Assembly (NCBI GenBank): GCA_035495555.1 | Contig: DATJFQ010000041.1 | Location: forward strand, 91,894 to 155,893 | Source: Vicinamibacterales bacterium | Lineage (GTDB): Bacteria; Acidobacteriota; Vicinamibacteria; Vicinamibacterales; 2-12-FULL-66-21 | Length of the DNA: 64,000 bases | Direction of reading: 5' to 3' | Shown: one piece after another, positions 1 to 64,000 of the stretch | Numbering within the stretch: the stretch's first letter is position 1 | How the letters are laid out: each line of letters starts with the position of its first letter | Position numbers and translations under genes: made by a program | The notes under the pieces: model-generated | What the model saw: only the letters and a program-made list of their open reading frames with translations | The model's database searches: none | What the model was told of the DNA's origin: nothing

Positions 1-276
1 CGCGCACCGGCGACGCTGCTGGCCGCCCGCACCGAGCGGACCGCGCCGACCGCCGTCGCATCGCGCTCGCTCGCGAGCGACGCCGAGCGGCCGACGGCCA
101 CGCACGCGTCCAACACGCAACTCACGCCGATCACCTATCGCGTCAAGCGCGGCGACACGCTCTCGTCAATCGCCGACCTTTTCGACACGACGGTGGCGAA
201 GATCAAATCGTGGAACCGGCTGCACTCGAACGCGGTCATGGCCGGGACGCGATTGAAGATCATGCGCGCGCGCTAA
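1..276 (+). CDS. LysM domain-containing protein, C-terminal fragment (5' end outside window)
   Basis: Frame 1 is open from base 1 to TAA at 274-276. The tail reads ITYRVKRGDTLSSIADLFDTTVAKIKSWNRLHSNAVMAGTRLKI, a textbook LysM peptidoglycan-binding motif. Confidence 0.75.
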   Translation, partial: RAPATLLAARTERTAPTAVASRSLASDAERPTATHASNTQLTPITYRVKRGDTLSSIADLFDTTVAKIKSWNRLHSNAVMAGTRLKIMRAR

Positions 277-295
277 GCGTCGCCGAGGCCGATCC

Positions 296-612
296 GTCTC
301 GCCCCCATCGTCAGTGATGGAGAGCGCCGCCCGCCGCACTCCGCACGCCACGCGCCGCGCGATGGGGCCCCTGCTCGGCTCCCAGTTCGTGCTCGGCGGC
401 CGGAAAGACGTGTCGACGGGAGGCGGCTCCGCGCGAGGCGCGGCCCAGCACCCGTCCGAGGCACCCAGCCTCCAGCACCCCGCGCGACGCGCGGCGCGCG
501 ATGGGGCCCAGCTCGGCCAGCTCCGCCTTCGCGCAGGTACAGAATCCGCTGCGCTCCGGCGCGATCTCGCCGAAGCCGCGTCGCGGAGGAGGCGGACCTC
601 AGTTCGTGCACG
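296..612 (-). repeat. Two-module GC-rich intergenic repeat element, reverse-oriented copy (cluster I)
   Basis: 507-596 is the reverse complement of module B seen at 2590-2680 (…gctccgccttcgcgcaggtacagaatccgctgcgctccggcgcgatctcgccgaagccgcgtcgcgg…). 381-470 matches reverse-complemented module A (…ttcgtgctcggcggccggaaagacgtgtcgacg…). Confidence 0.8.
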
Positions 613-759
613 TTCAGCGAATAGCAGAAAACACATCGGCCAGACGGCGCGTGGATCGCAACTTCCGCGCACAATCCGCAGCGGTCGTGAGCCGTCTCCG
701 TGATTTGCAAACAAAACCGCACGGCGCTGCCTGCGCTGCGGTCTTGCAATACCGCGGGC

Positions 760-2259
760 ATGCTCGCCTGCATCCGCTCCGCGGCCGTATACGGCATTGA
801 AGCGTCGACCGTCGCGATCGAAGTCGACGTCTCGTTCGGCCTCCCGGGATTTACCGTGGTCGGACTTCCCGACGCCAGCGTTCGCGAAAGCCGCGATCGG
901 ATCAAGAGTGCGATCCGAAACAGCGGCTTCACGTTTCCCCGGCATCGCATCATCGTCAATCTCGCTCCCGCTGATGTTCGCAAAGCGGGATCGTCGTTCG
1001 ATCTTCCAATTGCGCTGGGCGTGCTCGCGGCATCGGGCGCGATCACCCGACGCGATGTGGACGACGTGCTCGTGCTCGGTGAGCTGTCGCTGGATGGCGC
1101 GATTCAGCCGGCGCGTGGAGTGCTCCCAGTTGCGGCCGCGGCGCGATCGCGCAAGTTCAAGGGACTGCTGCTCCCCGAGGGCAACAGCCGTGAGGCAGCG
1201 GTCGTGGAGGGATTGGACTTCTATCCAGTGCGGTCGTTGACCGAGGCGGTGGACGCCATTAATCGTCCGAATCCGGTCGTCTTGACCTCCGAGCAGCAGG
1301 GGGAATCGACGGAAGCGTTGCACGGCGATTTCGCGGACGTCCGCGGTCAGTTGCTCGCTCGCAGAGCGCTGGAGATCGCCGCCGCGGGCGCCCACAACGT
1401 GCTGCTGTCGGGTGCGCCCGGGTCGGGCAAAACGATGATGGCCCGACGGACGGCTGGGATCCTGCCGCCGCTCACATTCGACGAGGCGCTCGAGGTCACG
1501 GCCATTCATTCGGTCGCCGGGCTCCTGCCGGACGGGCGGGGCCTTGTGCGTGCGCGGCCGTTCCGGGCGCCGCATCACACCGTGTCCGACATTGCGCTCG
1601 TCGGAGGCGGGTCGAATCCGCGTCCGGGAGAAATCAGCCTGGCGCATCAAGGTGTGTTGTTCCTCGACGAAATGCCGGAGTTCAGCCGGCACGTGCTGGA
1701 AGTGCTTCGTCAGCCGTTGGAAGACGGCATGGTGCGGATCGCACGCGCGCAGCGCACCTGCGAGTTTCCTGCACGCTTCGTGTTGATTGGCGCGATGAAC
1801 CCGTGCCCGTGCGGGTACCGTGGCCATGAGCGACGCGTCTGCCGATGTACGCCGCATCAGATTGCAGGATACGAATCGCGCCTTTCGGGACCGCTGCGCG
1901 ACCGGATCGATCTCACGGTCGGTGTCAGCGCGCTTCCCCCCGCGGAGCTGACCGGCGATGCGGCCGGCGAGTCGACGGCGGCTATCCGCGTGCGCGTGCA
2001 AGAAGCGAGGGCACGCCAGCAGGCGCGCCTCTCCGCAACAGGCGTTTCCGTGAACGCGCGCCTGGCGCCACGAATCCTCCGAACCGTCTGTGCGTTGGAT
2101 GCCGGCGCGTCACGCCTGCTCGCGACGGCTGCCGAGCGATTAGACCTGAGCGCCCGCGGCTACGACCGTATCCTCCGCGTCAGCCGCACAATCGCCGATC
2201 TCGCGGGCCAGGAGCGTGTGTCTGCCGATCACGTCGCGGAAGCTCTCCAGTTTCGTTAA
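760..2259 (+). CDS. comM: YifB/ComM family Mg-chelatase-like AAA+ ATPase
   Basis: ORF track 700..2259. Start moved to ATG 760 (MLACIRSAAVYGIEA…), the usual family N-terminus. Lon-protease-like N-domain, Walker A GAPGSGKTMMA, C-terminal RGYDRILRVSRTIADLAG. Confidence 0.9.
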   Translation: MLACIRSAAVYGIEASTVAIEVDVSFGLPGFTVVGLPDASVRESRDRIKSAIRNSGFTFPRHRIIVNLAPADVRKAGSSFDLPIALGVLAASGAITRRDVDDVLVLGELSLDGAIQPARGVLPVAAAARSRKFKGLLLPEGNSREAAVVEGLDFYPVRSLTEAVDAINRPNPVVLTSEQQGESTEALHGDFADVRGQLLARRALEIAAAGAHNVLLSGAPGSGKTMMARRTAGILPPLTFDEALEVTAIHSVAGLLPDGRGLVRARPFRAPHHTVSDIALVGGGSNPRPGEISLAHQGVLFLDEMPEFSRHVLEVLRQPLEDGMVRIARAQRTCEFPARFVLIGAMNPCPCGYRGHERRVCRCTPHQIAGYESRLSGPLRDRIDLTVGVSALPPAELTGDAAGESTAAIRVRVQEARARQQARLSATGVSVNARLAPRILRTVCALDAGASRLLATAAERLDLSARGYDRILRVSRTIADLAGQERVSADHVAEALQFR

Positions 2260-2299
2260 TGCCCTACGTCCGCGAGCACTGCGGGCGTACCTATCGCTT

Positions 2300-2862
2300 C
2301 GCGCCATCGCATCAGCGCGATGGGGGCCAGGACGGGGTGCCCCTGTTCGCGCGGAGGCGGCTCCCCGTCGACACGTCTTTCCCGCCGGCGAGCACGAAGG
2401 GGTCCGCCTCCGCCGCGACGCGGCTTCGGCGAGATCGCGCCGGAGCGCAGTGGATTCTGTGCCTGCGCGAAGGCGGAGCTGTCCGAGCTGGGCCCCATCG
2501 CATCAGCGCGATGCGGGCGAGGACGGGGCCCGCCCCGCTTCGCGCGGAGGCGGCTCCTCGTCGACATGTCTTTCCGGCCGCCGAGCACGAAGGGGGGGCC
2601 GCCTCCGCCGCGACGCGGCTTCGGCGAGATCGCGCCGGAGCGCAGCGGATTCTGTACCTGCGCGAAGGCGGAGCTGTCCGAGCGGGGTCCCCATCGCATC
2701 GCCAGCGATGGGGGCGAGGACGGGGCCGCCCCGCTTCGCGCGGAGGCGGCTCCTCGTCGACATGTCTTTTCGGCCGCCGAGCACGAAGGGGGGGTGTCCG
2801 AGCTGGGGCCCCATCGCATTGCCAGCGATCGGGGCGAGGACGGGGGCGCCGACGAGCATCCG
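2300..2862 (+). repeat. Tandem array (about 3.5 units) of the two-module repeat element (cluster II)
   Basis: The marker ccatcgcat recurs at 2304, 2495, 2691 and 2811 (spacings 191, 196, 120 nt). Module A starts with the hairpin CCCCATCGC-atcagc-GCGATGGGG and contains gtcgacatgtc. Module B (…ccgcgacgcggcttcggcgagatcgcgccggagcgcagcggattctgt…) is deleted from unit 3. The period is not a multiple of 3. Confidence 0.85.
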
Positions 2863-2898
2863 AGGCGTGGTGCGAGAAACGCGAGAGTGTCGGGCGCG

Positions 2899-5085
2899 CT
2901 AGCGATTGACAGCCTTCTCCGCCTTATCGGCCATCTTCGCTTTCGCCTGCGCCTGCTGCAGGTGCTGACGATAGAGCGCGTTCTGCGGCGCCATCTGTAC
3001 GGCGCGCTCGAACGCGGGTAACGCGTGGACGGGCAGATCCTTCTGCAGGTAGATGTACCCCAGCGTGTCCTGCGCCTCGGGACGATCGCGCATTTCCTCG
3101 GTCGCCACGGTCGCGTATCGGAGCGCGTCGTCGTACTTACCGTCCTCAGCCAGCATCCAGGCGAGGTTGTTCGCGGCAACGCCCGCTCGGGGATGCTTTG
3201 CGAGCACACTCTCGTACGCCGCGCGCGCGCCGGCTCGATCGCCTTTGGATTGGAGGATCATCCCCACCATCGTTGCCGCACCGGCGCTGTCCGGTGCGCG
3301 GTCCGCGAGCGCACGATAGCGCGCGAGCGCCGCGTCCACGTTGCCCTGGCGCAGATAGATCTGCCCGAGCATCTCGTAGGCTTCCAGACGGGAGGGATCG
3401 CGGCTGACGAGATCGGTAAGGCGGTGTTCGGCGTCCGCAGGCTTGTTCTCGAACAAATCGAGACGGGCAGCGAGCGTGACGACTGTCGCATCGTGCGGGG
3501 TTGCCTGGAGCCATCCGTTCACGCGCGCGCGAGCGCTGGCGACGTCCTTCGCGGCGACATCGGCCGTGACGGCCCCGACCCGCGCCTCGTCGTAGGACGG
3601 AGCGGCGGCCAGCGCCGTCTTGAAGGCCGCGCGCGCCGGGTCGACCTGCCGCGCCGCGAGATTGACCCACCCAAGTTCCGTCTGCAGCCGGGGATCTTTG
3701 GGGGCCGTCCGCAGCCGCGTCTCCAGCTCGCGCTTCGCGCGATCGAGATCACCCTGCGCGCGCAGACTCCGCGCGAGCAGCACGGCAGCCTCGATATCGT
3801 TCGGCCGCTGAGAGGCCGCCTGTTCTGCCGCGCTGACCGCGCCGGCGGCGTCCCCCTTTGCGAGTTGGAGCCGGGCGAGTTGCAGACTCGCGGCCGCCGC
3901 TCGCGGGTTCAGCTTCAGGGTCTGATTGAACGCCGATTCGGCGCCGTCGATATCGCGTCGTGCCAGCGCCACGAGGCCGACGGTGTAGGCCGCAGCCGTC
4001 GACGAGTTGTCGTCCTTTACCCCTTCCTGCGCTTCCTTCCAGGCCTGATCCAGATCCTTGTGCTGCGCGAGCAGGAGACGCGCTTTGAGCACGTGCGGCT
4101 CTGAATCTTTTGGATGGTCGTGAATCACAGCGTCGGTAATGTCGAGCGCCTCGTCGCCCTTCCCTTGCGACTGCTTGATCGCCGCAATCCGCAACTGCGC
4201 GTCGCGCATGATGCGCTTCTTCCCGGAAATGCCGTTCAGCACGCGCAGCGCATCTTCCGGCCTGTGCATGCCGGTGTAGTAGTCGGCGAGCGCAAGCGCG
4301 CCGTCAGGCGACATCGAGGCGAGCGCCTTGAAGTGCGGCTCCGCCTCCGTGGGACGGCGGGTATTCAGATAGAAGAGGGCGAGCGCGCGCCGCGTGAGCG
4401 GATTGTTCGCATCGAGCTGCAGCGCCGTGTTCAACTCCCGCTCCGTCCCGGCCGGATCGCTGCTGGCCCAGTCGAAGTTGGCGAGCGCCAGATGCGCCTC
4501 CACCGATTTCGGATCGAGGTCGATCGCTTTCTGGAACGACTGCTTCGCGGCGTCCTTTGCGCCCGATCGGAATTGAATCGCGCCCAGCGCCGAATACGCG
4601 GGTGCGTTGTCCGGATCGAGCGCGACCGCCTGCTCCATCTGCTTGATCGCGCGGCTCGTATCGTTGAGGCCCGCGAGCGCGTTTCCGAGCAGGATGTGGC
4701 CGGTCGCGCTGTTGGGGTCCGATTTGAGCGCCAGCTCGGCGCGCGACCTGGCCTCCTCGAACTGCCCGCCCAGCAGAAGCAGCGTCCCGGCCTCGACCTG
4801 CGCGTCGATATTCGACGGATCCAGATCGGCCGCCTGCGCGTATTCGCCGTACGCCTTCACCGGGTCGTTCGACGCCGTGTAGATCTTCGCGAGCTTGTAG
4901 TGCAGATCCGCCCGTGTCGGCAGGCCTTTCAGCGCGTTGCGGTACTCGATTGACGCCTCGGTGAGCTTGTGTTGCGCTGCGTAAGCGTCGCCCTGCCGCG
5001 CGTGCTTCTCCGCGGTCTGAATCGGATCCTGGCGACACGCGGCAACGAGGAGCGCCGCGCACACGATGAGTGCACGTCGAGTCAT
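2899..5085 (-). CDS. TPR-repeat lipoprotein, PrsT-like (PEP-CTERM system associated)
   Basis: 728-aa ORF with lipoprotein signal MTRRALIVCAALLVAAC. TPR-like repeats run throughout (…AIDLDPKSVEAHLALA…, …ALKSDPNSATGHILLG…). ATGA overlap with the upstream EpsI gene; last gene of the exosortase operon. Confidence 0.8.
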   Translation of the reverse strand: MTRRALIVCAALLVAACRQDPIQTAEKHARQGDAYAAQHKLTEASIEYRNALKGLPTRADLHYKLAKIYTASNDPVKAYGEYAQAADLDPSNIDAQVEAGTLLLLGGQFEEARSRAELALKSDPNSATGHILLGNALAGLNDTSRAIKQMEQAVALDPDNAPAYSALGAIQFRSGAKDAAKQSFQKAIDLDPKSVEAHLALANFDWASSDPAGTERELNTALQLDANNPLTRRALALFYLNTRRPTEAEPHFKALASMSPDGALALADYYTGMHRPEDALRVLNGISGKKRIMRDAQLRIAAIKQSQGKGDEALDITDAVIHDHPKDSEPHVLKARLLLAQHKDLDQAWKEAQEGVKDDNSSTAAAYTVGLVALARRDIDGAESAFNQTLKLNPRAAAASLQLARLQLAKGDAAGAVSAAEQAASQRPNDIEAAVLLARSLRAQGDLDRAKRELETRLRTAPKDPRLQTELGWVNLAARQVDPARAAFKTALAAAPSYDEARVGAVTADVAAKDVASARARVNGWLQATPHDATVVTLAARLDLFENKPADAEHRLTDLVSRDPSRLEAYEMLGQIYLRQGNVDAALARYRALADRAPDSAGAATMVGMILQSKGDRAGARAAYESVLAKHPRAGVAANNLAWMLAEDGKYDDALRYATVATEEMRDRPEAQDTLGYIYLQKDLPVHALPAFERAVQMAPQNALYRQHLQQAQAKAKMADKAEKAVNR

Positions 5086-5711
5086 GGGAGATAGGCGGTG
5101 AGGCGCGGCGCGATGCCGCGGGAGAACTCGGCGGCCGCGCGGTCAGCGATGCCGGGCTGCCGCGGCGGCTGCGGAACGACGATGCGGACGAGCGAGCCGT
5201 TCGTGCGGTGCAGCCGCGCGGCATCCAGCATCAGCCAGAACTTGTTCGCGTAGTCGTTCGCGACGATACGGCCGCGGCCCTGATACCAGTAGTAGACGAC
5301 CTGACGACGAAGCGACTTCTCGATGACGTACCGATTCACCGGAAACGTGCGCCCGCCCGCGGTCAGTTGAATGCGAGACGCTTCGACCGGCTGCCATCCC
5401 GATCCGGGCAGGCAGTTCTGCGGCGAATGAATGGTGGTGCCCTGACGCTGGCTCGCGTAATACCCGATGTACAGATTCAGCGGCAGCCCCGCGCGGTCCA
5501 CGTAGGTGCGGTTGACGTACTCATCGACGCCGAGCACCTGGAGCACGTCGTCGTCCAGCGGCTCCTCGCCTCCCGATCGCCACTCGCCGATCTGGCTTGG
5601 GAAGTTCGCGAGAGACTGTCGCGCGACCACCACCTCATGTCCACTCAGCCGAGTGCCGAACAGTCCGACGAAGACGATGAGCGATGCGAGAATCGCGGCG
5701 CGGGTGGTCAT
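5082..5711 (-). CDS. epsI: EpsI family exosortase-associated protein
   Basis: Internal start MTTRAAILASLIVFVGLF (ATG 5711) of ORF 5082..6482. N-terminal membrane anchor and family-typical motif TIHSPQNCLPGSGW. 4-nt overlaps with both neighbours. Confidence 0.8.
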   Translation of the reverse strand: MTTRAAILASLIVFVGLFGTRLSGHEVVVARQSLANFPSQIGEWRSGGEEPLDDDVLQVLGVDEYVNRTYVDRAGLPLNLYIGYYASQRQGTTIHSPQNCLPGSGWQPVEASRIQLTAGGRTFPVNRYVIEKSLRRQVVYYWYQGRGRIVANDYANKFWLMLDAARLHRTNGSLVRIVVPQPPRQPGIADRAAAEFSRGIAPRLTAYLP

Positions 5712-6574
5712 CGCGCTGGCACCGGCGCGCTGGTCCAGATGCGTGACTTCTGCGAGCCGACGGCGGCCAGCGCCCGCTGCGCGCCGAGCAGCAGCACGAA
5801 GGCCACGACGAACATCAACCAGCCGGAGAACGTGTGGAAGAACCCCTCGGCGGCGCGCGCGCCAACATAGCTGGCAAGGAGCCCCGTGCCCGCCACGCGC
5901 GCGGCGTTGGCGGCGATCGCCACCGGCACGGTGAGCAGTGCGAGTACGAGACGCGCCCAGCGCCGCGGCTCGCGCATCTTGCCGAGGATCACGCCTAACG
6001 TCAGGAGTGAGATCAGCGATCGAATTCCGCTGCACGCCTGCGCCACTTCCAGCGTCGTGGTCGGCAGCACCAGAATGTTGCCTTCCCGGAGCACCGGCAC
6101 GCCGGCCATCGTGAGGACGTTTTCTCCCGCTCGGGACGCGACCAACTGGAGCGGAAACGCAATCTGATTGAAAAGGACCGCGGGTAGTGGCACCGCGAGC
6201 ACGAGGAACGCAATCGGAAACGCGAGCAGCCGCAGCCACCGCCAGCCGCAGATGAACAGCACCGAGCCGGCGATGACGCCGATGAGCGACATGCGCGTGA
6301 GGAACAAGTCGGCGCCGAACAGTCCCGCGAGCAGCACCACCAGGCTGAGGCCGACGACGGCCAGACCGGTATTCGACGGCGCGAGCGGCGCCCGCTCGAG
6401 CGCAGACCGCTGCTGCCAGACGAACCACAAAGCGAACGGCACGATCAGAAAGCCGTGAGAATAGTTCTCGTCGCTCGCCCACTGTCTTACGAGCGACGAG
6501 ATCGTTGGCGTATAGACGACGGCGATGGACGCGGCGACGAGTCCAATCGCGACCAGTGGCCGTCGGTGTGTCAT
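5708..6574 (-). CDS. Exosortase (EpsH/Xrt family transpeptidase)
   Basis: Internal start MTHRRPLVAIGLVAAS (ATG 6574) of ORF 5708..6877. Polytopic. Family motifs: SDENYSHGFLIVP, catalytic-type ACSGIRSL (Cys), AANAARV (Arg), FHTFSGW (His). Confidence 0.9.
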   Translation of the reverse strand: MTHRRPLVAIGLVAASIAVVYTPTISSLVRQWASDENYSHGFLIVPFALWFVWQQRSALERAPLAPSNTGLAVVGLSLVVLLAGLFGADLFLTRMSLIGVIAGSVLFICGWRWLRLLAFPIAFLVLAVPLPAVLFNQIAFPLQLVASRAGENVLTMAGVPVLREGNILVLPTTTLEVAQACSGIRSLISLLTLGVILGKMREPRRWARLVLALLTVPVAIAANAARVAGTGLLASYVGARAAEGFFHTFSGWLMFVVAFVLLLGAQRALAAVGSQKSRIWTSAPVPAR

Positions 6575-7275
6575 CGAACGAGGCTGCCCTTCTTCGAACG
6601 GAAGCGCGTCAGCCACGCGGCGCCCGTTCCGAGCAGGAGCAGCGATGCGGGCTCCGGCGTTTTCCCGGCGTCCGGCGACCCGCCATCGACGCTGAGACGA
6701 ACCAGGAATCCGCGTCCCCCCGAGTTGTCGCGAAGGCCGAACATCACCATCGCCGCGCTTCCAGCCGTGAAGTTGCTGAACTGGAGCATGTCGCGCGCGT
6801 TGGAGTCTTCGTCGACGAACAGCGCGGCGGTTCCCCCCGTGGTGAAGGTGGCGCTCCGCTCCAGGCCCGCGTTCCACGCGAAGCTCAAACCGTCCGTGTT
6901 GTTCGATGTCGAGAATCCCGAGAGCACGTAGTCCGGCTGCGGCTGCGGATCTTCCGCATCGAACCCGTCGGACAACGGATCGAGAATCTCAGCGGTAATC
7001 GTCGTCCATGGCTGACTGGCAGGGTCCAGCGCCTTGAACGCAAAGTAGTAATTGCCGTGCGGTGCCAGGCCATCGATCAGGATGAACGCCTGTGAGCCGC
7101 CGTTGAAGGTAATGTTGTCGAGATTGATCACCGGTCCGTTGACGCTGAACTGGCTCTGGTCGGCTGATACACCCGACGACGCCGAATAGAGCGCTGCAAC
7201 CGGATCCGCCCGCGCCTCTGCCGGCGCGAACGCGATGACACACGCCAGCCCGCAGGCCAGAGTGGCTAGCCGCAT
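6571..7275 (-). CDS. PEP-CTERM sorting-domain secreted protein
   Basis: Start ATG 7275 with SD GGGAGG. Signal peptide MRLATLACGLACVIAFAPAEA. C-terminus TPEPASLLLLGTGAAWLTRFRSKK (PEP motif, TM helix, basic cluster). ATGA overlap with the exosortase start. Confidence 0.85.
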   Translation of the reverse strand: MRLATLACGLACVIAFAPAEARADPVAALYSASSGVSADQSQFSVNGPVINLDNITFNGGSQAFILIDGLAPHGNYYFAFKALDPASQPWTTITAEILDPLSDGFDAEDPQPQPDYVLSGFSTSNNTDGLSFAWNAGLERSATFTTGGTAALFVDEDSNARDMLQFSNFTAGSAAMVMFGLRDNSGGRGFLVRLSVDGGSPDAGKTPEPASLLLLGTGAAWLTRFRSKKGSLVR

Positions 7276-7303
7276 AGCACCTCCCATCCGTAGCACAGCC
7301 CGA

Positions 7304-7438
7304 TCAGGGCACGTATCGCCGCACCATGCCCGCAAGCGCCAGAAGAGTTGCACCGGACAGCAGCAGGAGCATTGGTTCCATGATTACCGTCTTTTCCCGA
7401 TCGGGTACCGACGATGAGAGAGCCCTTGCTCTCCCCAT
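7304..7438 (-). CDS. Possible mini-ORF or relic encoding only a PEP-CTERM-like tail
   Basis: 44 codons (or 25 from ATG 7381) ending …VIMEPMLLLLSGATLLALAGMVRRYVP*. The stop lies 26 nt upstream of the PEP-CTERM gene start. No clear SD, and third-position GC is visibly lower than in neighbouring genes. Confidence 0.25.
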   Translation of the reverse strand: MGRARALSSSVPDREKTVIMEPMLLLLSGATLLALAGMVRRYVP

Positions 7439-7468
7439 CGACTTTCGCAGGGTCCCGCGAGCCCGAGT

Positions 7469-7482
7469 GCAAAAGTTCGTCC
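7469..7482 (-). promoter_or_regulatory. Weak -24/-12 (sigma-54-like) promoter candidate upstream of the exosortase operon
   Basis: Minus strand reads GGACGAACTTTTGC: GG and TTGC at the consensus spacing of GGCACG-N4-TTGC, but the -24 box is poor. Confidence 0.2.
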
Positions 7483-7567
7483 GACGCGGCCGTATTCGAC
7501 TCAGCCCAGCCGTTTTCGCCTGCACCTACTGCGCGCCGCGCGCCGGACCGACACTCGATCGGGAAGC

Positions 7568-7597
7568 TTGGTAACGACGCGCGCTCCGTGCTAGAGT
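7568..7597 (+). promoter_or_regulatory. Sigma-70-like promoter candidate for the M23 peptidase gene
   Basis: TTGGTA (7568-7573), 18-nt spacer, TAGAGT (7592-7597), about 27 nt upstream of ATG 7624. Confidence 0.25.
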
Positions 7598-7623
7598 GCG
7601 CTGTTTCCCCGTCAGCTCTTCAG

Positions 7624-8526
7624 ATGAAGCTTCGCGAAAAGCGATACTCGCTCGTCATCACGGACCCTGAGAGCGGCGCCGACTGGCAATTCAGCGTTCG
7701 CGTCTGGCCGCTGATCGGCGCAGTCTGCGCCCTGCTCACGCTGCCCATCCTGATCGGGCTCGGGGCCAAATTGAGCGCGCGCACGATGGTCGCCGAACTG
7801 CAGGCGTCAAACGCGTCGCTGCAGGTGGAAAACGCGAGCTATCGGGAAGCCACGGGGCAGCTCGCGACGGAGATCGCGTCGCTTCAATCGGCCGTGAATC
7901 AGCTCGGCGAACACGCGGCGGTGGACCCGGCGGCGAGCAAGGCGATGGAGAAACTGCCCGCGATAGTCAAGGCGCGGGCGATGGGCGGCGCTCCGGGAAC
8001 CATCACGCCGAAAATGCTGAGCGGCGGCGCAGGGCCGGATACGGCGCTCGGCGTTCTCAGCGACCTGCTCGGCGCGATCGGCACCCGGCTCGATTCGGTG
8101 CGCGACACGGTGGAGCGGCGGCACGCGCTCGCGATGGCCACCCCGTCGATCTGGCCGGTTGCGGGCTGGCTCACGTCGTCATTCGGCTCCCGCACGGATC
8201 CGTTCAGCGGAGACACCGATTTTCACCCTGGCCTCGATATCTCCGCCGACTTTGGTCAACCGGTCCTCGCGACGGGAGATGCGGTCGTCGAGAGCGCCGG
8301 ACCGAACGGGTCATACGGGAACATGGTGGTCCTCGACCATCACTTCGGGATCGTCACCAAATACGGTCACCTCTCGCGGATTGCCGTCGCGGCCGGCCAG
8401 GACGTCAGCCGCGGCGAAGTCATCGGATATGTCGGATCCACGGGCCGCTCCACGGGCGCACATCTGCACTACGAGGTGTGGATGAACGGGCGGCTGACGA
8501 ACCCGATGACGCTGCTCGCCAAATAG
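7624..8526 (+). CDS. M23 family metallopeptidase (EnvC/NlpD-like, N-terminal TM plus coiled coil)
   Basis: Internal start [11 protein letters not shown] (ATG 7624) of ORF 7414..8526. Catalytic motifs HPGLDI and [15 protein letters not shown]. Confidence 0.85.
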
Positions 8527-8569
8527 TGAGCGTGGTACAATTGCCGGATACCAGCCCGGTAGTTTTTCC

Positions 8570-11524
<2,955 letters not shown>

Positions 11525-11528
11525 CATC

Positions 11529-11550
11529 AAGGGCAGCGATCGCTGCCCTT
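11529..11550 (+). terminator. Perfect 22-nt palindrome downstream of secA (candidate terminator)
   Basis: AAGGGCAGCGATCGCTGCCCTT, followed by tgtcatatct. It sits in the 44-nt secA-guaB spacer. The T-tract is weak. Confidence 0.4.
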
Positions 11551-11562
11551 TGTCATATCTGA

Positions 11563-13095
<1,533 letters not shown>

Positions 13096-13106
13096 CACCC
13101 TCCAAA

Positions 13107-13120
13107 GGCATGGCGATTGC
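13107..13120 (+). promoter_or_regulatory. Sigma-54 (-24/-12) promoter candidate for the second PEP-CTERM gene
   Basis: GGCATGGCGATTGC versus consensus GGCACG-N4-TTGC: one mismatch, exact spacing. It lies 96 nt upstream of ATG 13216, in the guaB/PEP-CTERM spacer. Confidence 0.45.
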
Positions 13121-13215
13121 GGGACCGCGCACCGGCGCACGCAATCGCGCACGTGATGACACCTGGCTGACCCAGAAGTGCCTCACGGATGACTACGTCT
13201 GCGCCGGGAGGTTAC

Positions 13216-13866
13216 ATGCCGAGGTCTTCATCGTGGTGTCTCGCGCTTGCGGCAGTCCTGCTGAGCGCGTATCCGTGCCTGGCAGATCCGGTTGTGCTGA
13301 CCGGTGGAGGCGCGACGCTGTATTGGGACGGGCAGCTGTCCAGCTTCTCCTTTACGGGTCCCGGGACGACGATATCCCAGGATTCACGCAATCCGTGGGG
13401 ACCGACCGGCTTCACGGTGGGTTCGCCAGTGGAGTTCAGCGGCAGCCTGAACCCTGAGAGTACGCACGGATCGCTGATGACCGTGAACGGGACGAGCTAC
13501 GACAACGCCGTGCTCGTCGGCACCGCATCGTTCGTGACGAACAGCTACACAGCCGCGGCGGGAGATTCCGGCGCAGGCGACGTCGAGCTGCCGCTGCTGC
13601 TCTCGGGACACTTCGAAGGTTTCAATTTCGGAGACGTCGGCGGCACTCCACTCTTCGCATTCGACGTCGCGCTTCAGGGCGTCTTCCGGTCCGATTTCGT
13701 CAATGTATCGCCCGACACCTTCCTGAATCGCAACTTCGCCGCGACGGCCGAGTTCACAGGGCCAGCCGGTCCGTCGCAAACGCCCGAGCCGGGGAGCCTT
13801 CTCCTGATGGGGACGCCGGTTGCCGCGATTGGGCTGAGAAGGCTGCGCAACCGGCTCCGCCGCTGA
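13216..13866 (+). CDS. PEP-CTERM sorting-domain secreted protein
   Basis: ATG 13216 preceded by GGGAGG. Signal peptide MPRSSSWCLALAAVLLSAYPCLA. C-terminus TPEPGSLLLMGTPVAAIGLRRLRNRLRR. Confidence 0.85.
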   Translation: MPRSSSWCLALAAVLLSAYPCLADPVVLTGGGATLYWDGQLSSFSFTGPGTTISQDSRNPWGPTGFTVGSPVEFSGSLNPESTHGSLMTVNGTSYDNAVLVGTASFVTNSYTAAAGDSGAGDVELPLLLSGHFEGFNFGDVGGTPLFAFDVALQGVFRSDFVNVSPDTFLNRNFAATAEFTGPAGPSQTPEPGSLLLMGTPVAAIGLRRLRNRLRR

Positions 13867-13918
13867 CACGTTGCGGCGGCTCACCTGTCGGCGTGCAAGA
13901 CGACGGTTTCAGCGGCCC

Positions 13919-14344
13919 TCAGCCGCCGGAGCCGTCGCGTATGAAGACTGACCGCTCGTTGTCTCCCGATTCCTCGAGCTTTACCTCGACCGCGTCGTCT
14001 GGACGCGATCGCCACCGATCCGCCCACTCGATTGCGACGATGCCTTCGCCGGAGACGAGATCATCCAGTCCGAGATCGTCGATCTCATCCGGTTCGAGAC
14101 GGTAGAGGTCGACGTGATACAGCGTATGGCCTGCGCCGCCGTACTGCTGGACGATCGTGAACGTCGGACTCGATACGTCGTCCGGATTGGCACCGAGGCC
14201 TTTCGCCATCCCCCGCACGAACGCCGTTTTGCCGGCGCCGAGGTCGCCGTAGAGCAGCACCACGTCGCCGGCTTTCAGCGTGCGCGCGAGTTGCTCCCCC
14301 GCCGTCGCGGTTTCATCTTCGCTGCGCGTGACGACCGTCGTCAT
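13919..14344 (-). CDS. tsaE: tRNA t6A37 biosynthesis ATPase TsaE
   Basis: Internal start MTTVVTRSEDE (ATG 14344). P-loop GDLGAGKT, SPTFTIV, HVDLYRL. ATGA overlap with nnr. Confidence 0.9.
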   Translation of the reverse strand: MTTVVTRSEDETATAGEQLARTLKAGDVVLLYGDLGAGKTAFVRGMAKGLGANPDDVSSPTFTIVQQYGGAGHTLYHVDLYRLEPDEIDDLGLDDLVSGEGIVAIEWADRWRSRPDDAVEVKLEESGDNERSVFIRDGSGG

Positions 14345-15912
14345 TCGCGTTTGATCCGTTTGCGAGCGGTGAGCTCGAGGACGGCATCGCCGAGGTGCGC
14401 CGCGATGTCGGTCGGCAGCAGCGCAAGTTCGCCTTCGTCCGCTTCGGCGAGGTCGCCCGCACTTCCGTGCAGGTACACGGCGAGCTTGCACGCGGCCTCG
14501 GCGTCCAGAAGCTGCGCGAACCACGCGGCGATCATGCCCGTCAGGAGATCGCCGGTACCGCCGGTTGCCATGCCGGGATTGCCCGTCACGTTGATGAACG
14601 AACGGCCGTCCGGTCCGGCAATGATCGTCCGATGGCCCTTCAGAACGACATGGACTCTGTGCGCCGCGGAGAATTCCCGCGCGTGTTCCAGCCTGTCGCT
14701 CTGCACCTGTTCGATCGAAACGCCGAGCAGCCTGGCCATTTCGCCCGGATGTGGCGTGATGATCATGTCCACGCCGTCGCGCCCTTCGAGCCGTTCGGGG
14801 TCGTCTGCGAAGGCGTTCAGCGCGTCGGCGTCCAGGACGAGCGGCACGCCGGACTTTTCGACGATCGCCTGCACGAATGCCGACGTCGACGGATCGCGCC
14901 CGAGGCCCGGACCGATGGCGATCAGATCCGCCGTTATCGCGAGCGCGCGATCGACCGCTGCGAAATCGATCGCGCCGCTGCCCGTCTCGTCGAGCGGCTC
15001 CGTCATGTACTCGGGCATCATCATGGCCAGCGCTGCGACGCAGGAGCGCGGGGTGGCAATCGTCACGAGCCCCGCGCCCGAGCGCAACGCACCCAGTGCG
15101 GCGAGATGCGCTGCGCCGGTCTTGCCCAGGGAGCCGGCAATCACCAGCACCCGCCCGAAGTCCCCCTTGTGCGAGTCGGCAGCCCGCGTCGGCACCAGCT
15201 CGCGGATGGTCTCGCGCGTCAACAGCTCGACTCGAGGTCCCTCGAGCTCCTCCATCACGCTCGCCGGAATGCCGATATCGGCGATGACGAGATCACCGCC
15301 GTACACATCGGCCGGCGGAAGCACGAGCGGCAGCTTCGGCGCGCCGAGCGTGACGGTCATCGACGCCTGGATCGCGTCGCTCTCGATCTCGTGGGTGTCC
15401 GCCGACAGGCCGGTGGGCAGATCAATCGCGACAACCGGCGTGCCCAGGCCGTTCACGTCGCCAATGACGGTCTCGAGCAGGCCGGAAACAGGACCGCGAA
15501 AGCCGGTACCGACGATCGCGTCGACGATCAGGTCGCACTCGGAGATCTCGGTGAAATGGAGCTCCCACTGCTGCGCGTCGGCCACTTCCACGACCGTCAC
15601 GCCGATTCGGCCGAGGATCTCCAGGTTCGTCCGCGCATCGCCGCGGACGTCAGCCACGCTGCCGAGCAGAAACACGATCGATTCGATTCCGCGCTGCGCG
15701 AGCGTGCGGGCGACGACGAACCCGTCGCCGCCGTTGTTGCCGCGGCCACACAGGACCGCGACCCGGCTGGACGACAGATCCTCGTAGGCGGCTTCCATCG
15801 CCGCCACCGCCTGGCGCCCGGCATTCTCCATCAGCACGACGGACGGAATGCCGATTTCGTCGATCGTCTGCCGATCGGCTTCCCGCATCTGCTGAGTGTT
15901 GAGTACGCGCAT
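14341..15912 (-). CDS. nnr: Bifunctional NAD(P)H-hydrate epimerase / ADP-dependent dehydratase
   Basis: Start MRVLNTQQMREADR (ATG 15912). YjeF-N motif GRGNNGGDG, and a C-terminal carbohydrate-kinase domain with GTGDLLTG. Confidence 0.9.
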   Translation of the reverse strand: MRVLNTQQMREADRQTIDEIGIPSVVLMENAGRQAVAAMEAAYEDLSSSRVAVLCGRGNNGGDGFVVARTLAQRGIESIVFLLGSVADVRGDARTNLEILGRIGVTVVEVADAQQWELHFTEISECDLIVDAIVGTGFRGPVSGLLETVIGDVNGLGTPVVAIDLPTGLSADTHEIESDAIQASMTVTLGAPKLPLVLPPADVYGGDLVIADIGIPASVMEELEGPRVELLTRETIRELVPTRAADSHKGDFGRVLVIAGSLGKTGAAHLAALGALRSGAGLVTIATPRSCVAALAMMMPEYMTEPLDETGSGAIDFAAVDRALAITADLIAIGPGLGRDPSTSAFVQAIVEKSGVPLVLDADALNAFADDPERLEGRDGVDMIITPHPGEMARLLGVSIEQVQSDRLEHAREFSAAHRVHVVLKGHRTIIAGPDGRSFINVTGNPGMATGGTGDLLTGMIAAWFAQLLDAEAACKLAVYLHGSAGDLAEADEGELALLPTDIAAHLGDAVLELTARKRIKRE

Positions 15913-15952
15913 GGATGGCTTGCCGCCTACTATTTCAATAATGCTACGATGC

Positions 15953-16870
15953 ATGCAAATGCGCGGAGCTGTTTACGTCAACGGCCGGATCATGCCGGCT
16001 CAGGAGGCGGTCGTCCCCGTCTACGATCACGGGTTCGTCTACGGCGAAGGGGTGTACGAAACCTTGCGGACCTACAACAAGGTCCCCTTCCTGTTCGACC
16101 GGCACGTCCGGCGCCTGCGCCAGTCGGCCGGGCACATCGACCTCGACGTGCCGTTCGACGACGCGACGCTGTCCGGGTGGATCGATGACACCGTCGCGGC
16201 GGCAGCCAGGGCAGACGGCGCGAACAGTGACGAATGGTATATCCGCATTCTCCTCACGCGGGGCGTCGGCGAATTGTCGTACGACACCAAAGCGACGCCG
16301 ACGCCGTCGCTCGTGATCATCGTGAAGCCGAACGAAGAGCCGCCGGAGCGTATGGCGCGCGAGGGTATCCGCATTTCGCTGGTCGAGATTCTGCGGAACC
16401 ATCCGGGGTCGGTCAACCCCGTCATCAAGTCGAACAACCTGTTGAACAACGCGCTCGCGATGCAGGCAGCCTATCGCCGCGGCGCCGAAGAAGCGCTGAT
16501 GCGCAACTTCCGCGGCGAGCTGTCGGAGTGTTCGCAGTCGAACTTCTTCATGGTTCGCGGCGGCGTCGCGCTGACGCCCAAATCGGCGGCCGGTCTGCTC
16601 CAGGGCATCACGCGCGCGTTTCTGTTCGAAGTGGGACAGGAAGCGGGCGTCCCCGTCCGTGAAGAGGTGCTCTATCCCGCAGACCTCGACACCGCCGACG
16701 AAGCGTTCATCACGAGCACCACGCGCGAACTCAGCCCGGTGACGCGCATCGACGACCATGTCGTCGGCGACGGCACCCCTGGGCCGATCACGATGAAGCT
16801 CTGGAACGGGTACAAGCGAAAGGCGCAGGAGCTGACGCGCGCACACGCGTCGTCGGCAAGCCGGACGTAG
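15953..16870 (+). CDS. Class IV (fold type IV) aminotransferase (branched-chain/D-amino-acid aminotransferase or ADC-lyase type)
   Basis: Start MQMRGAVYVNG (ATG 15953). DHGFVYGEGVYETLR, IKSNNLLNN, ECSQSNFF, GITR. The subfamily cannot be fixed by eye. Confidence 0.8.
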   Translation: MQMRGAVYVNGRIMPAQEAVVPVYDHGFVYGEGVYETLRTYNKVPFLFDRHVRRLRQSAGHIDLDVPFDDATLSGWIDDTVAAAARADGANSDEWYIRILLTRGVGELSYDTKATPTPSLVIIVKPNEEPPERMAREGIRISLVEILRNHPGSVNPVIKSNNLLNNALAMQAAYRRGAEEALMRNFRGELSECSQSNFFMVRGGVALTPKSAAGLLQGITRAFLFEVGQEAGVPVREEVLYPADLDTADEAFITSTTRELSPVTRIDDHVVGDGTPGPITMKLWNGYKRKAQELTRAHASSASRT

Positions 16871-16874
16871 CCGT

Positions 16875-16927
16875 CGAATCGCGTTGGTATTTGCAGGCTG
16901 AAGGTACGCTGCAGGCCGCGCGATTCG
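16875..16927. terminator. Nested inverted repeat between convergent genes (candidate bidirectional terminator)
   Basis: CGAATCGCG (16875-16883) pairs with CGCGATTCG (16919-16927). An inner tgcag/ctgca pair lies inside the loop. Confidence 0.3.
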
Positions 16928-16936
16928 CATCGCGCG

Positions 16937-19819
16937 CTACACTGTCGCGCCTTCCTCCACGTACTCTTCCATCGGCGGGCAGGCGCAAATCAAGTTACGA
17001 TCGCCATAGGGATTGTCGATCCGTGCGACCGCCGGCCAGACCTTGTTGAATCGCACGAACGGCAGCGGATACGCGGCTTCCGCGCGGGGATACGGGTGTG
17101 ACCAGTCGTCGGACACGACAGCGATCGCGGGATGCGGCGCGTTTTTGAGCACGTTGTCCTTCGCGTCCGCGCGGCCTTCCAGCACTGCGGCGATCTCTCC
17201 CCGAATCTTGATCAACGCGTCGCAGAAGCGGTCCAGTTCATCTTTCGCTTCGCTCTCCGTCGGCTCGATCATCATCGTGCCGGGCACCGGGAACGAGACG
17301 GTCGGCGCGTGGAAGCCGTAATCCATCAGCCGCTTCGCGACGTCCTGCTCGTCGACTGACGCGCCGCCAGCGTGCTTGAACGGGCGGAGATCGAAGATCA
17401 GTTCATGGGCGACGCGGCCGTTGTGGTTCGCGTACAGGACGTCGTAGTGATCCTGCAGGCGCACCTTGACGTAATTCGCGTTCAGAATCGCCACCCGCGT
17501 CGCATCCGTCATGCCGTCGGCCCCGAGCAGGCGCATGTAGCCGTACGAAATCAACAGGATGCTCGCGCTCCCCCACGGCGCGGCCGCGATCGCCGGAATC
17601 GCCATGTCTCCGCCAACCTTCACGACCGGGTGCCCGGGCAGGTACGCCGCCAGGTGTTTCGCCACCGCAATCGGCCCCATGCCGGGGCCGCCGCCGCCGT
17701 GCGGGATCGCGAACGTCTTGTGCAGGTTCAGGTGGCACACGTCCGCGCCAATCGACGCCGGGCTCGTCAGCCCCACCTGCGCGTTCATGTTGGCGCCGTC
17801 CATGTACACCTGGCCGCCGTTGCGATGCACGATCGTGCAGATCTCTTTAATGCGCTCCTCGAAGATCCCGTACGTCGACGGATAGGTCACCATGAGCGCC
17901 GCGAGACGATCGCGGTGCTGCTCCGCCTTCGCGCGCAGGTCGTCGACCACGATGTAGCCCTGGTCGTCACATGCGACGACCACGACCCGCAGCCCTGCCA
18001 TCGTGGCGCTGGCAGGGTTGGTGCCGTGCGCGGACGCCGGGATCAGGACAACGTCGCGCGCCTGATCGCCGCGGTCGTGGTGATACGCACGGATCACCAT
18101 CAGGCCCGCGAACTCCCCCTGCGCGCCCGAATTCGGCTGCAGCGACACCGCCGCGAGCCCCGTGATCTCGCAGAGCATCGACTCCAGCTCGCGGAACACC
18201 TCCAGGTACCCTTCCGCGTTCTCGATTGGCGCAAACGGGTGCATCCCGGCGAAGCGTGGCCAGCTCACCGGCATCATCTCGGCGGCCGCGTTCAGCTTCA
18301 TGGTGCAGGAGCCAAGCGGAATCATGGAGGTGTCGAGGCCGACGTCCTTCCGCTCGAGCGCGCGGATGTAGCGCATCATCTGCGTTTCAGAGTGATGCGT
18401 GTTGAAAACCGGATGCGTCAGGTAAGCGCTCGTGCGCGCCAGCGCCGCCGGCGCGTGCAGCGCGAACCGTACATCGTCGCGCGCAATCATCGAAACCGAT
18501 TTCCCGATGCTGCGCGCGAAGACGCCGGCAATCGCCGTCACGTCCTCAATGGTGGTGGTCTCGTCGAGCGAGATGCCGACGGCGCCGTCCGCGAAGTATC
18601 GAAACGCGATCTGCGCCGCCGCCGATTCCGTTCGGAGCGTCTTCAGGTCGGCGCCGGTGATCCGCAGCGTGTCGAAATACGTGGAGTTGGTCTGCTCGAG
18701 CCCCAACGCGGTCAGCGCGCTCGCCAGCACGGTCGCGAACGTGTGGATGCGTTCGCCGATTCCGCGCAGGCCGGCGGGGCCGTGGTACACCGCGTACATG
18801 GCAGCCATGTTCGCCAGCAGCGCCTGGGCCGTGCAGATGTTCGACGTCGCTTTCTCGCGCCGGATGTGCTGCTCACGGGTCTGCAGCGCCATCCGATAGG
18901 CGCGGTGCCCCAGGGCATCCACCGATACTCCGATGATCCGACCGGGCGCCTGACGGACGTACGCTTCGCGCGTCGCGAAAAACGCGGCATGTGGCCCGCC
19001 GTAGCCAAGCGGCACGCCGAACCGCTGTGAGTTGCCGACGACGACGTCGGCACCCATTTCCCCGGGGGGCGTAAAGAGCGTGAGCGCCATCAGATCGGTC
19101 GCGACCGCGACGAACACACCGGCTGCGTGGGCCTTCTGGATAATCGCGCGGAGATCGTGCAGCTCACCGCGGTCGTCCGGACACTGCAGCAGCAGCCCGA
19201 ATGCGCGATCCATCGGCATGGACGACGGATCGCCAATCTCGAGGCGGATATTCAGCGGTTCGGCGCGGCCCCGGAGCACCTCGAGCGTCTGCGGGAACGT
19301 GTGCTGTGACACGAGGAACACCGACGGCTGCCCCGCCGGCGCCTTCTTCGTGTTGATGCGATGAAACATCGACATCGCCTCGGCGGCGGCCGTGCCTTCG
19401 TCCAGCAGCGACGCGGTCGCGACCGGCATCCCGGTCAGATCGCCGACCATGGTCTGGAAATTGAGCAGCGACTCCAGGCGCCCCTGCGCGATTTCGGCCT
19501 GATACGGCGTATACGGCGTGTACCAGCCGGGATTTTCGAAGACGTTTCGCTGGATGACGGCAGGCGTGATGCAGTCGTAGTAGCCCATCCCGATGTAGCA
19601 ACGGGTGAGCTGGTTTTTCGCGGCCACCGAGCGGAGCCGGCGCAAATACGCCGCTTCGGTCTCTGCCGGCGGCAGCTTCAGCGGCGCGGTCAGGCGGATA
19701 TCACGCGGGATGGTCTGGTCGATCAGATCGTCGATCGTCCTGACGCCGACCGCGTCGAGCATGCGGCTTCGGGCGTCGGCGTCGGGACCGATATGTCGGG
19801 ATTCGAAAACGTCGTGCAT
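16937..19819 (-). CDS. gcvP: Glycine dehydrogenase (aminomethyl-transferring), single-chain P protein
   Basis: 960-aa ORF: MHDVFESRHIGP…, PYQAEIAQGRLE, PLP-lysine region CHLNLHKTFAIPHGGGGPG. Confidence 0.97.
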   Translation of the reverse strand: MHDVFESRHIGPDADARSRMLDAVGVRTIDDLIDQTIPRDIRLTAPLKLPPAETEAAYLRRLRSVAAKNQLTRCYIGMGYYDCITPAVIQRNVFENPGWYTPYTPYQAEIAQGRLESLLNFQTMVGDLTGMPVATASLLDEGTAAAEAMSMFHRINTKKAPAGQPSVFLVSQHTFPQTLEVLRGRAEPLNIRLEIGDPSSMPMDRAFGLLLQCPDDRGELHDLRAIIQKAHAAGVFVAVATDLMALTLFTPPGEMGADVVVGNSQRFGVPLGYGGPHAAFFATREAYVRQAPGRIIGVSVDALGHRAYRMALQTREQHIRREKATSNICTAQALLANMAAMYAVYHGPAGLRGIGERIHTFATVLASALTALGLEQTNSTYFDTLRITGADLKTLRTESAAAQIAFRYFADGAVGISLDETTTIEDVTAIAGVFARSIGKSVSMIARDDVRFALHAPAALARTSAYLTHPVFNTHHSETQMMRYIRALERKDVGLDTSMIPLGSCTMKLNAAAEMMPVSWPRFAGMHPFAPIENAEGYLEVFRELESMLCEITGLAAVSLQPNSGAQGEFAGLMVIRAYHHDRGDQARDVVLIPASAHGTNPASATMAGLRVVVVACDDQGYIVVDDLRAKAEQHRDRLAALMVTYPSTYGIFEERIKEICTIVHRNGGQVYMDGANMNAQVGLTSPASIGADVCHLNLHKTFAIPHGGGGPGMGPIAVAKHLAAYLPGHPVVKVGGDMAIPAIAAAPWGSASILLISYGYMRLLGADGMTDATRVAILNANYVKVRLQDHYDVLYANHNGRVAHELIFDLRPFKHAGGASVDEQDVAKRLMDYGFHAPTVSFPVPGTMMIEPTESEAKDELDRFCDALIKIRGEIAAVLEGRADAKDNVLKNAPHPAIAVVSDDWSHPYPRAEAAYPLPFVRFNKVWPAVARIDNPYGDRNLICACPPMEEYVEEGATV

Positions 19820-20187
19820 TACTTGGTGAGATCGGAGTACGCGGCGGAGTCGAGCAGGTCGCTCGTGTCCGCGTCGGTCACTTTCATCACAATCATCCAG
19901 GAGCCGTGCGGATCGGTATTCACAACCTCCGGCTTCTGCACGAGTGCGTCGTTGACGGCGGTCACCTCGCCAGCGACCGGACTGTACAGCTCGGACACCG
20001 CCTTGACGGATTCGATGGTGCCGAAGACCTCACCTTTCCTGAGACTCCGGCCGACGGGCGGCAGTTCCAGGTACACGACATCGCCGAGCTGTTTCTGCGC
20101 GTAATCGGTGATGCCAACCCGCGCGTCGCCTGCGCCCAGGCGCACCCACTCGTGGTCCTTCGTGTACTTCAGATCGGTCGGATACAT
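19819..20187 (-). CDS. gcvH: Glycine cleavage system H protein
   Basis: Start MYPTDLKYTKDHEWV (ATG 20187, SD GGGAGA). Lipoyl-lysine motif ESVKAVSE. 1-nt overlap (TAATG) with gcvP. Confidence 0.95.
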   Translation of the reverse strand: MYPTDLKYTKDHEWVRLGAGDARVGITDYAQKQLGDVVYLELPPVGRSLRKGEVFGTIESVKAVSELYSPVAGEVTAVNDALVQKPEVVNTDPHGSWMIVMKVTDADTSDLLDSAAYSDLTK

Positions 20188-20247
20188 TCGATTCTCCCGG
20201 CGCCCCACGCGGGGCGCGCTCCACGACAGCCGGCCGGCCGACGGCCG

Positions 20248-21357
20248 CTACTTCGCGCGCTTGTAAAACGGCATCGGGACGATGACGGCCTTCGCGCGGC
20301 GGCCGCGAACGTCGATCTCCAGGTCCGTCCCCGGTTCGGTCCTGTTCGACGGCACGTATGCCATCCCGATCGCCTTCTTCAAATAGGGCGTCTGCGTACC
20401 GCTGGTCACCACGCCTGCGCGGGCGCCGTCGATGTACACGTCATAGCCGTGGCGCCCGATTGCGCGGTCGACCATCTCGAAGCCAATCAGCTTCTTCGCC
20501 GTACCTTCCGCCTTCTGCCGCCGCAGCACCTGTGCGCCGATGAACGCGTCCTTCTTCCAGCCCACGATCCAGCCAAGATCCGCGTCGAGCACCGTCGACT
20601 GCTCGTCCATGTCGTTGCCGTACAACCGCATCGACGCTTCGAGGCGCAGCGTATCGCGTGCGCCCAGTCCGGCGGGGACGAGCCCGGCGGGCTTTCCCGC
20701 CGCGAGCATCGCGTCCCACACGCGTTCGGCCGCCGCCGGCGCGACGAACACTTCGTACCCGTCCTCGCCGGTATAACCGGTGCGCGAGATCGTCACCCGG
20801 ACGGACGCGACTTCCCCGTTCGCGAACCAGTAGTACTTGATGCCGGCGAGATCGATTCCGGTCAGGGTCTGCAGGATCTCGCGCGCGGCAGGTCCCTGGA
20901 TCGCAATCAGCGCGTACCGTGAACTCGTGTTGACCGCGGCTGCGTCGACGCCCTGGACGTGGTCCGTGATCCAGCGGAAGTCCTTCACGATGTTCGACGC
21001 GTTGACGACGAGCATGAAGTGGTCATCCGCGAGCCGGTAGGTGAGCACGTCGTCCACGAACGTGCCGTCGGGCGTGGTCAGGGCCGAGTATTGGGCCTGA
21101 TTCACCGCGAGCCGCGACGCGTCGTTGCTCGTGATGTGCTGGACCGCTTTGAGCGCGTCGGGCCCGGCGATTTCAATCTGGCCCATGTGGCTGACGTCGA
21201 ACAGGCCCGCGCGCGTGCGCACGGCCATGTGCTCGTCCGCGATGCCCGTGTACTCGACGGGCATGTCCCACCCGCCGAATTCGACCATGCGCGCGCCCAG
21301 CGCGCGGTGGCGCGCATACAGCGGCGTTTTCTTGAGCGTGCCCGAGGGCTGATTCAT
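20248..21357 (-). CDS. gcvT: Glycine cleavage system aminomethyltransferase T protein
   Basis: Internal start MNQPSGTLKKTPLYARHRALGARMVEFGGWDMPVEY (ATG 21357). First gene of the gcvT-H-P order. Confidence 0.95.
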   Translation of the reverse strand: MNQPSGTLKKTPLYARHRALGARMVEFGGWDMPVEYTGIADEHMAVRTRAGLFDVSHMGQIEIAGPDALKAVQHITSNDASRLAVNQAQYSALTTPDGTFVDDVLTYRLADDHFMLVVNASNIVKDFRWITDHVQGVDAAAVNTSSRYALIAIQGPAAREILQTLTGIDLAGIKYYWFANGEVASVRVTISRTGYTGEDGYEVFVAPAAAERVWDAMLAAGKPAGLVPAGLGARDTLRLEASMRLYGNDMDEQSTVLDADLGWIVGWKKDAFIGAQVLRRQKAEGTAKKLIGFEMVDRAIGRHGYDVYIDGARAGVVTSGTQTPYLKKAIGMAYVPSNRTEPGTDLEIDVRGRRAKAVIVPMPFYKRAK

Positions 21358-21649
21358 CCTGGACGCGAGATACCGTGATTGGAGAGCCGCGCGGCTGGCG
21401 CGGAACCCACTAACGGTACTATTGCGCCCGTTCGGGGTCAAGATTTCGACACTTCCGGCGCCGCCTCCTCACGAGAGCACGTCATGCGCGGCGCGGCATC
21501 GACTCCAGCCGAACCTTCCTCGGCAATCCCATCCAAATCGTAACGCGAGGGTCAAAAGCGTCATCGGCCGCGACCGTTGCACACCCGGCGCACACGCGAA
21601 TTCTGCAGTTTGCCTGAAAAGTCTGCGGGTTTTGGGGCGAGCGCGTTGC

Positions 21650-21663
21650 GGCACCGCGGTTGC
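21650..21663 (+). promoter_or_regulatory. Sigma-54 (-24/-12) promoter candidate for the 952-aa surface protein gene
   Basis: GGCACCGCGGTTGC versus GGCACG-N4-TTGC: exact spacing, one mismatch. It lies 67 nt upstream of ATG 21731. Confidence 0.4.
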
Positions 21664-21730
21664 CACTTTCCGGGCCGTGGCCGGTTAGGCCGCACTCTGA
21701 GTTATCCGACCAAGTCCAGGGACCCTTCGT

Positions 21731-24589
21731 ATGAAGCCGATCGTTCCGCTTCTGGTGGCGGCGTGCGCCGTAGTGGCCGCGCAATCCGTGTCCGCGCAGA
21801 CGTCTGCCACCTGGCAGTCACCCGTCAACGTCACGGCATCACCAGGCGCGCTGCAGAAAAGCGGCGGCTGTGACGGCTGTCCCGATTCCGGCGCACACAG
21901 CTCGCAGCAGTTGAGCGGCGACGGCTACATCGACTTCATTCCCGGAATGGACCAACGCCTCTACGCCGGCCTCACGACAGACCTCTCTTCCTCCACGGCG
22001 TCGACGACCATGAACTTCGCCTTCAGTTTCTGGCCGGGCGGCGCATGGGAAATCCGCGAACTCGGCGTGTACAAAGGGGAAGGCACCTTCGCCGCCGGCG
22101 ATCACTTCAGCGTCTCTATCGAAAACGGGGTGGTCGTCTACCGCCACAACGGCGTGGCGGTCTCTCGGAGCGCTACGGCACCGGCGTTCCCGCTGGTTCT
22201 GGACACGACGTTCTACTCGGCCGGCAGTTCACTCTCGGGCGCAACGATCGGCGCAGGCGCACCGCCAAACGCAACGACCGCGCCTCCGCCCGCCACAACG
22301 ACGACTACCATTACCACCACCCAGACCACGACAACCAATCCTGACGGACTCCCGACCCGGACGGCAGTAGGCCCGTACTATGCGGTCGTCGATCGTTACA
22401 CGTACCCGAAGCCGGCTCTCCCGGCCCCCGGGCCCGCCGGCACGACTTTCCAGGATCCGATTTTCGGTTCCTCGATCACCCGCATCACCGACGGCAACGT
22501 GCGACCCGGGTACCTGAATCGCTCCTTCCGCACGCCGTCAGGCACACACCAGCTCGCCTGGAGTGCCAACGGCACCAGGTTCTATGTCGTCAGCACCGAC
22601 GGGACGATTATCCCGTTCACGTTCGACGCGGCCACGCACAGCGCAAAACGGATCCAGCCGACCACCAGCGGCGAAGGCGGCCTCGTGCTGCGGTTCTACC
22701 TGGAACCGCAGTTCTCCTTCGTCAACGACTCGGTCATTTACGGCAGCTCGTCGCTGTCCGGGTCGACGCTGCGCACGGTCGACAAGTACGACTTCTCAAC
22801 CGGGCAGTACTCCACGATCTTCAACCTCGACGCGGTTCAGCCCGGCCTGTCGGGTACATTCATCGGCGGTCTCGGATCGAGCGCCGGTCCCAACGAACGC
22901 GTCCTCGCCTTCTTCGGCGGTACCTCCCAGGACAAACATCACTTGGCCGTCGTCTTCGACGTGGCTAACCCGGCGTCTTATCAGATTGTCGACACGCTCA
23001 CCTCGACGCTGAACGGAGCCCCCGCACCGATCACGCTGAACTTCTCGCTGCACCACGCGAGCATCGACCGCAGCGGCCGGTACGTCATCCTCTACCCCAC
23101 CGGTCCGGACATGCAGGCGCCGCGCTACGCGGCGCAGATGTACGTGTGGGACACCGTCACGGGCACTATGACCGCTCTCGGCGCCTCTGCTCACCCGTAC
23201 GGGCACGACGCGTACGGCTACGGCGTCGCGATCAACCAGGACTGCTGCACGTCCACCACCTGGGACGCGGCACAGTGGCAACTCCGCAACTTCTCGACGC
23301 CCACACTGTCACACGACCTCATCGCAACGGTGCTCTCCCCCAAAGAGACCTCGCTTGCCGATCACCCGTCGTGGAACAACGCGCGCAGTGATCGCCTGGT
23401 TCCTTACGTCAGTGGTCTCTATCGCTACGGCACGAACACCTCTCCCTGGCGCGCATGGGACGATGAGCTGGTGGCGATACAGACGGATGGCGCACAGGGA
23501 ACCGACGCGACCGTGTGGCGATTCGCCCAACACCGTTCCGACGTTCGCAACGACCTCGACGCCACGACGACCTATTTCTGGTACGAGCCGCGGCCGAACA
23601 TCTCCCCCGACGGACACTGGGTCCTGTTCACCTCCAACTGGGAGAAGACCCTCGGCACCGATCCCGGCGGCGACGCCGGAGGCAGCTTCCGCCAGGACGT
23701 ATTCCTGCTCGAGCTGACGCCCTCCACCAGCGCAACGACAACGACAACGACGACGACACCTCCTCCGCCGCCGCCGGCACCGACCGTCGCTCCCGTCGCG
23801 ATCGCGACGAGCAGCGTCCCCGGAGCGCAAATGACGGTGCCGTACTCCGCCGCGGTGACCGCGACCGGAGGCAGCGGGTCGTACCTGTGGACGATCACCC
23901 AGGGGACCCTGCCGCCCGGACTCTCACTCAGTCGAACGCTGGGCGTCATCTCCGGAACGCCCACAACGGCCGGCAGCTTTCCGTTCACGGTGGCGGCGTC
24001 CGACGCCGCCAACAACGCGAATTCCGCCACGAGCTCATACACGCTCGCGGTTTCCGGTGCGCCGCTCCAGATCACGACGCTGCTGGCGCCAACCGCGCGC
24101 GAGACGGTCGCATACTCCGCCGCGCTCGCGGCGAGCGGCGGAAGCGGTTCATACAACTGGTCGCTCTCCTCCGGGACATTGCCGCCCGGCCTGACGCTCT
24201 CCCCCCAGGGCTCGCTCAGCGGAGTCCCCACAACGCCAGGAACGTACGCCTTCATCATCCGGATAGCGGATGCGCAGAACGGCGCGCTCAGCGCGTCGAT
24301 GAGCTACTCCATCCCGGTCCAGGCCGCGATCAGGATCCTGGCGCCGCCATCCACCCTGACACCGCTCCGCAATGCACCGTTCGCCTACGCGTTCACGGCC
24401 GCGAACATCATCGACAAGGCGACCTGGACGATGAGCGGGAACCTGCCGCAGGGCCTCACGTTCAACAGCGCCAGCGGGATCCTGTCGGGCACTCCGAAGA
24501 CCGGCGGATCGACGACGGTGCGGATTACGGTGAGCGACGTTAATACTGCCTGCACGATCTCGGTGGCGCTGAAGATCGCGCAGAAGTAG
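21731..24589 (+). CDS. Large secreted multidomain protein with four C-terminal 'putative Ig' repeats
   Basis: Signal peptide MKPIVPLLVAACAVVAAQSVSAQ. N-terminal beta-sandwich-like domain, a Thr-rich linker, and a central about 450-aa region. Then TTTTTTTTPPPPPPAPT, followed by four repeats of the form G(T/N)LP(P/Q)GL(S/T)…G(V/I)(I/L)SG(T/V)P(T/K)T.G. Confidence 0.8.
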   Translation: MKPIVPLLVAACAVVAAQSVSAQTSATWQSPVNVTASPGALQKSGGCDGCPDSGAHSSQQLSGDGYIDFIPGMDQRLYAGLTTDLSSSTASTTMNFAFSFWPGGAWEIRELGVYKGEGTFAAGDHFSVSIENGVVVYRHNGVAVSRSATAPAFPLVLDTTFYSAGSSLSGATIGAGAPPNATTAPPPATTTTTITTTQTTTTNPDGLPTRTAVGPYYAVVDRYTYPKPALPAPGPAGTTFQDPIFGSSITRITDGNVRPGYLNRSFRTPSGTHQLAWSANGTRFYVVSTDGTIIPFTFDAATHSAKRIQPTTSGEGGLVLRFYLEPQFSFVNDSVIYGSSSLSGSTLRTVDKYDFSTGQYSTIFNLDAVQPGLSGTFIGGLGSSAGPNERVLAFFGGTSQDKHHLAVVFDVANPASYQIVDTLTSTLNGAPAPITLNFSLHHASIDRSGRYVILYPTGPDMQAPRYAAQMYVWDTVTGTMTALGASAHPYGHDAYGYGVAINQDCCTSTTWDAAQWQLRNFSTPTLSHDLIATVLSPKETSLADHPSWNNARSDRLVPYVSGLYRYGTNTSPWRAWDDELVAIQTDGAQGTDATVWRFAQHRSDVRNDLDATTTYFWYEPRPNISPDGHWVLFTSNWEKTLGTDPGGDAGGSFRQDVFLLELTPSTSATTTTTTTTPPPPPPAPTVAPVAIATSSVPGAQMTVPYSAAVTATGGSGSYLWTITQGTLPPGLSLSRTLGVISGTPTTAGSFPFTVAASDAANNANSATSSYTLAVSGAPLQITTLLAPTARETVAYSAALAASGGSGSYNWSLSSGTLPPGLTLSPQGSLSGVPTTPGTYAFIIRIADAQNGALSASMSYSIPVQAAIRILAPPSTLTPLRNAPFAYAFTAANIIDKATWTMSGNLPQGLTFNSASGILSGTPKTGGSTTVRITVSDVNTACTISVALKIAQK

Positions 24590-25243
24590 TCACGGCCGGC
24601 GCGCGAGGCACGGCAGATTGCTTCTGCTGCCTCGCGCGACCAGATCCGCAATCCGGTCGACCCCAACACGGCCGTCCCCCTGTTCCGGGACGACGCGGCA
24701 TCTCCCCTGCTCCAACACCACAAACCTCCCCGCCACATCGTCCAGATCGTGGAGGCGGTGAGATGAAATGAGGATCGCGGTGCCCGCCGCTCCCCAGTCA
24801 CGGATGCGTTCGGTGAGGCGGCGAGCGGCGGGCGGATCGAGGCCGTCCCAGGGTTCGTCGAGCAGCAGGACGTCAGGGGGCGGCCCCTGTAGCGCAATGC
24901 GCAGCCCGAGAATCTGCCGAGTGCCGCGCGAGAGAACGCCGATGCGGCGCCTTTCGTCGGAGGGGACATCGAACAACGCCGCCCATCGCCTGGCGCGGAT
25001 CTGTGGCGGCAACGTGGCCTCCCCCGCGAAATAGCGGATGCGCACCAGTGAAGAGTCCCATCGGACCACACCCTGGTCGGGACGGATCAATCCCGCGGAG
25101 ATGCGCAAGAGCGTGGTCTTTCCCGCGCCGTTCGCGCCCACGAGCCCGACGATTTCGCCTCGCCGCACCTGCAGCCACGCCTGGTTCAGGACGCGATGTG
25201 CACCAAAAGCCTTCGAAACGGCAGAGAGTTCCAGCACGTGCAT
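24590..25243 (-). CDS. ABC transporter ATP-binding protein
   Basis: Internal start MHVLELSAVSKAF (ATG 25243). Walker A GANGAGKTT, signature LSRGTRQ, Walker B LLLDEPWDGLD, H-loop SSHRL. Its stop abuts the stop of the convergent 21731 gene with no spacer. Confidence 0.9.
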   Translation of the reverse strand: MHVLELSAVSKAFGAHRVLNQAWLQVRRGEIVGLVGANGAGKTTLLRISAGLIRPDQGVVRWDSSLVRIRYFAGEATLPPQIRARRWAALFDVPSDERRRIGVLSRGTRQILGLRIALQGPPPDVLLLDEPWDGLDPPAARRLTERIRDWGAAGTAILISSHRLHDLDDVAGRFVVLEQGRCRVVPEQGDGRVGVDRIADLVARGSRSNLPCLARRP

Positions 25244-25932
25244 CACCCCCGGTCTGCGAGCAGCACGTTCAGCCGGCTGGTCGCGCTCACCACAAGCCAC
25301 ACCGCCAGACACGAGAGCGCCGCTGCTCCGGCGAGTACCGGCGGCGGCACCGCGGGCTGATCGCCGATCAACACGAACGGACACACCAGCAACACGAGAA
25401 TGTCCCACGCCCACGCGCCGAAGGCGGGACTGATCGTCATCGACAACGCCCGCAGGTTGTGTTGCAGCAGGACCGCCACGAGCAGCGCCAGCCAGAGGAC
25501 ACCAGCCGAACTACGCGGGAGCCGGAAACCCGCGATCCACGCAATGTTCGACACGATCGCGAGCGCGACGAACCGGCGTCCGCACACCGCCGAGACGGCG
25601 TGTGCGCCGCCAAGCGCCAGCGCGGTGACCGCGACTATGATCCAGCCCGCCACTCCAGGCGCAACGGAAACCGCCCAATGCGCGAGAGCCGCCGACCGGC
25701 GCGGCCGACCGGCGACGAGCACCGCGTCGAAGTGGCCCGCAGACGCACGCGAGACAAACCCGGTCGACGCCAGGAACATCTGGAGAACGAGCAGAAGCCC
25801 CAGCGCGCTGTCCAGCTCCGAGGGATTGTAACGAAGGGTCCAGAGACCAAGCACGACACAGCTCGCCGTCAGGAGCACCGCATGGCCGGGGTGCAGCTCG
25901 GAGACGAGAAAGAACTTCAACAGCCATCTCAC
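25243..25932 (-). CDS. Polytopic membrane protein (putative permease partner of the ABC ATPase)
   Basis: GTG 25932 (GTGA overlap with the upstream stop). About 6-7 hydrophobic segments by eye. TGATG overlap with the ATPase gene. No family recognised. Confidence 0.6.
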   Translation of the reverse strand: MRWLLKFFLVSELHPGHAVLLTASCVVLGLWTLRYNPSELDSALGLLLVLQMFLASTGFVSRASAGHFDAVLVAGRPRRSAALAHWAVSVAPGVAGWIIVAVTALALGGAHAVSAVCGRRFVALAIVSNIAWIAGFRLPRSSAGVLWLALLVAVLLQHNLRALSMTISPAFGAWAWDILVLLVCPFVLIGDQPAVPPPVLAGAAALSCLAVWLVVSATSRLNVLLADRG

Positions 25933-26861
25933 AAGCGCACCTCCGCCACATATCCGCTGCCGAGCAGGAGCACGATGTGGTGCGTGTCGACGGCGAGGAG
26001 CAGACGCGCAGGCTCCGTCAGCTCGTATCGTTCGAGTGCCGCGCCCGCTGGAGAGAAATGCGCGAGCAGCCAACCGCCCGGCGGTTCGGGTGCTCCCGTA
26101 ACCGGAGTCCCCGCGCTGATGATCCACACACTCCCGCCGCGATCGACGAAGGCATCACGAACCGGCCGCGCGGGGTTGTCACTCGTCAACAACACCTCCG
26201 GCGCGACATGCGGAATGCCAGGCAACTCGACCCTGCGCGTGCGTCCGGCTGGATCGATGAGGGCCACAGCCGGATCGTCAGGAAACCAGCACGCGCGCTC
26301 CTCGGCGCGCGTGGGACCGCACGTCACCAGATTCAGCGCCGCAATGGATGTCCGCGCCAGCTTGAACGGCCGCGTCTTCAGCGTGCTCCAGGCCTCGCGT
26401 CTGAAATCGCCCGGCTTTCCTGCGATCAGCGCCTGATCCGGCGCGGTGAACTCGGCCCGTTGAAACACCAGCCGATCACCTGCACTGAAAAGCGACGCAT
26501 GGGCGCCATCGAGCGTGTACTCCCGAACGGTGTCGCCCGTCCGCGAAATCTCACGCAGCGTTTTCCAGTCCCGGATGGTCCACAACGTCCCGTCAGCCAA
26601 TTGCGCCAGGCCCCAGCAGCTCGACGCATCGGCGAGCGCCAACGGATTACGGGTTGAGGTGCGGTGCTGCAGGTCGATCGAGACGAGCGCGCGCTCCGCG
26701 ACGAGCAGCAGCACCGGCCCGTCGTCCGCCGCATCGACACGGCCGGCGAGGATCTCGTTCCCCACCACCGGGCCGAACAGCCGGTCAGGCGCCACCCGTG
26801 TGGCGACGTGCCGGCACGACACGAGGCCCAACACCGCGGAAAGCAACAGGCCTGCACGCAT
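25929..26861 (-). CDS. Lipoprotein of unknown function
   Basis: ATG 26861 preceded by GAGGAGG. Signal plus lipobox MRAGLLLSAVLGLVSC. Beta-rich 310-aa product; no family recognised. Confidence 0.7.
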   Translation of the reverse strand: MRAGLLLSAVLGLVSCRHVATRVAPDRLFGPVVGNEILAGRVDAADDGPVLLLVAERALVSIDLQHRTSTRNPLALADASSCWGLAQLADGTLWTIRDWKTLREISRTGDTVREYTLDGAHASLFSAGDRLVFQRAEFTAPDQALIAGKPGDFRREAWSTLKTRPFKLARTSIAALNLVTCGPTRAEERACWFPDDPAVALIDPAGRTRRVELPGIPHVAPEVLLTSDNPARPVRDAFVDRGGSVWIISAGTPVTGAPEPPGGWLLAHFSPAGAALERYELTEPARLLLAVDTHHIVLLLGSGYVAEVRL

Positions 26862-26912
26862 CAATCCTCCTCAGCGACGCACGGCCGCGCCAGCAGCCGT
26901 GCGTCAATGTGT

Positions 26913-27119
26913 TCAACCCACGAGCACGCGACGCACGCACCCGGCGTACTGCAGTTCGCAGTCGAGCCCGTCCGCCCACCGGTACCAGAAGTTGTCGTCG
27001 TTCGCCGCTCGCGTGTAGCAATCGAGCAGATCGCGCGTGCAGGTCTGCGCGAGCGCGGGGCGGGGAGCGCTCACGAACCCCGCAATCACGGCCACCATCA
27101 CCACTGCCTTTTTCACCAT
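26913..27119 (-). CDS. Small secreted twin-Cx6C protein (68 aa)
   Basis: ATG 27119 with SD GGAGGAG 5 nt upstream. GC-rich third positions. Signal peptide MVKKAVVMVAVIAGFVSAPRPALA. Mature part: QTCTRDLLDCYTRAANDDNFWYRWADGLDCELQYAGCVRRVLVG (4 Cys). Confidence 0.65.
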   Translation of the reverse strand: MVKKAVVMVAVIAGFVSAPRPALAQTCTRDLLDCYTRAANDDNFWYRWADGLDCELQYAGCVRRVLVG

Positions 27120-28618
27120 GTGACTCCTCCAGACTGCGATCCCCTCGCGAGGATCGGTGCGCCTGGCGCGCGCCCCTGCGGAGAATCCGTCCCGCCCGCG
27201 CCAGCCGTAACCGCCGGTGGCGAACCGGCTTCCTCCGGCGGACGCCGGAGATACGCATTGAGCGTGTGATACGAAATCTGCAGCTCGCGACAGGCGCGGC
27301 GCTTGTTGTTGCCGCACCGATGCACCACGAGCCGCACGTAACGGCCGGCCCACTGCCGCAACGTGTGCCGACGCTGGAACGACGGCATCAGGTTCTCCGC
27401 GTACTCGTCGACCAGCGCCGGCGGCAGGTCGTCGAGCTGCAAGTGATCCGAGTCCGCAAGCGCGACGCCGCGCTCGATGACCCGCTGCAACTCGCGGACG
27501 TTCCCCGGCCACGCATACGCGAGCAGCGCATCGGCGGCGGCCTGCGACAGCCGCAGCCGCCGGAACGACCGGTGCCGTTCGAGGAAGTACTCGGTCAGCT
27601 CGAGGATGTCCGCCGGACGCTCCCGCAGCGGCGGCACGGAGATCTCGACACCGTGCAGCCGATAGAACAGATCCAGCCGGAATCGCCCGCGCGCGACGAG
27701 ATCCGAAAGCTTCTGATTGGTCGCCGCGATGATACGGACGTCGACCGGCCGCGTACCCGCGGCGCCGACGCGCTCGATCGACATCTCCTGGATCGCGCGC
27801 AGCAGCTTCGCCTGCGCAGCCGGCGACAAATCCGCCACTTCGTCCAGGAACAGCGTCCCTTCGTGGGCATGCTCGAACTTCCCGCGCCGCCCACGCACAC
27901 CGGTCGCAATGCGTTCCTCAATTCCGAACAGTTCGGCCTCGAGCAGCGTCTCGACAATCGCCGCGCAGTTGACCGCGACGAACGGACCGTTCCGCCGCGG
28001 ACTCAGGTCGTGAATCTGCCGGGCAACGAGCTCCTTCCCGCTGCCGCTCTCGCCCTCGATCAGCACGGTAAAACTCGTCGCCGCGACCCGATCGATCCGC
28101 TCCCGCACCGCACGGATCGCCGCACTGGAGCCGATGATCGGTGCCGCGCCATCGAAACGGCTTCGCACCGCTGCCAACGTCCCCGCCCGGTACGCCCGCT
28201 CCAGCAGCAACACCAACGCCGCCACACACCGCGCATCGTCCAGGAGCTGGGCATCCCAGGGATCGAGGCTCCCACCCGGCCGGTCCAGCGTCAGATCGAG
28301 CGCGCCCAGCACTACCGCACCCGCGACGACGTCGACGCTCATCGACGGAACAGTCGACGCGGGCGGCAACGGCCCATCCCGCAGATGGACGTCCTTGACG
28401 TCGAGCAGCGCCCGAAGCTCGTCCTCGAACTTCCGGCGTAACTGCCGCATGTCCCGCATCGCCGGCAGAGCGCCCGAGATCTCGCGCAACACCGTTCCGA
28501 TCGTCCGACGACGATCCGCCACCCGACATCGTCCGCGCATCAGCCCTCCTCTGTTGCGTGTGGCGGCGGCATGAGTCAAAGAAGGTGCCATCGGCCGAAG
28601 CGCGGATTTTGGCGTCAT
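27113..28618 (-). CDS. Sigma-54-interaction-domain transcriptional regulator (bacterial EBP) with a degenerate GAFTGA loop
   Basis: Walker A GESGSGKE, Walker B TLFLDEV, Fis-type HTH RRACRELQISYHTLNAYLRR. The canonical ELFGHEKGAFTGA is replaced by ELFGIEERIATGV. Start is either ATG 28618 (ATGA overlap with PilZ) or ATG 28540 (SD GAGGAGGG). Confidence 0.85.
   Translation of the reverse strand: MTPKSALRPMAPSLTHAAATRNRGGLMRGRCRVADRRRTIGTVLREISGALPAMRDMRQLRRKFEDELRALLDVKDVHLRDGPLPPASTVPSMSVDVVAGAVVLGALDLTLDRPGGSLDPWDAQLLDDARCVAALVLLLERAYRAGTLAAVRSRFDGAAPIIGSSAAIRAVRERIDRVAATSFTVLIEGESGSGKELVARQIHDLSPRRNGPFVAVNCAAIVETLLEAELFGIEERIATGVRGRRGKFEHAHEGTLFLDEVADLSPAAQAKLLRAIQEMSIERVGAAGTRPVDVRIIAATNQKLSDLVARGRFRLDLFYRLHGVEISVPPLRERPADILELTEYFLERHRSFRRLRLSQAAADALLAYAWPGNVRELQRVIERGVALADSDHLQLDDLPPALVDEYAENLMPSFQRRHTLRQWAGRYVRLVVHRCGNNKRRACRELQISYHTLNAYLRRPPEEAGSPPAVTAGAGGTDSPQGRAPGAPILARGSQSGGVTW
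28576..28590 (-). promoter_or_regulatory. Weak sigma-54-like element at the PilZ/EBP junction
   Basis: Minus strand reads TGGCACCTTCTTTGA: perfect -24 box and correct spacing, but -12 is TTGA instead of TTGC. It lies 36 nt upstream of the alternative EBP start at 28540. Confidence 0.25.
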
Positions 28619-29037
28619 TTCGACGCCTCAGTCAGGTGCGAAGGGGCCACCCCCGGCGCCGCGTGTAGGTCGGACCCGTCACTGACGCTGTTAGTGCCCG
28701 ATTGCGTGTGCACGGAATACCCGACTGGGGCAGTCTCTTCCCGCGGGAGATCGGTGTCCTGGTCGAAGCGGAGAGCCGTTTCGTAAGTCACGCCTTCGAG
28801 GGCGGCGATTGCTCTGACGCTGCATCTGAGGACCAGCGCGCGCACAAGGACGCGAAGGCTGTCCACCGAGAGCTGGAGATCGATCCGGCTTCCGGGCGGC
28901 ATTGGGCGTCGGACGGCAATCGAGGCGCCGCGGCGGCTGAAGTTCAAGAGCGTGCCCTCTCCTCCCGCGCGCACGCGGACGCGGACGTGATTGACCATGG
29001 CGCCTGAGACGCGGCAGTGTTGTCGTCGTTCGGTCAT
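28615..29037 (-). CDS. PilZ domain protein (putative c-di-GMP receptor)
   Basis: 140 aa. RRQHCR (RRxxxR), and 23 residues later NFSRRG (D/NxSxxG). ATGA overlaps at both ends. Confidence 0.8.
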   Translation of the reverse strand: MTERRQHCRVSGAMVNHVRVRVRAGGEGTLLNFSRRGASIAVRRPMPPGSRIDLQLSVDSLRVLVRALVLRCSVRAIAALEGVTYETALRFDQDTDLPREETAPVGYSVHTQSGTNSVSDGSDLHAAPGVAPSHLTEASK

Positions 29038-29612
29038 TGTGCGATCCAGCGGTTCGTGGTGCGGTCGAATTTCAGGACGCGTGCGCGTCCTGTTGCGCCG
29101 AGCACGCGCACGGCGTACTGCGCGCCGTGCGGTGACGTGAGATAGAGCGTTCCGGGCGTCGCCGAGCCGTTCGGGCTCATCGACAGAATTCGTGCGCTGC
29201 CGATGCGGATGCCATCCGGCGATGTCACCGGCTGGTTGTCAGCGTCGGGGACGCCGGGGCCGATCGCGAATCGGACGCCCGGGAAGTTCCAGGCGATCGT
29301 CTCGGGACCTGATAACCGGGGATCCGCGCCGGCCGTGATGTCGGCCGTGCGGATCCCGTTGGCGTTGCCGTCCAGATACGTCGTGTAGGTGTAATCGCTG
29401 TCGGTGGCCTCGAACCGAAGCCCGACGAATGCTGAGCGCTTCACCGCTTCGGCGCGAAGCCGTGCGATCTGTTGCGCGACGTGTCGTGCGGCGGACCGGG
29501 CTCGAAAGTCGTCCACCGTCGAGGTCGACACGGGAATCGCGATCGCCGCGAGCGTCCCCGTCAGAGCGACGACGAATAGCAGTTCGATCAGGGACATTCC
29601 GCGATCTGGCAC
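29034..29612 (-). CDS. GspH/FimT family pseudopilin (prepilin-type N-terminal methylation domain)
   Basis: GTG 29612. Leader (M)PDRG followed by MSLIELLFVVALTGTLAAIAIP, with Glu at +5. 192 aa, with GRAR near the C-terminus. Confidence 0.8.
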   Translation of the reverse strand: MPDRGMSLIELLFVVALTGTLAAIAIPVSTSTVDDFRARSAARHVAQQIARLRAEAVKRSAFVGLRFEATDSDYTYTTYLDGNANGIRTADITAGADPRLSGPETIAWNFPGVRFAIGPGVPDADNQPVTSPDGIRIGSARILSMSPNGSATPGTLYLTSPHGAQYAVRVLGATGRARVLKFDRTTNRWIAQ

Positions 29613-29621
29613 GGCGCTGCC

Positions 29622-29969
29622 TTACTTACCGGCCGAGGGCTCCGCCTTCTGGGCGCCGACAGTGATGTACGGCTTCAGCTTCAGGAAGTTCTTCTCGCCG
29701 ATCCCTTTGACGTTCATCAGGTCTTCGATCTTCTTGAAGCTGCCGTTCTTTTGACGGAACTCCAGAATGCGCTGCGCGGCTTTCGCGCCGATGCCCGGCA
29801 GCGATTCGAGCTGCGCCTGGGTCGCACTATTCAGGTTGATCGGAGACGACGGAGCCGGTGTTTTGGCAGAGCGGGCCGTCGACTTTGCCGGCGTCCCCTG
29901 CTGGGCGGCCGCGGTGTTGGGCAAGGCAGCGAGGGCGAGCAAAGCGAGTGAGAGCAACAGCGTGCGCAT
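29622..29969 (-). CDS. comEA: ComEA family helix-hairpin-helix DNA-binding protein
   Basis: ATG 29969 with SD GGAGG. Signal peptide MRTLLLSLALLALAALPNTAAA. INLNSATQAQLESLPGIGAKAAQRILEFRQKNGSFKKIEDLMNVKGIGEKNF. Confidence 0.85.
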   Translation of the reverse strand: MRTLLLSLALLALAALPNTAAAQQGTPAKSTARSAKTPAPSSPINLNSATQAQLESLPGIGAKAAQRILEFRQKNGSFKKIEDLMNVKGIGEKNFLKLKPYITVGAQKAEPSAGK

Positions 29970-30085
29970 GAATCCTCCAATGCAGACAGGTGTGGTTGAT
30001 GAGTGGCCCCGCCCGCGTGCATCCTGCACAAAGCGAGAGGTCGGGCACCTTGTGAAAGTGAGTGGCGGAGCCGACGGCCCTCAGG

Positions 30086-30100
30086 GCAAAGCTGCCGCCA
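30086..30100 (-). promoter_or_regulatory. Sigma-54-like promoter candidate upstream of comEA
   Basis: Minus strand reads TGGCGGCAGCTTTGC: TGGC and TTGC at consensus spacing, with the CAC of the -24 box replaced by GGC. About 117 nt upstream of ATG 29969. Confidence 0.25.
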
Positions 30101-30274
30101 TCACGACGCGTGCGAGGTGGGGACTGCGTAAGACGTTGGGAGCAAGCGACTTCGACGGTCCGTCGCCCTCACCCGCACTCTCGTGCACCTTTCCGAGACG
30201 ATGGAGCGAGCAACTGCGGTTGCGTGCACTCGACGTCCGGGCGCAGGCGATGTGAGACAATAGCTGTTCACCCG

Positions 30275-30676
30275 ATGGCCAATACCTCAGGCGGCGCGTC
30301 CAGCGGTCTGTCCGTGCTCGTCGTCGACGACAACCGTGATTCGGCGGAGATGCTCCAGGTGCTGCTCAGCATGCTTGGGCACAGCGTCGCCGTGGCGCAC
30401 ACCGGCCGCAGTGCGATCGATACGGTCGTCGAGACGAATCCGCATGTCGTGCTGCTCGATATCGGCTTGCCCGATATGAGCGGCTATGAGGTGGCGCGCG
30501 AGATCCGCTCATCGAATGCGGCGCCGGTGCGGCTGATTGCCTTGACGGGTTGGGGGCAGGAAGAAGTGGCGCGGCAGGCGGCGGACGCCGGGTTCGATCA
30601 GCACCTTACGAAACCGGCCGATCCGGCAGTACTCGAGCGGATTCTCAGCGAGATCGCATCTTCAGTGGTGCGATAG
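30275..30676 (+). CDS. Stand-alone response regulator receiver domain protein
   Basis: Internal start MANTSGGASSGLSVLVVDDN (ATG 30275). LLDIGLPDMSG (phospho-Asp), conserved LTGW and HLTKP. No output domain. Confidence 0.85.
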   Translation: MANTSGGASSGLSVLVVDDNRDSAEMLQVLLSMLGHSVAVAHTGRSAIDTVVETNPHVVLLDIGLPDMSGYEVAREIRSSNAAPVRLIALTGWGQEEVARQAADAGFDQHLTKPADPAVLERILSEIASSVVR

Positions 30677-30760
30677 ACAACTACACAACTGCACAACTGC
30701 CAACGACCCAAGGCGTTCGAGCATTTACGCCTTGGGTGTTTGTGTAGTTGTGTTTGTGCA
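30676..30760. repeat. AACTACACAACT-type low-GC imperfect palindromic element, with a core hairpin likely acting as a bidirectional terminator
   Basis: Left arm: caactacacaactgcacaactgccaac. Core stem: CCCAAGGCG (30707-30715) / CGCCTTGGG (30728-30736). Right arm: gtttgtgtagttgtgtttgtgcac. Lies between convergent genes. Confidence 0.7.
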
Positions 30761-30761
30761 C

Positions 30762-33700
30762 TCAGCGCGTGAGCGCTGCAATCTGCCGCGTGAGCGCTTC
30801 GTACCGCGCGAGCGCTTCTTCGACAGTCTTGACCGCCTGCGCGGAAATTGGTCCGGCGCCTTCCTGCGTCAGTCTGTAGACGCCCTGTAATTCGGCGCTG
30901 ACCGATGCGAGCGTCGGCTGGGCGGTGCGAGCGGCACCTCGCCCGCGGCCGCGTCCCTCTCCGCCGGATCCCGCAAGGGCTGCCAGTTGGTCGGCCCGCT
31001 GTGAGTCGCCCCCGGATCGAGCCCGCTGCTCCGCTGCTGCAATCTGTCCCTTCGCGTGTTCGAGATCCGCGGACGCGTCGTAAACGCGCTTCGCCAACGC
31101 GAACTGATGCGCAATCGTCGCCGCGGTTGATTTGACCCGCGGGTCCATCTTCACCGTCAGCGGCTGCGCCAACGCCTGGCCGTTCACGGTGAGCTTCACT
31201 GTGTACGTCCCCGGAACAACCCAGGGCCCGCGGGGTTCCGCGGGCGTGTTGTGCGGCGTCGCCGAGATTGGGTACGACGGCAGCGCGCCGGGCAGCATCG
31301 GATAATGGAGGTCCCACACGAATCGATGCAGGCCCGCGTCCGCCGCGAGGATCTGCGTCGGCCGGATCCAGTACCGCGGCGTGTTCCCGATGTCGCGAAT
31401 CTCCGGGGCTTTCTCGTCGCTGCTGAAGCGCCGGATCGTCTTCCCTGCGGGGTCGAGCACCTCCAGGGTGACGACGCCGTCGGCGGGCTGCGGCAGGTAG
31501 TAGTTGATGATGGCGCCGTCCGGCGGATTCTGCCCTGCCGGTTCGTCGACCGGCAGCGGCGTATCGGTGTACTTGCTCCAGTCGAAGCGGATGGCGGTCT
31601 GCGGCTTGAACAGGTGCGCCGTCGCCGGCTGCGCGCCGGCGGCCGCAAGCTGCCGCAGCGGGGTCACGTCGTCGAGGATCCAGAACCCCCGGCCGTGCGT
31701 GCCCGCAATCAGATCGTCATCTTTGATCATGACATCCCGAATCGACGTCGCCGGCATGTTGACCCGCAGCGACTGCCAGTGGTCACCGTCGTCCAAAGAT
31801 ACGTACGTCTCCGTCTCGGTTCCCGCGAACAGCAGCCCTTTTTGCTTCGGATCCTCCTTGACCGAATTGACGACGGTGCCGTCGGCGATGCCGGTGACGA
31901 TCTCCGTCCACGTCTTCCCGCCGTCGCGCGTGCGGTAGATATGCGGATGCAGTTCGTCGAGGCGGAAGGTGTTAATCGCCGCATAGGCGCCGAGCGGGTT
32001 CGTATGGGAGGCGTCCATCATCGACACCTTCGCCCAGGCCTTCAGTTGCGGCGGCGTCACGTCCGTCCAGTTCTTGCCGCCATCGGCTGTCGTCTGGATC
32101 AGGCCGTCGTCAGTCCCTGCCCAAATGCGGTTGGGATCCGTGTATCCCGGCGCAATGGTATAGATAACGCCCTTCTGCGAGACGCGCGCCGCGGGCGAGT
32201 CCTTGAAGATGCCGACGTTGGGCGGAACTTCCCATGTGTTCCGCGTGAGATCCGGACTGATTACCGTCCAGCCCTGCAGGCCACCCGTCGTGGTCTTCCA
32301 GAGCTGATTCGAGGCGAAGTAGAGGATGTGCGGATCGATCGGCGAGAACACCAGCGGCTGCGTCCGAACGGTTCGATACTCGCCGCTCTGGCCGCCCATA
32401 CCTGGCCGTGGCGAGACATCGATGACGTTGCCGGTCCTGCGATCGTACCGCGTCACCTTGCCGCCGTAGACGATGTCGGGGTTCAGCGGATCGGGTGCGA
32501 CGTAGCCGTATTCCTCGACGCCGACAGGATGCCAGTCGCGGAACGTGATTCGGCCGTCGTCGCTGCGGCTCGCGACGCACGCGGACCCGCTCTCCTGCTG
32601 GCCGCCGCAGACGCGATACGGGAACGCGTTGTCGGCGCTCACGTGATAGAACTGCGCCGTCGGCTGGTTGTACCACGTGCTCCAGGTGTTTCCGCCGTTC
32701 ACGGTCACGACGGCCCCCTGGTCGGATCCGATGATCAGGATGTTCGTGTCGTCGGGATTGATCCAGATGCGGTGGTAGTCGTCGCCGCCGGGCGCACCGC
32801 GCAGTGAACTGAACGTCCTGCCTCCATCCACCGACTTCCACGCGACGATGCTGGCGGTGTAGACGATGTCCGGGTTCTTCGGATCGACTTTGACTTCCGC
32901 GAAATCATCTCCACGCGTCACCACGAGATCGTTGTCCGTTGCCTTGCGCCAGCTCTGGCCGGCGTCGTCGGAACGATAGAGTCCGCCGTTCTGGCGCGCC
33001 TCGACGGCGGCGTACATCCGCCGCGGATCGCTTGGCGCAATCGTGATCCCGATCCGGCCGAGCCCCTGCTCGAACGTGGGCAGTCCGTTCGTCAAGGGAT
33101 GCCACGTGTCGCCGCTGTCGTTCGATTCGAAGAGACCGCTGTTGGGCCCGGTGAACACGCCGTTTTCCCACGGGCCCTGTCGTGCCTCCCAGAGCACTGC
33201 GTAGATGTGATTCGCGTTCGACGGATCTATGGCCAGGTCGACGGCCCCTGTGTTCTCGTCCTTGTACAGAACCTTCTTGAAGGACTGGCCGCCGTCCATG
33301 GATCGGAAGACTCCCCGCTCCTCGTTCGGTCCGTACGGATGTCCCAGCACGGCGACGAACAGGCGATCCGCGTTGCGCGGGTCGACCACGATTTGCGGGA
33401 TCTGCTGCCCGTCGCGAAGTCCCAGGTGCGTCCAGGACTTGCCCGCATCGGTCGATTTGTAAATGCCGTCGCCCGTCGAGAGATCCGGCCGCTGCAACCC
33501 TTCGCCGCTTCCGACGTAAATGACGTTGGGATCCGACGGCGCCACGGCAATTGCGCCGACGGACCCGGTCGGCGCGTCGTCGAAGATCGGTTGCCACGTG
33601 GTGCCGTAGTCCGTCGATCTCCACACGCCGCCGTTGACGGCGCCGATGTAAAACACGTTCGGCTGGCCCGGCACACCTGTCGCAGATTTCGTGCGGCCTC

Positions 33701-33872
33701 CGCGGAACGGACCGATCTGGCGCCAGTGGAGTTCGGCGAACAACCCCTTGCTCGAGGTGTCGCGGAGCGGCGCGGCGCCAGGGGATTGCTGCCCGACCGC
33801 CGCCAGGCCGGCGGCGCAGGCACAGCCGAGCAGAGTGACGAAGACTCGATGTTGAAGTGATTGGTCGCGCAT
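30762..33872 (-). CDS. Secreted BNR/Asp-box repeat (sortilin/VPS10-like) beta-propeller protein
   Basis: 1036 aa with an N-terminal signal. At least 10 Asp-boxes (STDYGTTW, STDAGKSW, SMDGGQSF, SNDSGDTW, SDDAGQSW, SVDGGRTF, TADGGKNW, TRDGGKTW…). Confidence 0.85.
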   Translation of the reverse strand: MRDQSLQHRVFVTLLGCACAAGLAAVGQQSPGAAPLRDTSSKGLFAELHWRQIGPFRGGRTKSATGVPGQPNVFYIGAVNGGVWRSTDYGTTWQPIFDDAPTGSVGAIAVAPSDPNVIYVGSGEGLQRPDLSTGDGIYKSTDAGKSWTHLGLRDGQQIPQIVVDPRNADRLFVAVLGHPYGPNEERGVFRSMDGGQSFKKVLYKDENTGAVDLAIDPSNANHIYAVLWEARQGPWENGVFTGPNSGLFESNDSGDTWHPLTNGLPTFEQGLGRIGITIAPSDPRRMYAAVEARQNGGLYRSDDAGQSWRKATDNDLVVTRGDDFAEVKVDPKNPDIVYTASIVAWKSVDGGRTFSSLRGAPGGDDYHRIWINPDDTNILIIGSDQGAVVTVNGGNTWSTWYNQPTAQFYHVSADNAFPYRVCGGQQESGSACVASRSDDGRITFRDWHPVGVEEYGYVAPDPLNPDIVYGGKVTRYDRRTGNVIDVSPRPGMGGQSGEYRTVRTQPLVFSPIDPHILYFASNQLWKTTTGGLQGWTVISPDLTRNTWEVPPNVGIFKDSPAARVSQKGVIYTIAPGYTDPNRIWAGTDDGLIQTTADGGKNWTDVTPPQLKAWAKVSMMDASHTNPLGAYAAINTFRLDELHPHIYRTRDGGKTWTEIVTGIADGTVVNSVKEDPKQKGLLFAGTETETYVSLDDGDHWQSLRVNMPATSIRDVMIKDDDLIAGTHGRGFWILDDVTPLRQLAAAGAQPATAHLFKPQTAIRFDWSKYTDTPLPVDEPAGQNPPDGAIINYYLPQPADGVVTLEVLDPAGKTIRRFSSDEKAPEIRDIGNTPRYWIRPTQILAADAGLHRFVWDLHYPMLPGALPSYPISATPHNTPAEPRGPWVVPGTYTVKLTVNGQALAQPLTVKMDPRVKSTAATIAHQFALAKRVYDASADLEHAKGQIAAAEQRARSGGDSQRADQLAALAGSGGEGRGRGRGAARTAQPTLASVSAELQGVYRLTQEGAGPISAQAVKTVEEALARYEALTRQIAALTR

Positions 33873-33944
33873 GGCTGATCCGCCACAAGATATCAGGGTT
33901 CAGCCGCGCGCGATTCGGGTTAACGTATCCCCATAGGAGACAGC

Positions 33945-35060
33945 ATGAGCGGAGTTCGTGTTCTCGCAGGCACGCGCAAGGGCGCCTTCATTCTGACGTC
34001 CGACGGCGCACGCAAGCAGTGGGACGTCAAAGGCCCGTATTTCGGCGGCTGGGAGATGTACCACATCAAGGGTTCTCCGGTCGATTCGAACCGCATCTAC
34101 GCCTCGCAGTCGAGCGGCTGGTTCGGCCAGACCATGCAGCGCTCCGACGATGGCGGGAAGACGTGGGTGCCGATCGGCAACAAGTTCGTCTACGACGGTG
34201 TGCCCGGCACCCATCAGTGGTACGACGGAACGCCGCATCCCTGGGAGTTCAAGCGCGTCTGGCATCTCGAGCCATCGCTGACGGATCCCGATCTCGTCTA
34301 CGCCGGTGTCGAAGACGCCGCAATTTTCAGGAGTACCGACGGCGGGATGACGTGGGCGGAGATGCCGGGATTGCGCGGCCACGGGTCCGGCCCTCGATGG
34401 CAGCCCGGCGCGGGTGGTCTCTGCCTGCACACCATCCTGCTCGACCCGCAGAAGGCTCAGCGGATGTTCATCGCCATCTCTGCGGCCGGCGCGTTTCGGA
34501 CGGATGACGGCGGCGACACGTGGACGGCAATCAACCAGGGGCTCCGGTCGCAGTACATTCCGGACCCCAACGCGGAGGTCGGCCACTGCGTGCACCGCCT
34601 CGCGCTGCATCGCTCGCGTCCCGACACGCTCTTCATGCAGAAACACTGGGACGTGATGCGCACCGACAACGCCGGCGATCGGTGGACCGAAGTCAGCGGC
34701 AATCTGCCGACCGACTTCGGGTTCGTCATCGACGTGCACGCGCACGAACCTGAAACGATTTACGTCGTCCCGATCAAGAGCGATTCCGAGCACTATCCAC
34801 TCGACGGCGCGCTTCGGGTTTATCGCAGCCGCACGGGCGGGAACGAATGGGAGCCGTTGACCAGGGGACTGCCCCAGGAGAACTGTTTCGTAAACGTGCT
34901 CCGCGACTCGATGTCGATCGATCAGCTCGACCCCTGCGGGATCTATTTCGGGACGACGGGTGGACAGGTATACGCGTCCGATAACGGCGGTGATTCCTGG
35001 ACGGCGATCGTTCACGATCTCCCGCCGGTGCTGTCGGTCGAGGTGCAGACGCTGTCATGA
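33945..35060 (+). CDS. Cytoplasmic BNR/Asp-box repeat (sialidase-fold) protein
   Basis: ATG 33945 with SD AGGAGA. No signal peptide. Asp-boxes [40 protein letters not shown]. Confidence 0.8.
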
Positions 35061-35353
35061 TTCGCGTGGTGCTGCCGCCGCACCTGAAAGTGCTTGCGCA
35101 CGTTCAGGACGAAGTGCTGCTCCACGTCGAGGATCCGCCGACGATTGGGTCGATCCTCGACGCCGTCGAGAGCCAGTATCCGATGCTGGCCGGTACCATC
35201 CGCGATCACGTCACGCACAAGCGGCGCCCGTTCGTGCGGTTTTTCGCGTGCGAGGAAGACCTGTCGCACGTGTCTTCGGACACGGTCGTTCCGGCTGCGG
35301 TCATCGCCGGCAAGGAACCGTTCCTGATCGTTGGCGCGCTTGCCGGTGGGTAA
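35057..35353 (+). CDS. MoaD/ThiS-family ubiquitin-like (beta-grasp) protein with a C-terminal Gly-Gly
   Basis: 98 aa: [16 protein letters not shown]…[15 protein letters not shown] overlap with the BNR gene. Length, hydrophobic pattern and terminal GG fit the sulfur-carrier/Ubl fold. Confidence 0.7.
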
Positions 35354-36767
35354 ACGCGCGCGCGTCGCGCTGGCCACGGCGATCTTTCTCGTCATCTGGG
35401 GGCTCACGACACACGGAAAGCACTCCGTGAGCGGCGACGAGCCCCATTACCTGATGGTCGCGCAGAGTCTGCTGTCTGACGGCGACCTCGATCTCCGGAA
35501 CAACTACCGGGACGACCAGGGCCGGCTGTTCGGAGCGGCCGGACTCCAGCCGGAACTGCACGCGAGGCCGGCCCTCGACGGACGTCTCCTCCCTGTTCAC
35601 GACATCGGACTGCCAATCCTGTTGCTGCCCGCGTACGCGGCTGCGCGTGGCCTGGCGAGCGTCGCACCGCCGGCAACGCTCGCGCGCTTCCGAATGACCC
35701 CGGGGCTGTTCGCCTATTCGCTCGTGTCGCTCGTGATCGCGGCGTTGTTCACCCTTTCCGCCGTCGTCACCGCCACGGCGCTTGGACAGCAGGGCGTCTC
35801 GAACCGGGCCTCGATGGTGGCCGTTCTCGCCGTGTGGCTCACCGCACCGCTCCTCTCGAACTCGTTTCTCGTGTTCCCGGAGGCGGTCGCGCTGGCGGTG
35901 ACGGCGTGGACCGTTTACGCCTGCGGCGGTGTCCGGAATTCGCGCTGGCGGGGATCCGACTGGCTCCTTGTCGCCGCGTTGGGCGCGCTCCCGTGGGTGC
36001 ATCGGAAATACGCGCTGTATGCCTGCGCGTTGCTCGCCGTCATGGTGTGGAAACGTCGGGGCAATCCGAAGCAGCGTTCACGGCTCGCGGGCGTCGTCGC
36101 GTTGTACGCGATCCCGCAAGCCGCTCTGGCCTGGTGGACATACCGGCACTGGGGCAATCTGGCCGGACCGATCGCGCTGGATCGATTGCCGTTTTCACGG
36201 GACGCGGTGGCGCACGGCCTGCTCGGGACCTTCTTCGATCGTGAGAATGGTCTGCTCTGGTGGGCGCCGGCGTACGCGGTGCTCCCGGCAGTGTGGTGGG
36301 TCAGAGGAAAAGAGGGCCTGCCGTGGCTCGCGCCGGTGATCGCGCTCATCGTTCCAGGCGCAGCGCACGATCAATGGTGGGGCGGCTTCTCGCCCGCGGC
36401 GCGGTTTCTCGTTCCGCTCGCGCCTGTCGTGTGCGTCGTGAGCGTCCCGGCGCTCGTTCGCCGCCGCTGGGTTCGCGCCACAGCGGTCGGGCTGCTGGTG
36501 CCACAACTCCTCATCGCCGCTTACGGGTGGCAGCGCCCACGGCTCTTGTGGCCCGTGGGCGACGGCCACAACCGCATCCTCGAGAGGCTGGCGCCGTGGC
36601 TGAACGCCTGGACGCCGTCGCTCCGAACGATGACTGAGCACGCCTGGAGTCGCGCGTTCGAGCTGCTGGCCGGCGTCGTCGTTCTGAATCTGCTGCTCGT
36701 CCTCGCCGCTCAGCGCGATCTCGCCCCGCCGGCAGAGGCGCCCGTCTCTCCAACCAATCGACGATAG
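35346..36767 (+). CDS. Polytopic membrane protein, GT-C-like (putative glycosyltransferase)
   Basis: GTG 35346 (GTGGGTAA overlap with the Ubl stop; TTG 35331 is an alternative). More than 10 hydrophobic segments. First-loop acidic motif SGDEPHYLMVAQSLLSDGDLDLRNNY. The family assignment is by architecture only. Confidence 0.6.
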   Translation: MGKRARVALATAIFLVIWGLTTHGKHSVSGDEPHYLMVAQSLLSDGDLDLRNNYRDDQGRLFGAAGLQPELHARPALDGRLLPVHDIGLPILLLPAYAAARGLASVAPPATLARFRMTPGLFAYSLVSLVIAALFTLSAVVTATALGQQGVSNRASMVAVLAVWLTAPLLSNSFLVFPEAVALAVTAWTVYACGGVRNSRWRGSDWLLVAALGALPWVHRKYALYACALLAVMVWKRRGNPKQRSRLAGVVALYAIPQAALAWWTYRHWGNLAGPIALDRLPFSRDAVAHGLLGTFFDRENGLLWWAPAYAVLPAVWWVRGKEGLPWLAPVIALIVPGAAHDQWWGGFSPAARFLVPLAPVVCVVSVPALVRRRWVRATAVGLLVPQLLIAAYGWQRPRLLWPVGDGHNRILERLAPWLNAWTPSLRTMTEHAWSRAFELLAGVVVLNLLLVLAAQRDLAPPAEAPVSPTNRR

Positions 36768-37765
36768 AAACTCCAGAGCAGGTTCGTGTGCGTGTACTGC
36801 GCCGATTCCGGCAGATTCGTCGGCGTAATCGACGCGCCTGTGCGCGAAACCGCCCAACTCTGGACGATGATCTGGTCCGGAAGATCCGCGGACGTCGGGA
36901 ACGCCTCGGCGATTGCGTTCACGAGACGTCCGGCGTCGAGCGCATACAGCGCGTCGGCGTCTCCGTTGTTGCCCCAGACGATGACGCCGAACTTCAGGCC
37001 GGCAGCGGCGCAGGCCGTTCTCAGCCGGCGCATGTCGGCGGTCACGTCGACGTGGACCTGCCGCACTGCGTTCAGGTCGATGTCGAGGTGCAGGAACACG
37101 GGCGCGGCATTCCGCGTGCGCAGGAGATCGAGCATCGTCTCGATCTCGCTCTCGCTCGAGACCGGATACGCCTCGATCAACCCGATCTGCACCGAGGGGC
37201 GCGCCGCACGCACGCCGCTCATATACACCGCCACGCGATCTGCCGTCGGCTCGAGCGCGGGCCCCCCGCAGGCCGGCGCGCGTCCTGATGCGAACGGCTC
37301 GTCCATCGCGAGATAGCTCACGATCCCGCCGGCGCGCTCGACCGCGCCGATAGAGGCCAGCGTATCAGCAATGGACGTGTTCATCCCGCTGGCGTCGGCC
37401 GTGCAGTAGTACTCCTTCACGGCCGGTTCTTCGATCGCGATCTTCTTGCCCCAGCGGACGAGCGTGCGGAAGGCGCCGGCATTTGCAAGCGCGGTGTAGC
37501 TGTTGGGGCCGACGACGGCCGGGGCCGGCGTCTGCGTGTGCTGCTGATAGAACTTGAATACGGAGAAGAGCTGGCGCGCGTGCGGCCACTCTTCTGGGCG
37601 CTGGAACAGGTCGACGTAGTCGATGCTGCCCGGACTCGGGGTGAACCACACGCGATCGGGCGTGAAGGCCGCGCGCACGTTTCCCCCCCCGGCCGACAGC
37701 AGCATGAGCAGGAGCACCGCCGCGAGCAGCGAGCCCTGAGTCCAACGGTGCGAGTGTTCGGCCAC
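36710..37765 (-). CDS. Secreted or membrane-anchored hypothetical protein
   Basis: GTG 37765. N-terminus (V)AEHSHRWTQGSLLAAVLLLMLLSAGG, related to the N-terminus of the upstream gene. 58-nt convergent overlap with the 35346..36767 gene. Confidence 0.55.
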   Translation of the reverse strand: MAEHSHRWTQGSLLAAVLLLMLLSAGGGNVRAAFTPDRVWFTPSPGSIDYVDLFQRPEEWPHARQLFSVFKFYQQHTQTPAPAVVGPNSYTALANAGAFRTLVRWGKKIAIEEPAVKEYYCTADASGMNTSIADTLASIGAVERAGGIVSYLAMDEPFASGRAPACGGPALEPTADRVAVYMSGVRAARPSVQIGLIEAYPVSSESEIETMLDLLRTRNAAPVFLHLDIDLNAVRQVHVDVTADMRRLRTACAAAGLKFGVIVWGNNGDADALYALDAGRLVNAIAEAFPTSADLPDQIIVQSWAVSRTGASITPTNLPESAQYTHTNLLWSFYRRLVGETGASAGGARSR

Positions 37766-37769
37766 CGGA

Positions 37770-40700
37770 TCAGACGCCAGACGACGAGGCAACGATTCTC
37801 CCGGTAGAACGCTCCACGAGCAGCATCCGCGATCGACCCGCCGGTATAGACACCGCAATCCGACGACCGTCTACGAGGACTGTCCGCACCGCCTCGGCGG
37901 CCGTTTCGTTGACGCACACGATCAGCGCCGCGCGGGGCGCGCGCAGTACGCGCGTGGCGATGGGTACTTCGGACTCGGTGATCTGAACGCCTGCCGCGGC
38001 CAGCGCGTCGCGAAGAAGCCCCACGAGCGGCTCGGCCTCGCCCGCGAACCCGAGCGGCAGCGGTTCGCGCCAGATGTGCGCGATTGCCCAGGATGATTCC
38101 TCCTGCATCGCTCGGCGCAGCCACGCGCTCTGCCCTTGATCGTACGTCGCCCAGCCGCCGCCCCATCGCGTCCGCTCGTGCTGGACGACTGCTCGCGACG
38201 CACCCCCCGCGCCGAGTGCGGCCAAGGCGGGAGTGACGCGGCCGTACGGGTCGCCTTCGAGGTTGCCGGTAATCACGACGAGACTGCCCGCCTGCGCTGC
38301 CGCGACCAGCGCGTGTGCGGCGGCGTCTGGCAGGATCTCCGGATCCGGTACAACGATCAGTCGCGCGCCCGCGAGCCGCTCCGCACTCAACCGCTCGTCA
38401 GAGAGCGCCGTCGGGACGACGCCAAAGTGCTCGGCCAGCACGTGCACGACGCGTTTGGTCGCCGCGAGTCCGCCTGGCCTGCCGGAGAACAGCCGCGCGT
38501 GCGGAATCACGATCAGGACGGGATCGGGTTCGAAGTCATCGAGCCAGCTCGCCGCGGTCGCAAAAAACGTCGATGCGGTCGTGAGCGCGCGCAGTTCGGG
38601 CTTGTATGTCCCGTCGGGCCGAACGATCCCGATCACCGACTCGTTGTCGATCGGTTGATACGGATTGATGTTCCACGCCCACTGCACGGCGCCGGCGCCG
38701 CGCGAGGCAAACGCGTACGCGACTTTTCGTTCGAGCAGGCGCGCCGCGTCTTCAGGGCTGCGCCACGGGTGACCGTCGACGTCTTCCAGGCGCATCAAGC
38801 CGGTCTCCTGGTGCAGATTCGCCTTTTCGGGCACTTTCGTGAGAACGCCGTCCCAGAGGAGATCGTCGTTGTTCCACCACGTGTGCACGGCGGTGTAATC
38901 GAGCGACGTCGCGTGAAGCTGCTGGGCGGGTCGAAGTTCGGTGCCGCCTTCGTCCTGTCCGAGCGTGACGAGCGTGTCGGGGCCCGCCGCCGTCTTCAGC
39001 ACGTCGCGCAGCGCCGCCGCCCATTTCGCAATCACCTCCTGCGAGAACAGCGCAAAGTCGTAGGCCTTGCGCGGCATGCGCTCCTCCCGAATCATCGACC
39101 AGCTCAGATCCTGCAGTGTCGGGATCCGCCCGACGTCGTCGGCGGCGACCCGCCAGAGTCCCCGCAGCGCATCGGCGTCGTCGCCGTGGCGCGCCGAGAC
39201 GAATGCGTGCCACGCCTGCGCTTCCTGCGGATCGCCGACCGGCTGATTGGTCCAGAGTGCCGCCGCCGGCGAGTACGACGGCTCGTTGATCAAGTCCCAC
39301 GATATCCAGGGCACGTCCTTGAACCGGGTCGCGAACAGCGTGACGAACGCGCGCTGTCCCTCGAGAGAGCGCGGATCCAGGAAGGGATTCGTGCCGCCGA
39401 AGTACGGCGGTTGGAATGCAAAGAACGTGAAACAGACGTGTATGCGGTGCCGCGCGGCGGTCTGCACGTATGCCTCGAGTGCGCTGAGAACGCCTTCGTC
39501 GATCGCACCGGGATCGAGCATCACACGCGACCAGCCCGTCCAGATCCCGGTACGCACGAAATTGATGCCGCGGCGCTGCATCGCCGCGAAGTCCTCGTCC
39601 CACACGTGCGGGTTGGGCTCGAGCAGGAACTTGCGGTCCACGTCCGAGGCCATGTACGTGGTTCCGACGATTGGCAGCACGTGCCCGTCGGCGCGAAGCC
39701 AGTCGCGCGAGACGGTCAGCCTCGGGCCGCGCGATAACAGCGCGTCATCACGCACCCAAAATCCGGTCGTTGTCCCGGACGGTCGGGATGGAAGGCCTGG
39801 AATCGAAACAGTGACGTGATACAGGCCCGGCGCCAGCGTGAGACCTGGTGCGACCGGCGCAATGGCCGTCCGAAGCTGCGGTGGTCCCGCGAGCGGCACG
39901 TCTCCCTGCCAGCGATCGAGACCGCCATCGTCTTTCACGACGATGTGAGCTGCGAGTGCCGCGGTTTCGCCGGCACGCGGCCGTGGCCGTTGAACGACGA
40001 TACGAAGTTGCGCTGCCTCCCCGGCCGCAATCGAGGCGCGCACCGGACGCGCGTCGACGTCGACCGCACCTTCAAGGGCGCGGAGCGCCGCATCGCGGAT
40101 GAACGCCGCATCGAGCACCGCATCGGACGGCGCGAGCATCCATCGGCCGCCAGCGCCCGAGCCACGGACGCGATCGATCATCAGCAGCGGACACGCTCGT
40201 GGTGTGCCGTCCTTGTCGGTCACATGGATCAGCGGACGCACGATACCGTCGCGCCGCCCCTCGGAACCACCTTCGTCCGGAAAATCCTTCACGGACGCGA
40301 GACGGATCGTCAAGGCAAAGCTATGACCGGGTAGCGCCGGCAACCGCGTCCAGCCAGAATCCGTAACGGTTGTGATACGCGCAGGGCCGTCGAATCCAGC
40401 CGTGTCGATGGCGTCCGCCGGGCCGATCAGGAGCTGATGCGCGAAGGTCGGCTGCCGGGTGTCCACCACGTAAGTCGCTTGCGCGCGAGACGACCGGACC
40501 GGCACTTCGAATGGGGCGCCGCCGAGCACGAGCAGACCACCGCCGGCGTCGATGAAACCTCGAATCGCGGTCCACGCTTCGACAGGAAACGCGCTGCCGT
40601 AAGGCAGCACGAGGACGTCCGCGGCGTCGGGCGTCAGACCATCGGCGAGCGATTTCGGTGAATCGAAGGTGACGAGCGGAAGATCCGTGAACGCGGCGTC

Positions 40701-40907
40701 AAGCGTAGCTGCTGCAATGACCGGCGCGTCGACCGTTGGAAAGTTCGGTGCGGCGAAGAGCGCGAGACGGCCTGTCGTGATCGCGGCCTTCGAACTGGCG
40801 GCCGCCGCGAGCGATGCGGATCGGGCTCCCGGCAGGACCATGATGACGATTGCGGCGGCGACCGCGAGGAGCGGGGCCTGACCCCAATGGCGCGAGTGTT
40901 GTGCCAC
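37770..40907 (-). CDS. Large glycoside-hydrolase-like protein (clan GH-A TIM barrel flanked by GATase1-like domains)
   Basis: 1045 aa, GTG 40907, signal anchor AQHSRHWGQAPLLAVAAAIVIMVLPG. WDLINEPS resembles the GH5/GH42 acid/base NEP motif. VLVLPYGSAFP…GGGLLVLGG and ARLIVVPDPE…SLVVITG resemble class-I amidotransferase-like/trimerisation domains. Confidence 0.6.
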   Translation of the reverse strand: MAQHSRHWGQAPLLAVAAAIVIMVLPGARSASLAAAASSKAAITTGRLALFAAPNFPTVDAPVIAAATLDAAFTDLPLVTFDSPKSLADGLTPDAADVLVLPYGSAFPVEAWTAIRGFIDAGGGLLVLGGAPFEVPVRSSRAQATYVVDTRQPTFAHQLLIGPADAIDTAGFDGPARITTVTDSGWTRLPALPGHSFALTIRLASVKDFPDEGGSEGRRDGIVRPLIHVTDKDGTPRACPLLMIDRVRGSGAGGRWMLAPSDAVLDAAFIRDAALRALEGAVDVDARPVRASIAAGEAAQLRIVVQRPRPRAGETAALAAHIVVKDDGGLDRWQGDVPLAGPPQLRTAIAPVAPGLTLAPGLYHVTVSIPGLPSRPSGTTTGFWVRDDALLSRGPRLTVSRDWLRADGHVLPIVGTTYMASDVDRKFLLEPNPHVWDEDFAAMQRRGINFVRTGIWTGWSRVMLDPGAIDEGVLSALEAYVQTAARHRIHVCFTFFAFQPPYFGGTNPFLDPRSLEGQRAFVTLFATRFKDVPWISWDLINEPSYSPAAALWTNQPVGDPQEAQAWHAFVSARHGDDADALRGLWRVAADDVGRIPTLQDLSWSMIREERMPRKAYDFALFSQEVIAKWAAALRDVLKTAAGPDTLVTLGQDEGGTELRPAQQLHATSLDYTAVHTWWNNDDLLWDGVLTKVPEKANLHQETGLMRLEDVDGHPWRSPEDAARLLERKVAYAFASRGAGAVQWAWNINPYQPIDNESVIGIVRPDGTYKPELRALTTASTFFATAASWLDDFEPDPVLIVIPHARLFSGRPGGLAATKRVVHVLAEHFGVVPTALSDERLSAERLAGARLIVVPDPEILPDAAAHALVAAAQAGSLVVITGNLEGDPYGRVTPALAALGAGGASRAVVQHERTRWGGGWATYDQGQSAWLRRAMQEESSWAIAHIWREPLPLGFAGEAEPLVGLLRDALAAAGVQITESEVPIATRVLRAPRAALIVCVNETAAEAVRTVLVDGRRIAVSIPAGRSRMLLVERSTGRIVASSSGV

Positions 40908-40921
40908 TGGAATCAGCCACC

Positions 40922-41863
40922 TCAGGCCATCGCGGTCGCGGTGCGATACCAGTCCACGGTGCGCTGGAGGCCCACCTCGAACGAAACAGTCGGCTCGTAC
41001 CCGAGCAGCCGCTTCGCCTTGGCGATGTCGGCCTGCGAGTCGCGCACGTCGCCCGCCCGCGGCTCCGCATACTTCGGCTCAACCGACGACCCGATCATCC
41101 GCCGCATCGTCCGGAACAATTCATTGAGGGAAATCCGTCCGCCGGTCGCGACGTTGATGACTTCGCCGCTGGCCCCCGGCGCCTCGCACGCCCGGAGCAC
41201 GCCGTCGACGACGTTCGATACGTAGGTGAAATCGCGCGTCTGCTCACCGTCGCCGAAAATCATCGGCGATCGGTTGTCGAGGAGCGCGGTGGCAAACACC
41301 GAGATGACGCCTGAGTACGGCGACGACGGGTCCTGTCGCGGGCCGAAGACGTTGAAGTAGCGAATCGTGACCGTTTCGAGCCCGTAGAGGCTCGTGAACA
41401 TCTTCAGGTATTCCTCGCCGATCACCTTCTGCAGCGCGTACGGCGAGAGCGGGCGCGTCGGCATCTCCTCGTGCTTCGGCAAGGTTGCCGTGTTGCCGTA
41501 TGCAGACGACGACCCGGCGAACACCACACGTTTGACGCCCGCCTCACGCGCGGCCACCAGCACGTTCAACGTGCCGTCGACGTTCGCCCGGTTCGACGTG
41601 ATGGGGTCCTTCACGGACCGGGGCACCGACGGAATCGCCGCCTGATGCAGAACGTAATCGCAGCCGTCCGTCGCACGCTGCGCGACAGACAGGTCGGCCA
41701 GATCGCCTTCGAGAAAGTCGATGCCTTTCAGCTGATCGAGATTGCTGCGCCGGCCGGTGGCCAGGTTATCGACAACGCGAACCGAATCACCGCGCCGAAG
41801 CAGTTCTTCCGCAAGATGAGATCCGATGAAGCCGGCGCCGCCGGTCACGAGGTAATGAGCCAT
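40922..41863 (-). CDS. NAD-dependent nucleotide-sugar epimerase/dehydratase (extended SDR)
   Basis: MAHYLVTGGAGFIGSHL (Rossmann), catalytic SPYALQK (YxxxK). 313 aa. Confidence 0.9.
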   Translation of the reverse strand: MAHYLVTGGAGFIGSHLAEELLRRGDSVRVVDNLATGRRSNLDQLKGIDFLEGDLADLSVAQRATDGCDYVLHQAAIPSVPRSVKDPITSNRANVDGTLNVLVAAREAGVKRVVFAGSSSAYGNTATLPKHEEMPTRPLSPYALQKVIGEEYLKMFTSLYGLETVTIRYFNVFGPRQDPSSPYSGVISVFATALLDNRSPMIFGDGEQTRDFTYVSNVVDGVLRACEAPGASGEVINVATGGRISLNELFRTMRRMIGSSVEPKYAEPRAGDVRDSQADIAKAKRLLGYEPTVSFEVGLQRTVDWYRTATAMA

Positions 41864-41952
41864 GCACCTGCTGATTCAAGCAATATCCGTGCGCGCCGCA
41901 CGGCAGGAGCATGATCCCACAAAACCGTGATCGTGCAACTTTCAGTTGCGCG

Positions 41953-43194
41953 TTACGTGGCTCGCGCCAGGCGACGGACGGTGCGCGCGACGCGCCGGGC
42001 ACGCCGCAGGCCAAGCGAGGAATACACCGGCAACTGGACCACGTGAGCCGCCTGTTCCGCTTTTGGGGTGGGCGGATGGGGGCGGTCGCCAAACAGCGGA
42101 AGCGTCGCACAGACATCCACGTGCATCGTCTCGAGGTCCATCCCGCGAACGAGCGCTTTTCGGACCATAGCGTCCCGGTCCGGCGTGTACACGCAGTACT
42201 GGTAGTACACGTGCTCGCACCCCTCGGGCACGAACGGCGTCTGCATGCCCGGGATACCGGAGAGTTGCTCGTTCATCAGCTGCGCGTGGGCGCGCGTCTG
42301 CGCCGTCCACTCGTCCAGGAGCGGCAGCGATGCGAGCCCGATGGCGGCCTGGACGTTCGTATACCGCTCGCGGTATTCCGGAGGCATGGGGTCCAGCGGC
42401 CGCACCTTTTCCCATAAATAGACGTCCGGACGCTTTCGCCAGAGCATGGCGACGACCAGCGCGGGGTAGGCGGTCGCCGTAAAGACCGCCGGACGGCTGA
42501 ACAATCGCTGCGCGGCGCCGACCTTCAGCCGGTTGTCGATGCGCTGCTGGCCGGGCCACGGCTCGGCCTCCGCCTGCCTCCGAACGCATTGGAGAACGCC
42601 GGGGTCGCGTGCCACCGCGAGCCCGCCACCATACGTGTTGAGCGGTTTCAGCGTCTGAAAACTGAAGAAGGCCCCGTCGCCGAACGTGCCGACCTGCCGT
42701 CCCCGAAACCGGGCGCCGAGCGCGTGCGCGCAGTCCTCGATCACCTTGAGGCTGTGCCGCTCCGCGATCGACATGATGGCGTCCATGTCGCACGGCAGCC
42801 CGTAAAGATGCGTCGGCACGATCGCGACCGTGCGCTCCGTGACGGCGGTCTCGATGGCACCAGGGTCGATATTGAACGTGCGCGGATCGACATCGACGAA
42901 AACGGGCGTCAGGCCGGCGACGCGCGTGATCTCCGGAATCACCCAGAACGTCAGAGACGGAAGAATGACCTCCCCGCCGGCAGGCAGCGCCAGCGCCTTC
43001 ACCAGGTAGTAGTACGCAATCCGGCCGTACGACGTTGCAACCGCATCGTCCACCCCGATGCGCTCTGCGATCGCGCGCTCGAACGGGCGGATGGCCGGTC
43101 CCTGAATGAGCTCGCCGCGTTCGCGGCACCTCGCGACGATCTTCCGCGTGTCCGTCAGGACACGCGGGCCGTAGCGACAAATTGCCGTCAGCAC
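41953..43194 (-). CDS. DegT/DnrJ/EryC1/StrS family (sugar) aminotransferase
   Basis: GTG 43194 (7-nt overlap with the radical SAM stop). VIEDCAHALGA, and a PLP-lysine region FSFQTLKPLNTYGGGLA. Confidence 0.8.
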   Translation of the reverse strand: MLTAICRYGPRVLTDTRKIVARCRERGELIQGPAIRPFERAIAERIGVDDAVATSYGRIAYYYLVKALALPAGGEVILPSLTFWVIPEITRVAGLTPVFVDVDPRTFNIDPGAIETAVTERTVAIVPTHLYGLPCDMDAIMSIAERHSLKVIEDCAHALGARFRGRQVGTFGDGAFFSFQTLKPLNTYGGGLAVARDPGVLQCVRRQAEAEPWPGQQRIDNRLKVGAAQRLFSRPAVFTATAYPALVVAMLWRKRPDVYLWEKVRPLDPMPPEYRERYTNVQAAIGLASLPLLDEWTAQTRAHAQLMNEQLSGIPGMQTPFVPEGCEHVYYQYCVYTPDRDAMVRKALVRGMDLETMHVDVCATLPLFGDRPHPPTPKAEQAAHVVQLPVYSSLGLRRARRVARTVRRLARAT

Positions 43195-44585
43195 GTCACC
43201 GCGCGAGCCATCATCGCGACCTCCTGCCTCGCGTGTCGCTTCGACACACGGGCGTCCATGCGGCGGGCGACGCTGCGCACGGGGGTCGCGTTGATGCGGA
43301 ACCAATCCGCCAGCCATGACGGACGCATATAGAACCGGGTGTAGGCCGCTCCGAGCAGGAAGCGCAGATCGGCCGGTGCGAGGCGCGGATGATCGAACGT
43401 CGGCGTGAAGCCGTCGAATCGCTCCCAGTCGCGTTCGTAGACCCGGGGCGCCATCTGCTTCCAGAGCGGCGTCGCCGGGTAGGGCGTCAGCAGCTTGAAC
43501 TGCGCCGCGCTGGATCCGAGATCGATCGCGTAGTCGATGGTCGCGGCGATCGATTGCCAGTCATCCTGCAGGAAGCCGAAGACGTAGAACGCTGCCGTCG
43601 CGATGCCGATGCGGCGGCAATGCGCGATGATCGCGCGCTGGTGCGCTTCGGGAATGGGCCGTCGCCCGACCTTGCGCAGGACGTCGGGAGAGACGGATTC
43701 CACTCCAAAGCTGATCGCGCGGAGGCCGGCCGCATGCAGTTCGTCCAGGAGACCGGCATCCAATCGATCGAGACGCGTCTCGCACTCGAACCGCAGGTCG
43801 AGCCCTTTCGCACGGATGGCGCGTGCGAGCGCAATCACCCGATCGCGATCCTGGGTAAAGAGCGGATCGCGAAAAATGACATACGGATGATCGAACCGAT
43901 CGCTGAGATACGTCAGCTCCTCGACGATGCTGTCGACCGCGCGCATGCGGTGACCCGCAAGAATACGATGCGGGCAGTAGGTGCAGAACTCCGGACAGCC
44001 GCGGCTGGCGAGGAGCGGAACGCCGCCGCCGTACGGCCGCCCGGCGAACGGCACGGTCCACCGGCCGGCGCGCAACAGCCCCGGAACGTCCCACTGCGGA
44101 AACGGCAGCGCGTCCAGATCTTCGATTGGCTCACTCTGGCAGTCGCCCTCGAGTGTGTGCCCGCGCGCGAGGCGTGCGATGGCCGCCTCCGGTTCACCGA
44201 TGACGATGAAGTCCGCGTGATCGCGGAACAACTCCGGCAGCTTCGACGCGGTCAGCCCCACGAAGCCGACGTGAATGCCGCGGGCGCGAGCCTCGTCCGC
44301 CCACGCCGTCTCGTGCTTGTGATCGACGAGCGAACTGAGCACGATCGCGACGTCGGCGTCGTCGAGCCTGCCGCGCGACCAGACCACCTCGTGCCCCTCC
44401 TTCGCGAGAATCGCCGCGAGATACGCCAGATGCACGCTGGGTGTGTCGTGCATCCGCCGTTTCATCATGGCGATCACGCGCGTCACGCGCGAAAACGGCT
44501 CGAGACGCGAGCCATACCCGCCGACAACCGTATCTTTCGAGACGACGCCATGTGTCGCCGGCAGATCGACCAATGCCACACGCAT
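43188..44585 (-). CDS. B12-binding-domain radical SAM protein
   Basis: ATG 44585 with SD AGGAG. N-terminal cobalamin-domain-like region. Radical SAM cluster motif SRGCPEFCTYCPH (CxxxCxxC). Confidence 0.85.
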   Translation of the reverse strand: MRVALVDLPATHGVVSKDTVVGGYGSRLEPFSRVTRVIAMMKRRMHDTPSVHLAYLAAILAKEGHEVVWSRGRLDDADVAIVLSSLVDHKHETAWADEARARGIHVGFVGLTASKLPELFRDHADFIVIGEPEAAIARLARGHTLEGDCQSEPIEDLDALPFPQWDVPGLLRAGRWTVPFAGRPYGGGVPLLASRGCPEFCTYCPHRILAGHRMRAVDSIVEELTYLSDRFDHPYVIFRDPLFTQDRDRVIALARAIRAKGLDLRFECETRLDRLDAGLLDELHAAGLRAISFGVESVSPDVLRKVGRRPIPEAHQRAIIAHCRRIGIATAAFYVFGFLQDDWQSIAATIDYAIDLGSSAAQFKLLTPYPATPLWKQMAPRVYERDWERFDGFTPTFDHPRLAPADLRFLLGAAYTRFYMRPSWLADWFRINATPVRSVARRMDARVSKRHARQEVAMMARAVTC

Positions 44586-44662
44586 TACGGACTCCTGAGA
44601 CGGGAACCGACACCCGCAGAAAAATTCCGGGACGCGGCGGGGGGACCGCGCGGGGGACGCGT

Positions 44663-45211
44663 TCAGGCGCGGACAGGAGGGGCGCGGCCGGCGTGCGGTC
44701 GAACAGCCGGCGCGTGGACGATCGTGTGATGCGGCGTGGCCGACGAAATCGCCGGCGCAACGCGCGTGGTCAGCATCGATTGGGCCGCGGCGAGCTGCTG
44801 ACGCTGCTCGCCGAGACCCGAGGTCTGCCCGGCATTGCGGAAAGTCGCCAGCCCCGGCCCAAAGCGGCGGGAGAGCTTGCCTCTGGAAGGCGGCGCCGCG
44901 AGTGCATACCGCCCAGCCCCGAGATTGCGCCACACCACGAGACCGTTGCCGCCGCTGCCGATGATATCGAGGTCGCCATCGGCGTCGATGTCACGAACCG
45001 CGGCTGTTGCAATCGCCTCGGGTGAGAGGATGACGGTCCGAAGAGAACCGCGGCCGCCGACGTGAATCGACGTGCCTCCGCCGGGGAGCGGAACGAGGCG
45101 GACGTGATGCTGCCAGATCCCGGCGTGGTGGCGCACGGCCGCGGAAGCCGACGTGACCGCGGCAAGGATCGCCACGATCGCAGCGAGGAGCGCTCGAACC
45201 GGCGTGCGCAT
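44663..45211 (-). CDS. Secreted FG-GAP/VCBS repeat-containing small protein
   Basis: Internal start MRTPVRALLAAIVAILAAVTSASA (ATG 45211). DIDADGDLDIIGSGGNGLVVWRN. Confidence 0.65.
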   Translation of the reverse strand: MRTPVRALLAAIVAILAAVTSASAAVRHHAGIWQHHVRLVPLPGGGTSIHVGGRGSLRTVILSPEAIATAAVRDIDADGDLDIIGSGGNGLVVWRNLGAGRYALAAPPSRGKLSRRFGPGLATFRNAGQTSGLGEQRQQLAAAQSMLTTRVAPAISSATPHHTIVHAPAVRPHAGRAPPVRA

Positions 45212-45295
45212 CAGGTCCGAAGATAGCCCGAGCGCGGCACGCGGGTCAAAGGGACCAGTTCTGTCGAACGCGGGCGGCGCCTGGACGGAGCGGCG

Positions 45296-45478
45296 ACGGG
45301 GCCCCCGCTCGGACAGCTCCGCCTTCGCGCAGCTCGGCGAGACCTCGCCGGAGCCGCTACGCGGCGTCGGCGGGCCACCTTCGTGCTCAGCGGCCCGAAA
45401 GACATGTCGACGAGGAGCCGCTTCCGCGCGAAGCTGGGCGCCCCGTCCTCGCCCCCATCGCCCTGATGCGCGGCGCGG
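45296..45478 (-). repeat. Third copy (reverse orientation, shortened module B) of the two-module repeat element
   Basis: …gctcggacagctccgccttcgcgcag…, then …ccttcgtgctcagcggcccgaaagacatgtcgacgaggagccgcttccgcgcgaag…gtcctcgcccccatcgc, matching reverse-complemented units at 2495-2810. Confidence 0.8.
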
Positions 45479-45542
45479 GCGCCGCCTGCACGGAGCGGCA
45501 AGGGCGTCGCATTGGGCGCTCAGCATCAGAAGTTTCGAAAAA

Positions 45543-45958
45543 GCGTCGCAGCACGCCGTAAGCCGAATTCTGTCCGCCTTCGCGCCCTGACGGGCGCTCC
45601 GGCGTGACGATCATTCCTCTAGCCCCGCCATTGCTGGCGGGATCAAGCAGCCTACCCGGAGACCTTGAACGGGCCGTTCTCGAGCGTCCCCCTATTTGGC
45701 TTTGCTCCGTGCGGGGTTTTGCCTGCCGTCCCTGTTACCAGGCACGCGGTGCGCTCTTACCGCACCTTTTCACCCTTACCCGCGTTCGCCCCAGGCTCGA
45801 GAGCCGAGAGCACACACGGGCGGTATGTTTTCTGTGCCACTTTCCTTCGAGTTGCCCCGACCGGGCGTTACCCGGCGCACTGCCCTGCGGAGTTCGGACT
45901 TTCCTCCCGCCTTCGCGCGTCGCGCGAACGCGGACGATCGTCTGTCGTACTGCGACGC
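45543..45958 (-). ncRNA. rnpB: RNase P RNA, bacterial type A
   Basis: The minus strand carries these motifs: GAGGAAAGTCCGAACTCCGCAGGGCAG; GGGTGAAAAGGTGCGGTAAGAGCGCACCG; CAGGCAAAACCCCGCACGGAGCAA; ACAGAATTCGGCTTACGG. The P1 helix pairs GCGTCGCAG (5' end) with CTGCGACGC (3' end), followed by TTTTT. Confidence 0.95.
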
Positions 45959-45993
45959 TCCCATTTTCGCACGTCCAGGCGCACGGAGCCCCC

Positions 45994-46037
45994 GCACCGA
46001 GCACCGCACCGGGCACCGAGCACGAAGCACCGAGCAC
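45994..46037. repeat. Direct-repeat array of GCACCGAGCAC-type 11-mers upstream of rnpB
   Basis: gcaccgagcac-c-gcaccgggcac-cgagcacgaa-gcaccgagcac, in the spacer between the EBP gene stop (46077) and the rnpB 5' end. Confidence 0.7.
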
Positions 46038-46076
46038 CGCGCGGCGAAGCCGCGCCGCGCCGAGCCGGGCCGCGCC

Positions 46077-47462
46077 CTATCCGTCGTTCTCCTGGCTGAT
46101 CGCGTACTGTTCGAGTTTTTTGTACAGATTGCTTCGGGGGGTGCCGATCACTTCCGCGGTCTTCGAGATATTCCACGCGTTTTCGCGCAGTTTCTGGACG
46201 AGGAACTCGCGTTCGGCGGATTCCTTGAATTCCCGCAGCGTTCCGGGCCGTTCGCGGTCGGCGTCCCCGCCGCCTGCAGCCGGCCCCGTCCTCGGTGCCT
46301 CCGTGCGGACGAACTCGCGCAGATCGTCGACGTCGATTGCGTCTCCCGGGGTCATGATGAGCAGGCGCTCGACCGTGTTCTTCAGCTCGCGCACGTTGCC
46401 TTTCCAGCGCGCTTTCTGCAGATACTCGAGCGCGGCCGCAGTGAATCGCTGCGGCCGTCGATTGTTTTCCCGGCTGAATACGTCGACGAAATGGCGCACG
46501 AGCGATGGGATGTCGTCGCGGCGATCACGCAGCGGCGGGACGCGAATCGGGATGACGCTGAGTCGGAAGTACAGATCCTCCCGGAAGTTGCCCTTTTCGA
46601 TCTCCGCCTCGAGGTCCTTGTTGGTGGCAGCGATCACGCGGACGTCGACCTTGATCGTCCTGGCAGACCCGAGGCGCTCGACTTCCCCTTCCTGCAGGAC
46701 GCGAAGGACCTTGGCCTGCGTCTTGGCGCTCATATCGCCGACTTCATCGAGGAATATCGTCCCGCGGTCGGCCTGTTCGAACTTGCCGATCTGCTTCTCC
46801 GTCGCGCCGGTGAAGGAGCCTTTTTCGTGGCCGAAGAGTTCCGATTCGATCAGCTCCTCGGGGATTGCCGCACAGTTCACCTGTACGAACCGCTCACGGC
46901 TTCGCAGACTGTTGCGGTGAATCGCGCGCGCGACGAGTTCCTTGCCGACCCCGCTTTCCCCGAGCAGCAGCACCGTCGCATTGGTCGGCGCCGCACGCTT
47001 GATCGCATCCCAGATCTGCCGGAGGGCCGGACTCTCGCCGACCATCTGGTGCCGCGCTTCGACGGCCCGCTTCAGCGACCGGTTCTCGTCGGCGAGTCGC
47101 GACTGATCGAGGACGTTGCGGATGGTGACGAGGACGCGCTCGCTCGAGAGCGGCTTTTCGATGAAGTCGAACGCGCCCAGCTTCGTCGCCTCGACGGCCG
47201 TGCTCACGGTGGCGTGGCCGCTGATGATCACGATCGGCAGCGCGTCGTTCACCTCGCGCATCTTCTGGAGCACTTCGAGGCCGTCCATCCCGGGCATCTT
47301 GATGTCGAGGAACACGAGGTCCGGCGGCTCCCGCTGCACCAGCGCGAGCGCCTCGGGGCCGCTCGACGCCTCCTGCACGTCGTGCCCCTCGTACTCGAGA
47401 ATCATCCGCACCGACCGCCTGATCTCTGCCTCGTCGTCGACGACGAGAATCCGTGCTTTCAT
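46077..47462 (-). CDS. NtrC-family sigma-54-dependent response regulator
   Basis: Internal start MKARILVVDDE (ATG 47462, ATGA overlap with htrA). Receiver domain (FLDIKMPGMDG), AAA+ core with GESGVGKE and an intact GSFTGA loop, and a Fis-type HTH at the C-terminus. The 778-aa track ORF is an upstream over-extension. Confidence 0.92.
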   Translation of the reverse strand: MKARILVVDDEAEIRRSVRMILEYEGHDVQEASSGPEALALVQREPPDLVFLDIKMPGMDGLEVLQKMREVNDALPIVIISGHATVSTAVEATKLGAFDFIEKPLSSERVLVTIRNVLDQSRLADENRSLKRAVEARHQMVGESPALRQIWDAIKRAAPTNATVLLLGESGVGKELVARAIHRNSLRSRERFVQVNCAAIPEELIESELFGHEKGSFTGATEKQIGKFEQADRGTIFLDEVGDMSAKTQAKVLRVLQEGEVERLGSARTIKVDVRVIAATNKDLEAEIEKGNFREDLYFRLSVIPIRVPPLRDRRDDIPSLVRHFVDVFSRENNRRPQRFTAAALEYLQKARWKGNVRELKNTVERLLIMTPGDAIDVDDLREFVRTEAPRTGPAAGGGDADRERPGTLREFKESAEREFLVQKLRENAWNISKTAEVIGTPRSNLYKKLEQYAISQENDG

Positions 47463-48946
47463 CGTGAGTCGTCCACCGTTGCGATGACGAACGTGCGTTG
47501 CGCCTGCGTGGGATCGTACCCGTAAAACGCGAGCGTCTGTCCGGGACGTGCGGCGCCGAGCATGCGCTCGAACTCGGCGGTCGACCGCACCGGCTGCCGG
47601 TTGATGTCCATCACGATGAAGCCGCGACGCATCGCCGGAACGAACGACGCGCCGGCGGGATCGACTTTGGTCACGATCACGCCCTGCACCGAGTCGGGAA
47701 TCTCGAGCCTTCTCGCGAAGCCGGCATCGAGGTCCCGCACCGTCAGCCCGAGCAGCGGCCCGTTGGGGACGACCACCGGCACGGCACCCCGGCCGGCGAG
47801 GCCGGTCGTACGATCGGCGTTGTCCCCCTCGCGCGGTGGACGTTCCGTCAGCCGCACGGGCGTCGGCAGGTGGCGGCCGTCGCGGAGCACGTCGAGTCGC
47901 GCCATGGACCCCGGCTGACGCGCGGAGATGTCGCGAATCAGCTCCTCGTTCGTCCAGACATCGTGCCCGTCGACCGACAGGATGATGTCGTAGGGCCTCA
48001 ACCCGGCGCGTTCGGCCGGCGAACTCGCGGTGACGTCCTGGACCAGTGCGCCGCGGCTCACCGGAAGATGCAGCGATCGCTGGAGATCGGGCGTGACGTC
48101 GGTCAGCGCGACCCCGATGAAGCCGCGCGACACCTTGCCGCGCGCTTTGAGTTGCGGCAGGATCGCCATCGCCTGATTGATCGGCACCGCGAACCCGATG
48201 TTGCTCGCGCGCGAGCTGATAGCGGAGTTGATGCCGATCACCTGCCCCTGCGCGTTGATCAGCGGCCCTCCGCTGTTGCCGAAATTGATCGCGGCGTCGG
48301 TCTGGATGTAGTCGTCCAGGCTCGCATCGAACAGCTTCCGCCCGATGAAACTGACGACGCCGACCGTCACCGAGTGGACGTAGCCGAGCGGGTTGCCGAT
48401 CGCGCAGACCCACTCGCCGACGCGCAAATTGTCCGAATCTCCAATGGCGGCCTGCGGCAGATTCGAGACGCCGGTGACGTGCAGCAGCGCGACGTCGATC
48501 GCCGGATCCGATCCCACGACGTCTGCACGCAGCGTACGCCCGTCCGCAAATGTGACGGAGATACGGTCGGCATCCTGGATGACGTGGTAGTTCGTCAGGA
48601 TGAATCCCTGCGCATCGATGACGAAACCGCTGCCGGACCCCTGGTGCGGAACATCGAAATCGCGCGGCTCGTCGGCGGGCTCATCGGCCCGGCGATGGCC
48701 GGCACGGGATGCGGCGTCGATGTTGACGACCGCGGGGTTGATCCGCTCGGCCACATCGGCGAAGTTGACGGAAGTGCCGGCGGCCGCGCCGGTCGCGGCA
48801 GTAGACGCGGGACGGAGGCGCTGCGCTGGCGCAGCCGCGGGAATCCCGCCCGCCGTAGCGCCCGCTCCGCCGCCGGCGATGATGGCGCCGACGAAGAACG
48901 AGACGGCAGACGACAACGTGACCGTCACGAAGGTGAATCGGCGCAT
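47459..48946 (-). CDS. htrA: Do/DegP/HtrA family periplasmic serine protease with two PDZ domains
   Basis: Internal start MRRFTFVTVTLSSAV (ATG 48946). TNYHV (His), DVALL (Asp), GNSGGPL (Ser). Confidence 0.92.
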   Translation of the reverse strand: MRRFTFVTVTLSSAVSFFVGAIIAGGGAGATAGGIPAAAPAQRLRPASTAATGAAAGTSVNFADVAERINPAVVNIDAASRAGHRRADEPADEPRDFDVPHQGSGSGFVIDAQGFILTNYHVIQDADRISVTFADGRTLRADVVGSDPAIDVALLHVTGVSNLPQAAIGDSDNLRVGEWVCAIGNPLGYVHSVTVGVVSFIGRKLFDASLDDYIQTDAAINFGNSGGPLINAQGQVIGINSAISSRASNIGFAVPINQAMAILPQLKARGKVSRGFIGVALTDVTPDLQRSLHLPVSRGALVQDVTASSPAERAGLRPYDIILSVDGHDVWTNEELIRDISARQPGSMARLDVLRDGRHLPTPVRLTERPPREGDNADRTTGLAGRGAVPVVVPNGPLLGLTVRDLDAGFARRLEIPDSVQGVIVTKVDPAGASFVPAMRRGFIVMDINRQPVRSTAEFERMLGAARPGQTLAFYGYDPTQAQRTFVIATVDDSR

Positions 48947-48947
48947 A

Positions 48948-48977
48948 TTCTGAATTCCGACTTCTGAATTCCGACTT

Positions 48978-48979
<2 letters not shown>
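48948..48979. repeat. Tandem 14-mer TTCTGAATTCCGAC x2 (plus a partial third) filling the ligA-htrA spacer
   Basis: 48948-48961 and 48962-48975 are identical, followed by ttct. Each copy contains an EcoRI-type GAATTC palindrome. Confidence 0.85.
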
Positions 48980-52186
<3,207 letters not shown>

Positions 52187-52208
52187 TGGGTTGCGCGCTC
52201 GTCGCTTA

Positions 52209-52238
52209 ACAGTATCGGAGGGGACCAGACGGTGTCAA
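52209..52238 (-). promoter_or_regulatory. Sigma-70-like promoter candidate in the tatD-ispB spacer
   Basis: Minus strand reads TTGACA (52238-52233), 18-nt spacer, TACTGT (52214-52209). Confidence 0.3.
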
Positions 52239-52242
52239 CGCG

Positions 52243-53040
52243 CTAAGCCGTTCTAGCGGCGTGATTTGGGCCGAACAGCCGAGTAAAGTTTCGTGTGACC
52301 GCCGCCGTCAGCGACGCGGCGTCCGCGCCGCGCGTCCCGGCAAGCACCTCCAGCACCCGCCCGACGAATGCCGGCTCGTTGCGCTTGCCGCGATGCGGCA
52401 CCGGCGCGAGATACGGCGAGTCCGTTTCGATGAGCAGCCGGTCCTCGGGCACGATGCGGGCTGCCTCTCGCAGTTCTGCGGCCTTGGGAAACGTCAGGAT
52501 GCCGGCGAACGAGATGTGGAAGTCGACGTCGAGCGCCCGGCGCGCCATCCCGACGTCTCCGGTAAAACAATGAAAGACACCACGGAGACCGGTCCCGCCT
52601 GCCTCTCGAAGAATGGCGAAGGTGTCGTCGGTGGCCTCGCGCGTGTGGATGATCACGGGCAGGCCGAGTTCGACGGCGAGCGCCACCTGCGCCGCGAACA
52701 CCTCATGCTGCGCATGACGCGGCGCGAAGTCGTAGTGGTAGTCCAGACCGATCTCGCCGACGGCGCAGGTGTTGAACCGGTCCGCGTCCGCCCGAGTGGT
52801 CTTCGCCGCATCGAGCGGACGGCCGGCGAACGTCCCGGCACTGTGGGGATGCACACCCGCCGCGAATCTTACGGCGGGCCATCCGTCACGGACCCGCATC
52901 GCCCGCCCGCTCTCCGCATCGTCGCCGGCGGCGAGAATGCAGAGGGCGTCATCAACGCCGGCCCCCTGCGCACGGACGATGACGGCCGCGAGATCGCCTT
53001 CGAACGCCTCGTCCGCCAGGTGGCAGTGAGAGTCGATCAT
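52243..53040 (-). CDS. tatD: TatD family metal-dependent hydrolase
   Basis: MIDSHCHLADEAF…; GEIGLDYHY; VIIHTREA; LLIETDSPYL. Confidence 0.92.
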   Translation of the reverse strand: MIDSHCHLADEAFEGDLAAVIVRAQGAGVDDALCILAAGDDAESGRAMRVRDGWPAVRFAAGVHPHSAGTFAGRPLDAAKTTRADADRFNTCAVGEIGLDYHYDFAPRHAQHEVFAAQVALAVELGLPVIIHTREATDDTFAILREAGGTGLRGVFHCFTGDVGMARRALDVDFHISFAGILTFPKAAELREAARIVPEDRLLIETDSPYLAPVPHRGKRNEPAFVGRVLEVLAGTRGADAASLTAAVTRNFTRLFGPNHAARTA

Positions 53041-53143
53041 TTACCCCGGGGGCTTCGCCCCGCGGACCCCCTGCACGCGCTCTCGCGCGCCGCTTCGCCG
53101 GCGCGCTCCGATCGCGTGGCTCGCTCGCTGCGCTCGCTCGCAA

Positions 53144-55096
53144 TCATCGAATGCGAGATCCCGGCGGGACGTCGCCGTCGAAGCTGACGAGCGTCGGCTT
53201 GCCCCCTTCGGGGCTCGCCGCGAGGATCATTCCGTTCGATTCGATCCCCATCAGCTTGGCAGGTTTGAGGTTGAACACGATGCCGACCGTCCTGCCGACG
53301 AGCTGCTCCGGTTCGTAGGCCTCGGCGATGCCCGCAACCAGCGTTCGCTGTTCGGTGCCGACGTCGATCGACAGCTTCATCAGCTTGCGAGAATTCGGCA
53401 CCTTCTCCGCCGCAAGCACCTTGGCAACCCGCAGATCGACTTTCATGAAGTCGTCGATCGTGATTCTGTCGGCGGTCGGGGTCGGCGCAGCGGGTGCAGG
53501 GGGCGTCGTCTGGGTCGAGGGTGTCGGAGTGCCGCCCTGCGGCGGGTTCGAATTCGATTCGTTCGCGGACAGGTTCGCTGGTTTTTCGCTCACTGTGTTC
53601 CTCTCGATGCGCGGCCACAGGGCCGGGCCCTTTTGAATGCGTCGCTCGCCTTCGTTCCGCCACGCGGCATCCGACAGCCGCACCGGTTCGGCCGCACCCA
53701 CGCGACGACGAATCTCGCCGGCCGATGTCGGTATGAATGGCTGCAGCAGGATACCGGCTACCCGAACCGCTTCGGCGAGGTCGTACAACACCTGGCTGAG
53801 GCGCGCCGCCTTCGCGTCATCGCGCGCGAGCGCCCACGGCTCCGTTTCGGCGATGTACTCGTTGGCGGCATCGACGATGCTGAACGCAGCGGCCGCGCCG
53901 CGTTCGAGTGCGAACGAGTCCATTCCGAGGCGGTATTCCGTCAGCGCTGCTGCGGCCACGGACGCCAGCCGCCCGGGGCCTTCGGCTGGCAGCAGCACGT
54001 TCCCGCGATATTTCTCCGCCATCGCCGAGATGCGGCTCACGAGATTGCCCAGGTTGTTCGCAAGGTCGACGTTGTACCGCTCCTGAAAGCGCGCCCAGGA
54101 AAAGTCGGGATCACCGCCGTAGGTGACCTCTTTCACGAGGTAAAGGCGCAAGGGATCGACGCCGAGCCGCTGCGCCGCGTCAACGGGATCGACGACGTTG
54201 CCAAGCGACTTGCTCATGCGCTGGCCGTCCACGGTGATGAAGCCATGGCCGAACACCTGCTTGGGCAGCGCAATGCCGGCGCTCATCAGCATTGCCGGCC
54301 AGATCACCGTGTGGAACCGTGTGATGTCCTTCCCGATGATGTGCAGGTTCGCCGGCCACCACGTCTCGAAAAGCGCCGCGTCTGCTCCGAATCCCACGGC
54401 GGACGCGTAGTTGATCAGGGCGTCGAACCAGACGTAGACAACGCTGTTCGGATCCTGAGGGAGCGGGATGCCCCACGCCTGCCCGGCGCGGCTGATCGAA
54501 ATGTCGTCGAGGCCGGCTTCGAGCAGCCGCACGATCTCGTTGCGACGGATCTCCGGCTCCAGGAACTCGGGGTGTTCGCGGAAATGCTCCAGAAGCCGGT
54601 CTCTGTAGGCCGAGAGGCGGAAAAAGTGGTTCTTCTCCTTGATCCACTCGACGGTGCTGTGAAGCGGGCATCTGCCGTCGACGAGATCCTTCTCCTGCTT
54701 GAACGCCTCGCACCCGTTGCAGTACCAGCCTTCGTAAAAGCCCTCGTACACGTCGCCCCGGGCCGTGATGCGGCGCACGAGCTCCCGTACCGCCTCGCGA
54801 TGTCGAGGCTCGGTGGTCCTGATGAAATCGTCGTACGAGATGTCGAGCAGGTCCCAGACGGATCGAAACTCCTGCTCCATCTGGTTGCAGTACGCCTGGG
54901 GATCCATTGCCAGCTCGCGCGCACGGCGATACACGTTCTGCGAGTGCTCGTCGTTGCCCATGACGAAGTGCGTCTCGACGCCCTTCAGCCGCTGATAGCG
55001 CGCAATCGCGTCCGCCGTGATTTTCTCGTAGGCGGTCCCGAGGTGCGGCCGGCTGTTCACGTAGTCGATCGCCGTCGTCAGATAGAAGCGAACCAT
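53144..55096 (-). CDS. metG: Methionine--tRNA ligase with a C-terminal tRNA-binding (Trbp111/EMAP-like) domain
   Basis: Class I motifs: HLGTAYEKI (HIGH-type) and KMSKSLGN (KMSKS). C-terminal DLRVAKVLAAEKVPNSRKLMKLSIDVG. Confidence 0.96.
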   Translation of the reverse strand: MVRFYLTTAIDYVNSRPHLGTAYEKITADAIARYQRLKGVETHFVMGNDEHSQNVYRRARELAMDPQAYCNQMEQEFRSVWDLLDISYDDFIRTTEPRHREAVRELVRRITARGDVYEGFYEGWYCNGCEAFKQEKDLVDGRCPLHSTVEWIKEKNHFFRLSAYRDRLLEHFREHPEFLEPEIRRNEIVRLLEAGLDDISISRAGQAWGIPLPQDPNSVVYVWFDALINYASAVGFGADAALFETWWPANLHIIGKDITRFHTVIWPAMLMSAGIALPKQVFGHGFITVDGQRMSKSLGNVVDPVDAAQRLGVDPLRLYLVKEVTYGGDPDFSWARFQERYNVDLANNLGNLVSRISAMAEKYRGNVLLPAEGPGRLASVAAAALTEYRLGMDSFALERGAAAAFSIVDAANEYIAETEPWALARDDAKAARLSQVLYDLAEAVRVAGILLQPFIPTSAGEIRRRVGAAEPVRLSDAAWRNEGERRIQKGPALWPRIERNTVSEKPANLSANESNSNPPQGGTPTPSTQTTPPAPAAPTPTADRITIDDFMKVDLRVAKVLAAEKVPNSRKLMKLSIDVGTEQRTLVAGIAEAYEPEQLVGRTVGIVFNLKPAKLMGIESNGMILAASPEGGKPTLVSFDGDVPPGSRIR

Positions 55097-55104
55097 GCTG
55101 AACG

Positions 55105-55216
55105 ATTCTAACTACACAACTACGCAACTCCCAATTCCACCAGGCCCGCGGTTGGCAATTGTCGCTCGAGTAGTTGGTGGGCTTGTGCAGTTGGTACTTG
55201 CGGCGTTGCGTAGTTA
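55105..55216. repeat. Second AACTACACAACT-type low-GC imperfect palindromic element
   Basis: taactacacaactacgcaactcccaattcc at the left shares an about 27-nt core with 30680-30706. The right end gttgcgtagtt is the reverse complement of aactacgcaac. Lies in the larC-metG spacer. Confidence 0.7.
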
Positions 55217-56410
55217 TTCGCGCCGCGCAGCGAAGCCGGCGGCGATGGCTGCTGCCTGCACATCTTTCAAAGAGACGGCGTTTCTGTCCGCGGCGGCGAC
55301 ACAATCGTCGAATTCGGGCGCTGCATTCAGCACGCGCCCGTCGCGGCGGGCGACCTTCACGCGGATGGCGCCATACGGCGTCTCGACGGTTTCGACCGTC
55401 CGTTCGAGGCACGTGCGCGCCATCTCCTCGTAGCGGACGCCGATGCTCGTCGAATCGCGGAAGAGAATGTCGGTCAGCGTCTCCCGCCGCTCCGGAGCGG
55501 CGATCACGGTGATCAGCGTGCCGGGACGGTTTTTCTTCATCTGCGCGGGCGTGTAGAAGACATCGTGCGCGCCGGCGGCGAGCAGCGCGTTCATCAGCGG
55601 ACCGAACAACTGCGGGTTCATGTCGTCGATCTCGCATTCGAGCTTCACGATCCGCTCACCGGGCGACGCCTCCGCGCGGCCGCCCTTGAATACCCGCAGC
55701 ACGTTGGGAGTGCCCTTCGGGTCGCGATCGCCGGCGCCATAGCCAATCCGTTCGATCGCCATCGCCGGCAACGCCCCCCACTCCCGGGCGTACCCGGTGA
55801 GCAGCAGGGCGCCGGTCGGCGTCACCATCTCCGTGTTGCCGCGGCCGTAGATCGGGACACCGGAGAGCAGGCGCGCGGTCGCAGGGGCGGGGACCGGGAA
55901 GGTCCCATGTGCGCACTCGACGGTGCCGCCGCCAACGTTCAGAGCCGAGACGACGACATCAGCGGTGCCGAACCAGTCGAACGCGTAGACCGCGCCCACG
56001 ATGTCGATGATCGAATCGAGCGCGCCCACCTCATGGAGGTGCACCTTTTCGATCGGCGTGCCGTGAATCGCCGCCTCCGCCTCCGCAAGCCGCTCGAAGA
56101 GATGGACGGCGCGATCGCGATTCTCCGGCGAGAGGGCGGATCGGCGGATCGCGGCGACGATGGCCTTCAAGTGGTAGTGGGCGTGCGCGGGCCGCGTCGT
56201 GTCGGTGGACACGTCGGCGGCCTTCTCGGAGACGCGGAACCTGGTTGCTGTCACCCCCGCGCGTTTCACGGTTTCGGCTGCGACATCGCCGTATTCGATC
56301 GCGAGGCTGCCGAGCGCCGACTTCAGGCCGTCGAGCGGCAGACCGAGATCGAGGAAGGCGCCGAGAATCATGTCGCCGGAGGCGCCCGAGAAACAATCGA
56401 AATAGAGCAT
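55214..56410 (-). CDS. larC: Nickel-pincer cofactor biosynthesis protein LarC (DUF111)
   Basis: MLYFDCFSGASGDMILGAFLDLGLP… is the family-typical N-terminus. 398 aa. Confidence 0.88.
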   Translation of the reverse strand: MLYFDCFSGASGDMILGAFLDLGLPLDGLKSALGSLAIEYGDVAAETVKRAGVTATRFRVSEKAADVSTDTTRPAHAHYHLKAIVAAIRRSALSPENRDRAVHLFERLAEAEAAIHGTPIEKVHLHEVGALDSIIDIVGAVYAFDWFGTADVVVSALNVGGGTVECAHGTFPVPAPATARLLSGVPIYGRGNTEMVTPTGALLLTGYAREWGALPAMAIERIGYGAGDRDPKGTPNVLRVFKGGRAEASPGERIVKLECEIDDMNPQLFGPLMNALLAAGAHDVFYTPAQMKKNRPGTLITVIAAPERRETLTDILFRDSTSIGVRYEEMARTCLERTVETVETPYGAIRVKVARRDGRVLNAAPEFDDCVAAADRNAVSLKDVQAAAIAAGFAARRE

Positions 56411-57078
56411 CAGAAGTCTTTCTGTTCGCGCATGCTGTGATAGCGGCTCTCGGCGACGATCACGTGATCGAGCACCTGAATGCCCATCAGGTCTCCCGCC
56501 CGCACGAGCCGCTGCGTCAGCACCACGTCGTCCGTGCTCGGTGTGGGATCGCCGGAGGGATGATTGTGGAAGAGCACAATCGCCGCCGCTCCAACCGTCG
56601 CGGCCGCGCGGAATACCTCGCGCGGGTGGACGACGCTGGTGTCCACCGAGCCGACAGAGACCACCGACGTCCGCATCACGCGATGCTTGGTATCGAGCAA
56701 CAACACGCCAAAGTGCTCGACCGGCTGGCTGCCGAACTGCGGGATGAGGAGCTCGGCGGCGTTGCGCGGGTGCAGAATCTGCGGCCGCTCACGCCGGCTG
56801 CGAACGAGCGTTCTCCGGCCGGCTTCCACCGCGGCAAGCAGCTGCGCCGCACGTGCGTCGCCGATGCCGGGGATGCGCCGGAGTTCGTCCATGGACGCGC
56901 GCGCGAGGCCGTGCAGTCCTCCCACCACCGCGAGCACGGCGTTCGCGAGTTCGAGCGCGCCGCTCCTGGCCGGGCCCTGCCCGAGCACGAGCGCGAGCAG
57001 TTCATTGTCGCCGAGGCCTCCCGCACCGACGCGCTGCAGCTTCTCGCGCGGCCGATCGTGCGGCTCGATGCTCTTCAT
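56410..57078 (-). CDS. radC: RadC-like JAB/MPN domain protein
   Basis: MKSIEPHDRPREKLQRVGAGGLGDNELLALVLGQG, and the JAB motif HNHPSGDPTPSTDD. 1-nt overlap (TGATG) with larC. Confidence 0.9.
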   Translation of the reverse strand: MKSIEPHDRPREKLQRVGAGGLGDNELLALVLGQGPARSGALELANAVLAVVGGLHGLARASMDELRRIPGIGDARAAQLLAAVEAGRRTLVRSRRERPQILHPRNAAELLIPQFGSQPVEHFGVLLLDTKHRVMRTSVVSVGSVDTSVVHPREVFRAAATVGAAAIVLFHNHPSGDPTPSTDDVVLTQRLVRAGDLMGIQVLDHVIVAESRYHSMREQKDF

Positions 57079-57107
57079 GCTACATCAATCGTTGCTATAC
57101 TTTTCGC

Positions 57108-57683
57108 GTGCGTCGGTTGATCGCTCTCTGTGTCGCGCTCGTGTGCCTGACCGCATGTTCCGAGCCGCCGCAGAAGGAACTCGATCAGGCGCAGGGCGCG
57201 GTCGACACGGCGCGCGCAGCCGGCGCCGACCAGTACGCGCCCGACGACTACGGTGCCGCGACTGCCTCGTTGCAGAAAGCGCACGAAGCCGTCGATCAGC
57301 GCGACTACCGCCAGGCGCTGAGTTACGCGCTCGATGCCCGCGAGCGCGCGAAGGCGGCCGCAAGCGCCGCTGCCGATGGACAAGCCAAGGCCCGCAGCGA
57401 TGCCGAAGCGCGCATCACGGCTCTCCTCGCGCGCACCCAGCAGCTCGACACGCGTCTCAGCGCCGCGGAAGCCGCGCACGTCCCCGCGCGGGAACTCCAC
57501 GGCGCACATGCCACGCTCGACGACACGCGCGCGCGTCTGCAAAAAGCAGGCACAGCCGTCACCGCGAAAAACTACAAGGAAGCGGTCACCGCGCTGGACG
57601 GAGTACGCGAAAATCTCGACAAAGCCATCGCGGCGGTTGATGCAGTGATGCAGCACCCGCCGAAGCCGAAACGGCGACGTTAG
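57108..57683 (+). CDS. DUF4398-like helical lipoprotein
   Basis: GTG 57108. Lipobox LVCLTAC. Ala-rich helical repeats with …AGADQYAPDDYGAATASLQKAHEAVDQRDYRQAL…. Confidence 0.7.
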   Translation: MRRLIALCVALVCLTACSEPPQKELDQAQGAVDTARAAGADQYAPDDYGAATASLQKAHEAVDQRDYRQALSYALDARERAKAAASAAADGQAKARSDAEARITALLARTQQLDTRLSAAEAAHVPARELHGAHATLDDTRARLQKAGTAVTAKNYKEAVTALDGVRENLDKAIAAVDAVMQHPPKPKRRR

Positions 57684-57733
57684 TCGGCTTCGCGCGGGGT
57701 GCTTGGGGCTGGGTACCTCGGATGGGTGCTGGG

Positions 57734-58522
57734 TCAGTACGGCCAGCTGCAATCGAACAACACTTCAGCCGAGCCGGTGAGGTAAAGCCCATCGTCTCGC
57801 CACTCGACGCGCTGGGTGCCGCCGGGGGAGACGACCTGCACATCGCGTACGGCGCCCCCGTACGCGATCGCGGCCACGGCCGCCGCGCATGCGCCGGTGC
57901 CGGACGCCTCGGTCGGACCCACGCCGCGTTCCCAGATGAGAATCCGCACCCGGTCCGCCGCTTCAACGGCGGCCAACTCCACGTTCGTGCCTGCCGGAAA
58001 GGACGGGTGCACCGCCAGCCGCCCGGCGACGTTGTGGAGCCGCTCGTTCGAGAGATCGCCGAGCACCACGCACTGCGGGTTGCCCACGCGCATCGTTATG
58101 GCCTCGACGCGTTCGCTCTCCAGCGCAATCACACGTCGCGCGACATCTTCCGGCTGGCCCATTGCGGCGCGAAACGTGAGGCGTCTCCCGTGGACGTCGA
58201 GCAACTCCAGCACCTTCGCGCCCGCGTCCGTTTCGATGATGACGATGGCGCCGACCGGCAGCTCGCGTTCGCCTGCGACGAGCGCCGCCAGGCAGCGGAC
58301 GCCGTTGCCGGACACCTCCGAGTAGCTGCCGTCGGCGTTCAGCAGATCCATCACGGCGCCCGACTCCGTCGGCCGGTGGACGATGACGCCGTCGGCGCCA
58401 ATGCCTCGATGGCGTTCGCACAGGTCACGCGTGAGCGCCGCGCGGTCCACGTCCCGCGGCAGGTCGCCCGCGTTGACGAGCAGGAAATCGTTTCCGTAGG
58501 CGTGCGCCTTGACGATCCTCAT
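57734..58522 (-). CDS. dapF: Diaminopimelate epimerase
   Basis: Internal start MRIVKAHAYGNDFLLV (ATG 58522). Catalytic Cys motifs SGNGVRC and SGTGACAAA. Confidence 0.92.
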   Translation of the reverse strand: MRIVKAHAYGNDFLLVNAGDLPRDVDRAALTRDLCERHRGIGADGVIVHRPTESGAVMDLLNADGSYSEVSGNGVRCLAALVAGERELPVGAIVIIETDAGAKVLELLDVHGRRLTFRAAMGQPEDVARRVIALESERVEAITMRVGNPQCVVLGDLSNERLHNVAGRLAVHPSFPAGTNVELAAVEAADRVRILIWERGVGPTEASGTGACAAAVAAIAYGGAVRDVQVVSPGGTQRVEWRDDGLYLTGSAEVLFDCSWPY

Positions 58523-59277
58523 CTGCGGCAGAACGCCAGAAGATGCCACCCGAAGCGGCGGACCCAGGGTCGCGGCAGCGCGTTGAACGTTCCGACGAAG
58601 CACGTGTTGAACAGGGTCCCCTTCCAGCCGCCGTGCAGGCGTGATTTCACCGGGAACCGCTCTTCGACGATCCGCACGTCGCTGAAACCCTCGAGCAGCG
58701 CCCGGAATTCCGAAAGGCTGTACTTCTTCAGCACCGGTGCGTCTTCGTGCTCGAGCCCCACCTTCATCAGCTTCGACAGCGCGTTGAGCCACGAGATGCG
58801 GTTGTAGACCTGAAACACGGCCGTCCCGCCGGGCTTCAACACCCGCCGGCACTGCGCGACCAGCGCCCTGTCGTCTGTCGTGTATTGCACGACCCCGTGC
58901 GCGTAGACGAGATCGAATGTCTCGTCTGCAAACGGCAGGCGCTCCCCGTCGGCTTCGCGAAGGTCCGCGGCGAGCCCCTGCTGCGCGAAATTTGCCTTTG
59001 CGAGCGCGATGGCAGACGAGGAGAGATCGACCCCGCTGACGATCGCCCCGCCGCGCGCGAAGCGCATCAGATCCGTCCCCGCCCCGCAGCCCACGTCGAG
59101 GACCCGTCGTCCGCGATAGGCGTCGAAGTCAATCAGCCTCGGAAGATGGTGCAGTTTCTCGAAGTGATACTGGTCCAGGTCCTGAAAGAACCGGGGCGTC
59201 CCGGGATCGGCGGTCGAGACGTCCAGATCGTGAATATGGGCGTCCCAGTAGCGGCGCACCGCGGCGTTGTCACTCAC
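58519..59277 (-). CDS. Class I SAM-dependent methyltransferase
   Basis: GTG 59277. SAM-binding motif VLDVGCGAGTD. ATGA overlap with dapF. Confidence 0.85.
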   Translation of the reverse strand: MSDNAAVRRYWDAHIHDLDVSTADPGTPRFFQDLDQYHFEKLHHLPRLIDFDAYRGRRVLDVGCGAGTDLMRFARGGAIVSGVDLSSSAIALAKANFAQQGLAADLREADGERLPFADETFDLVYAHGVVQYTTDDRALVAQCRRVLKPGGTAVFQVYNRISWLNALSKLMKVGLEHEDAPVLKKYSLSEFRALLEGFSDVRIVEERFPVKSRLHGGWKGTLFNTCFVGTFNALPRPWVRRFGWHLLAFCRR

Positions 59278-59425
59278 GCAAAGATCTTAAGCAAAGATCT
59301 TAAGCAAAGATCCAAAGATCAAGAGCCAAAGACGTGATCTTTGCATCTTTGCGATCTTTGCCATCTTTGCCATCTTTGCCAGCTTTGCATCTTTGCGATC
59401 TTTGCGCGATGCTTGTGATCTTTGC
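59278..59425. repeat. Converging arrays of the octamer GCAAAGAT / ATCTTTGC filling a whole divergent intergenic region
   Basis: Top strand, 59278-59333: three perfect GCAAAGAT (two within 13-mers GCAAAGATCTTAA) plus two CCAAAGA(T/C) variants. 59337-59425: eight perfect ATCTTTGC at 8-9-nt spacing plus variants AGCTTTGC and ATGCTTG. Confidence 0.9.
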
Positions 59426-61045
59426 ATGCGGTTTCGCGACGTCGCGGCGCTCTCCGACCGCGAGCACGACATCCTCGTCGTCGGCGGCGGCATTTACGGC
59501 CTCGCGATCGCGCACGACGCGGCGAGCCGCGGCTTGAGCGTCGCGCTCGTCGAGCGCGGGGACTTCGCGTCCGCCGCATCCTTCAACCATCAGAAGACCG
59601 CGCACGGCGGCCTGCGCACGCTGCAGACGGGCCGCCTCGACAAGTCGCGCGAATCGATTCGTGAGCGGCGCGCGCTGGCGCGGATGGCGCCACGCCTGCT
59701 CCGTCCGCTGCCGTTCATCGTCGGCACGTACCGATCGGCGACGAAGAATCGCCTGGCGCTTCGCGCCGCGTTCAGAATCGACGCGTGGCTCGGCCGCGAT
59801 CGCAACGAGGGCGTCGAGCCGGAACTCCATCTGCCGCCCGCGCGGCTCGTGTCGAAAGCGGCGACGCTGAAGCTGTTCCCCGGCGTCCGGCAGGACGGCC
59901 TGACCGGGGGCGCGATGTGGTACGACTACCAGATCGTCGAGACCGACCGGCTTGCGATTGCCGTTGCGGCCGCGGCGGACGCACACGGCGCGCGTCTGGC
60001 CAACTACGTTGAAGCCGTCGAACCGATCCGCGCTGCGGGCGCGATCCGCGGGATGCGCGTGCGCGACGTCCTCACCGGCGACACACACGACGTGGCGGCG
60101 CGGCTGACGATCAACGCCGCTGGCGCACACGCGGGTGCGATGATGCGGCAGCTCGGCGTGTCGCACGAACTGCTGCTGGTCCAGGCGATGAACCTCGTCA
60201 CGTCGCTGCCGGCCAGCGACATCGCGATGGCCGCCGCGGGCCGCGACGGCCGCATGCTGACGCTCACACCGTGGCACGGGCGCGCCCTGGTCGGCACAGC
60301 CCAATCGCCCACGTTCCGGCAGCCGGGCGACTGCCCGCCAACCGCCGACGAGGTCGATGCGTTCATTCGCGACGTCAACGAGGTCTTTCCAAAGCTCGGT
60401 TTACAGCGAGAGCACGTCACGCTCGTCCATTGCGGTGTCGTTCCGGCGCAGCGCGGGCCGGGAGGGCGGCCGGATCTTCTGGCCGCACCATTGATCCTCG
60501 ACCATGCGACGAGCGGCGCGCCCGGCTCGATGACCGTCGTCGGCGTGAAGTACACGACGGCACGGGGCGTGGCCGCCAAAGCGGTCAGCGCCGCGGCGCG
60601 ACGGCTTGGTCGTTCGATTCCTCCGTCGCGCACCGGCGACGCCCCGCTGCCGGGCGCCGGCATCGCCGATCACGAAGCGCTGGCGATTGAAACCGCGCGG
60701 GCCGTCGGCCTCGAGCTCGCGCCGCCGATGCTCCGCCACCTGACCGCCATCTACGGCGATCGCTGCGCGGCTATCATCCGGCTTATGGCCGAGCGCACCG
60801 AGTGGCGAATGCCCCTCGTGCCGGGACACCTCACGGTGGGCGCCGAGGCGATTTACGCGATCAGGGAGGAGATGGCCTGCACGGTCGCTGACATCGTCAT
60901 CCGACGCACAGAGCTCGGCGCCGAAGGAAAGCCGCCGGACGCCATTACCACACGGCTTGCTGGTGTCGCGGCGGAGGAACTGAAATGGGACGCGATGCGG
61001 GTAGAACGCGAAATACAGAACGTAAACGCGTTCTACGCCGTGTAG
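59426..61045 (+). CDS. glpD: FAD-dependent glycerol-3-phosphate dehydrogenase/oxidase
   Basis: Internal start MRFRDVAALSDREHDILVVGGGIYGLAIAHDAASRG (ATG 59426). SFNHQKTAHGGLR. Confidence 0.85.
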   Translation: MRFRDVAALSDREHDILVVGGGIYGLAIAHDAASRGLSVALVERGDFASAASFNHQKTAHGGLRTLQTGRLDKSRESIRERRALARMAPRLLRPLPFIVGTYRSATKNRLALRAAFRIDAWLGRDRNEGVEPELHLPPARLVSKAATLKLFPGVRQDGLTGGAMWYDYQIVETDRLAIAVAAAADAHGARLANYVEAVEPIRAAGAIRGMRVRDVLTGDTHDVAARLTINAAGAHAGAMMRQLGVSHELLLVQAMNLVTSLPASDIAMAAAGRDGRMLTLTPWHGRALVGTAQSPTFRQPGDCPPTADEVDAFIRDVNEVFPKLGLQREHVTLVHCGVVPAQRGPGGRPDLLAAPLILDHATSGAPGSMTVVGVKYTTARGVAAKAVSAAARRLGRSIPPSRTGDAPLPGAGIADHEALAIETARAVGLELAPPMLRHLTAIYGDRCAAIIRLMAERTEWRMPLVPGHLTVGAEAIYAIREEMACTVADIVIRRTELGAEGKPPDAITTRLAGVAAEELKWDAMRVEREIQNVNAFYAV

Positions 61046-61071
61046 CCCGCTCACGTGCATCGGGCGGATCA

Positions 61072-61091
61072 GGCGCCCCGTGAAGGGCGCC
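61072..61091. terminator. GC-rich hairpin between convergent genes
   Basis: GGCGCCC-cgtgaa-GGGCGCC. Confidence 0.35.
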
Positions 61092-61096
61092 CGGCC

Positions 61097-64000
61097 TTAC
61101 TTCTTCCCGGGCAGATCGTCCGTGATCGGGGGGATCTTCCCTGCCATCTGCTGGTTGAAGGCGGGGAGTTCCGTCCTGAGCAGCCTCAGGTATCCGCCTT
61201 CCGCTTTTTCGACGTCGCCCTGGATCACCGAGAACACCTTCATCTGCGTGTCGGTCGGCTTGTAATCGATCGAGCCGGCCTCGTCGCTCGCGCCCTGGCC
61301 GACGCCGCCGCTCAGCCAGATCAGGTTCATGTACGCCTTGTAGGCTTCAGGGAAGTACTTGTCGTCGCTCAGCATCTCTGAGCGCGAGACGAGCTGCAGC
61401 TCGACGTCGAGGATCTTCTTGTTCATCTCGTCCAGCGACTTGATGACGTCCGGCTTGCCCTGGTTCGCCTTCTTCTGGTCCTCGATCTGTTTCCGCCAGA
61501 TCTCCATCTGGTTGACCATCTTCGAGGTCTGCGTGATCGCGTCACGAATCTGAATCTGCGTGGCCGTCGAGAGCTGCAGATCCGCATCGGACGTTTCGAC
61601 CGCCGGGTCCTTGATGACCTGCAACGGCTTCGTTAACTGCTTCCCGTCGACGGTCACGCGCACCTGATACTTGCCGGGCGCGGCCATCGGAATCCCCGTC
61701 TGCGGCGTGATGCCCCAGTGCGTGATGCGGCGGACGTCCGTGTTCCGGAACCGGGGCTCGTCCCAGATGTGCGGGTTCTCGGGCGGGGTCGTCCGGAGCG
61801 CGACGAGCGTCGGCGGATCGAGACGCAGATCCCAGTCGAAGCCGTTCATCCCCTGGTGGCCGACGACCTGCATGTTCCGCAACTCCTTGCCCGCTGCGTC
61901 GAGGATCTCCACTTTGATCGGAGCCGACGGCGCGCTGGGAAGCGCGAGCGTGAAGTGGGGACGTCCGTACTGCTGGAACGCGTCGCGCGCCTGCCGGATG
62001 ATCGGCGCCGGCTCGTACAGCGTCGGCGCGGTCACCGTTGGCGTGGACGCGCTGCCCGTCTGCTCCAGCACGGTGATGTTCGGCATGATGTAGAGCCCGC
62101 GCCCGTAGGTGGACACGGCGACGTCGTGGAACCGCGGCTCGACCGTGATCCAGCTCACGGGCGCTGGCGGCAGCCCGTCCTTGAACTGCGTCCACGTCGC
62201 GCCGTCGTCCATCGAATAGTAGAAGCCGTGGCCGCTGCCTGCGAACAGCATTCCCTGTTTGTTCGGGTTTCCGGAGAACGACAGGATGTAATCCAGCGGA
62301 TGGCCCGACGGGATGTTGCCGGTGACGTTCTTCCACGTGACGCCGTAATCGGACGTCTTGAACAGGTACGGCTTGCGGTCGTCCATCAGGTGGAAGTCCA
62401 CCGACACGTAGGCCGTGCCAGGGTCGAACGTTGAGGGCCAGATCTGCGTGAACGTCCCCCACGGCGGCAGGCCCTTGAAGTTCTTGCTGACGTCGTTCCA
62501 GTGGAGACCGTTGTCGCGCGTGTACCAGAGCTTGCCGTCGTTGGTGCCCGCCCAGATCAGCCCCTGCTTAATCTTCGAGTACTCGATGTCCCAGACGACC
62601 TCGCCGTTGTACTGTCCGAGGTTGTCGCCGACGAGGCCGCCGTTCGACATGACGCGTCCCGGTTCTTTCGTGGACAGATCCGGGCTGAACTCCGTCCACG
62701 ACTGCCCGCCGTTGTTCGTCTTCAGAATCACCTGGCAGCCGTACAAAACATTCTTCGTGTCGAACGGATCGATCGCCATCGGCGCCGTCCAGTGACAGCG
62801 GTACTTGGCTTCGTTGGGAGGCGAGTCGAGTGAAATCATCCACGGCTCGATCGATCGCGCCGTGCCGGTCTTGGCGTCCCACCGCGTAACCTTGTTGCCG
62901 TAGCAGGATGCGTAGACGATCTCGGCGTTGCTCGGATCAGGAATCGTGAAGCCCGACTCGCAGCCGCCAATGCCCGGCTGCCACTGGAGCTGCGGACCGC
63001 GCCCGCGGCCGAAACCACCGCCGCCGAATCCGCGGCCGCGCCCGACGGCCGGCGGTTGCGGCATGGTGCTCCCCTCGGGCAGCACCCCGCGGCCGGTCTG
63101 CTCGGACACAGTCGACGGGCCGCGCATCGTGCCATCGTCCTGGCGGTTGCTGTAAATCCAGTACGGGACGCGATTGTCGACGTGGACGTGATACATCTGG
63201 CCGTTCGGCAGATTCACGTTCAGCGGGCCGTTCTTCGTGTTGATTGCCGCCCCGCCGTCGTCGGTCAGGACGTAACGGGTCGGGTCCTTCGGATCGATCC
63301 AGATGTCGTGACAATCGCCGCAGCTCGCCTGCCCCTGCGTGTACGCGAACGGCGCGCCGCCGTTGCCGCTGAAGGTCTTGCCGCCGTCCTGTGACCGGTG
63401 AAAGCTGCTGCTCGAGATGAAGACGTCATCGGCGTTCTGCGGATTGACGCCAAGGCGGATGTAGTAGCCCGCACGTCCGATGAGCGATCGGTCCCAGCTC
63501 ACCGTGTTCCACGTCGTCCCGCCATCGTCCGATCGCCAGAGCGATCCCTGATCGGCCGTCTGAATCAGCGCGTACATCCGTTTGCCGTTTGACGGCGCAA
63601 TCGCGACGTCGATCTTGCCAACCGGCGGCTTCGGCATGCCGCTGGTGATCTTCGTCCACTTCGCGCCGCCGTCATGGGTGATGTACACGCCGCTGCCGGG
63701 ACCACCGCTGTTCTCGACCCAGGTGTGCACTTCGACCTGCCACGTGCCCGCGAGGAGCGTGTTGGGGTCGTTCACGTCCATCGCGAGGCCGGAGCAGCCG
63801 GTGTGTTCGTCGACGAACAGCACCTTCTGCCACGTCTCGCCGCCGTCGGTCGTCTTGAAGACCCCGTGTTCCTGCTCAGGGCCGGTGAGGCGCCCTTCCG
63901 CGCAGACATACACGATGTTCGGGTCCGTCGGGTGAACCAGAACACGGGCGATGCGGCCCGTGTCGACGAGCCCCATGTGTTTCCAGGTCTTGCCGGCGTC
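61097..64000 (-). CDS. BNR/Asp-box repeat (sortilin/VPS10-like) beta-propeller protein, N-terminus outside window
   Basis: The frame stays open to the window edge. Asp-boxes TTDGGETW, THDGGAKW, SDDGGTTW, SQDGGKTF, TNNGGQSW, SMDDGATW. Paralogous architecture to 30762..33872. Confidence 0.85.
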   Translation of the reverse strand, partial: DAGKTWKHMGLVDTGRIARVLVHPTDPNIVYVCAEGRLTGPEQEHGVFKTTDGGETWQKVLFVDEHTGCSGLAMDVNDPNTLLAGTWQVEVHTWVENSGGPGSGVYITHDGGAKWTKITSGMPKPPVGKIDVAIAPSNGKRMYALIQTADQGSLWRSDDGGTTWNTVSWDRSLIGRAGYYIRLGVNPQNADDVFISSSSFHRSQDGGKTFSGNGGAPFAYTQGQASCGDCHDIWIDPKDPTRYVLTDDGGAAINTKNGPLNVNLPNGQMYHVHVDNRVPYWIYSNRQDDGTMRGPSTVSEQTGRGVLPEGSTMPQPPAVGRGRGFGGGGFGRGRGPQLQWQPGIGGCESGFTIPDPSNAEIVYASCYGNKVTRWDAKTGTARSIEPWMISLDSPPNEAKYRCHWTAPMAIDPFDTKNVLYGCQVILKTNNGGQSWTEFSPDLSTKEPGRVMSNGGLVGDNLGQYNGEVVWDIEYSKIKQGLIWAGTNDGKLWYTRDNGLHWNDVSKNFKGLPPWGTFTQIWPSTFDPGTAYVSVDFHLMDDRKPYLFKTSDYGVTWKNVTGNIPSGHPLDYILSFSGNPNKQGMLFAGSGHGFYYSMDDGATWTQFKDGLPPAPVSWITVEPRFHDVAVSTYGRGLYIMPNITVLEQTGSASTPTVTAPTLYEPAPIIRQARDAFQQYGRPHFTLALPSAPSAPIKVEILDAAGKELRNMQVVGHQGMNGFDWDLRLDPPTLVALRTTPPENPHIWDEPRFRNTDVRRITHWGITPQTGIPMAAPGKYQVRVTVDGKQLTKPLQVIKDPAVETSDADLQLSTATQIQIRDAITQTSKMVNQMEIWRKQIEDQKKANQGKPDVIKSLDEMNKKILDVELQLVSRSEMLSDDKYFPEAYKAYMNLIWLSGGVGQGASDEAGSIDYKPTDTQMKVFSVIQGDVEKAEGGYLRLLRTELPAFNQQMAGKIPPITDDLPGKK

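Follow-up and report, generated by a model that had tools for sequence, protein, structure and literature searches.

A dispersed, modular, hairpin-forming intergenic repeat family forms a tandem array between ComM and a TPR gene in a Vicinamibacterales bacterium

What kind of element is a head-to-tail array of GC-rich, hairpin-forming units that lies between two convergent genes of a Vicinamibacterales bacterium? Proteobacteria and a few other groups are well known to carry small, dispersed palindromic repeats. The Vicinamibacteria are an Acidobacteriota class that is abundant in soil and rarely cultured; to our knowledge, such repeats are essentially undescribed there, and a literature search for repeats of this kind in Vicinamibacteria found no description. 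Here, we analyzed the array within a stretch of 64,000 nucleotides (64 kb; referred to below as the window) and compared it with copies elsewhere in the window and in metagenomes. The array is one cluster of a dispersed, modular, non-coding, hairpin-forming intergenic repeat family.

The array occupies most of the 640-nt gap between the stop codons of ComM (2259) and of a TPR protein gene (2899). An earlier note on this DNA had described the neighbors as convergent, and indeed ComM/YifB is encoded on the plus strand and the TPR gene on the minus strand (Table 1). Tandem Repeats Finder delimits positions 2304 to 2794, with a period of 195, 2.5 copies, 92% matches, and a score of 824. A repeat search gives start-to-start spacings of 191, 193/196, and 120 nt; the units are ~92% identical, and the last partial unit ends at about 2850. 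The repeat search thus recovers the ~3.5 head-to-tail units and the spacings of 191, 196, and 120 nt given in the earlier note. The accompanying statement that the period is not a multiple of 3 holds for 191 to 196 nt but not for 120 nt, which is divisible by 3. The 21-mer GCGATGGGGGCGAGGACGGGG occurs five times in the window when up to 3 mismatches are allowed, and the 22-mer GCGAAGGCGGAGCTGTCCGAGC occurs four times (0.00 expected in shuffles in both cases).

Table 1. Positions of the array and its parts, of the other repeat copies in the window, and of the genes that flank the array.
Feature	Positions	Strand	Description	Basis or remark
Whole cluster	2304..2850	+	Three complete units and one partial unit, head to tail	Tandem Repeats Finder, repeat search, blastn module map
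Unit 1	2317..2501	+	185 nt: left terminus, hairpin A, module B, right terminus	Fuzzy terminus search, alignment
Unit 2	2508..2697	+	190 nt: left terminus, A, B, right terminus	Spacer ATCAGC at 2502-2507
Unit 3	2705..2817	+	113 nt: left terminus, A, right terminus, without module B	Spacer ATCGCCA at 2698-2704
Partial unit 4	2825..2850	+	Left terminus only (GCGATCGGGGCGAGGACGGGGGCGCC)	After spacer ATTGCCA (2818-2824)
Module B of unit 1	2404..2488	+	Carries GCCGCGACGCGGC, GGCGAGATCGCGCC, and the stem GCGCAG...CTGCGC	
Module B of unit 2	2599..2683	+		
Junction hairpin	2676..2722	+	Unit 2 right terminus, 7-nt spacer, unit 3 left terminus	DNA-parameter fold
Second cluster	300..612	-	Inverted	blastn, nhmmer; R1 match 50 bits
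Third cluster	45293..45461	-	Single 169-nt unit: left terminus, A, shortened B, right terminus	R1 match 82 bits
Lone module C	57686..57735	+	CTTCGCGCGGGGTGCTTGGGGCTGGGTACCTCGGATGGGTGCTGGG; in a short gap between convergent genes	Self-blastn
ComM/YifB	760..2259	+	Flanking gene, Mg-chelatase-like AAA ATPase; outside the element	Pfam domains, homologues
TPR protein gene	2899..5085	-	Flanking gene, 728 aa, heading an exosortase EpsI/EpsH locus; outside the element	

The repeating unit had been described as a hairpin followed by modules A and B, a description that we replace. Unit boundaries were read from isolated copies (L023, L034, L026, L032, L007, and window locus C), which show a palindrome of ~113 nt in which the two termini are paired together. 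The basic unit is an imperfect palindrome that consists of a left terminus, GCGATGGGGGCGAGGAC, the internal hairpin A (GGGGCCGCCCCGCTTCGCGCGGAGGCGGCTCC - TCGTCGACAYGTCTTTCC - GGCCGCCGAGCACGAAGTGGGGC), and a right terminus, GTCCGAGCGGGGGCCCCATCGC, also written TGTCCGAGCGGGGGCCCCATCGC. What had been taken for an opening hairpin is a junction, at which the right terminus of one unit is paired with the left terminus of the next. Its reported perfect 9-bp stem exists at one junction of four (2689-2697 with 2705-2713), where CCCCATCGC/GCGATGGGG is extended by GTCC/GGAC; the other three junctions have 7 to 8 pairs. That junction folds at -13.8 kcal/mol with DNA parameters (z = -2.6). Similarly, the palindrome GACATGTC that had been assigned to module A is not that of unit 1, which has GACACGTC. 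In arrays of the family, units are separated by spacers (ATCAGC, ATCGCCA, CTCACCA); in the window's array, unit 1 is preceded by a partial, right-terminus-like CCATCGC (2304-2310) and then by ATCAGC (2311-2316). A CRISPR-like reading of the array was ruled out, since the units abut with spacers of only 6 to 7 nt.

Unit 3 is the canonical short unit and the window's best match (123 bits) to R1, a covariance model described below. Across copies, short units measure 107 to 113 nt and units with module B 169 to 190 nt. Module B is optional, 75 to 85 nt long, and has a fixed insertion point between GAAGKGGG and CTGTCCGAGC, giving units of 185 to 190 nt; it was compared across copies in a curated alignment. 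The GCGCAG…CTGCGC stem that the earlier note had seen in this module was located in unit 1, and unit 3 is, as had been noted, cleanly without the module. A third module, C, of ~80 nt, takes the place of the spacer (window 444-498, L022, L012, L029, L019, and L013). Unit types include A only, A plus B, B only (L015), neither A nor B (L009/L033), and terminus only, and in L013 an intergenic region of 1.6 kb is a mosaic made wholly of these modules. The co-occurrence of A-only, A-plus-B, B-only, empty, and module-C units bears out the earlier suggestion of modular recombination. Because many units have half-hairpins at their flanks, the boundaries of the mobile unit are ambiguous.

The earlier note had itself raised the prospect that the array is an assembly artefact, in which repeat reads are mis-joined into an array that does not exist. 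Repeats of this kind do break short-read assemblies, and the array has 3.5 units in one assembly and 4.5 in another. We therefore consider it together with contigs from soil metagenomes that encode the exact ComM protein, by which five independent assemblies from different samples were found (L001, L002, L003, L006, and L030). All five carry the same array with the same flanks at 99.7 to 99.9% identity, so the array is not an artefact of a single assembly. L001 and L030 agree with each other and have one extra 120/121-nt A-only unit relative to the window; either the copy number is truly polymorphic, or one of the assemblies has collapsed a unit. With uncertainty confined to the number of A-only units, we consider a wholly artefactual array very improbable.

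Long open reading frames cross the array in several frames, and in L001 a gene caller annotated a 236-aa “hypothetical protein” over it, as would be seen if the array were the gene of an Arg/Gly/Pro-rich repeat protein. However, the codon-position signal of such a gene is absent: GC content at codon positions 1, 2, and 3 is flat in the array (0.70 to 0.78) in all six frames. In the flanking real genes, GC2 is ~0.5 and GC3 is 0.75 to 0.82. The 236-aa protein has only 5 matches among 5.8 billion protein clusters, and all 5 are spurious ORFs that run across other copies of the repeat, in a different frame or orientation. Furthermore, unit lengths vary by 1 to 6 nt, not in multiples of 3, the repeat is found in either orientation, and the relative L035 lacks the region. 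The flat codon-position GC, the repeat-only matches, and the length changes uphold the earlier view that the array is non-coding, and we give a protein-coding origin almost no credence.

In the window, blastn with one unit, self-blastn, and nhmmer together located the repeat family at four loci, three clusters and one lone module. The second cluster lies directly after the stop codon (275) of an SLT/LysM gene and upstream of ComM, and its parts are a module B (511-595), a module-C-like segment (444-498), an A-core unit (359-471), and a terminal hairpin remnant (301-320). The third cluster is ~80 nt downstream of the RNase P RNA gene (45544-45953), on the same strand. A scan of metagenomes with the A-core pattern returned 30 contigs, representing ~25 distinct loci unrelated to the window after deduplication. 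These copies were chosen by exact match to the A core, which inflates the apparent conservation of that core. Many of the metagenome contigs terminate within the repeat, as expected of a multi-copy sequence. With the three clusters and the lone module in the window, the ~25 further loci, and the 1.6-kb region made of modules throughout, the repeat is a dispersed mosaic, in keeping with the likeness to mosaic elements that had been noted for the array.

The same A-core scan of 185,579 species-representative genomes matched one contig (L004), in a metagenome-assembled genome (MAG) labelled Gemmatimonadaceae, a label that may reflect mis-binning. This single match implies that the family is very narrowly distributed or that its lineage is barely represented in genomes. 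No match to the A-core pattern was found in the viral contigs and plasmids searched. The closest named relatives of the window's ComM (77 to 85% identity) are from Vicinamibacterales MAGs of the Acidobacteriota. One of them, L035 (ComM 85% identical), is syntenic with the window, with LysM and ComM followed by convergent TPR, EpsI, and EpsH genes. Its ComM/TPR gap is 49 nt vs 640 nt in the window, and its LysM/ComM gap, which is without the second cluster, is 175 nt vs 485 nt. From these shorter gaps, the clusters at 300-612 and 2304-2850 are lineage-specific insertions.

Folds of single units are only modestly better than those of shuffled sequences (z from -1.3 to -2.8), which is expected at 75% G+C. 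Unit 3 folds into one long hairpin with its termini paired. The main basis for a claim of covariation is a MAFFT alignment of 23 distinct short units, for which RNAalifold likewise predicts one long hairpin of 32 pairs with paired termini. Standard pairs fill 96.9% of cells in this alignment, compared with 31 to 46% in slid-register controls. Five pairs have compensatory changes, in 10 cells vs 2.1 in column shuffles, and none of 500 shuffles reached 10. The clearest case is a switch from G-C to A-U in the A stem (GGAGGCGGC/GCCGCCGAG to GGAAGCGGC/GCCGCTGAG), a pair that persists in the wider set (GC 30, AU 10), and the module B stem GCGCAG/CTGCGC becomes GCGCAA/TTGCGC in three copies. A wider alignment fitted with R1, the covariance model made from the 23 units, gives 18 compensatory pairs; this is an overestimate, the alignment being fitted to the structure and including two reverse-strand matches of the palindrome. 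Given that the copies are related by descent and that a few positions dominate the counts, we describe the covariation in the pairing as modest.

Sequence divergence that spares the pairing is also seen among subfamilies. Termini that differ from those of the array and yet are complementary occur in L026 and L032 (GGGTGGGGGCGCGGAC/GTCCGCGCGGGGGCCCCACCC) and in L005 (CGCGGGTGGTCGCGAAC/GTTCGCGGACAGGACCCGCG). R1 also matched two divergent hairpins of ~110 nt with quite different termini (L005 9961-10071 and L019 3359-3468), of which the one in L005 retains the apical CTCGTC.ACA.GTCTTTT motif. Non-Watson-Crick pairs are G.T pairs, in 51 cells when the “plus” strand of the unit is read and in 3 on the other strand, and this asymmetry suggests that one particular strand of the repeat folds.

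Could the structure be kept by the host, as a 3'-UTR stabilizer, a Rho-independent-like barrier that separates convergent genes, or a site where a protein binds? Host functions of such a kind have been proposed for the REP/BIME elements of E. coli. About three quarters of the clusters follow the 3' end of a gene or separate convergent genes; when genes are called crudely from GC3, ~17 of 22 clusters have a 3' end as their nearest gene end. The compensatory changes, the near confinement of G.U pairs to one strand, and the copy that directly follows the RNase P RNA gene on that gene's strand would also suit a functional structure. Nevertheless, selection against insertions in promoters would be just as likely to produce a 3' bias. 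The repeat is absent from the matching intergenic sites of the syntenic relative, and the number of units varies between strains. Although pairing is strand biased, orientation relative to the nearest, upstream gene is random (5 vs 7, again by crude gene calls). No intrinsic terminators (a GC-rich hairpin plus a T-run) were found in positions 1 to 3200 (0 sites), and a promoter scan found no sigma-70-like promoters. Rfam covariance models at gathering score matched only the RNase P RNA in the whole window and matched no family in the array, where an E-value threshold admits only chance-level miRNA-precursor matches (E = 0.7 to 7). Retention for a host function is on this evidence a rather improbable account of the family.

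We infer from the distribution of copies that the repeat moves to new sites. One route would be that of a classical MITE, an internally deleted DDE-transposase insertion sequence moved by cut-and-paste via terminal inverted repeats of ~17 to 22 bp, with arrays arising from repeated insertion beside earlier copies. The termini GCGATGGGGGCGAGGAC and GTCCGAGCGGGGGCCCCATCGC are indeed inverted repeats, albeit imperfect ones, and it also fits a MITE that the element is 107 to 190 nt long, encodes no protein, and is spread through intergenic DNA. However, the flanks of 31 units contain no consistent direct repeat that would mark a target-site duplication, and this is also true of the isolated units L023, L034, L026, L032, and L007 and window locus C. 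A conserved 6 to 7 nt (TCASSR) is found 5' of the left terminus, and in isolated units it does not recur on the 3' side. Moreover, the termini of subfamilies differ but stay complementary, a better fit to a system that recognizes structure than to one that is sequence specific, and a search of the 285 kb examined (the window and 37 loci) for a longer element with the same termini found none. A MITE in the strict sense is therefore unlikely. The absence of target-site duplication, the variable termini with a kept hairpin, and the strand-biased pairing fit mobilization by recognition of a single-strand hairpin better than they fit a DDE MITE.

The earlier note had advised a search for a RAYT/IS200-like transposase, and none turned up in the 285 kb. 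Pfam domains in ~30 ORFs of the window are those of housekeeping proteins, with no transposase among them, and tblastn with 9 published proteins (E. coli RayT and 8 TIRYT/RAYT) and 120 RAYT/TIRYT proteins from databases found none in the 285 kb. A profile search for TIRYT homologues recovered at least 8,000 soil proteins, none of them assignable to this lineage. Genes flanked by the repeat were considered as transposase candidates and rejected: L009 and L028 carry an ECF sigma/anti-sigma pair and a HipA-like/DUF3037-like pair, the latter recognized by eye from translations.

The array had been likened to BIME/REP-type mosaic elements. The REP, BIME, and REPIN elements of E. coli and Pseudomonas are mobilized by RAYT (Y1/HUH) transposases (Nunvar 2010, PMC2817692; Bertels & Rainey 2011, PMC3116915; Di Nocera 2013, PMC3733652). 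In kind, the resemblance stands. Both are GC-rich palindromes outside genes that are dispersed, gather with other motifs into mosaics, and are found mostly downstream of genes or between convergent genes; both lack target-site duplication, and both have subfamilies that vary in sequence while keeping their pairing. As in REPINs, two inverted halves fold into one long hairpin, and the termini pair in every fold obtained here. Membership among REP/RAYT elements proper does not follow. The unit is 113 to 190 nt (short form, 107 to 113 nt) vs 20 to 40 bp for REPs, and its halves are not themselves short REP hairpins, the ~47-nt junction hairpin being formed by the ends of two units. The consensus is without GTAG, and the unit has no conserved, unpaired head tetranucleotide (GTAG or CGTC) like that published for REPs: CGTC is present in the apical loop of the unit and, when the complementary strand is read, within the paired GTCC/GGAC extension. 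The CGTC REPs described in the literature have stems of 8 to 9 bp that start with A-T pairs and loops of 4 to 5 nt (PMC3733652), neither of which applies here. Unlike the alternating REPs of BIMEs, the units of the array are all in direct orientation, although recurring linker modules, B and C, are present as a mosaic. Finally, no RAYT gene (Y1_Tnp, PF01797) was found in the 285 kb. The repeat thus differs from REPs in unit size, in the GTAG/CGTC head, and in BIME alternation, and from MITEs, whose terminal inverted repeats it shares in imperfect form, in having no target-site duplication.

A related comparison is with RAYT-like “TIRYT” genes, which are flanked by long inverted repeats (TIRs) and include an Acidobacteria-specific group (Di Nocera et al. 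2013, PMC3733652). The host phylum is the same, and those TIRs are likewise moderately abundant long inverted repeats, some of them self-complementary, that are arranged in dimers or clusters. A G-rich motif, GGGGWSAS, is present in some published TIRs (PMC3733652). The termini here are also G-rich (GGGGGCGAGG), but GGGGCGAG departs from GGGGWSAS, with C at the W position, and no TIRYT gene flanked by these termini was found. A link between the repeat and TIRYT families is offered as a hypothesis only.

Three families from other phyla offer further parallels. ERIC (IRU) elements of enterobacteria are intergenic imperfect palindromes of ~110 to 130 nt (about 127) that occur in either orientation (Hulton 1991; Sharples & Lloyd 1990; Wilson & Sharp 2006). 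The palindrome size, the intergenic location, and the occurrence in both orientations are shared with our repeat. Size variants of ERIC arise from insertions of ~70 nt, or from deletions, at fixed internal sites. Module B resembles these fixed-site insertions; however, there is no sequence similarity, the phylum is different, and head-to-tail arrays are rare among ERICs. BOX elements of Streptococcus pneumoniae consist of boxA, a variable number of boxB, and boxC (Martin 1992; Croucher 2011). They too are modular with an optional middle module, non-coding, dispersed, and predicted to form a stable structure, but they have no sequence similarity to the repeat, an AT-rich Firmicutes host, and a different module logic. 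The small noncoding repeats (SNRs) of Deinococcus radiodurans are GC-rich mosaic intergenic repeats of 60 to 215 bp with hairpin potential and no known transposase (Makarova 2001). In GC richness, mosaic structure, intergenic location, and hairpin potential they match our repeat, but sequence and host are unrelated. SNRs and other untagged REP-like families are mentioned in PMC3733652.

Our preferred reading, to which we assign a probability of roughly 0.6, is that the array consists of clustered copies of a palindromic repeat that is lineage specific, non-coding, and non-autonomous and that belongs, broadly, with REPINs/BIMEs, ERIC, BOX, and MITEs. Units would reach new sites via an enzyme supplied in trans that recognizes the folded single strand or the termini. 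By analogy, the likeliest candidate would be a Y1/HUH transposase of the RAYT/TIRYT type, which we favor because target-site duplication is absent and subfamilies keep the hairpin while the sequence changes. Once units are adjacent, unequal recombination or replication slippage would add and remove units and modules, with the repeated termini and the short shared motifs GCGGAGGCGG, GAAGGCGGAG, and GCTTCGCGCGG as likely substrates for recombination. Both the 195/195/120 pattern and the additional 120-nt unit of other strains would follow from such events. We regard the element as probably selfish or neutral; any effect on the 3' ends of neighboring transcripts would be secondary.

A more ambitious possibility, to which we give only a slim chance, is an undescribed REPIN-like system in Vicinamibacteria. 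It would be a superfamily of ~110-nt hairpins defined by architecture rather than by sequence: paired termini, the palindrome GGGGCGCCCC, the A stem, a conserved apical CTCGTC(G)ACAnGTCTTT loop, strand-specific pairing, and insertion of modules B and C at set positions. The system might be kept by an HUH enzyme of its own or might serve the host as a structured RNA or as single-stranded DNA.

The family opens no new question at present and would not surprise a specialist; it could gain interest if a cognate enzyme or an RNA role were shown, and only if the cognate enzyme were found would it become a further test case for the persistence of REPIN-like populations. Its practical consequences for genomes are more immediate. 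The repeat breaks short-read assemblies, with many contigs ending inside it, and it causes spurious gene calls, of which the 236-aa “hypothetical protein” is an example. As the number of units differs between strains that are 99.7% identical, the array is a possible marker for strain typing. Recognition of the family is thus useful for the annotation and assembly of this little-known soil lineage.

Among 185,579 species-representative genomes scanned with the A-core pattern, the repeat was found on a single contig, L004 (JAICLH010000300.1; 2.6 kb), which is labelled Gemmatimonadaceae. Because window synteny and the best relatives of ComM indicate Vicinamibacterales and not Gemmatimonadaceae, this contig may have been mis-binned. 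Beside the main array, positions 2899 to 6900 hold a locus encoding an exosortase (EpsH), EpsI/DUF3485, and a 728-aa TPR protein. This locus shows synteny with L035, a Vicinamibacterales MAG; a further relative, L037, has the exosortase block inverted relative to ComM.

A motif of ~26 nt, GCCGCTCCGTSCAGGCGSCGCCCGCG, occurs on both flanks of the single unit at locus C, the third cluster of the window (45265 to 45292 and 45470 to 45500), and also to the right of an unrelated unit in metagenome contig L034, at about 5129 to 5155. This motif is an additional module or else a favored target. One repeat unit lies ~80 nt downstream of the RNase P RNA, on the same strand. The lone module C copy is G-rich (GGGG..GGGG..GGG..GGG..GGG), so that a G-quadruplex is conceivable there.

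Additional features of the window
Feature	Position	Strand	Score	Setting
Bacterial RNase P RNA, class A	45544-45953	minus	283 bits	
Lone module C copy	57686-57735			gap of ~50 nt, convergent genes either side

Short tandem repeats also occur in the window and on metagenome contigs. Between divergent genes for a methyltransferase and a DAO-family oxidoreductase, at 59278 to 59406, are tandem copies of a 13-mer (GCAAAGATCTTAA, 2.7 copies) and a 9-mer (GATCTTTGC, 8.1 copies). The 9-mer array recurs on contig L013, where it is written (CGCAAAGAT)x8 and adjoins, at 15 to 86, a 1.6-kb mosaic of repeat modules; it may be a further member of the repeat repertoire of this organism. The octamers GCGAGGCG/GGAGGCG form long arrays immediately beside palindromic units on L009 (11930 to 12050) and also on L024, L033, L005, and L025. 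A perfect tandem 14-mer (TTCTGAATTCCGAC, 2.3 copies) occupies 48948 to 48979 of the window, within sequence that otherwise has 65 to 75% G+C.

Matches to the covariance model included divergent long hairpins of ~110 nt on L005 (9961 to 10071) and L019 (3359 to 3468), the latter with a DNA fold z-score of −4.0. Their termini differ from those of the family, yet are complementary to each other, which suggests a wider superfamily that would have a common architecture rather than a common sequence.

Follow-up and report, generated by a model that had tools for sequence, protein, structure and literature searches.

An enhancer-binding protein with a conserved RIATGV loop and its own -24/-12-type promoter adjoins a comEA-pilin-pilZ operon in Vicinamibacterales

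In a 64-kb stretch of DNA from a soil acidobacterium of the Vicinamibacterales (Acidobacteriota; the whole stretch is hereafter called the window), a comEA-pilin-pilZ operon lies beside the gene of an AAA+ enhancer-binding protein (EBP), and the two probably form adjacent yet distinct units, the EBP gene having its own enhancer-dependent promoter. The EBP carries RIATGV in place of GAFTGA, the motif that is taken to define sigma-54 activators and is regarded as invariant in them. The likeliest reading, which we favour with some reserve, is that of a GAF-type EBP that would activate its own gene in a sigma-54-dependent manner, through a non-canonical contact loop.

The RIATGV loop (CGC ATT GCG ACC GGT GTG; 27896 to 27913, minus strand) occupies residues 210 to 215 of the 475-aa EBP. 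A canonical NtrC-type protein with a GSFTGA loop, encoded in the same window (46077-47480, minus strand), served as the comparison sequence. The EBP reads ELFGIEERIATGV where this NtrC reads ELFGHEKGSFTGA: the Thr and the next Gly are kept, the Phe is indeed replaced by Ala, as originally predicted, and the segment that follows the motif is one residue shorter. In GAFTGA, the Phe and the Thr make the contact with region I of sigma-54. The same prediction had called this loop degenerate, a description that does not survive comparison with the rest of the family. Of 120 EBP homologues, 112 have ELFGIE[ED]R[TI]ATGV and 116 a loop of the ELFGI...AT[GD]V type (at least 63% identity in both cases). 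The variant is found in 43/43 family loci, and seven unrelated matches carry GAFTGA. Among 50%-identity representatives an xxATGV clade is seen that is wider than the R[TI]ATGV of Vicinamibacterales. RIATGV is thus a conserved alternative L1 loop, not a product of decay. A recent inactivating lesion, or a pseudogene, would account for the departure from GAFTGA and for nothing else; it is refuted by the conservation of the loop across the family (120 homologues, 43 loci and the 50%-identity representatives), which reaches down to about 42-60% identity in more than 100 homologues and covers 43 species-level genomes, and the ORF and its ATPase motifs are intact. We give it practically no credence. 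The EER and EDR subgroups of the loop were also considered as PilZ-linked and unlinked paralogues, but this proved a tendency only; as both are positioned upstream of gcvTHP, they are probably orthologues.

The start of the EBP gene determines how its relation to the preceding pilZ gene is to be read. An ATGA overlap had been proposed to couple the two genes translationally. The four letters are present (28618-28615, minus strand) and combine the PilZ stop with the first ATG of a 501-aa ORF, but this ATG is not the real start of the EBP, and the coupling is an artefact of choosing the longest ORF: the EBP starts at the ATG at 28540, preceded by the strong ribosome-binding site AGGAGGG (28550-28544, minus strand), and a promoter at 28590-28575 lies between the ATGA and this start. 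The start was placed at 28540 rather than 28618 because of the lengths of the homologues (mostly 472-475 aa, beginning at the equivalent of M27 in the 501-aa ORF), the positions of the ribosome-binding site and the promoter, and the substitution pattern. Between the window and locus L001, the segment from ATGA to M27 evolves like non-coding DNA: of the changes in its 26 codons, 10 are non-synonymous and 4 synonymous, and its conserved bases are those of the promoter and the ribosome-binding site. The longer frame is open in several loci, yet it was ruled out on these same grounds.

The EBP so delimited (475 aa; 27113 to 28540, minus strand) matches Pfam Sigma54_activat (1.4e-60) and AAA_lid_14. 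Its motifs GESGSGKE (Walker A), FLDEV (Walker B), AATN, FRLDLFYRL and GNVREL align with those of the window's NtrC, and the AAA+ core is complete, with Walker A and B, sensor I, the arginine finger and sensor II intact. Within the family, Walker A and B, the arginine finger, sensor II and the T-G of L1 are strongly conserved. At the C-terminus, a Fis-type helix-turn-helix (HTH) is matched weakly and below the cut-off (HTH_8, E=0.004); PF02954 is recorded for some homologues, and the motif NNKRxACRELxISYHTL is near-invariant in the family. In NCBIfam the protein is most similar to NifA and NorR, with scores below the cut-offs of these families. The N-terminal part had been described as a short non-receiver domain. 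A Pfam search of this part gave no match; however, its AF2 model (pLDDT 81) has GAF domains as top PDB matches in Foldseek, and residues 1 to about 135 (nucleotides 28130-28540, minus strand) adopt in the model a reduced GAF-like fold with three strands. Judging from this model, the N-domain would be a GAF-like sensor.

The promoter of the EBP gene, TGGCAC-CTTCT-TTGA-C (28575 to 28590, minus strand), is of the sigma-54 -24/-12 type and is the sole TGGCAY-N5-TTG in the 64-kb window; its position predicts a transcription start near 28565 (minus strand). Promoters of this type have the core GG-N10-GC. In 33 of 37 loci a TGGCAY-N5-TTGN stands immediately before the EBP gene and in its orientation, as compared with a background of 0.0014 per equivalent zone. 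The -24 half agrees fully with the consensus and the -12 half keeps TTG, whereas the base at the position of the -12 C is, over 35 sites, G in 27, T in six, A in two and C in none; the window carries A (TTGA) in place of this consensus C. Recognition by sigma-54 is not assured, as the near-invariant C at -12 is absent. The same genome also has a canonical GGCAC-N5-TTGC, besides the GSFTGA NtrC. Since neither an RpoN box nor an rpoN gene was found in the window or in any of the fetched loci, we can only infer that this genome has sigma-54. In a count over the window, the canonical pattern TGGCAC-N5-TTGCW with two mismatches allowed was not above chance (16 found vs 19.8 expected); the signal of the EBP promoter emerged only through conservation across loci. 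Between 26700 and 30400, a scan for sigma-70 promoters and terminators gave no promoter-like site and no minus-strand terminator. A search of Rfam over 15000-32000 gave no match: the PilZ-EBP spacer holds no known RNA element, and gcvT is not preceded by a glycine riboswitch.

Two dyads precede this promoter. The distal one, GGGTATTCCGTGCAC (28708 to 28722, minus strand; consensus GGGTA-N5-TGCCC), is a putative upstream activating sequence, and the proximal one, GGGTCCGACCTACAC (28663 to 28677, minus strand; consensus GGGCA-N5-TACCC), lies 87 nt upstream of the -24 T; in the window each is off consensus by one or two bases. The 602 kb of loci contain 23 exact copies of GGGYA-N5-TRCCC, all of them at most 160 nt upstream of the EBP promoter. 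The proximal dyad stands 87-89 nt from the -24 element in most loci; in one subclade the distance is 21 nt longer, at 108-109 nt. Between the dyads and the promoter there is an AT-rich tract, AAATGACGCCAAAAT (28606 to 28620, minus strand), which holds the PilZ stop and the ATG that opens the 501-aa ORF but is not the EBP start. The AAATGA-N5-6-AT-rich arrangement is maintained across loci at about 15-37 nt before the -24 element, including those that have no PilZ (L002, L025, L030, L033, L038), just as the proximal dyad is found without PilZ in L017, L019, L028, L030 and L033. Both dyads are embedded in the 3' tail codons of pilZ, and the conserved 'GY(L/S)VP' peptide of PilZ tails results from the DNA of the distal dyad. 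The dyads co-occur with the EBP gene in every lineage. They could be bound by the EBP or by another regulator, and we infer that the EBP is the one. It had been suggested that the EBP acts independently of sigma-54 or in a modified way. Independence is unlikely, in view of the conserved -24/-12 promoter and dyads in 33/37 loci, of a GVATGV relative predicted to drive sigma-54 promoters (PMC4641369), and of the TGGCAG-N5-TTGC that adjoins a GVATGV GAF-EBP gene in Thermoanaerobaculia; a modified mode of action stays plausible.

Upstream of the EBP gene, the first gene of the comEA-pilin-pilZ unit encodes a ComEA-like secreted helix-hairpin-helix DNA-binding protein (115 aa from the ATG at 29969; 29622 to 29969, minus strand) with matches to Pfam HHH_3 (2.9e-22) and to the ComEA HhH repeat region of NCBIfam (TIGR00426, 59.7 bits vs a cut-off of 53.1) and with a signal-peptide-like N-terminus; it is syntenic in about 24 loci. 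The second encodes a minor prepilin of the GspH/FimT family (192 aa; 29034 to 29612, minus strand), recognized by Pfam GspH (PF12019; 29.5 bits, cut-off 21) and N_methyl. It has the class III signal RG|MSLIELL, with TIGR02532 above its cut-off, is an orphan whose flanks hold no other pilin genes, and carries a C-terminal GRAR, a form of the GRxR motif with which FimT binds DNA (PMC8897410). Twelve of 13 orthologues retain the C-terminal VRVLGxTGRxRV, and DNA binding is predicted for this FimT-type prepilin. The third gene encodes PilZ (140 aa, with the domain at residues 1 to about 100; 28615 to 29037, minus strand; Pfam PF07238, 27.2 bits vs 22.5, 4.9e-6). Both c-di-GMP motifs that had been noted in it are confirmed: RRQHCR (R4-R5-x3-R9) and NFSRRG (N32-x-S34-x-x-G37), corresponding to RxxxR and D/NxSxxG. 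Across 18 orthologues R4, R5 and R9 never vary and S34 and G37 hardly do, and both motifs are kept in 117 of 120 homologues. From these motifs PilZ is predicted to be a canonical c-di-GMP-receptor domain. Its start overlaps the pilin stop in an ATGA (29037-29034, minus strand), and the pilin-PilZ overlap, of 4-16 nt, recurs in nearly every locus. The gene arrangement thus indicates that PilZ is coupled to the FimT/GspH-like pilin upstream and not to the EBP, and PilZ most likely ties c-di-GMP to the function of a type IV (DNA-uptake) pilus.

Adjacency of PilZ and the EBP is nevertheless frequent, as the original prediction would have it: it was seen in 24 of the 36 EBP loci having upstream sequence, and in three of four distinct PilZ-centred contexts. 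The findings which that prediction held to speak against it were not made, in that orthologues lack an intact GAFTGA, the gene pair recurs and the PilZ motifs are conserved. However, no strict pairing or translational coupling was observed, as a separate promoter lies between the two genes and the pair is split in several loci. Twelve loci have the EBP but no PilZ (L002, L017 and L023 among the split pairs), L055 has the comEA-pilin-pilZ trio but no EBP, and in L014 and L018 unrelated genes separate PilZ from the EBP; the PilZ-EBP spacing elsewhere is 75-240 nt. Given the frequent adjacency, a functional link is conceivable. In its strongest form, such a link would make PilZ the c-di-GMP-sensing partner of the EBP (compare PspA-PspF and FleN-FleQ), and the EBP, its Phe lost, would act without sigma-54, for instance at sigma-70 promoters like TyrR, VpsR and the NtrC of Rhodobacter and Caulobacter. 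The adjacency in the EBP-centred and in most PilZ-centred loci and the conservation of the PilZ motifs fit this explanation, but PilZ is coupled to the pilin, the pair splits both ways, and the EBP has its own promoter and its own GAF-like sensor, so that a role of PilZ as the EBP's sensor is unsupported. Phe85 is required in PspF (PMC3467059), and c-di-GMP-responsive EBP-like regulators are known, such as VpsR and FleQ (PMC6158489, PMC10723142). Against independence from sigma-54, the only conserved promoter nearby is of the -24/-12 type, known sigma-54-independent homologues have lost the loop whereas the T-G core and ATPase motifs are strongly conserved here, and xxATGV relatives are associated with sigma-54 promoters. 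We regard this explanation as quite improbable.

Downstream, the start of a gene for a small secreted Cys-rich protein (68 aa; 26913 to 27119, minus strand) overlaps the EBP stop, with GGAGGAG as ribosome-binding site before its ATG. On the basis of this overlap it is probably co-transcribed with the EBP gene, which orthologues of it also follow in L001, L002, L016, L022, L051 and L056. Next come genes for a 311-aa secreted protein without a match in Pfam or NCBIfam (25929 to 26864, minus strand), a membrane protein and an ABC ATPase (ABC_tran; 24590-25414), the last reaching down to 24590. The order 311-aa protein, membrane protein, ABC ATPase is shared with L001, L002, L016, L022, L042 and L051-L057, and in this lineage the three genes probably belong to the EBP transcription unit, as its downstream portion.

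Taken as a self-activating regulator, the EBP would bind the dyads via its near-invariant HTH. Once its GAF-like domain is triggered, it would spend ATP, engage sigma-54 via its non-aromatic L1 loop and activate sigma-54 RNA polymerase at its own promoter. The result would be positive autoregulation, and the transcript would also carry the downstream secreted-protein and ABC genes. The avoidance of C at -12 may be matched to the RIATGV loop, or be a source of basal expression. A difficulty comes from PspF, in which substitution at every GAFTGA position tested, F-to-A included, abolishes open-complex formation and activation (PMC3467059), so that a loop with Ala for Phe should not work with standard sigma-54. 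The EBP might accordingly be an ATPase that does not engage sigma-54 productively and mainly acts as a DNA-bound repressor or anti-activator at the dyads, or remodels another target, while a different, canonical EBP fires the promoter. Some EBPs do repress in the resting state, PexR being an example (PMC12754779), and a GSFTGA EBP is at hand in the same window. Yet the conserved Walker A and B, arginine finger, sensor II and L1 T-G argue for ATP-coupled remodelling via L1, the dyads at about -100 and -145, together with the AT-rich tract, fit the geometry of an activator and not the occlusion of a promoter, and the dyads accompany the EBP gene in every lineage. This alternative is in our opinion unlikely, and we retain autoactivation through sigma-54 as the preferred reading.

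It is tempting to go further and to suggest that xxATGV is the hallmark of a second class of sigma-54 activators, distinct in mechanism, which would engage region I and the -12 fork junction without an aromatic residue and, in Vicinamibacterales, would have co-adapted with C-avoiding promoters (0/35), with GAFTGA and TTGC working in parallel in the same cell. This proposal is speculative and we hold it with low confidence; if true, two orthogonal activator/promoter dialects would share a single sigma-54, or a second, undetected sigma-54 would be involved. A large natural clade in which Phe has become Ala, the ATPase motifs are kept and the genes stand behind -24/-12 promoters would mean that the contact rules are broader than model systems suggest. 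Regulators of the xxATGV type are being missed in GAFTGA-based surveys, and a 2025 regulon survey retains only GAFTGA-containing proteins (PMC12316311). The locus, which combines a single EBP, the EBP's own promoter with its non-consensus -12 and a pair of defined dyads, offers a compact test system for the joint influence of the L1 loop and the -12 fork junction on activation. The neighbouring operon of comEA, FimT-like pilin and pilZ suggests that c-di-GMP controls DNA uptake in a soil phylum. To our knowledge, natural competence has hardly been described in Acidobacteriota.

A literature search on RTATGV, RIATGV, GTATGV and GAATGV as EBP motifs returned a single find, a remark on the GVATGV of DVUA0100 from Desulfovibrio vulgaris, an EBP predicted to act at the sigma-54 promoters of type III secretion operons (PMC4641369). 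Both proteins have an xxATGV loop, with A for F and V for the last A, and both are single-component EBPs with a non-receiver N-terminal region, encoded in or beside a unit with sigma-54-type promoters and with predicted sites upstream of those promoters (PMC4641369). In contrast, the loop starts with G there and with R here, the N-domain, targets and phylum differ, and the D. vulgaris promoters were treated as ordinary sigma-54 sites in the scoring, while those described here never have C at -12; for both proteins the activity is a prediction. The combination of a GAF-like sensor, AAA+ and a putative Fis-type HTH is that of NifA, NorR, FhlA, Nlh1 of Aquifex and PexR of Myxococcus, and the GAF structures of Nlh1 and NifA are among the matches to the model of the EBP N-domain. 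PexR also binds at its own promoter (PMC12754779), as predicted here for the EBP at its multiple upstream dyad sites. These GAF-type proteins, however, have a canonical GAFTGA, and the GAF-like domain described here is reduced and Pfam-undetectable.

TyrR, the NtrC proteins of Rhodobacter capsulatus and Caulobacter, and VpsR resemble the EBP in having a PF00158-type AAA+ core without canonical GAFTGA. In them the loop or key ATPase residues are absent and they act at sigma-70 promoters. The EBP shows neither loss: its loop is present and conserved with T-G kept, its ATPase motifs are intact, and its promoter is of the -24/-12 type. VpsR of Vibrio cholerae responds to c-di-GMP (PMC6158489).

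Finally, an orphan GspH/FimT prepilin with a C-terminal GRxR beside a ComEA-like periplasmic DNA-binding protein recalls the FimT and ComEA of natural transformation. FimT was characterised in Gammaproteobacteria, whereas in this acidobacterium DNA binding and competence are predictions, and the translationally coupled pilZ gene present here is not reported in the FimT studies. The PilZ protein itself resembles single-domain PilZ adaptors in being a stand-alone domain with RxxxR and D/NxSxxG; it differs from them in that its gene order points to pilus and DNA-uptake genes and not to a transcription factor, and in a C-terminal tail whose sequence reflects the regulatory DNA that overlaps it and not a function of the protein.

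The AAA+ enhancer-binding protein (EBP; longest ORF at 27113-28618, minus strand) departs from GAFTGA in its L1 loop, as originally predicted: its L1 region reads ELFGIEERIATGV, as compared with ELFGHEKGSFTGA at the aligned position of the NtrC-type protein (46077-47480). The loop had also been described as degenerate, a view that comparison with homologues does not sustain. Among the 120 best homologues, which are 63-97% identical, 112 have the motif ELFGIE[ED]R[TI]ATGV and 116 a loop of the type ELFGI...AT[GD]V. Every one of the 43 loci of the family, taken from species-representative genomes, carries the variant; GAFTGA appears in the seven unrelated matches (Desulfitobacterium, Marichromatium, Marinobacter and others). 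The ATPase motifs are all intact and, in the alignment with NtrC, the loop still has its Thr-Gly core, while the segment after the loop motif is one residue shorter. An exhaustive search among 50%-identity representatives showed that the R[TI]ATGV group of Vicinamibacterales is nested within a wider xxATGV set (GVATGV, GTATGV, GAATGV), in which ELFG[IV]E replaces ELFGHE and which includes multidomain proteins of 900-1700 aa and members from Thermoanaerobaculia. At one fetched locus (L059, 5001-6740), a GTATGV EBP lies upstream of genes for conjugation (TrbC/VirB3/VirB4) and next to transposase genes of IS21/Mu type. The only mention of the variant loop that we found in the literature is DVUA0100 of D. 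vulgaris (GVATGV), which was predicted by comparative genomics to still drive sigma-54 promoters, those of type III secretion operons (PMC4641369). Judged by its conservation in sequence, the EBP loop is a conserved alternative, not a product of decay, in a barely described clade.

The proposed translational coupling of the EBP to the preceding PilZ gene is an ORF artefact. The PilZ stop and the first ATG in the longest EBP ORF (501 aa) do overlap in the sequence ATGA, yet most homologues are 472-475 aa long and start at the equivalent of its Met27, ATG 28540 is preceded by AGGAGGG, and gene callers in other genomes place the EBP start at least 75 nt past the PilZ stop. Across the 78 nt from ATGA to ATG 28540, 10 non-synonymous and 4 synonymous codon changes separate the window from L001, which carries an 84%-identical orthologue, and the bases conserved between the two are those of a -24/-12 element and the ribosome-binding site. 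By this substitution pattern, the 78 nt behave as regulatory DNA.

The PilZ protein (140 aa; 28615-29037, minus strand) scores above threshold against Pfam PilZ and has both motifs, RRQHCR and NFSRRG, as claimed. A profile search recovered 645 homologues, mostly of 144 aa, and RRxxxR with [DN]xSxxG is present in 117 of the 120 listed. In essentially every locus the PilZ start overlaps by 4-16 nt the stop of a pilin gene, here a GspH/FimT-family prepilin (29034-29612, minus strand; leader RG|MSLIELL), itself preceded by a gene for a ComEA-like helix-hairpin-helix protein (29622-29969, minus strand). A stand-alone response-regulator receiver gene (30062-30676, plus strand) is divergent from comEA. 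The pilin is an orphan family member whose C-terminus, VRVLGATGRARV, contains a conserved GRxR (GRAR), the motif with which FimT has been shown to bind DNA; its co-occurrence with ComEA suggests a DNA-uptake module. With the overlapping pilZ included, the genes resemble an acidobacterial pilus module for DNA uptake with a link to c-di-GMP.

PilZ had been proposed as the c-di-GMP-sensing input of the EBP, and gene content argues against this pairing. The ComEA-pilin-PilZ trio is constant across loci and is followed by the EBP in most; in L055 no EBP follows the trio, in L014 and L018 unrelated genes spanning 3.4-4 kb lie between trio and EBP, and 12 EBP loci with upstream sequence have no PilZ. 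The EBP also has its own candidate sensor domain, where the original prediction saw only a short non-receiver N-domain. Residues 1-137 have no Pfam match; their predicted fold (helix-helix-strand-strand-strand-helix, pLDDT 81) finds its best PDB matches exclusively among GAF domains, KdpD, PDE2A, Nlh1 and NifA among them (TM about 0.5-0.6, E about 1e-2). The best NCBIfam similarities of the EBP are to NifA and NorR, both below cut-off. On these grounds we regard the EBP as a one-component regulator of GAF type that needs no partner input, and PilZ more plausibly as the c-di-GMP receptor of the pilus/DNA-uptake operon. The original prediction is thus partly confirmed as an observation, in its PilZ motifs and variant loop, and partly supported as an interpretation, the coupling and the degenerate loop having fallen and the PilZ partnership being the less plausible reading. 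In L058 (4461-5158), the EBP is truncated to 215 aa just past the Walker A region with promoter and GAF-like part intact, and is either a pseudogene or the result of an assembly break.

The -24/-12 element, TGGCACCTTCTTTGAC (28590-28575, minus strand), is the sole TGGCAY-N5-TTG in the 64-kb window. In 33 of the 37 family loci with at least 300 nt of upstream sequence, the same motif closely precedes the EBP start in the same orientation; elsewhere it has only 4 matches in 928 kb (0.0014 per equivalent zone). The remaining four loci, which lack it, carry a different N-domain (L034-L036, L039 subgroup); one of them, L035, has two family EBPs no more than 6 kb apart (333-1001 and 6001-6819). Upstream of the promoter lie two dyads of consensus GGGYA-N5-TRCCC, the proximal GGGTCCGACCTACAC (28677-28663) and the distal GGGTATTCCGTGCAC (28722-28708), both on the minus strand. 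Exact matches to this consensus number 23 in the 602 kb of locus sequence, and none lies more than 160 nt from an EBP promoter. Between the start of the proximal dyad and the -24 T the distance is 87-89 nt, rising to 108-109 nt in one subclade, and the distal dyad lies about 45 bp further upstream. An AT-rich tract (AAATGA-N5-6-AT-rich) between dyads and promoter includes the PilZ stop, and its conservation extends to loci without PilZ. The PilZ tail peptides GY[LS]VP and GHxLP are the dyad sites in translation, and PilZ versions of 100-115 aa end before these sites. The last ~35 pilZ codons (28615-28730, minus strand) are predicted to serve also as the enhancer for the gene that follows.

From the architecture of this promoter, the precedent of DVUA0100 and a GAF-EBP of Thermoanaerobaculia (L060, 1211-3140; GVATGV), behind which TGGCAG-N5-TTGC precedes RsbW/RsbV/RsbU-like genes, we infer a self-activating sigma-54 mechanism, as distinct from the anatomy, conservation and domain folds, which were observed. 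The EBP would bind the dyads via its nearly invariant HTH and, upon a signal to the GAF-like domain, would activate sigma-54 polymerase at its own promoter. The transcript would continue into the secreted-protein/ABC genes: a secreted Cys-rich protein (68 aa, four Cys; 26913-27119), whose start overlaps the EBP stop, then a 311-aa protein without family match, a membrane protein and an ABC ATPase (region 24590-27119), all on the minus strand and in an order that recurs in several genomes. Close homologues come from Vicinamibacterales, Acidobacteriota. After the cluster follow gcvT, gcvH and gcvP (16937-21441, minus strand), which lie directly downstream of the EBP in many genomes; Rfam reports no glycine riboswitch upstream of gcvT.

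Counting against this mechanism, no rpoN occurs in the 64-kb window or the fetched loci, and in PspF substitution at any of the GAFTGA positions tested abolishes open-complex formation (PMC3467059). The promoter itself also counts against it: where the consensus calls for C at -12, the 35 sites of the window and L001-L042 have G (27), T (6) or A (2) and never C, the base varying among lineages. One reading, drawn from the behaviour of -12 mutants, is that a weak -12 'lock' gives a positive autoregulator the basal expression that it needs. Also conceivable, though speculative, is that the loop and the -12 base changed in concert, since L1 residues of PspF cross-link to -12/-11 DNA (PMC3467059). 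The same genome has a canonical CGGCAC-N5-TTGC (21649-21664, plus strand), 67 nt upstream of the gene for a 952-aa He_PIG/Ig-repeat secreted protein (21731-24589, plus strand); L001 keeps the site (12868, minus strand) but not the flanking spacer. The predicted arrangement at the EBP matches the classical sigma-54 promoter layout of upstream activating sites, a probable bending region and then -24/-12, and departs from it in the absent -12 C. Most interesting of what remains is that an L1 loop lacking the aromatic residue goes together with a promoter in which the consensus C at -12 is never used.

Follow-up and report, generated by a model that had tools for sequence, protein, structure and literature searches.

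Intergenic arrays of short tandem units are already known as the STRR hairpins of cyanobacteria and the paired octanucleotide repeats of Geobacter metallireducens. In heterocystous cyanobacteria, STRRs are in the strict sense a few fixed heptamers of ~7 nt found at many loci per genome (~100); their arrays can often fold into hairpins because both orientations are present, as in the hupS-hupL spacer and at the hoxW promoter (PMC2670836), and the Nostoc heptamers can overlap start codons (bioRxiv 10.1101/2022.06.06.494920). Classes 1-3 of G. metallireducens consist of intergenic, opposite-strand pairs of 3-5 tandem octa- or heptanucleotides at variable distance, with octamer units GTTGCTYN and TCTCCGTS[Y]; they are multicopy (24, 21 and 8 pairs) with one consensus, and their reading as IHF/HU sites is an interpretation only (PMC2700814). 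The TAACTGA arrays of Beggiatoaceae, cyanobacteria and Bacteroidetes comprise one genome-wide heptamer in direct repeat (one indirect set in 170), lie a few nucleotides from start codons in regions poor in canonical ribosome binding sites (RBS), and were proposed to act at the RNA level (PMC4679880).

Operators of ribbon-helix-helix (RHH) proteins offer a further comparison, being regularly spaced, conserved between orthologues and usually adjacent to the gene of the cognate regulator. MetJ metboxes and ParG operators are similar arrays of 7-8-bp units over promoters. In the operators of omega of pSM19035, contiguous 7-8-bp units are arranged as direct and inverted repeats over promoters (PMC9499535). 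Contingency SSRs of Haemophilus and Neisseria are tandem repeats of promoters or 5'-UTRs, with units mostly of 1-7 nt, that can be changed by slippage and are hypervariable between clones (PMC12721329, PMC11868660).

Structure of the repeat arrays

The element described here lies in a 64-kb stretch of DNA from a member of the Vicinamibacterales (Acidobacteriota), hereafter the window, where it fills the spacer between two divergent genes.

59278-59425, 148 bp: divergent spacer between the MTase GTG (59277-59275) and the glpD ATG (59426)
58519..59277, minus strand: MTase, class-I SAM-dependent methyltransferase (Pfam Methyltransf_11/25), GTG start, left boundary of the element
59426..61045, plus strand: glpD, FAD-dependent glycerol-3-phosphate dehydrogenase (Pfam DAO and DAO_C), right boundary
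59278..59333, plus strand: left arm, five GCAAAGAT-type units starting at 59278, 59291, 59304, 59312 and 59326
59336..59425, plus strand: right arm, ten (G/C)ATCTTTGC-type units, eight of them perfect, period 8-9 nt, the final unit abutting the glpD ATG
59362-59388, plus strand: window-specific CATCTTTGC-CATCTTTGC-CAGCTTTGC expansion inside the right arm
59304..59352, no strand: best-paired core of the hairpin or cruciform, arms 59304-59321 and 59335-59352 (18 nt, 94% complementary), 13-nt loop

MTase is the first gene of the MTase-dapF operon on the minus strand, and its N-terminus aligns with those of its orthologues (M/V-S/T-D-N-A-A-V). The glpD ATG at 59426 is the start common to orthologues (MR.RD...); an in-frame TTG at 59393, which would extend GlpD into the repeat, was rejected since the orthologues begin at the ATG.

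A sequence-only reading had described the whole 148-bp spacer as two mutually reverse-complementary arrays, with five units on the left (two within 13-mers) and ten on the right (eight perfect, the last at the ATG). The unit map, the position of the units on opposite strands and the presence of 11 perfect octamers bear out this description. In the left arm, perfect copies of GCAAAGAT begin at 59278, 59291 and 59304 on the plus strand and are followed by the variants CCAAAGAT at 59312 and CCAAAGAC at 59326, with unit spacings of 13, 13, 8 and 14 nt; units 1 and 2 are enclosed in GCAAAGATCTTAA 13-mers, reported by TRF as a 13-mer repeated 2.7 times (59278-59312) alongside a 9-mer repeated 8.1 times. 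Perfect copies of ATCTTTGC in the right arm begin at 59337, 59345, 59354, 59363, 59372, 59389, 59398 and 59418, the imperfect units being AGCTTTGC at 59381 and the degenerate ATGCTTGT at 59409; start-to-start distances of CTTTGC are 8, 9, 9, 9, 9, 8, 9 and 20 nt. The suggestion of ~15 binding sites with near-helical-turn phasing is at odds with these figures, as the spacing (8, 9, 13, 14 and 20 nt) is irregular and its 8-9 bp do not correspond to a helical turn of ~10.5 bp.

Eleven of the 12 perfect GCAAAGAT/ATCTTTGC octamers of the window fall in the spacer, against 1.15 expected window-wide, and none of 100 shuffles reached 12; the sole copy outside, at 10880, is in a large ORF. The array's period of 8 nt excludes a coding role, and non-coding 6-9-nt units arranged head to tail are a feature of STRR-like repeats. 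The spacer is AT-rich, as had been stated, with a G+C content of 42.6% against 66.2% for the window, and contains eight GATC sites (1.4 expected at window density) and two AGATCT sites. GATCTTTGC adjoins both the ATG of glpD and the GTG of MTase, the repeat reaching the start codon of both genes on the sense strand, and neither gene has a Shine-Dalgarno (SD) sequence.

The ability of the spacer to fold into a long imperfect hairpin, also put forward from the sequence, agrees with predicted energies of -54 and -59 kcal/mol as RNA (z = -5.0 and -6.0) and -35 kcal/mol as DNA (z = -4.2). Hairpin-templated co-evolution of the arms is not supported: they have been homogenised separately both here, where the left has 13-mers and the right 8-9-mers, and in the relative L012, and ongoing copying through the hairpin is therefore not evident. 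A consensus scan of the spacer, which sits between two gene starts, found no intrinsic terminator.

Stability within the strain cluster

Eight other contigs encode an identical GlpD, with 99.8-99.98% nucleotide identity where DNA was compared. The identical 148-bp spacer is present in six of these (JGI and Logan assemblies), and a seventh has an equal 148-bp gap, judged from gene-call coordinates only. The six further independent assemblies exclude an assembly artefact, a concern raised when the array was first noticed. In the eighth, ENA contig L003, an exact 81-bp deletion between two copies of GTGATCTTTGCAT removes exactly nine units.

59334..59346, plus strand: first GTGATCTTTGCAT copy bounding the L003 deletion
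59415-59427, plus strand: second GTGATCTTTGCAT copy

Copy number is equal in seven of the eight contigs, which speaks against the phase-variable expansion that had been envisaged; L003 is the lone exception among near-identical strains and the reality of its allele is uncertain. The L429-type spacer of a related lineage is identical across three assemblies.

Orthologous spacers in relatives

Most orthologous MTase/glpD spacers in Vicinamibacterales measure 31-48 bp and share a highly conserved block that resembles a promoter, CTACTATAAGATAAA. Upstream of glpD, over 50 orthologues (GlpD 50-88% identical) have a short spacer, a block of the form (C/T)TA(C/A)TATAAGATAAA located 6-12 nt from the glpD ATG, and no SD sequence. 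In the close relatives L007, L009 and L010 (GlpD 77-86% identical), the spacer is 31-34 bp long with zero repeats. The earlier reading took repeat-free spacers in close relatives as half of what would count against it, the other half being expression; the first half holds for these three lineages, and other relatives carry arrays of different units.

Approximately a quarter of lineages have 7-9-nt arrays in this spacer, with differing units and positions. Among the orthologous spacers compared, GCAAAGATC arrays are limited to the window, L429-L432, L006/L110, L171 and L008, the contig of the last ending inside its own array. Units elsewhere are CACGAAGAT (L012/L148), CACGGAGGC (L109), CACAGAGAT (L112), GTTTTTG (L177), CAGTTCC/GGAAACTG (L182) and CCAGCTAC (L137). 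In L177, L182, L143, L137 and L163 the array separates the conserved promoter block from the ATG, in leaders lacking an SD sequence, and is therefore presumably transcribed if the block is the promoter. MTase begins with GTG in lineages that carry arrays and with ATG in those with short spacers.

Lineages with arrays and lineages with short spacers are intermixed in the GlpD tree, as in ((window, L006), L007) and (L008, L009); the GCAAAGATC-type unit has therefore been gained twice or exchanged between lineages. Its recurrence in interleaved lineages could hint at selection for this motif.

Conserved ends and candidate promoters

The ancestral promoter block is absent from the spacers of the window, L006, L429 and L432, in which both genes are intact and conserved. 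Because this block is absent, the spacer must hold the promoters of both genes. Only the gene-proximal ends of the spacer are conserved between array-bearing relatives, far above the level of 4-fold degenerate sites, while copy number in the interior drifts.

59278..59299, minus strand: MTase-proximal conserved segment of 22-35 nt, 21 of 22 positions identical in L429/L432 and 34 of 35 in L006
59383..59425, plus strand: glpD-proximal conserved segment of 43 nt, 42 of 43 positions identical in L429/L430/L431/L432

At 4-fold degenerate sites, identity is 77-78% to L429/L432 and 61-63% to L006. The chance of 44 matches in 45 at a neutral identity of 0.75, an illustrative case near the observed 42 of 43, is ~4e-5. 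In the interior, the left arm has five units in the window against 7-8 in relatives and the right arm ten against 5-6. Hexamers at or near the conserved ends resemble promoter elements.

59284..59289, minus strand: TAAGAT, -10-like candidate, 6 nt upstream of the MTase GTG
59297-59302, minus strand: TAAGAT, second copy
59385..59390, plus strand: TTGCAT, -35-like candidate where two units join, 17 nt ahead of GATGCT, conserved in L429/L432
59408..59413, plus strand: GATGCT, -10-like candidate, 12 nt ahead of the glpD ATG, in the lone irregular unit GCGATGCTTGT

The TAAGAT at 59284..59289 is the hexamer of the relatives' TATAAGATA block, conserved in 60+ orthologues, and is a putative core promoter of MTase, from which a leaderless or near-leaderless mRNA would arise. 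GATGCT, whose distance from the ATG equals that in relatives (TAAGAT-N10-12-ATG), is the corresponding candidate for glpD. A sigma-70 promoter consensus scan of 59150-59550 found no promoter; agreement of the candidate -10 and -35 hexamers with the E. coli consensus is limited to 3-4 of six positions, and TTGCAT, which is weak (3/6), did not register in the scan. As a counterpoint to the location of promoters at the ends, it would be uncommon for a leaderless mRNA to begin with GTG. The conserved ends could equally well reflect sites bound by protein or a role as 5' UTR.

TGTGAT (59414-59419) was rejected as the glpD -10, as it reads TGTGGT in L429/L432. A Bacteroidetes-type promoter (-33 TTTG / -7 TAnnTTTG), considered for the TTTG periodicity, was dropped because the relatives' block represents a TATAAGAT-type -10 and the TA is missing from the units.

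Similar arrays elsewhere and comparison with known systems

Across 368 kb of Vicinamibacterales loci, the density of arrays of period 7 or 8 is 8.7 per 100 kb, while 100 kb of E. coli K-12 yielded none of period 7-9; such abundance per lineage, relative to E. coli K-12, is shared with STRR-like repeats. Periods cluster at 7, 8 and 9 (20, 12 and 10 arrays), and 21 of 40 arrays have a partner in opposed orientation no more than 160 nt away, against 7-8 of 40 in controls. The A-rich arm is 5' in 12 of 15 cases here and 11 of 12 in other phyla. Opposed arrays of other units are found in the window at 30676-30760 and 55097-55213, in many relatives between the convergent glpD and sortilin genes, and at terminator positions at the 3' ends of genes; those in convergent spacers may serve as terminators. 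Upstream of the window gene starting at 48946 on the minus strand, a 14-mer repeated 2.3 times lies between a TATACT hexamer and the ATG.

The window and 368 kb of related DNA showed no multicopy family with one consensus. When four arrays were compared by BLAST with all Vicinamibacterales loci, the only matches were self-matches and the orthologous L007/L157 pair, and Rfam at gathering thresholds, applied to the window and ten array-bearing loci, gave no match to the arrays, its matches being RNase P RNA and one cobalamin riboswitch only. Dispersed copies, a terminal inverted repeat and a target duplication, which characterise REP/BIME elements or MITEs, were not found. Outside the spacer the octamer occurs in the 368 kb as four singletons against 3.7 expected, a chance level that carries no regulon signal and disagrees with its proposed use as an operator; a special operator for a dedicated regulator is not supported. 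An GATCTTTGC x4 array is present at an unrelated locus in L087, a MAG of another Vicinamibacterales species.

A search for ATCTTTGC in three tandem copies through 185,579 species genomes yielded 95 stretches across very diverse phyla, about a quarter of them coding (GGC-AAA-GAT, collagen-like GKD repeats). In viral contigs, composition-matched control octamers gave 109, 99 and 7 matches against 20 for the real unit. The cross-phylum matches therefore represent ordinary SSR background, and an element conserved across phyla was rejected.

The element resembles the STRRs as an intergenic, hairpin-capable array of short tandem units that reaches a start codon. Unlike them, it has units of 8-9 or 13 nt that change from locus to locus, is found at one locus in the DNA compared, belongs to the Acidobacteriota and fills an entire divergent spacer, where it appears to replace the ancestral promoter. 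Two opposite-strand sets of tandem units (5 + 10) are likewise the architecture of the G. metallireducens pairs, which in contrast form multicopy families. Proximity to a start codon lacking a canonical RBS is shared with the TAACTGA arrays, but those are genome-wide and direct where the present element has a single locus and opposed arms. Contiguous short units in direct and inverted orientation over promoters recall RHH operators, but the regular spacing, cognate regulator and orthologue-conserved operator of those systems are all missing here, the neighbouring genes (MTase, dapF, DUF4398, RadC, LarC and a sortilin/BNR protein) having no DNA-binding regulator domains. A slippage-prone repeat in a promoter is common to contingency SSRs; the present one differs in its stability within the strain cluster and its opposed arms.

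Proposed origin and alternative explanations

We favour, with a probability of roughly 0.6, the explanation that the spacer is a lineage-specific, rapidly evolving palindrome of long-unit (8-9 nt) SSRs whose ends now act as two core promoters. An inverted pair of short tandem arrays would have arisen by slippage and fold-back in the MTase/glpD spacer of the ancestor of a small Vicinamibacterales clade, displacing an ancestral spacer of 31-34 bp with a bidirectional promoter block, CTACTATAAGATA. Replication slippage within each arm would then have led to growth and shrinkage of the arrays, of which the L003 deletion may be an example; over-representation of heptamers has been attributed to polymerase slippage (PMC4692102). 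The MTase promoter would consist of TAAGAT, 6 nt and the GTG, and that of glpD of TTGCAT, 17 nt, GATGCT, 12 nt and the ATG, both mRNAs having no leader or a very short one and no SD sequence, as in relatives. Interior copies would be largely neutral by-products that, at most, separate the promoters, from overlapping to ~120 bp, or supply a cruciform-prone, AT-rich supercoil sink between the divergent genes.

Among the alternatives, it is rather unlikely that an abundant DNA-binding protein, whether an IHF/HU-like nucleoid-associated or global regulator or an RHH repressor like omega or MetJ, occupies the units cooperatively, coating the spacer and controlling the promoters of both genes. The numerous near-identical units in both orientations would suit such a protein, as would their retention in the window, L429/L432, L006, L171 and L008, which are not monophyletic in the GlpD tree, and the array in L087; a genuine precedent exists in the heptad operators of omega type (PMC9499535), and the architecture fits the 'putative global regulator binding sites' of G. 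metallireducens (PMC2700814). The Geobacter sites are, however, themselves putative, and the irregular spacing, the chance-level occurrence of the octamer elsewhere and the lack of an adjacent regulator argue against binding sites, as do the interior units, which are unconserved between 91%-identical relatives, and the orthologous promoters of close relatives, which have other units or none. Action at the RNA level is unlikely: transcription from the distal arm would place the proximal (A/G)UCUUUGC repeats in a long, pyrimidine-rich, SD-less 5' UTR that recruits ribosomal protein S1, a cold-shock protein or similar and sets translation efficiency. Extension of the sense repeat to both SD-less starts is consistent with this, as are the five lineages with arrays between promoter block and ATG, the 14-mer upstream of the gene at 48946, the TAACTGA repeats (PMC4679880) and the Nostoc heptamers (bioRxiv 10.1101/2022.06.06.494920). 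The distal arms, however, contain neither a TAnnnT hexamer in the required orientation nor a consensus promoter, conservation is confined to the last 22-43 nt beside each gene instead of covering the whole would-be UTR, and opposed arrays of other units are found equally at gene 3' ends.

It is quite improbable that opposed 7-9-nt arrays in Vicinamibacterales and, judging by the cross-phylum examples, many other bacteria form a class of intergenic element built and maintained for its structure. If they did, they would be cruciform or hairpin modules sensed through supercoiling or recognised by a nucleoid protein specific for structure, acting as bidirectional terminators at convergent genes and turned here into a supercoil-coupled bidirectional promoter; the narrow 7-9-nt size range, the 5' bias of the A-rich arm and the recurrence in non-sister lineages would then reflect a dedicated mechanism or selection. 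A contingency locus, in which units are gained and lost so often that glpD or MTase expression is switched from cell to cell, is highly improbable. Tandem repeats do lie in the promoter, copy number is unequal between 91%-identical relatives, the L003 allele lacks whole units and the L008 contig breaks within its array; against this stand the constancy of the spacer in the strain cluster and the L429-type assemblies, the possibility that the L003 allele is an assembly collapse, the far lower slippage of 8-9-nt units than of classical 1-5-nt tracts (PMC4692102) and the nature of the genes, which are of housekeeping type and not surface genes. A remnant of a mobile element (MITE, REP or a transposon end with transposase-binding repeats) or an artefact is scarcely credible. 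Opposed subterminal repeats do look like transposon ends, and Geobacter IS elements lie at fixed distances from the paired repeats (PMC2700814), but a terminal inverted repeat with target duplication is lacking, the vicinity contains no transposase, a second copy is absent from the window and the 368 kb of relatives, Rfam is empty and the independent assemblies agree.

Significance

The finding reveals neither a new regulator nor a new kind of system. Long-unit SSRs have been known from cyanobacteria since 1990 and were noted in Geobacter. In soil Vicinamibacterales, which are abundant and poorly cultured, such arrays occur at roughly one per 10 kb and affect both assembly, with contigs breaking inside them, and the annotation of starts and promoters. 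If the favoured explanation holds, the MTase/glpD spacer would be a clean case from nature in which an SSR palindrome overwrote a compact bidirectional promoter of deep conservation and its ends were then recruited as core promoters, and would bear on promoter turnover and on the roles of long-unit SSRs in bacteria.

Structure of the spacer

The spacer between the methyltransferase gene (MTase), which overlaps the dapF gene downstream of it, and glpD comprises two opposed arrays of short units. The principal features are as follows (coordinates of the window).

59278-59425: whole intergenic spacer, 148 bp, MTase GTG to glpD ATG
58519-59277, - strand: class-I SAM methyltransferase (Pfam Methyltransf_11/25), GTG start
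59426-61045, + strand: glpD (DAO and DAO_C), ATG start
59278, 59291, 59304, + strand: GCAAAGAT units, the first two each embedded in a GCAAAGATCTTAA 13-mer
59312, + strand: CCAAAGAT unit
59326, + strand: CCAAAGAC unit
59337, 59345, 59354, 59363, 59372, 59389, 59398, 59418, + strand reading: ATCTTTGC units
59381, + strand reading: AGCTTTGC unit
59409, + strand reading: degenerate unit ATGCTTGT
59304-59321 with 59335-59352: best-pairing arms, 18 nt, 94% complementarity
59385-59390, + strand: TTGCAT hexamer in the conserved glpD end
59408-59413, + strand: GATGCT hexamer in the sole irregular unit
59289-59284, - strand: TAAGAT in the conserved MTase end, 6 nt from the GTG

Eleven of the twelve perfect octamers in the window lie in the spacer (1.15 expected; 0/100 shuffles), in agreement with the sequence-only reading of a region fully occupied by opposed arrays; the twelfth is at 10880 within a large ORF. 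Across 368 kb of Vicinamibacterales DNA the octamer occurs outside the spacer as four singletons against 3.7 expected; within that DNA its clustering is confined to the spacer. The AT-richness noted earlier was borne out (GC content 42.6% versus 66.2% for the window; eight GATC and two AGATCT sites), as was the capacity of the arrays to pair (RNA folds, z = -5.0 and -6.0; DNA fold, z = -4.2). Near-helical-turn phasing of the units was not, since successive CTTTGC cores are 8, 9, 9, 9, 9, 8, 9 and 20 nt apart. Both starts are directly preceded on the sense strand by GATCTTTGC (GATCTTTGC-ATG for glpD, GATCTTTGC-GTG for MTase), and a Shine-Dalgarno sequence is absent upstream of either.

The exact GlpD protein is also encoded by eight other contigs from different metagenomes, with 99.8-99.98% nucleotide identity to the window where DNA was compared. 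Six of these assemblies carry an identical spacer and a seventh place has the same 148-bp gap, judged from gene calls, which excludes an assembly artefact of the array; the broader reading of a mobile-element remnant or artefact is extremely improbable. The ENA contig L003 has a spacer of 67 bp, exactly 81 bp being absent between the copies of GTGATCTTTGCAT that start at 59334 and 59415; the deletion represents either a natural slippage allele or local assembly collapse. With this one deletion set against six identical spacers and the equal seventh gap, the spacer is not hypervariable; phase-variable expansion, raised previously as something to look for, is not supported, and a phase-variable switch is very unlikely.

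Orthologous spacers

Homologues of GlpD were assigned to the Vicinamibacterales (Acidobacteriota) and synteny is kept: LarC, RadC, DUF4398, dapF and MTase point away from glpD, and on its other side glpD and a sortilin/BNR gene are convergent. Most of about 80 orthologous glpD upstream regions, over a range of 50-88% in GlpD identity, have a short spacer without a Shine-Dalgarno sequence; its length is 31-34 bp in L007, L009 and L010, which are close relatives. Such spacers carry a strongly conserved block, (C/T)TA(C/A)TATAAGATAAA, 6-12 nt from the ATG. The block contains TATAAG/TAAGAT and opposite-strand TATAGT hexamers, from which we infer a compact bidirectional promoter yielding near-leaderless mRNAs. 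In loci L108-L187, L007, L009 and L010, where the block stands upstream of glpD, the divergent gene begins only ~30 nt away. In L163, L137, L143 and L182 the block still precedes its original ATG, beyond which come repeat arrays and then another ATG; the retained ATG may represent a leaderless upstream ORF.

Short-period arrays, replacing or added, occur in about a quarter of lineages with varying units and positions.

Arrays at orthologous glpD loci
Upstream of block, L012/L148: CACGAAGAT opposed to CTTCGTG/GGCCTTTGT
Upstream of block, L109/L113: CACGGAGGC opposed to GCCTCCGTG
Upstream of block, L112: CACAGAGAT opposed to ATCTCTGTG
Upstream of block, L114/L115: GACACGAAG
Between block and ATG, L177: GTTTTTG
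Between block and ATG, L182: CAGTTCC opposed to GGAAACTG
Between block and ATG, L143: CCAGTTTCC
Between block and ATG, L137: CCAGCTAC
Between block and ATG: L163, L150

Complete loss of the block with an array abutting the start codons was found only for the GCAAAGATC type (window, L429-L432, L006/L110, L171 and L008). A tree of full-length GlpD intersperses lineages that have arrays with lineages that have short spacers (((window, L006) 0.74, L007) 1.0; (L008, L009) 0.70; L010 basal), indicating a history of repeated gain, or of allele exchange or sorting.

Conserved ends and candidate promoters

Relatives L429, L430 and L431 (identical in three assemblies) and L432, with GlpD identities of 93-94%, have spacers of 156-157 bp of the same design. 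Four-fold degenerate sites are 77-78% identical to the window, whereas the glpD-adjacent 43 nt (59383-59425) match at 42/43 positions and the MTase-adjacent 22 nt at 21/22. The interior is not alignable: the left arm, at the MTase side, has five units in the window and 7-8 in these relatives, the right arm ten and 5-6, and the CATCTTTGC-CATCTTTGC-CAGCTTTGC expansion is private to the window. Against L006, four-fold sites are 61-63% identical but the MTase-proximal 35 nt match at 34. The ends are therefore constrained and the interior is not.

At the glpD end the order is TTGCAT, 17 nt, GATGCT, 12 nt, ATG, and the distance from candidate -10 to ATG equals that of the ancestral TAAGAT-N10-12-ATG; the TAAGAT of the MTase end is a hexamer also found in the ancestral block. 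Judged against E. coli promoters, the hexamers at both ends are weak, and a consensus scan of the spacer called no promoter, so the assignment is a putative one. End conservation, geometry and loss of the ancestral promoter with both genes intact nevertheless suggest that the gene-proximal ends carry the two promoters.

Similar arrays in the order

Unlike the octamer, the arrangement of opposed arrays is common. Two further pairs of opposed arrays share a unit in the window.

30676-30760: ACAACT[AG]C / G[CT]AGTTGT around a GC hairpin, between convergent genes
55097-55213: second set of this unit type (AACTAC/GTAGTT), LarC stop to next - strand gene

The former (ACAACTAC ACAACTGC ACAACTGC to the left, hairpin CCAAGGCGT...ACGCCTTGG, and GTGTTTGT GTAGTTGT GTTTGTGC to the right; RNA fold -46 kcal/mol, z = -5.2) resembles a bidirectional terminator whose arms are periodic. 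In the latter, proximal copies run into TAGAAT, 8 nt before the neighbouring - strand ATG at 55096, and folding is weakly supported (z = -1 to -1.9). In relatives, the convergent spacer between glpD and the sortilin gene also holds long hairpins, with arms built of 7-8-mers in tandem and units that are lineage-specific (AATTGGTG, CGAATCC, GACAAGG/CTTCTGC, GCTGATT, ATGCCAA, GGGAGAA). The 8-mer pair AATTGGTG / CACCAATT makes up the hairpin that lies downstream of glpD both in L007 (2896-2971) and in L157 (3122-3244), despite GlpD identity of just 61%, reflecting either long-term conservation or convergence.

In the 368 kb, TRF yielded 20, 12 and 10 arrays of periods 7, 8 and 9, with periods 4-6 and 10-12 nearly empty; the density of period-7/8 arrays was 8.7 per 100 kb, and 100 kb of E. 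coli K-12 at equal settings gave none of period 7-9. At least two reverse-complement units lay within 160 nt of 21/40 arrays, versus 7-8/40 for reversed or complemented control units. The A-rich arm was the 5' arm in 12 of 15 independent pairs (p = 0.035), a polarity matching that of a bidirectional terminator.

A perfect 14-mer, TTCTGAATTCCGAC x2.3 (48948-48979), starts one base past the ATG at 48946-48944 (- strand). Read in the sense direction, it separates this ATG from a TATACT hexamer, and a Shine-Dalgarno sequence is absent; here too, then, a repeat reaches a start codon. A GC-rich unit of 195 nt recurs 2.5 times at 92% identity in 2304-2794, each copy opening with the palindrome CCATCGCATCAGCGCGATGG; a crude gene call gave no confident ORF and Rfam no match at gathering threshold. 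Bacterial RNase P RNA class A (Rfam RF00010, 283 bits) lies at 45544-45953 (-). Away from the glpD locus, in L087 (Vicinamibacterales MAG, 4400-4540), GATCTTTGC x4 adjoins an array of GGTTGGAG x4. On one side is a divergent gene whose promoter-like block reads TCTAAGATAAC, on the other a gene preceded by a normal GGAGG Shine-Dalgarno sequence, and a 9-nt direct repeat, GTGTCAAGT, bounds the entire arrangement.

Distribution beyond the order

Three tandem ATCTTTGC units were found in 95 stretches from genomes of highly diverse species; roughly one in four encodes GKD repeats, and many of the others are intergenic. An opposed GCAAAG-type arm was nearby in 12/80 versus 0/80 controls, on the 5' side in 11 of the 12. 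None of these arrays matched an Rfam family. In a viral-contig scan, composition-matched control octamers gave 109, 99 and 7 matches versus 20 for the real unit; a cross-phylum conserved family was rejected in favour of ordinary SSR background, and these scans suggest that (A/G)TCTTTGC itself is not special. Intergenic arrays of this unit in L042, L046, L047, L066, L069, L074 and L090 (Thermoanaerobaculia, Akkermansia, Saprospiraceae, Chromatiales, Planctomycetota, Spirochaetota) pair with 5' GCAAAG/GCCAAG arrays in hairpins of -55 to -100 kcal/mol, the outer ends recurrently TTTCA(C/A)CGC...GCG(T/G)TGAAA. In L014 (Bacteroidales MAG RUG13423, about 720-800) telomere-like CCCTAAA/CTAAACC heptamers adjoin a ATCTTTGC array and may be eukaryotic contamination.

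Origin and function of the array

The spacer is probably (about 0.6) a palindrome of long-unit SSRs, which originated within a single small clade and took the place of the ancestral promoter. Slippage would alter each arm; homogenisation is separate in the two arms, and in L003 the deletion falls between direct repeats. The gene-proximal ends would serve as core promoter and initiation regions; interior copies would be largely passengers that keep the two promoters apart and place an AT-rich stretch, prone to cruciform formation, between the divergent genes.

The sequence-only reading had raised iterated binding sites as one possibility and knew of no regulator with this operator. Units differ at orthologous positions, beyond what a sequence-specific regulator would accommodate, and the octamer is at chance elsewhere in the 368 kb; that possibility is not supported, and a mutational or structural explanation fits. 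Coating of the array by protein is unlikely. Transcription of the array as a 5' UTR without a Shine-Dalgarno sequence, acting like the TAACTGA repeats that adjoin start codons where a ribosome binding site is lacking (PMC4679880), is unlikely too.

Comparable repeats include cyanobacterial STRRs, short tandem heptamers making intergenic hairpins (PMC2670836), and octa- or heptanucleotides of Geobacter metallireducens in tandem sets of 3-5, paired on opposite strands and guessed to be IHF/HU sites (PMC2700814); an excess of heptamer SSRs has been ascribed to polymerase slippage (PMC4692102). By analogy, the spacer array appears to work like the STRR, Geobacter and TAACTGA repeats and fits this general kind. 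It belongs to no specific named family: its unit is locus-private, its spacing irregular and a cognate regulator lacking. What is new is thus confined to a new phylum, the unusual thoroughness with which a divergent promoter has been taken over, and evidence from relatives that the ends alone are functional.
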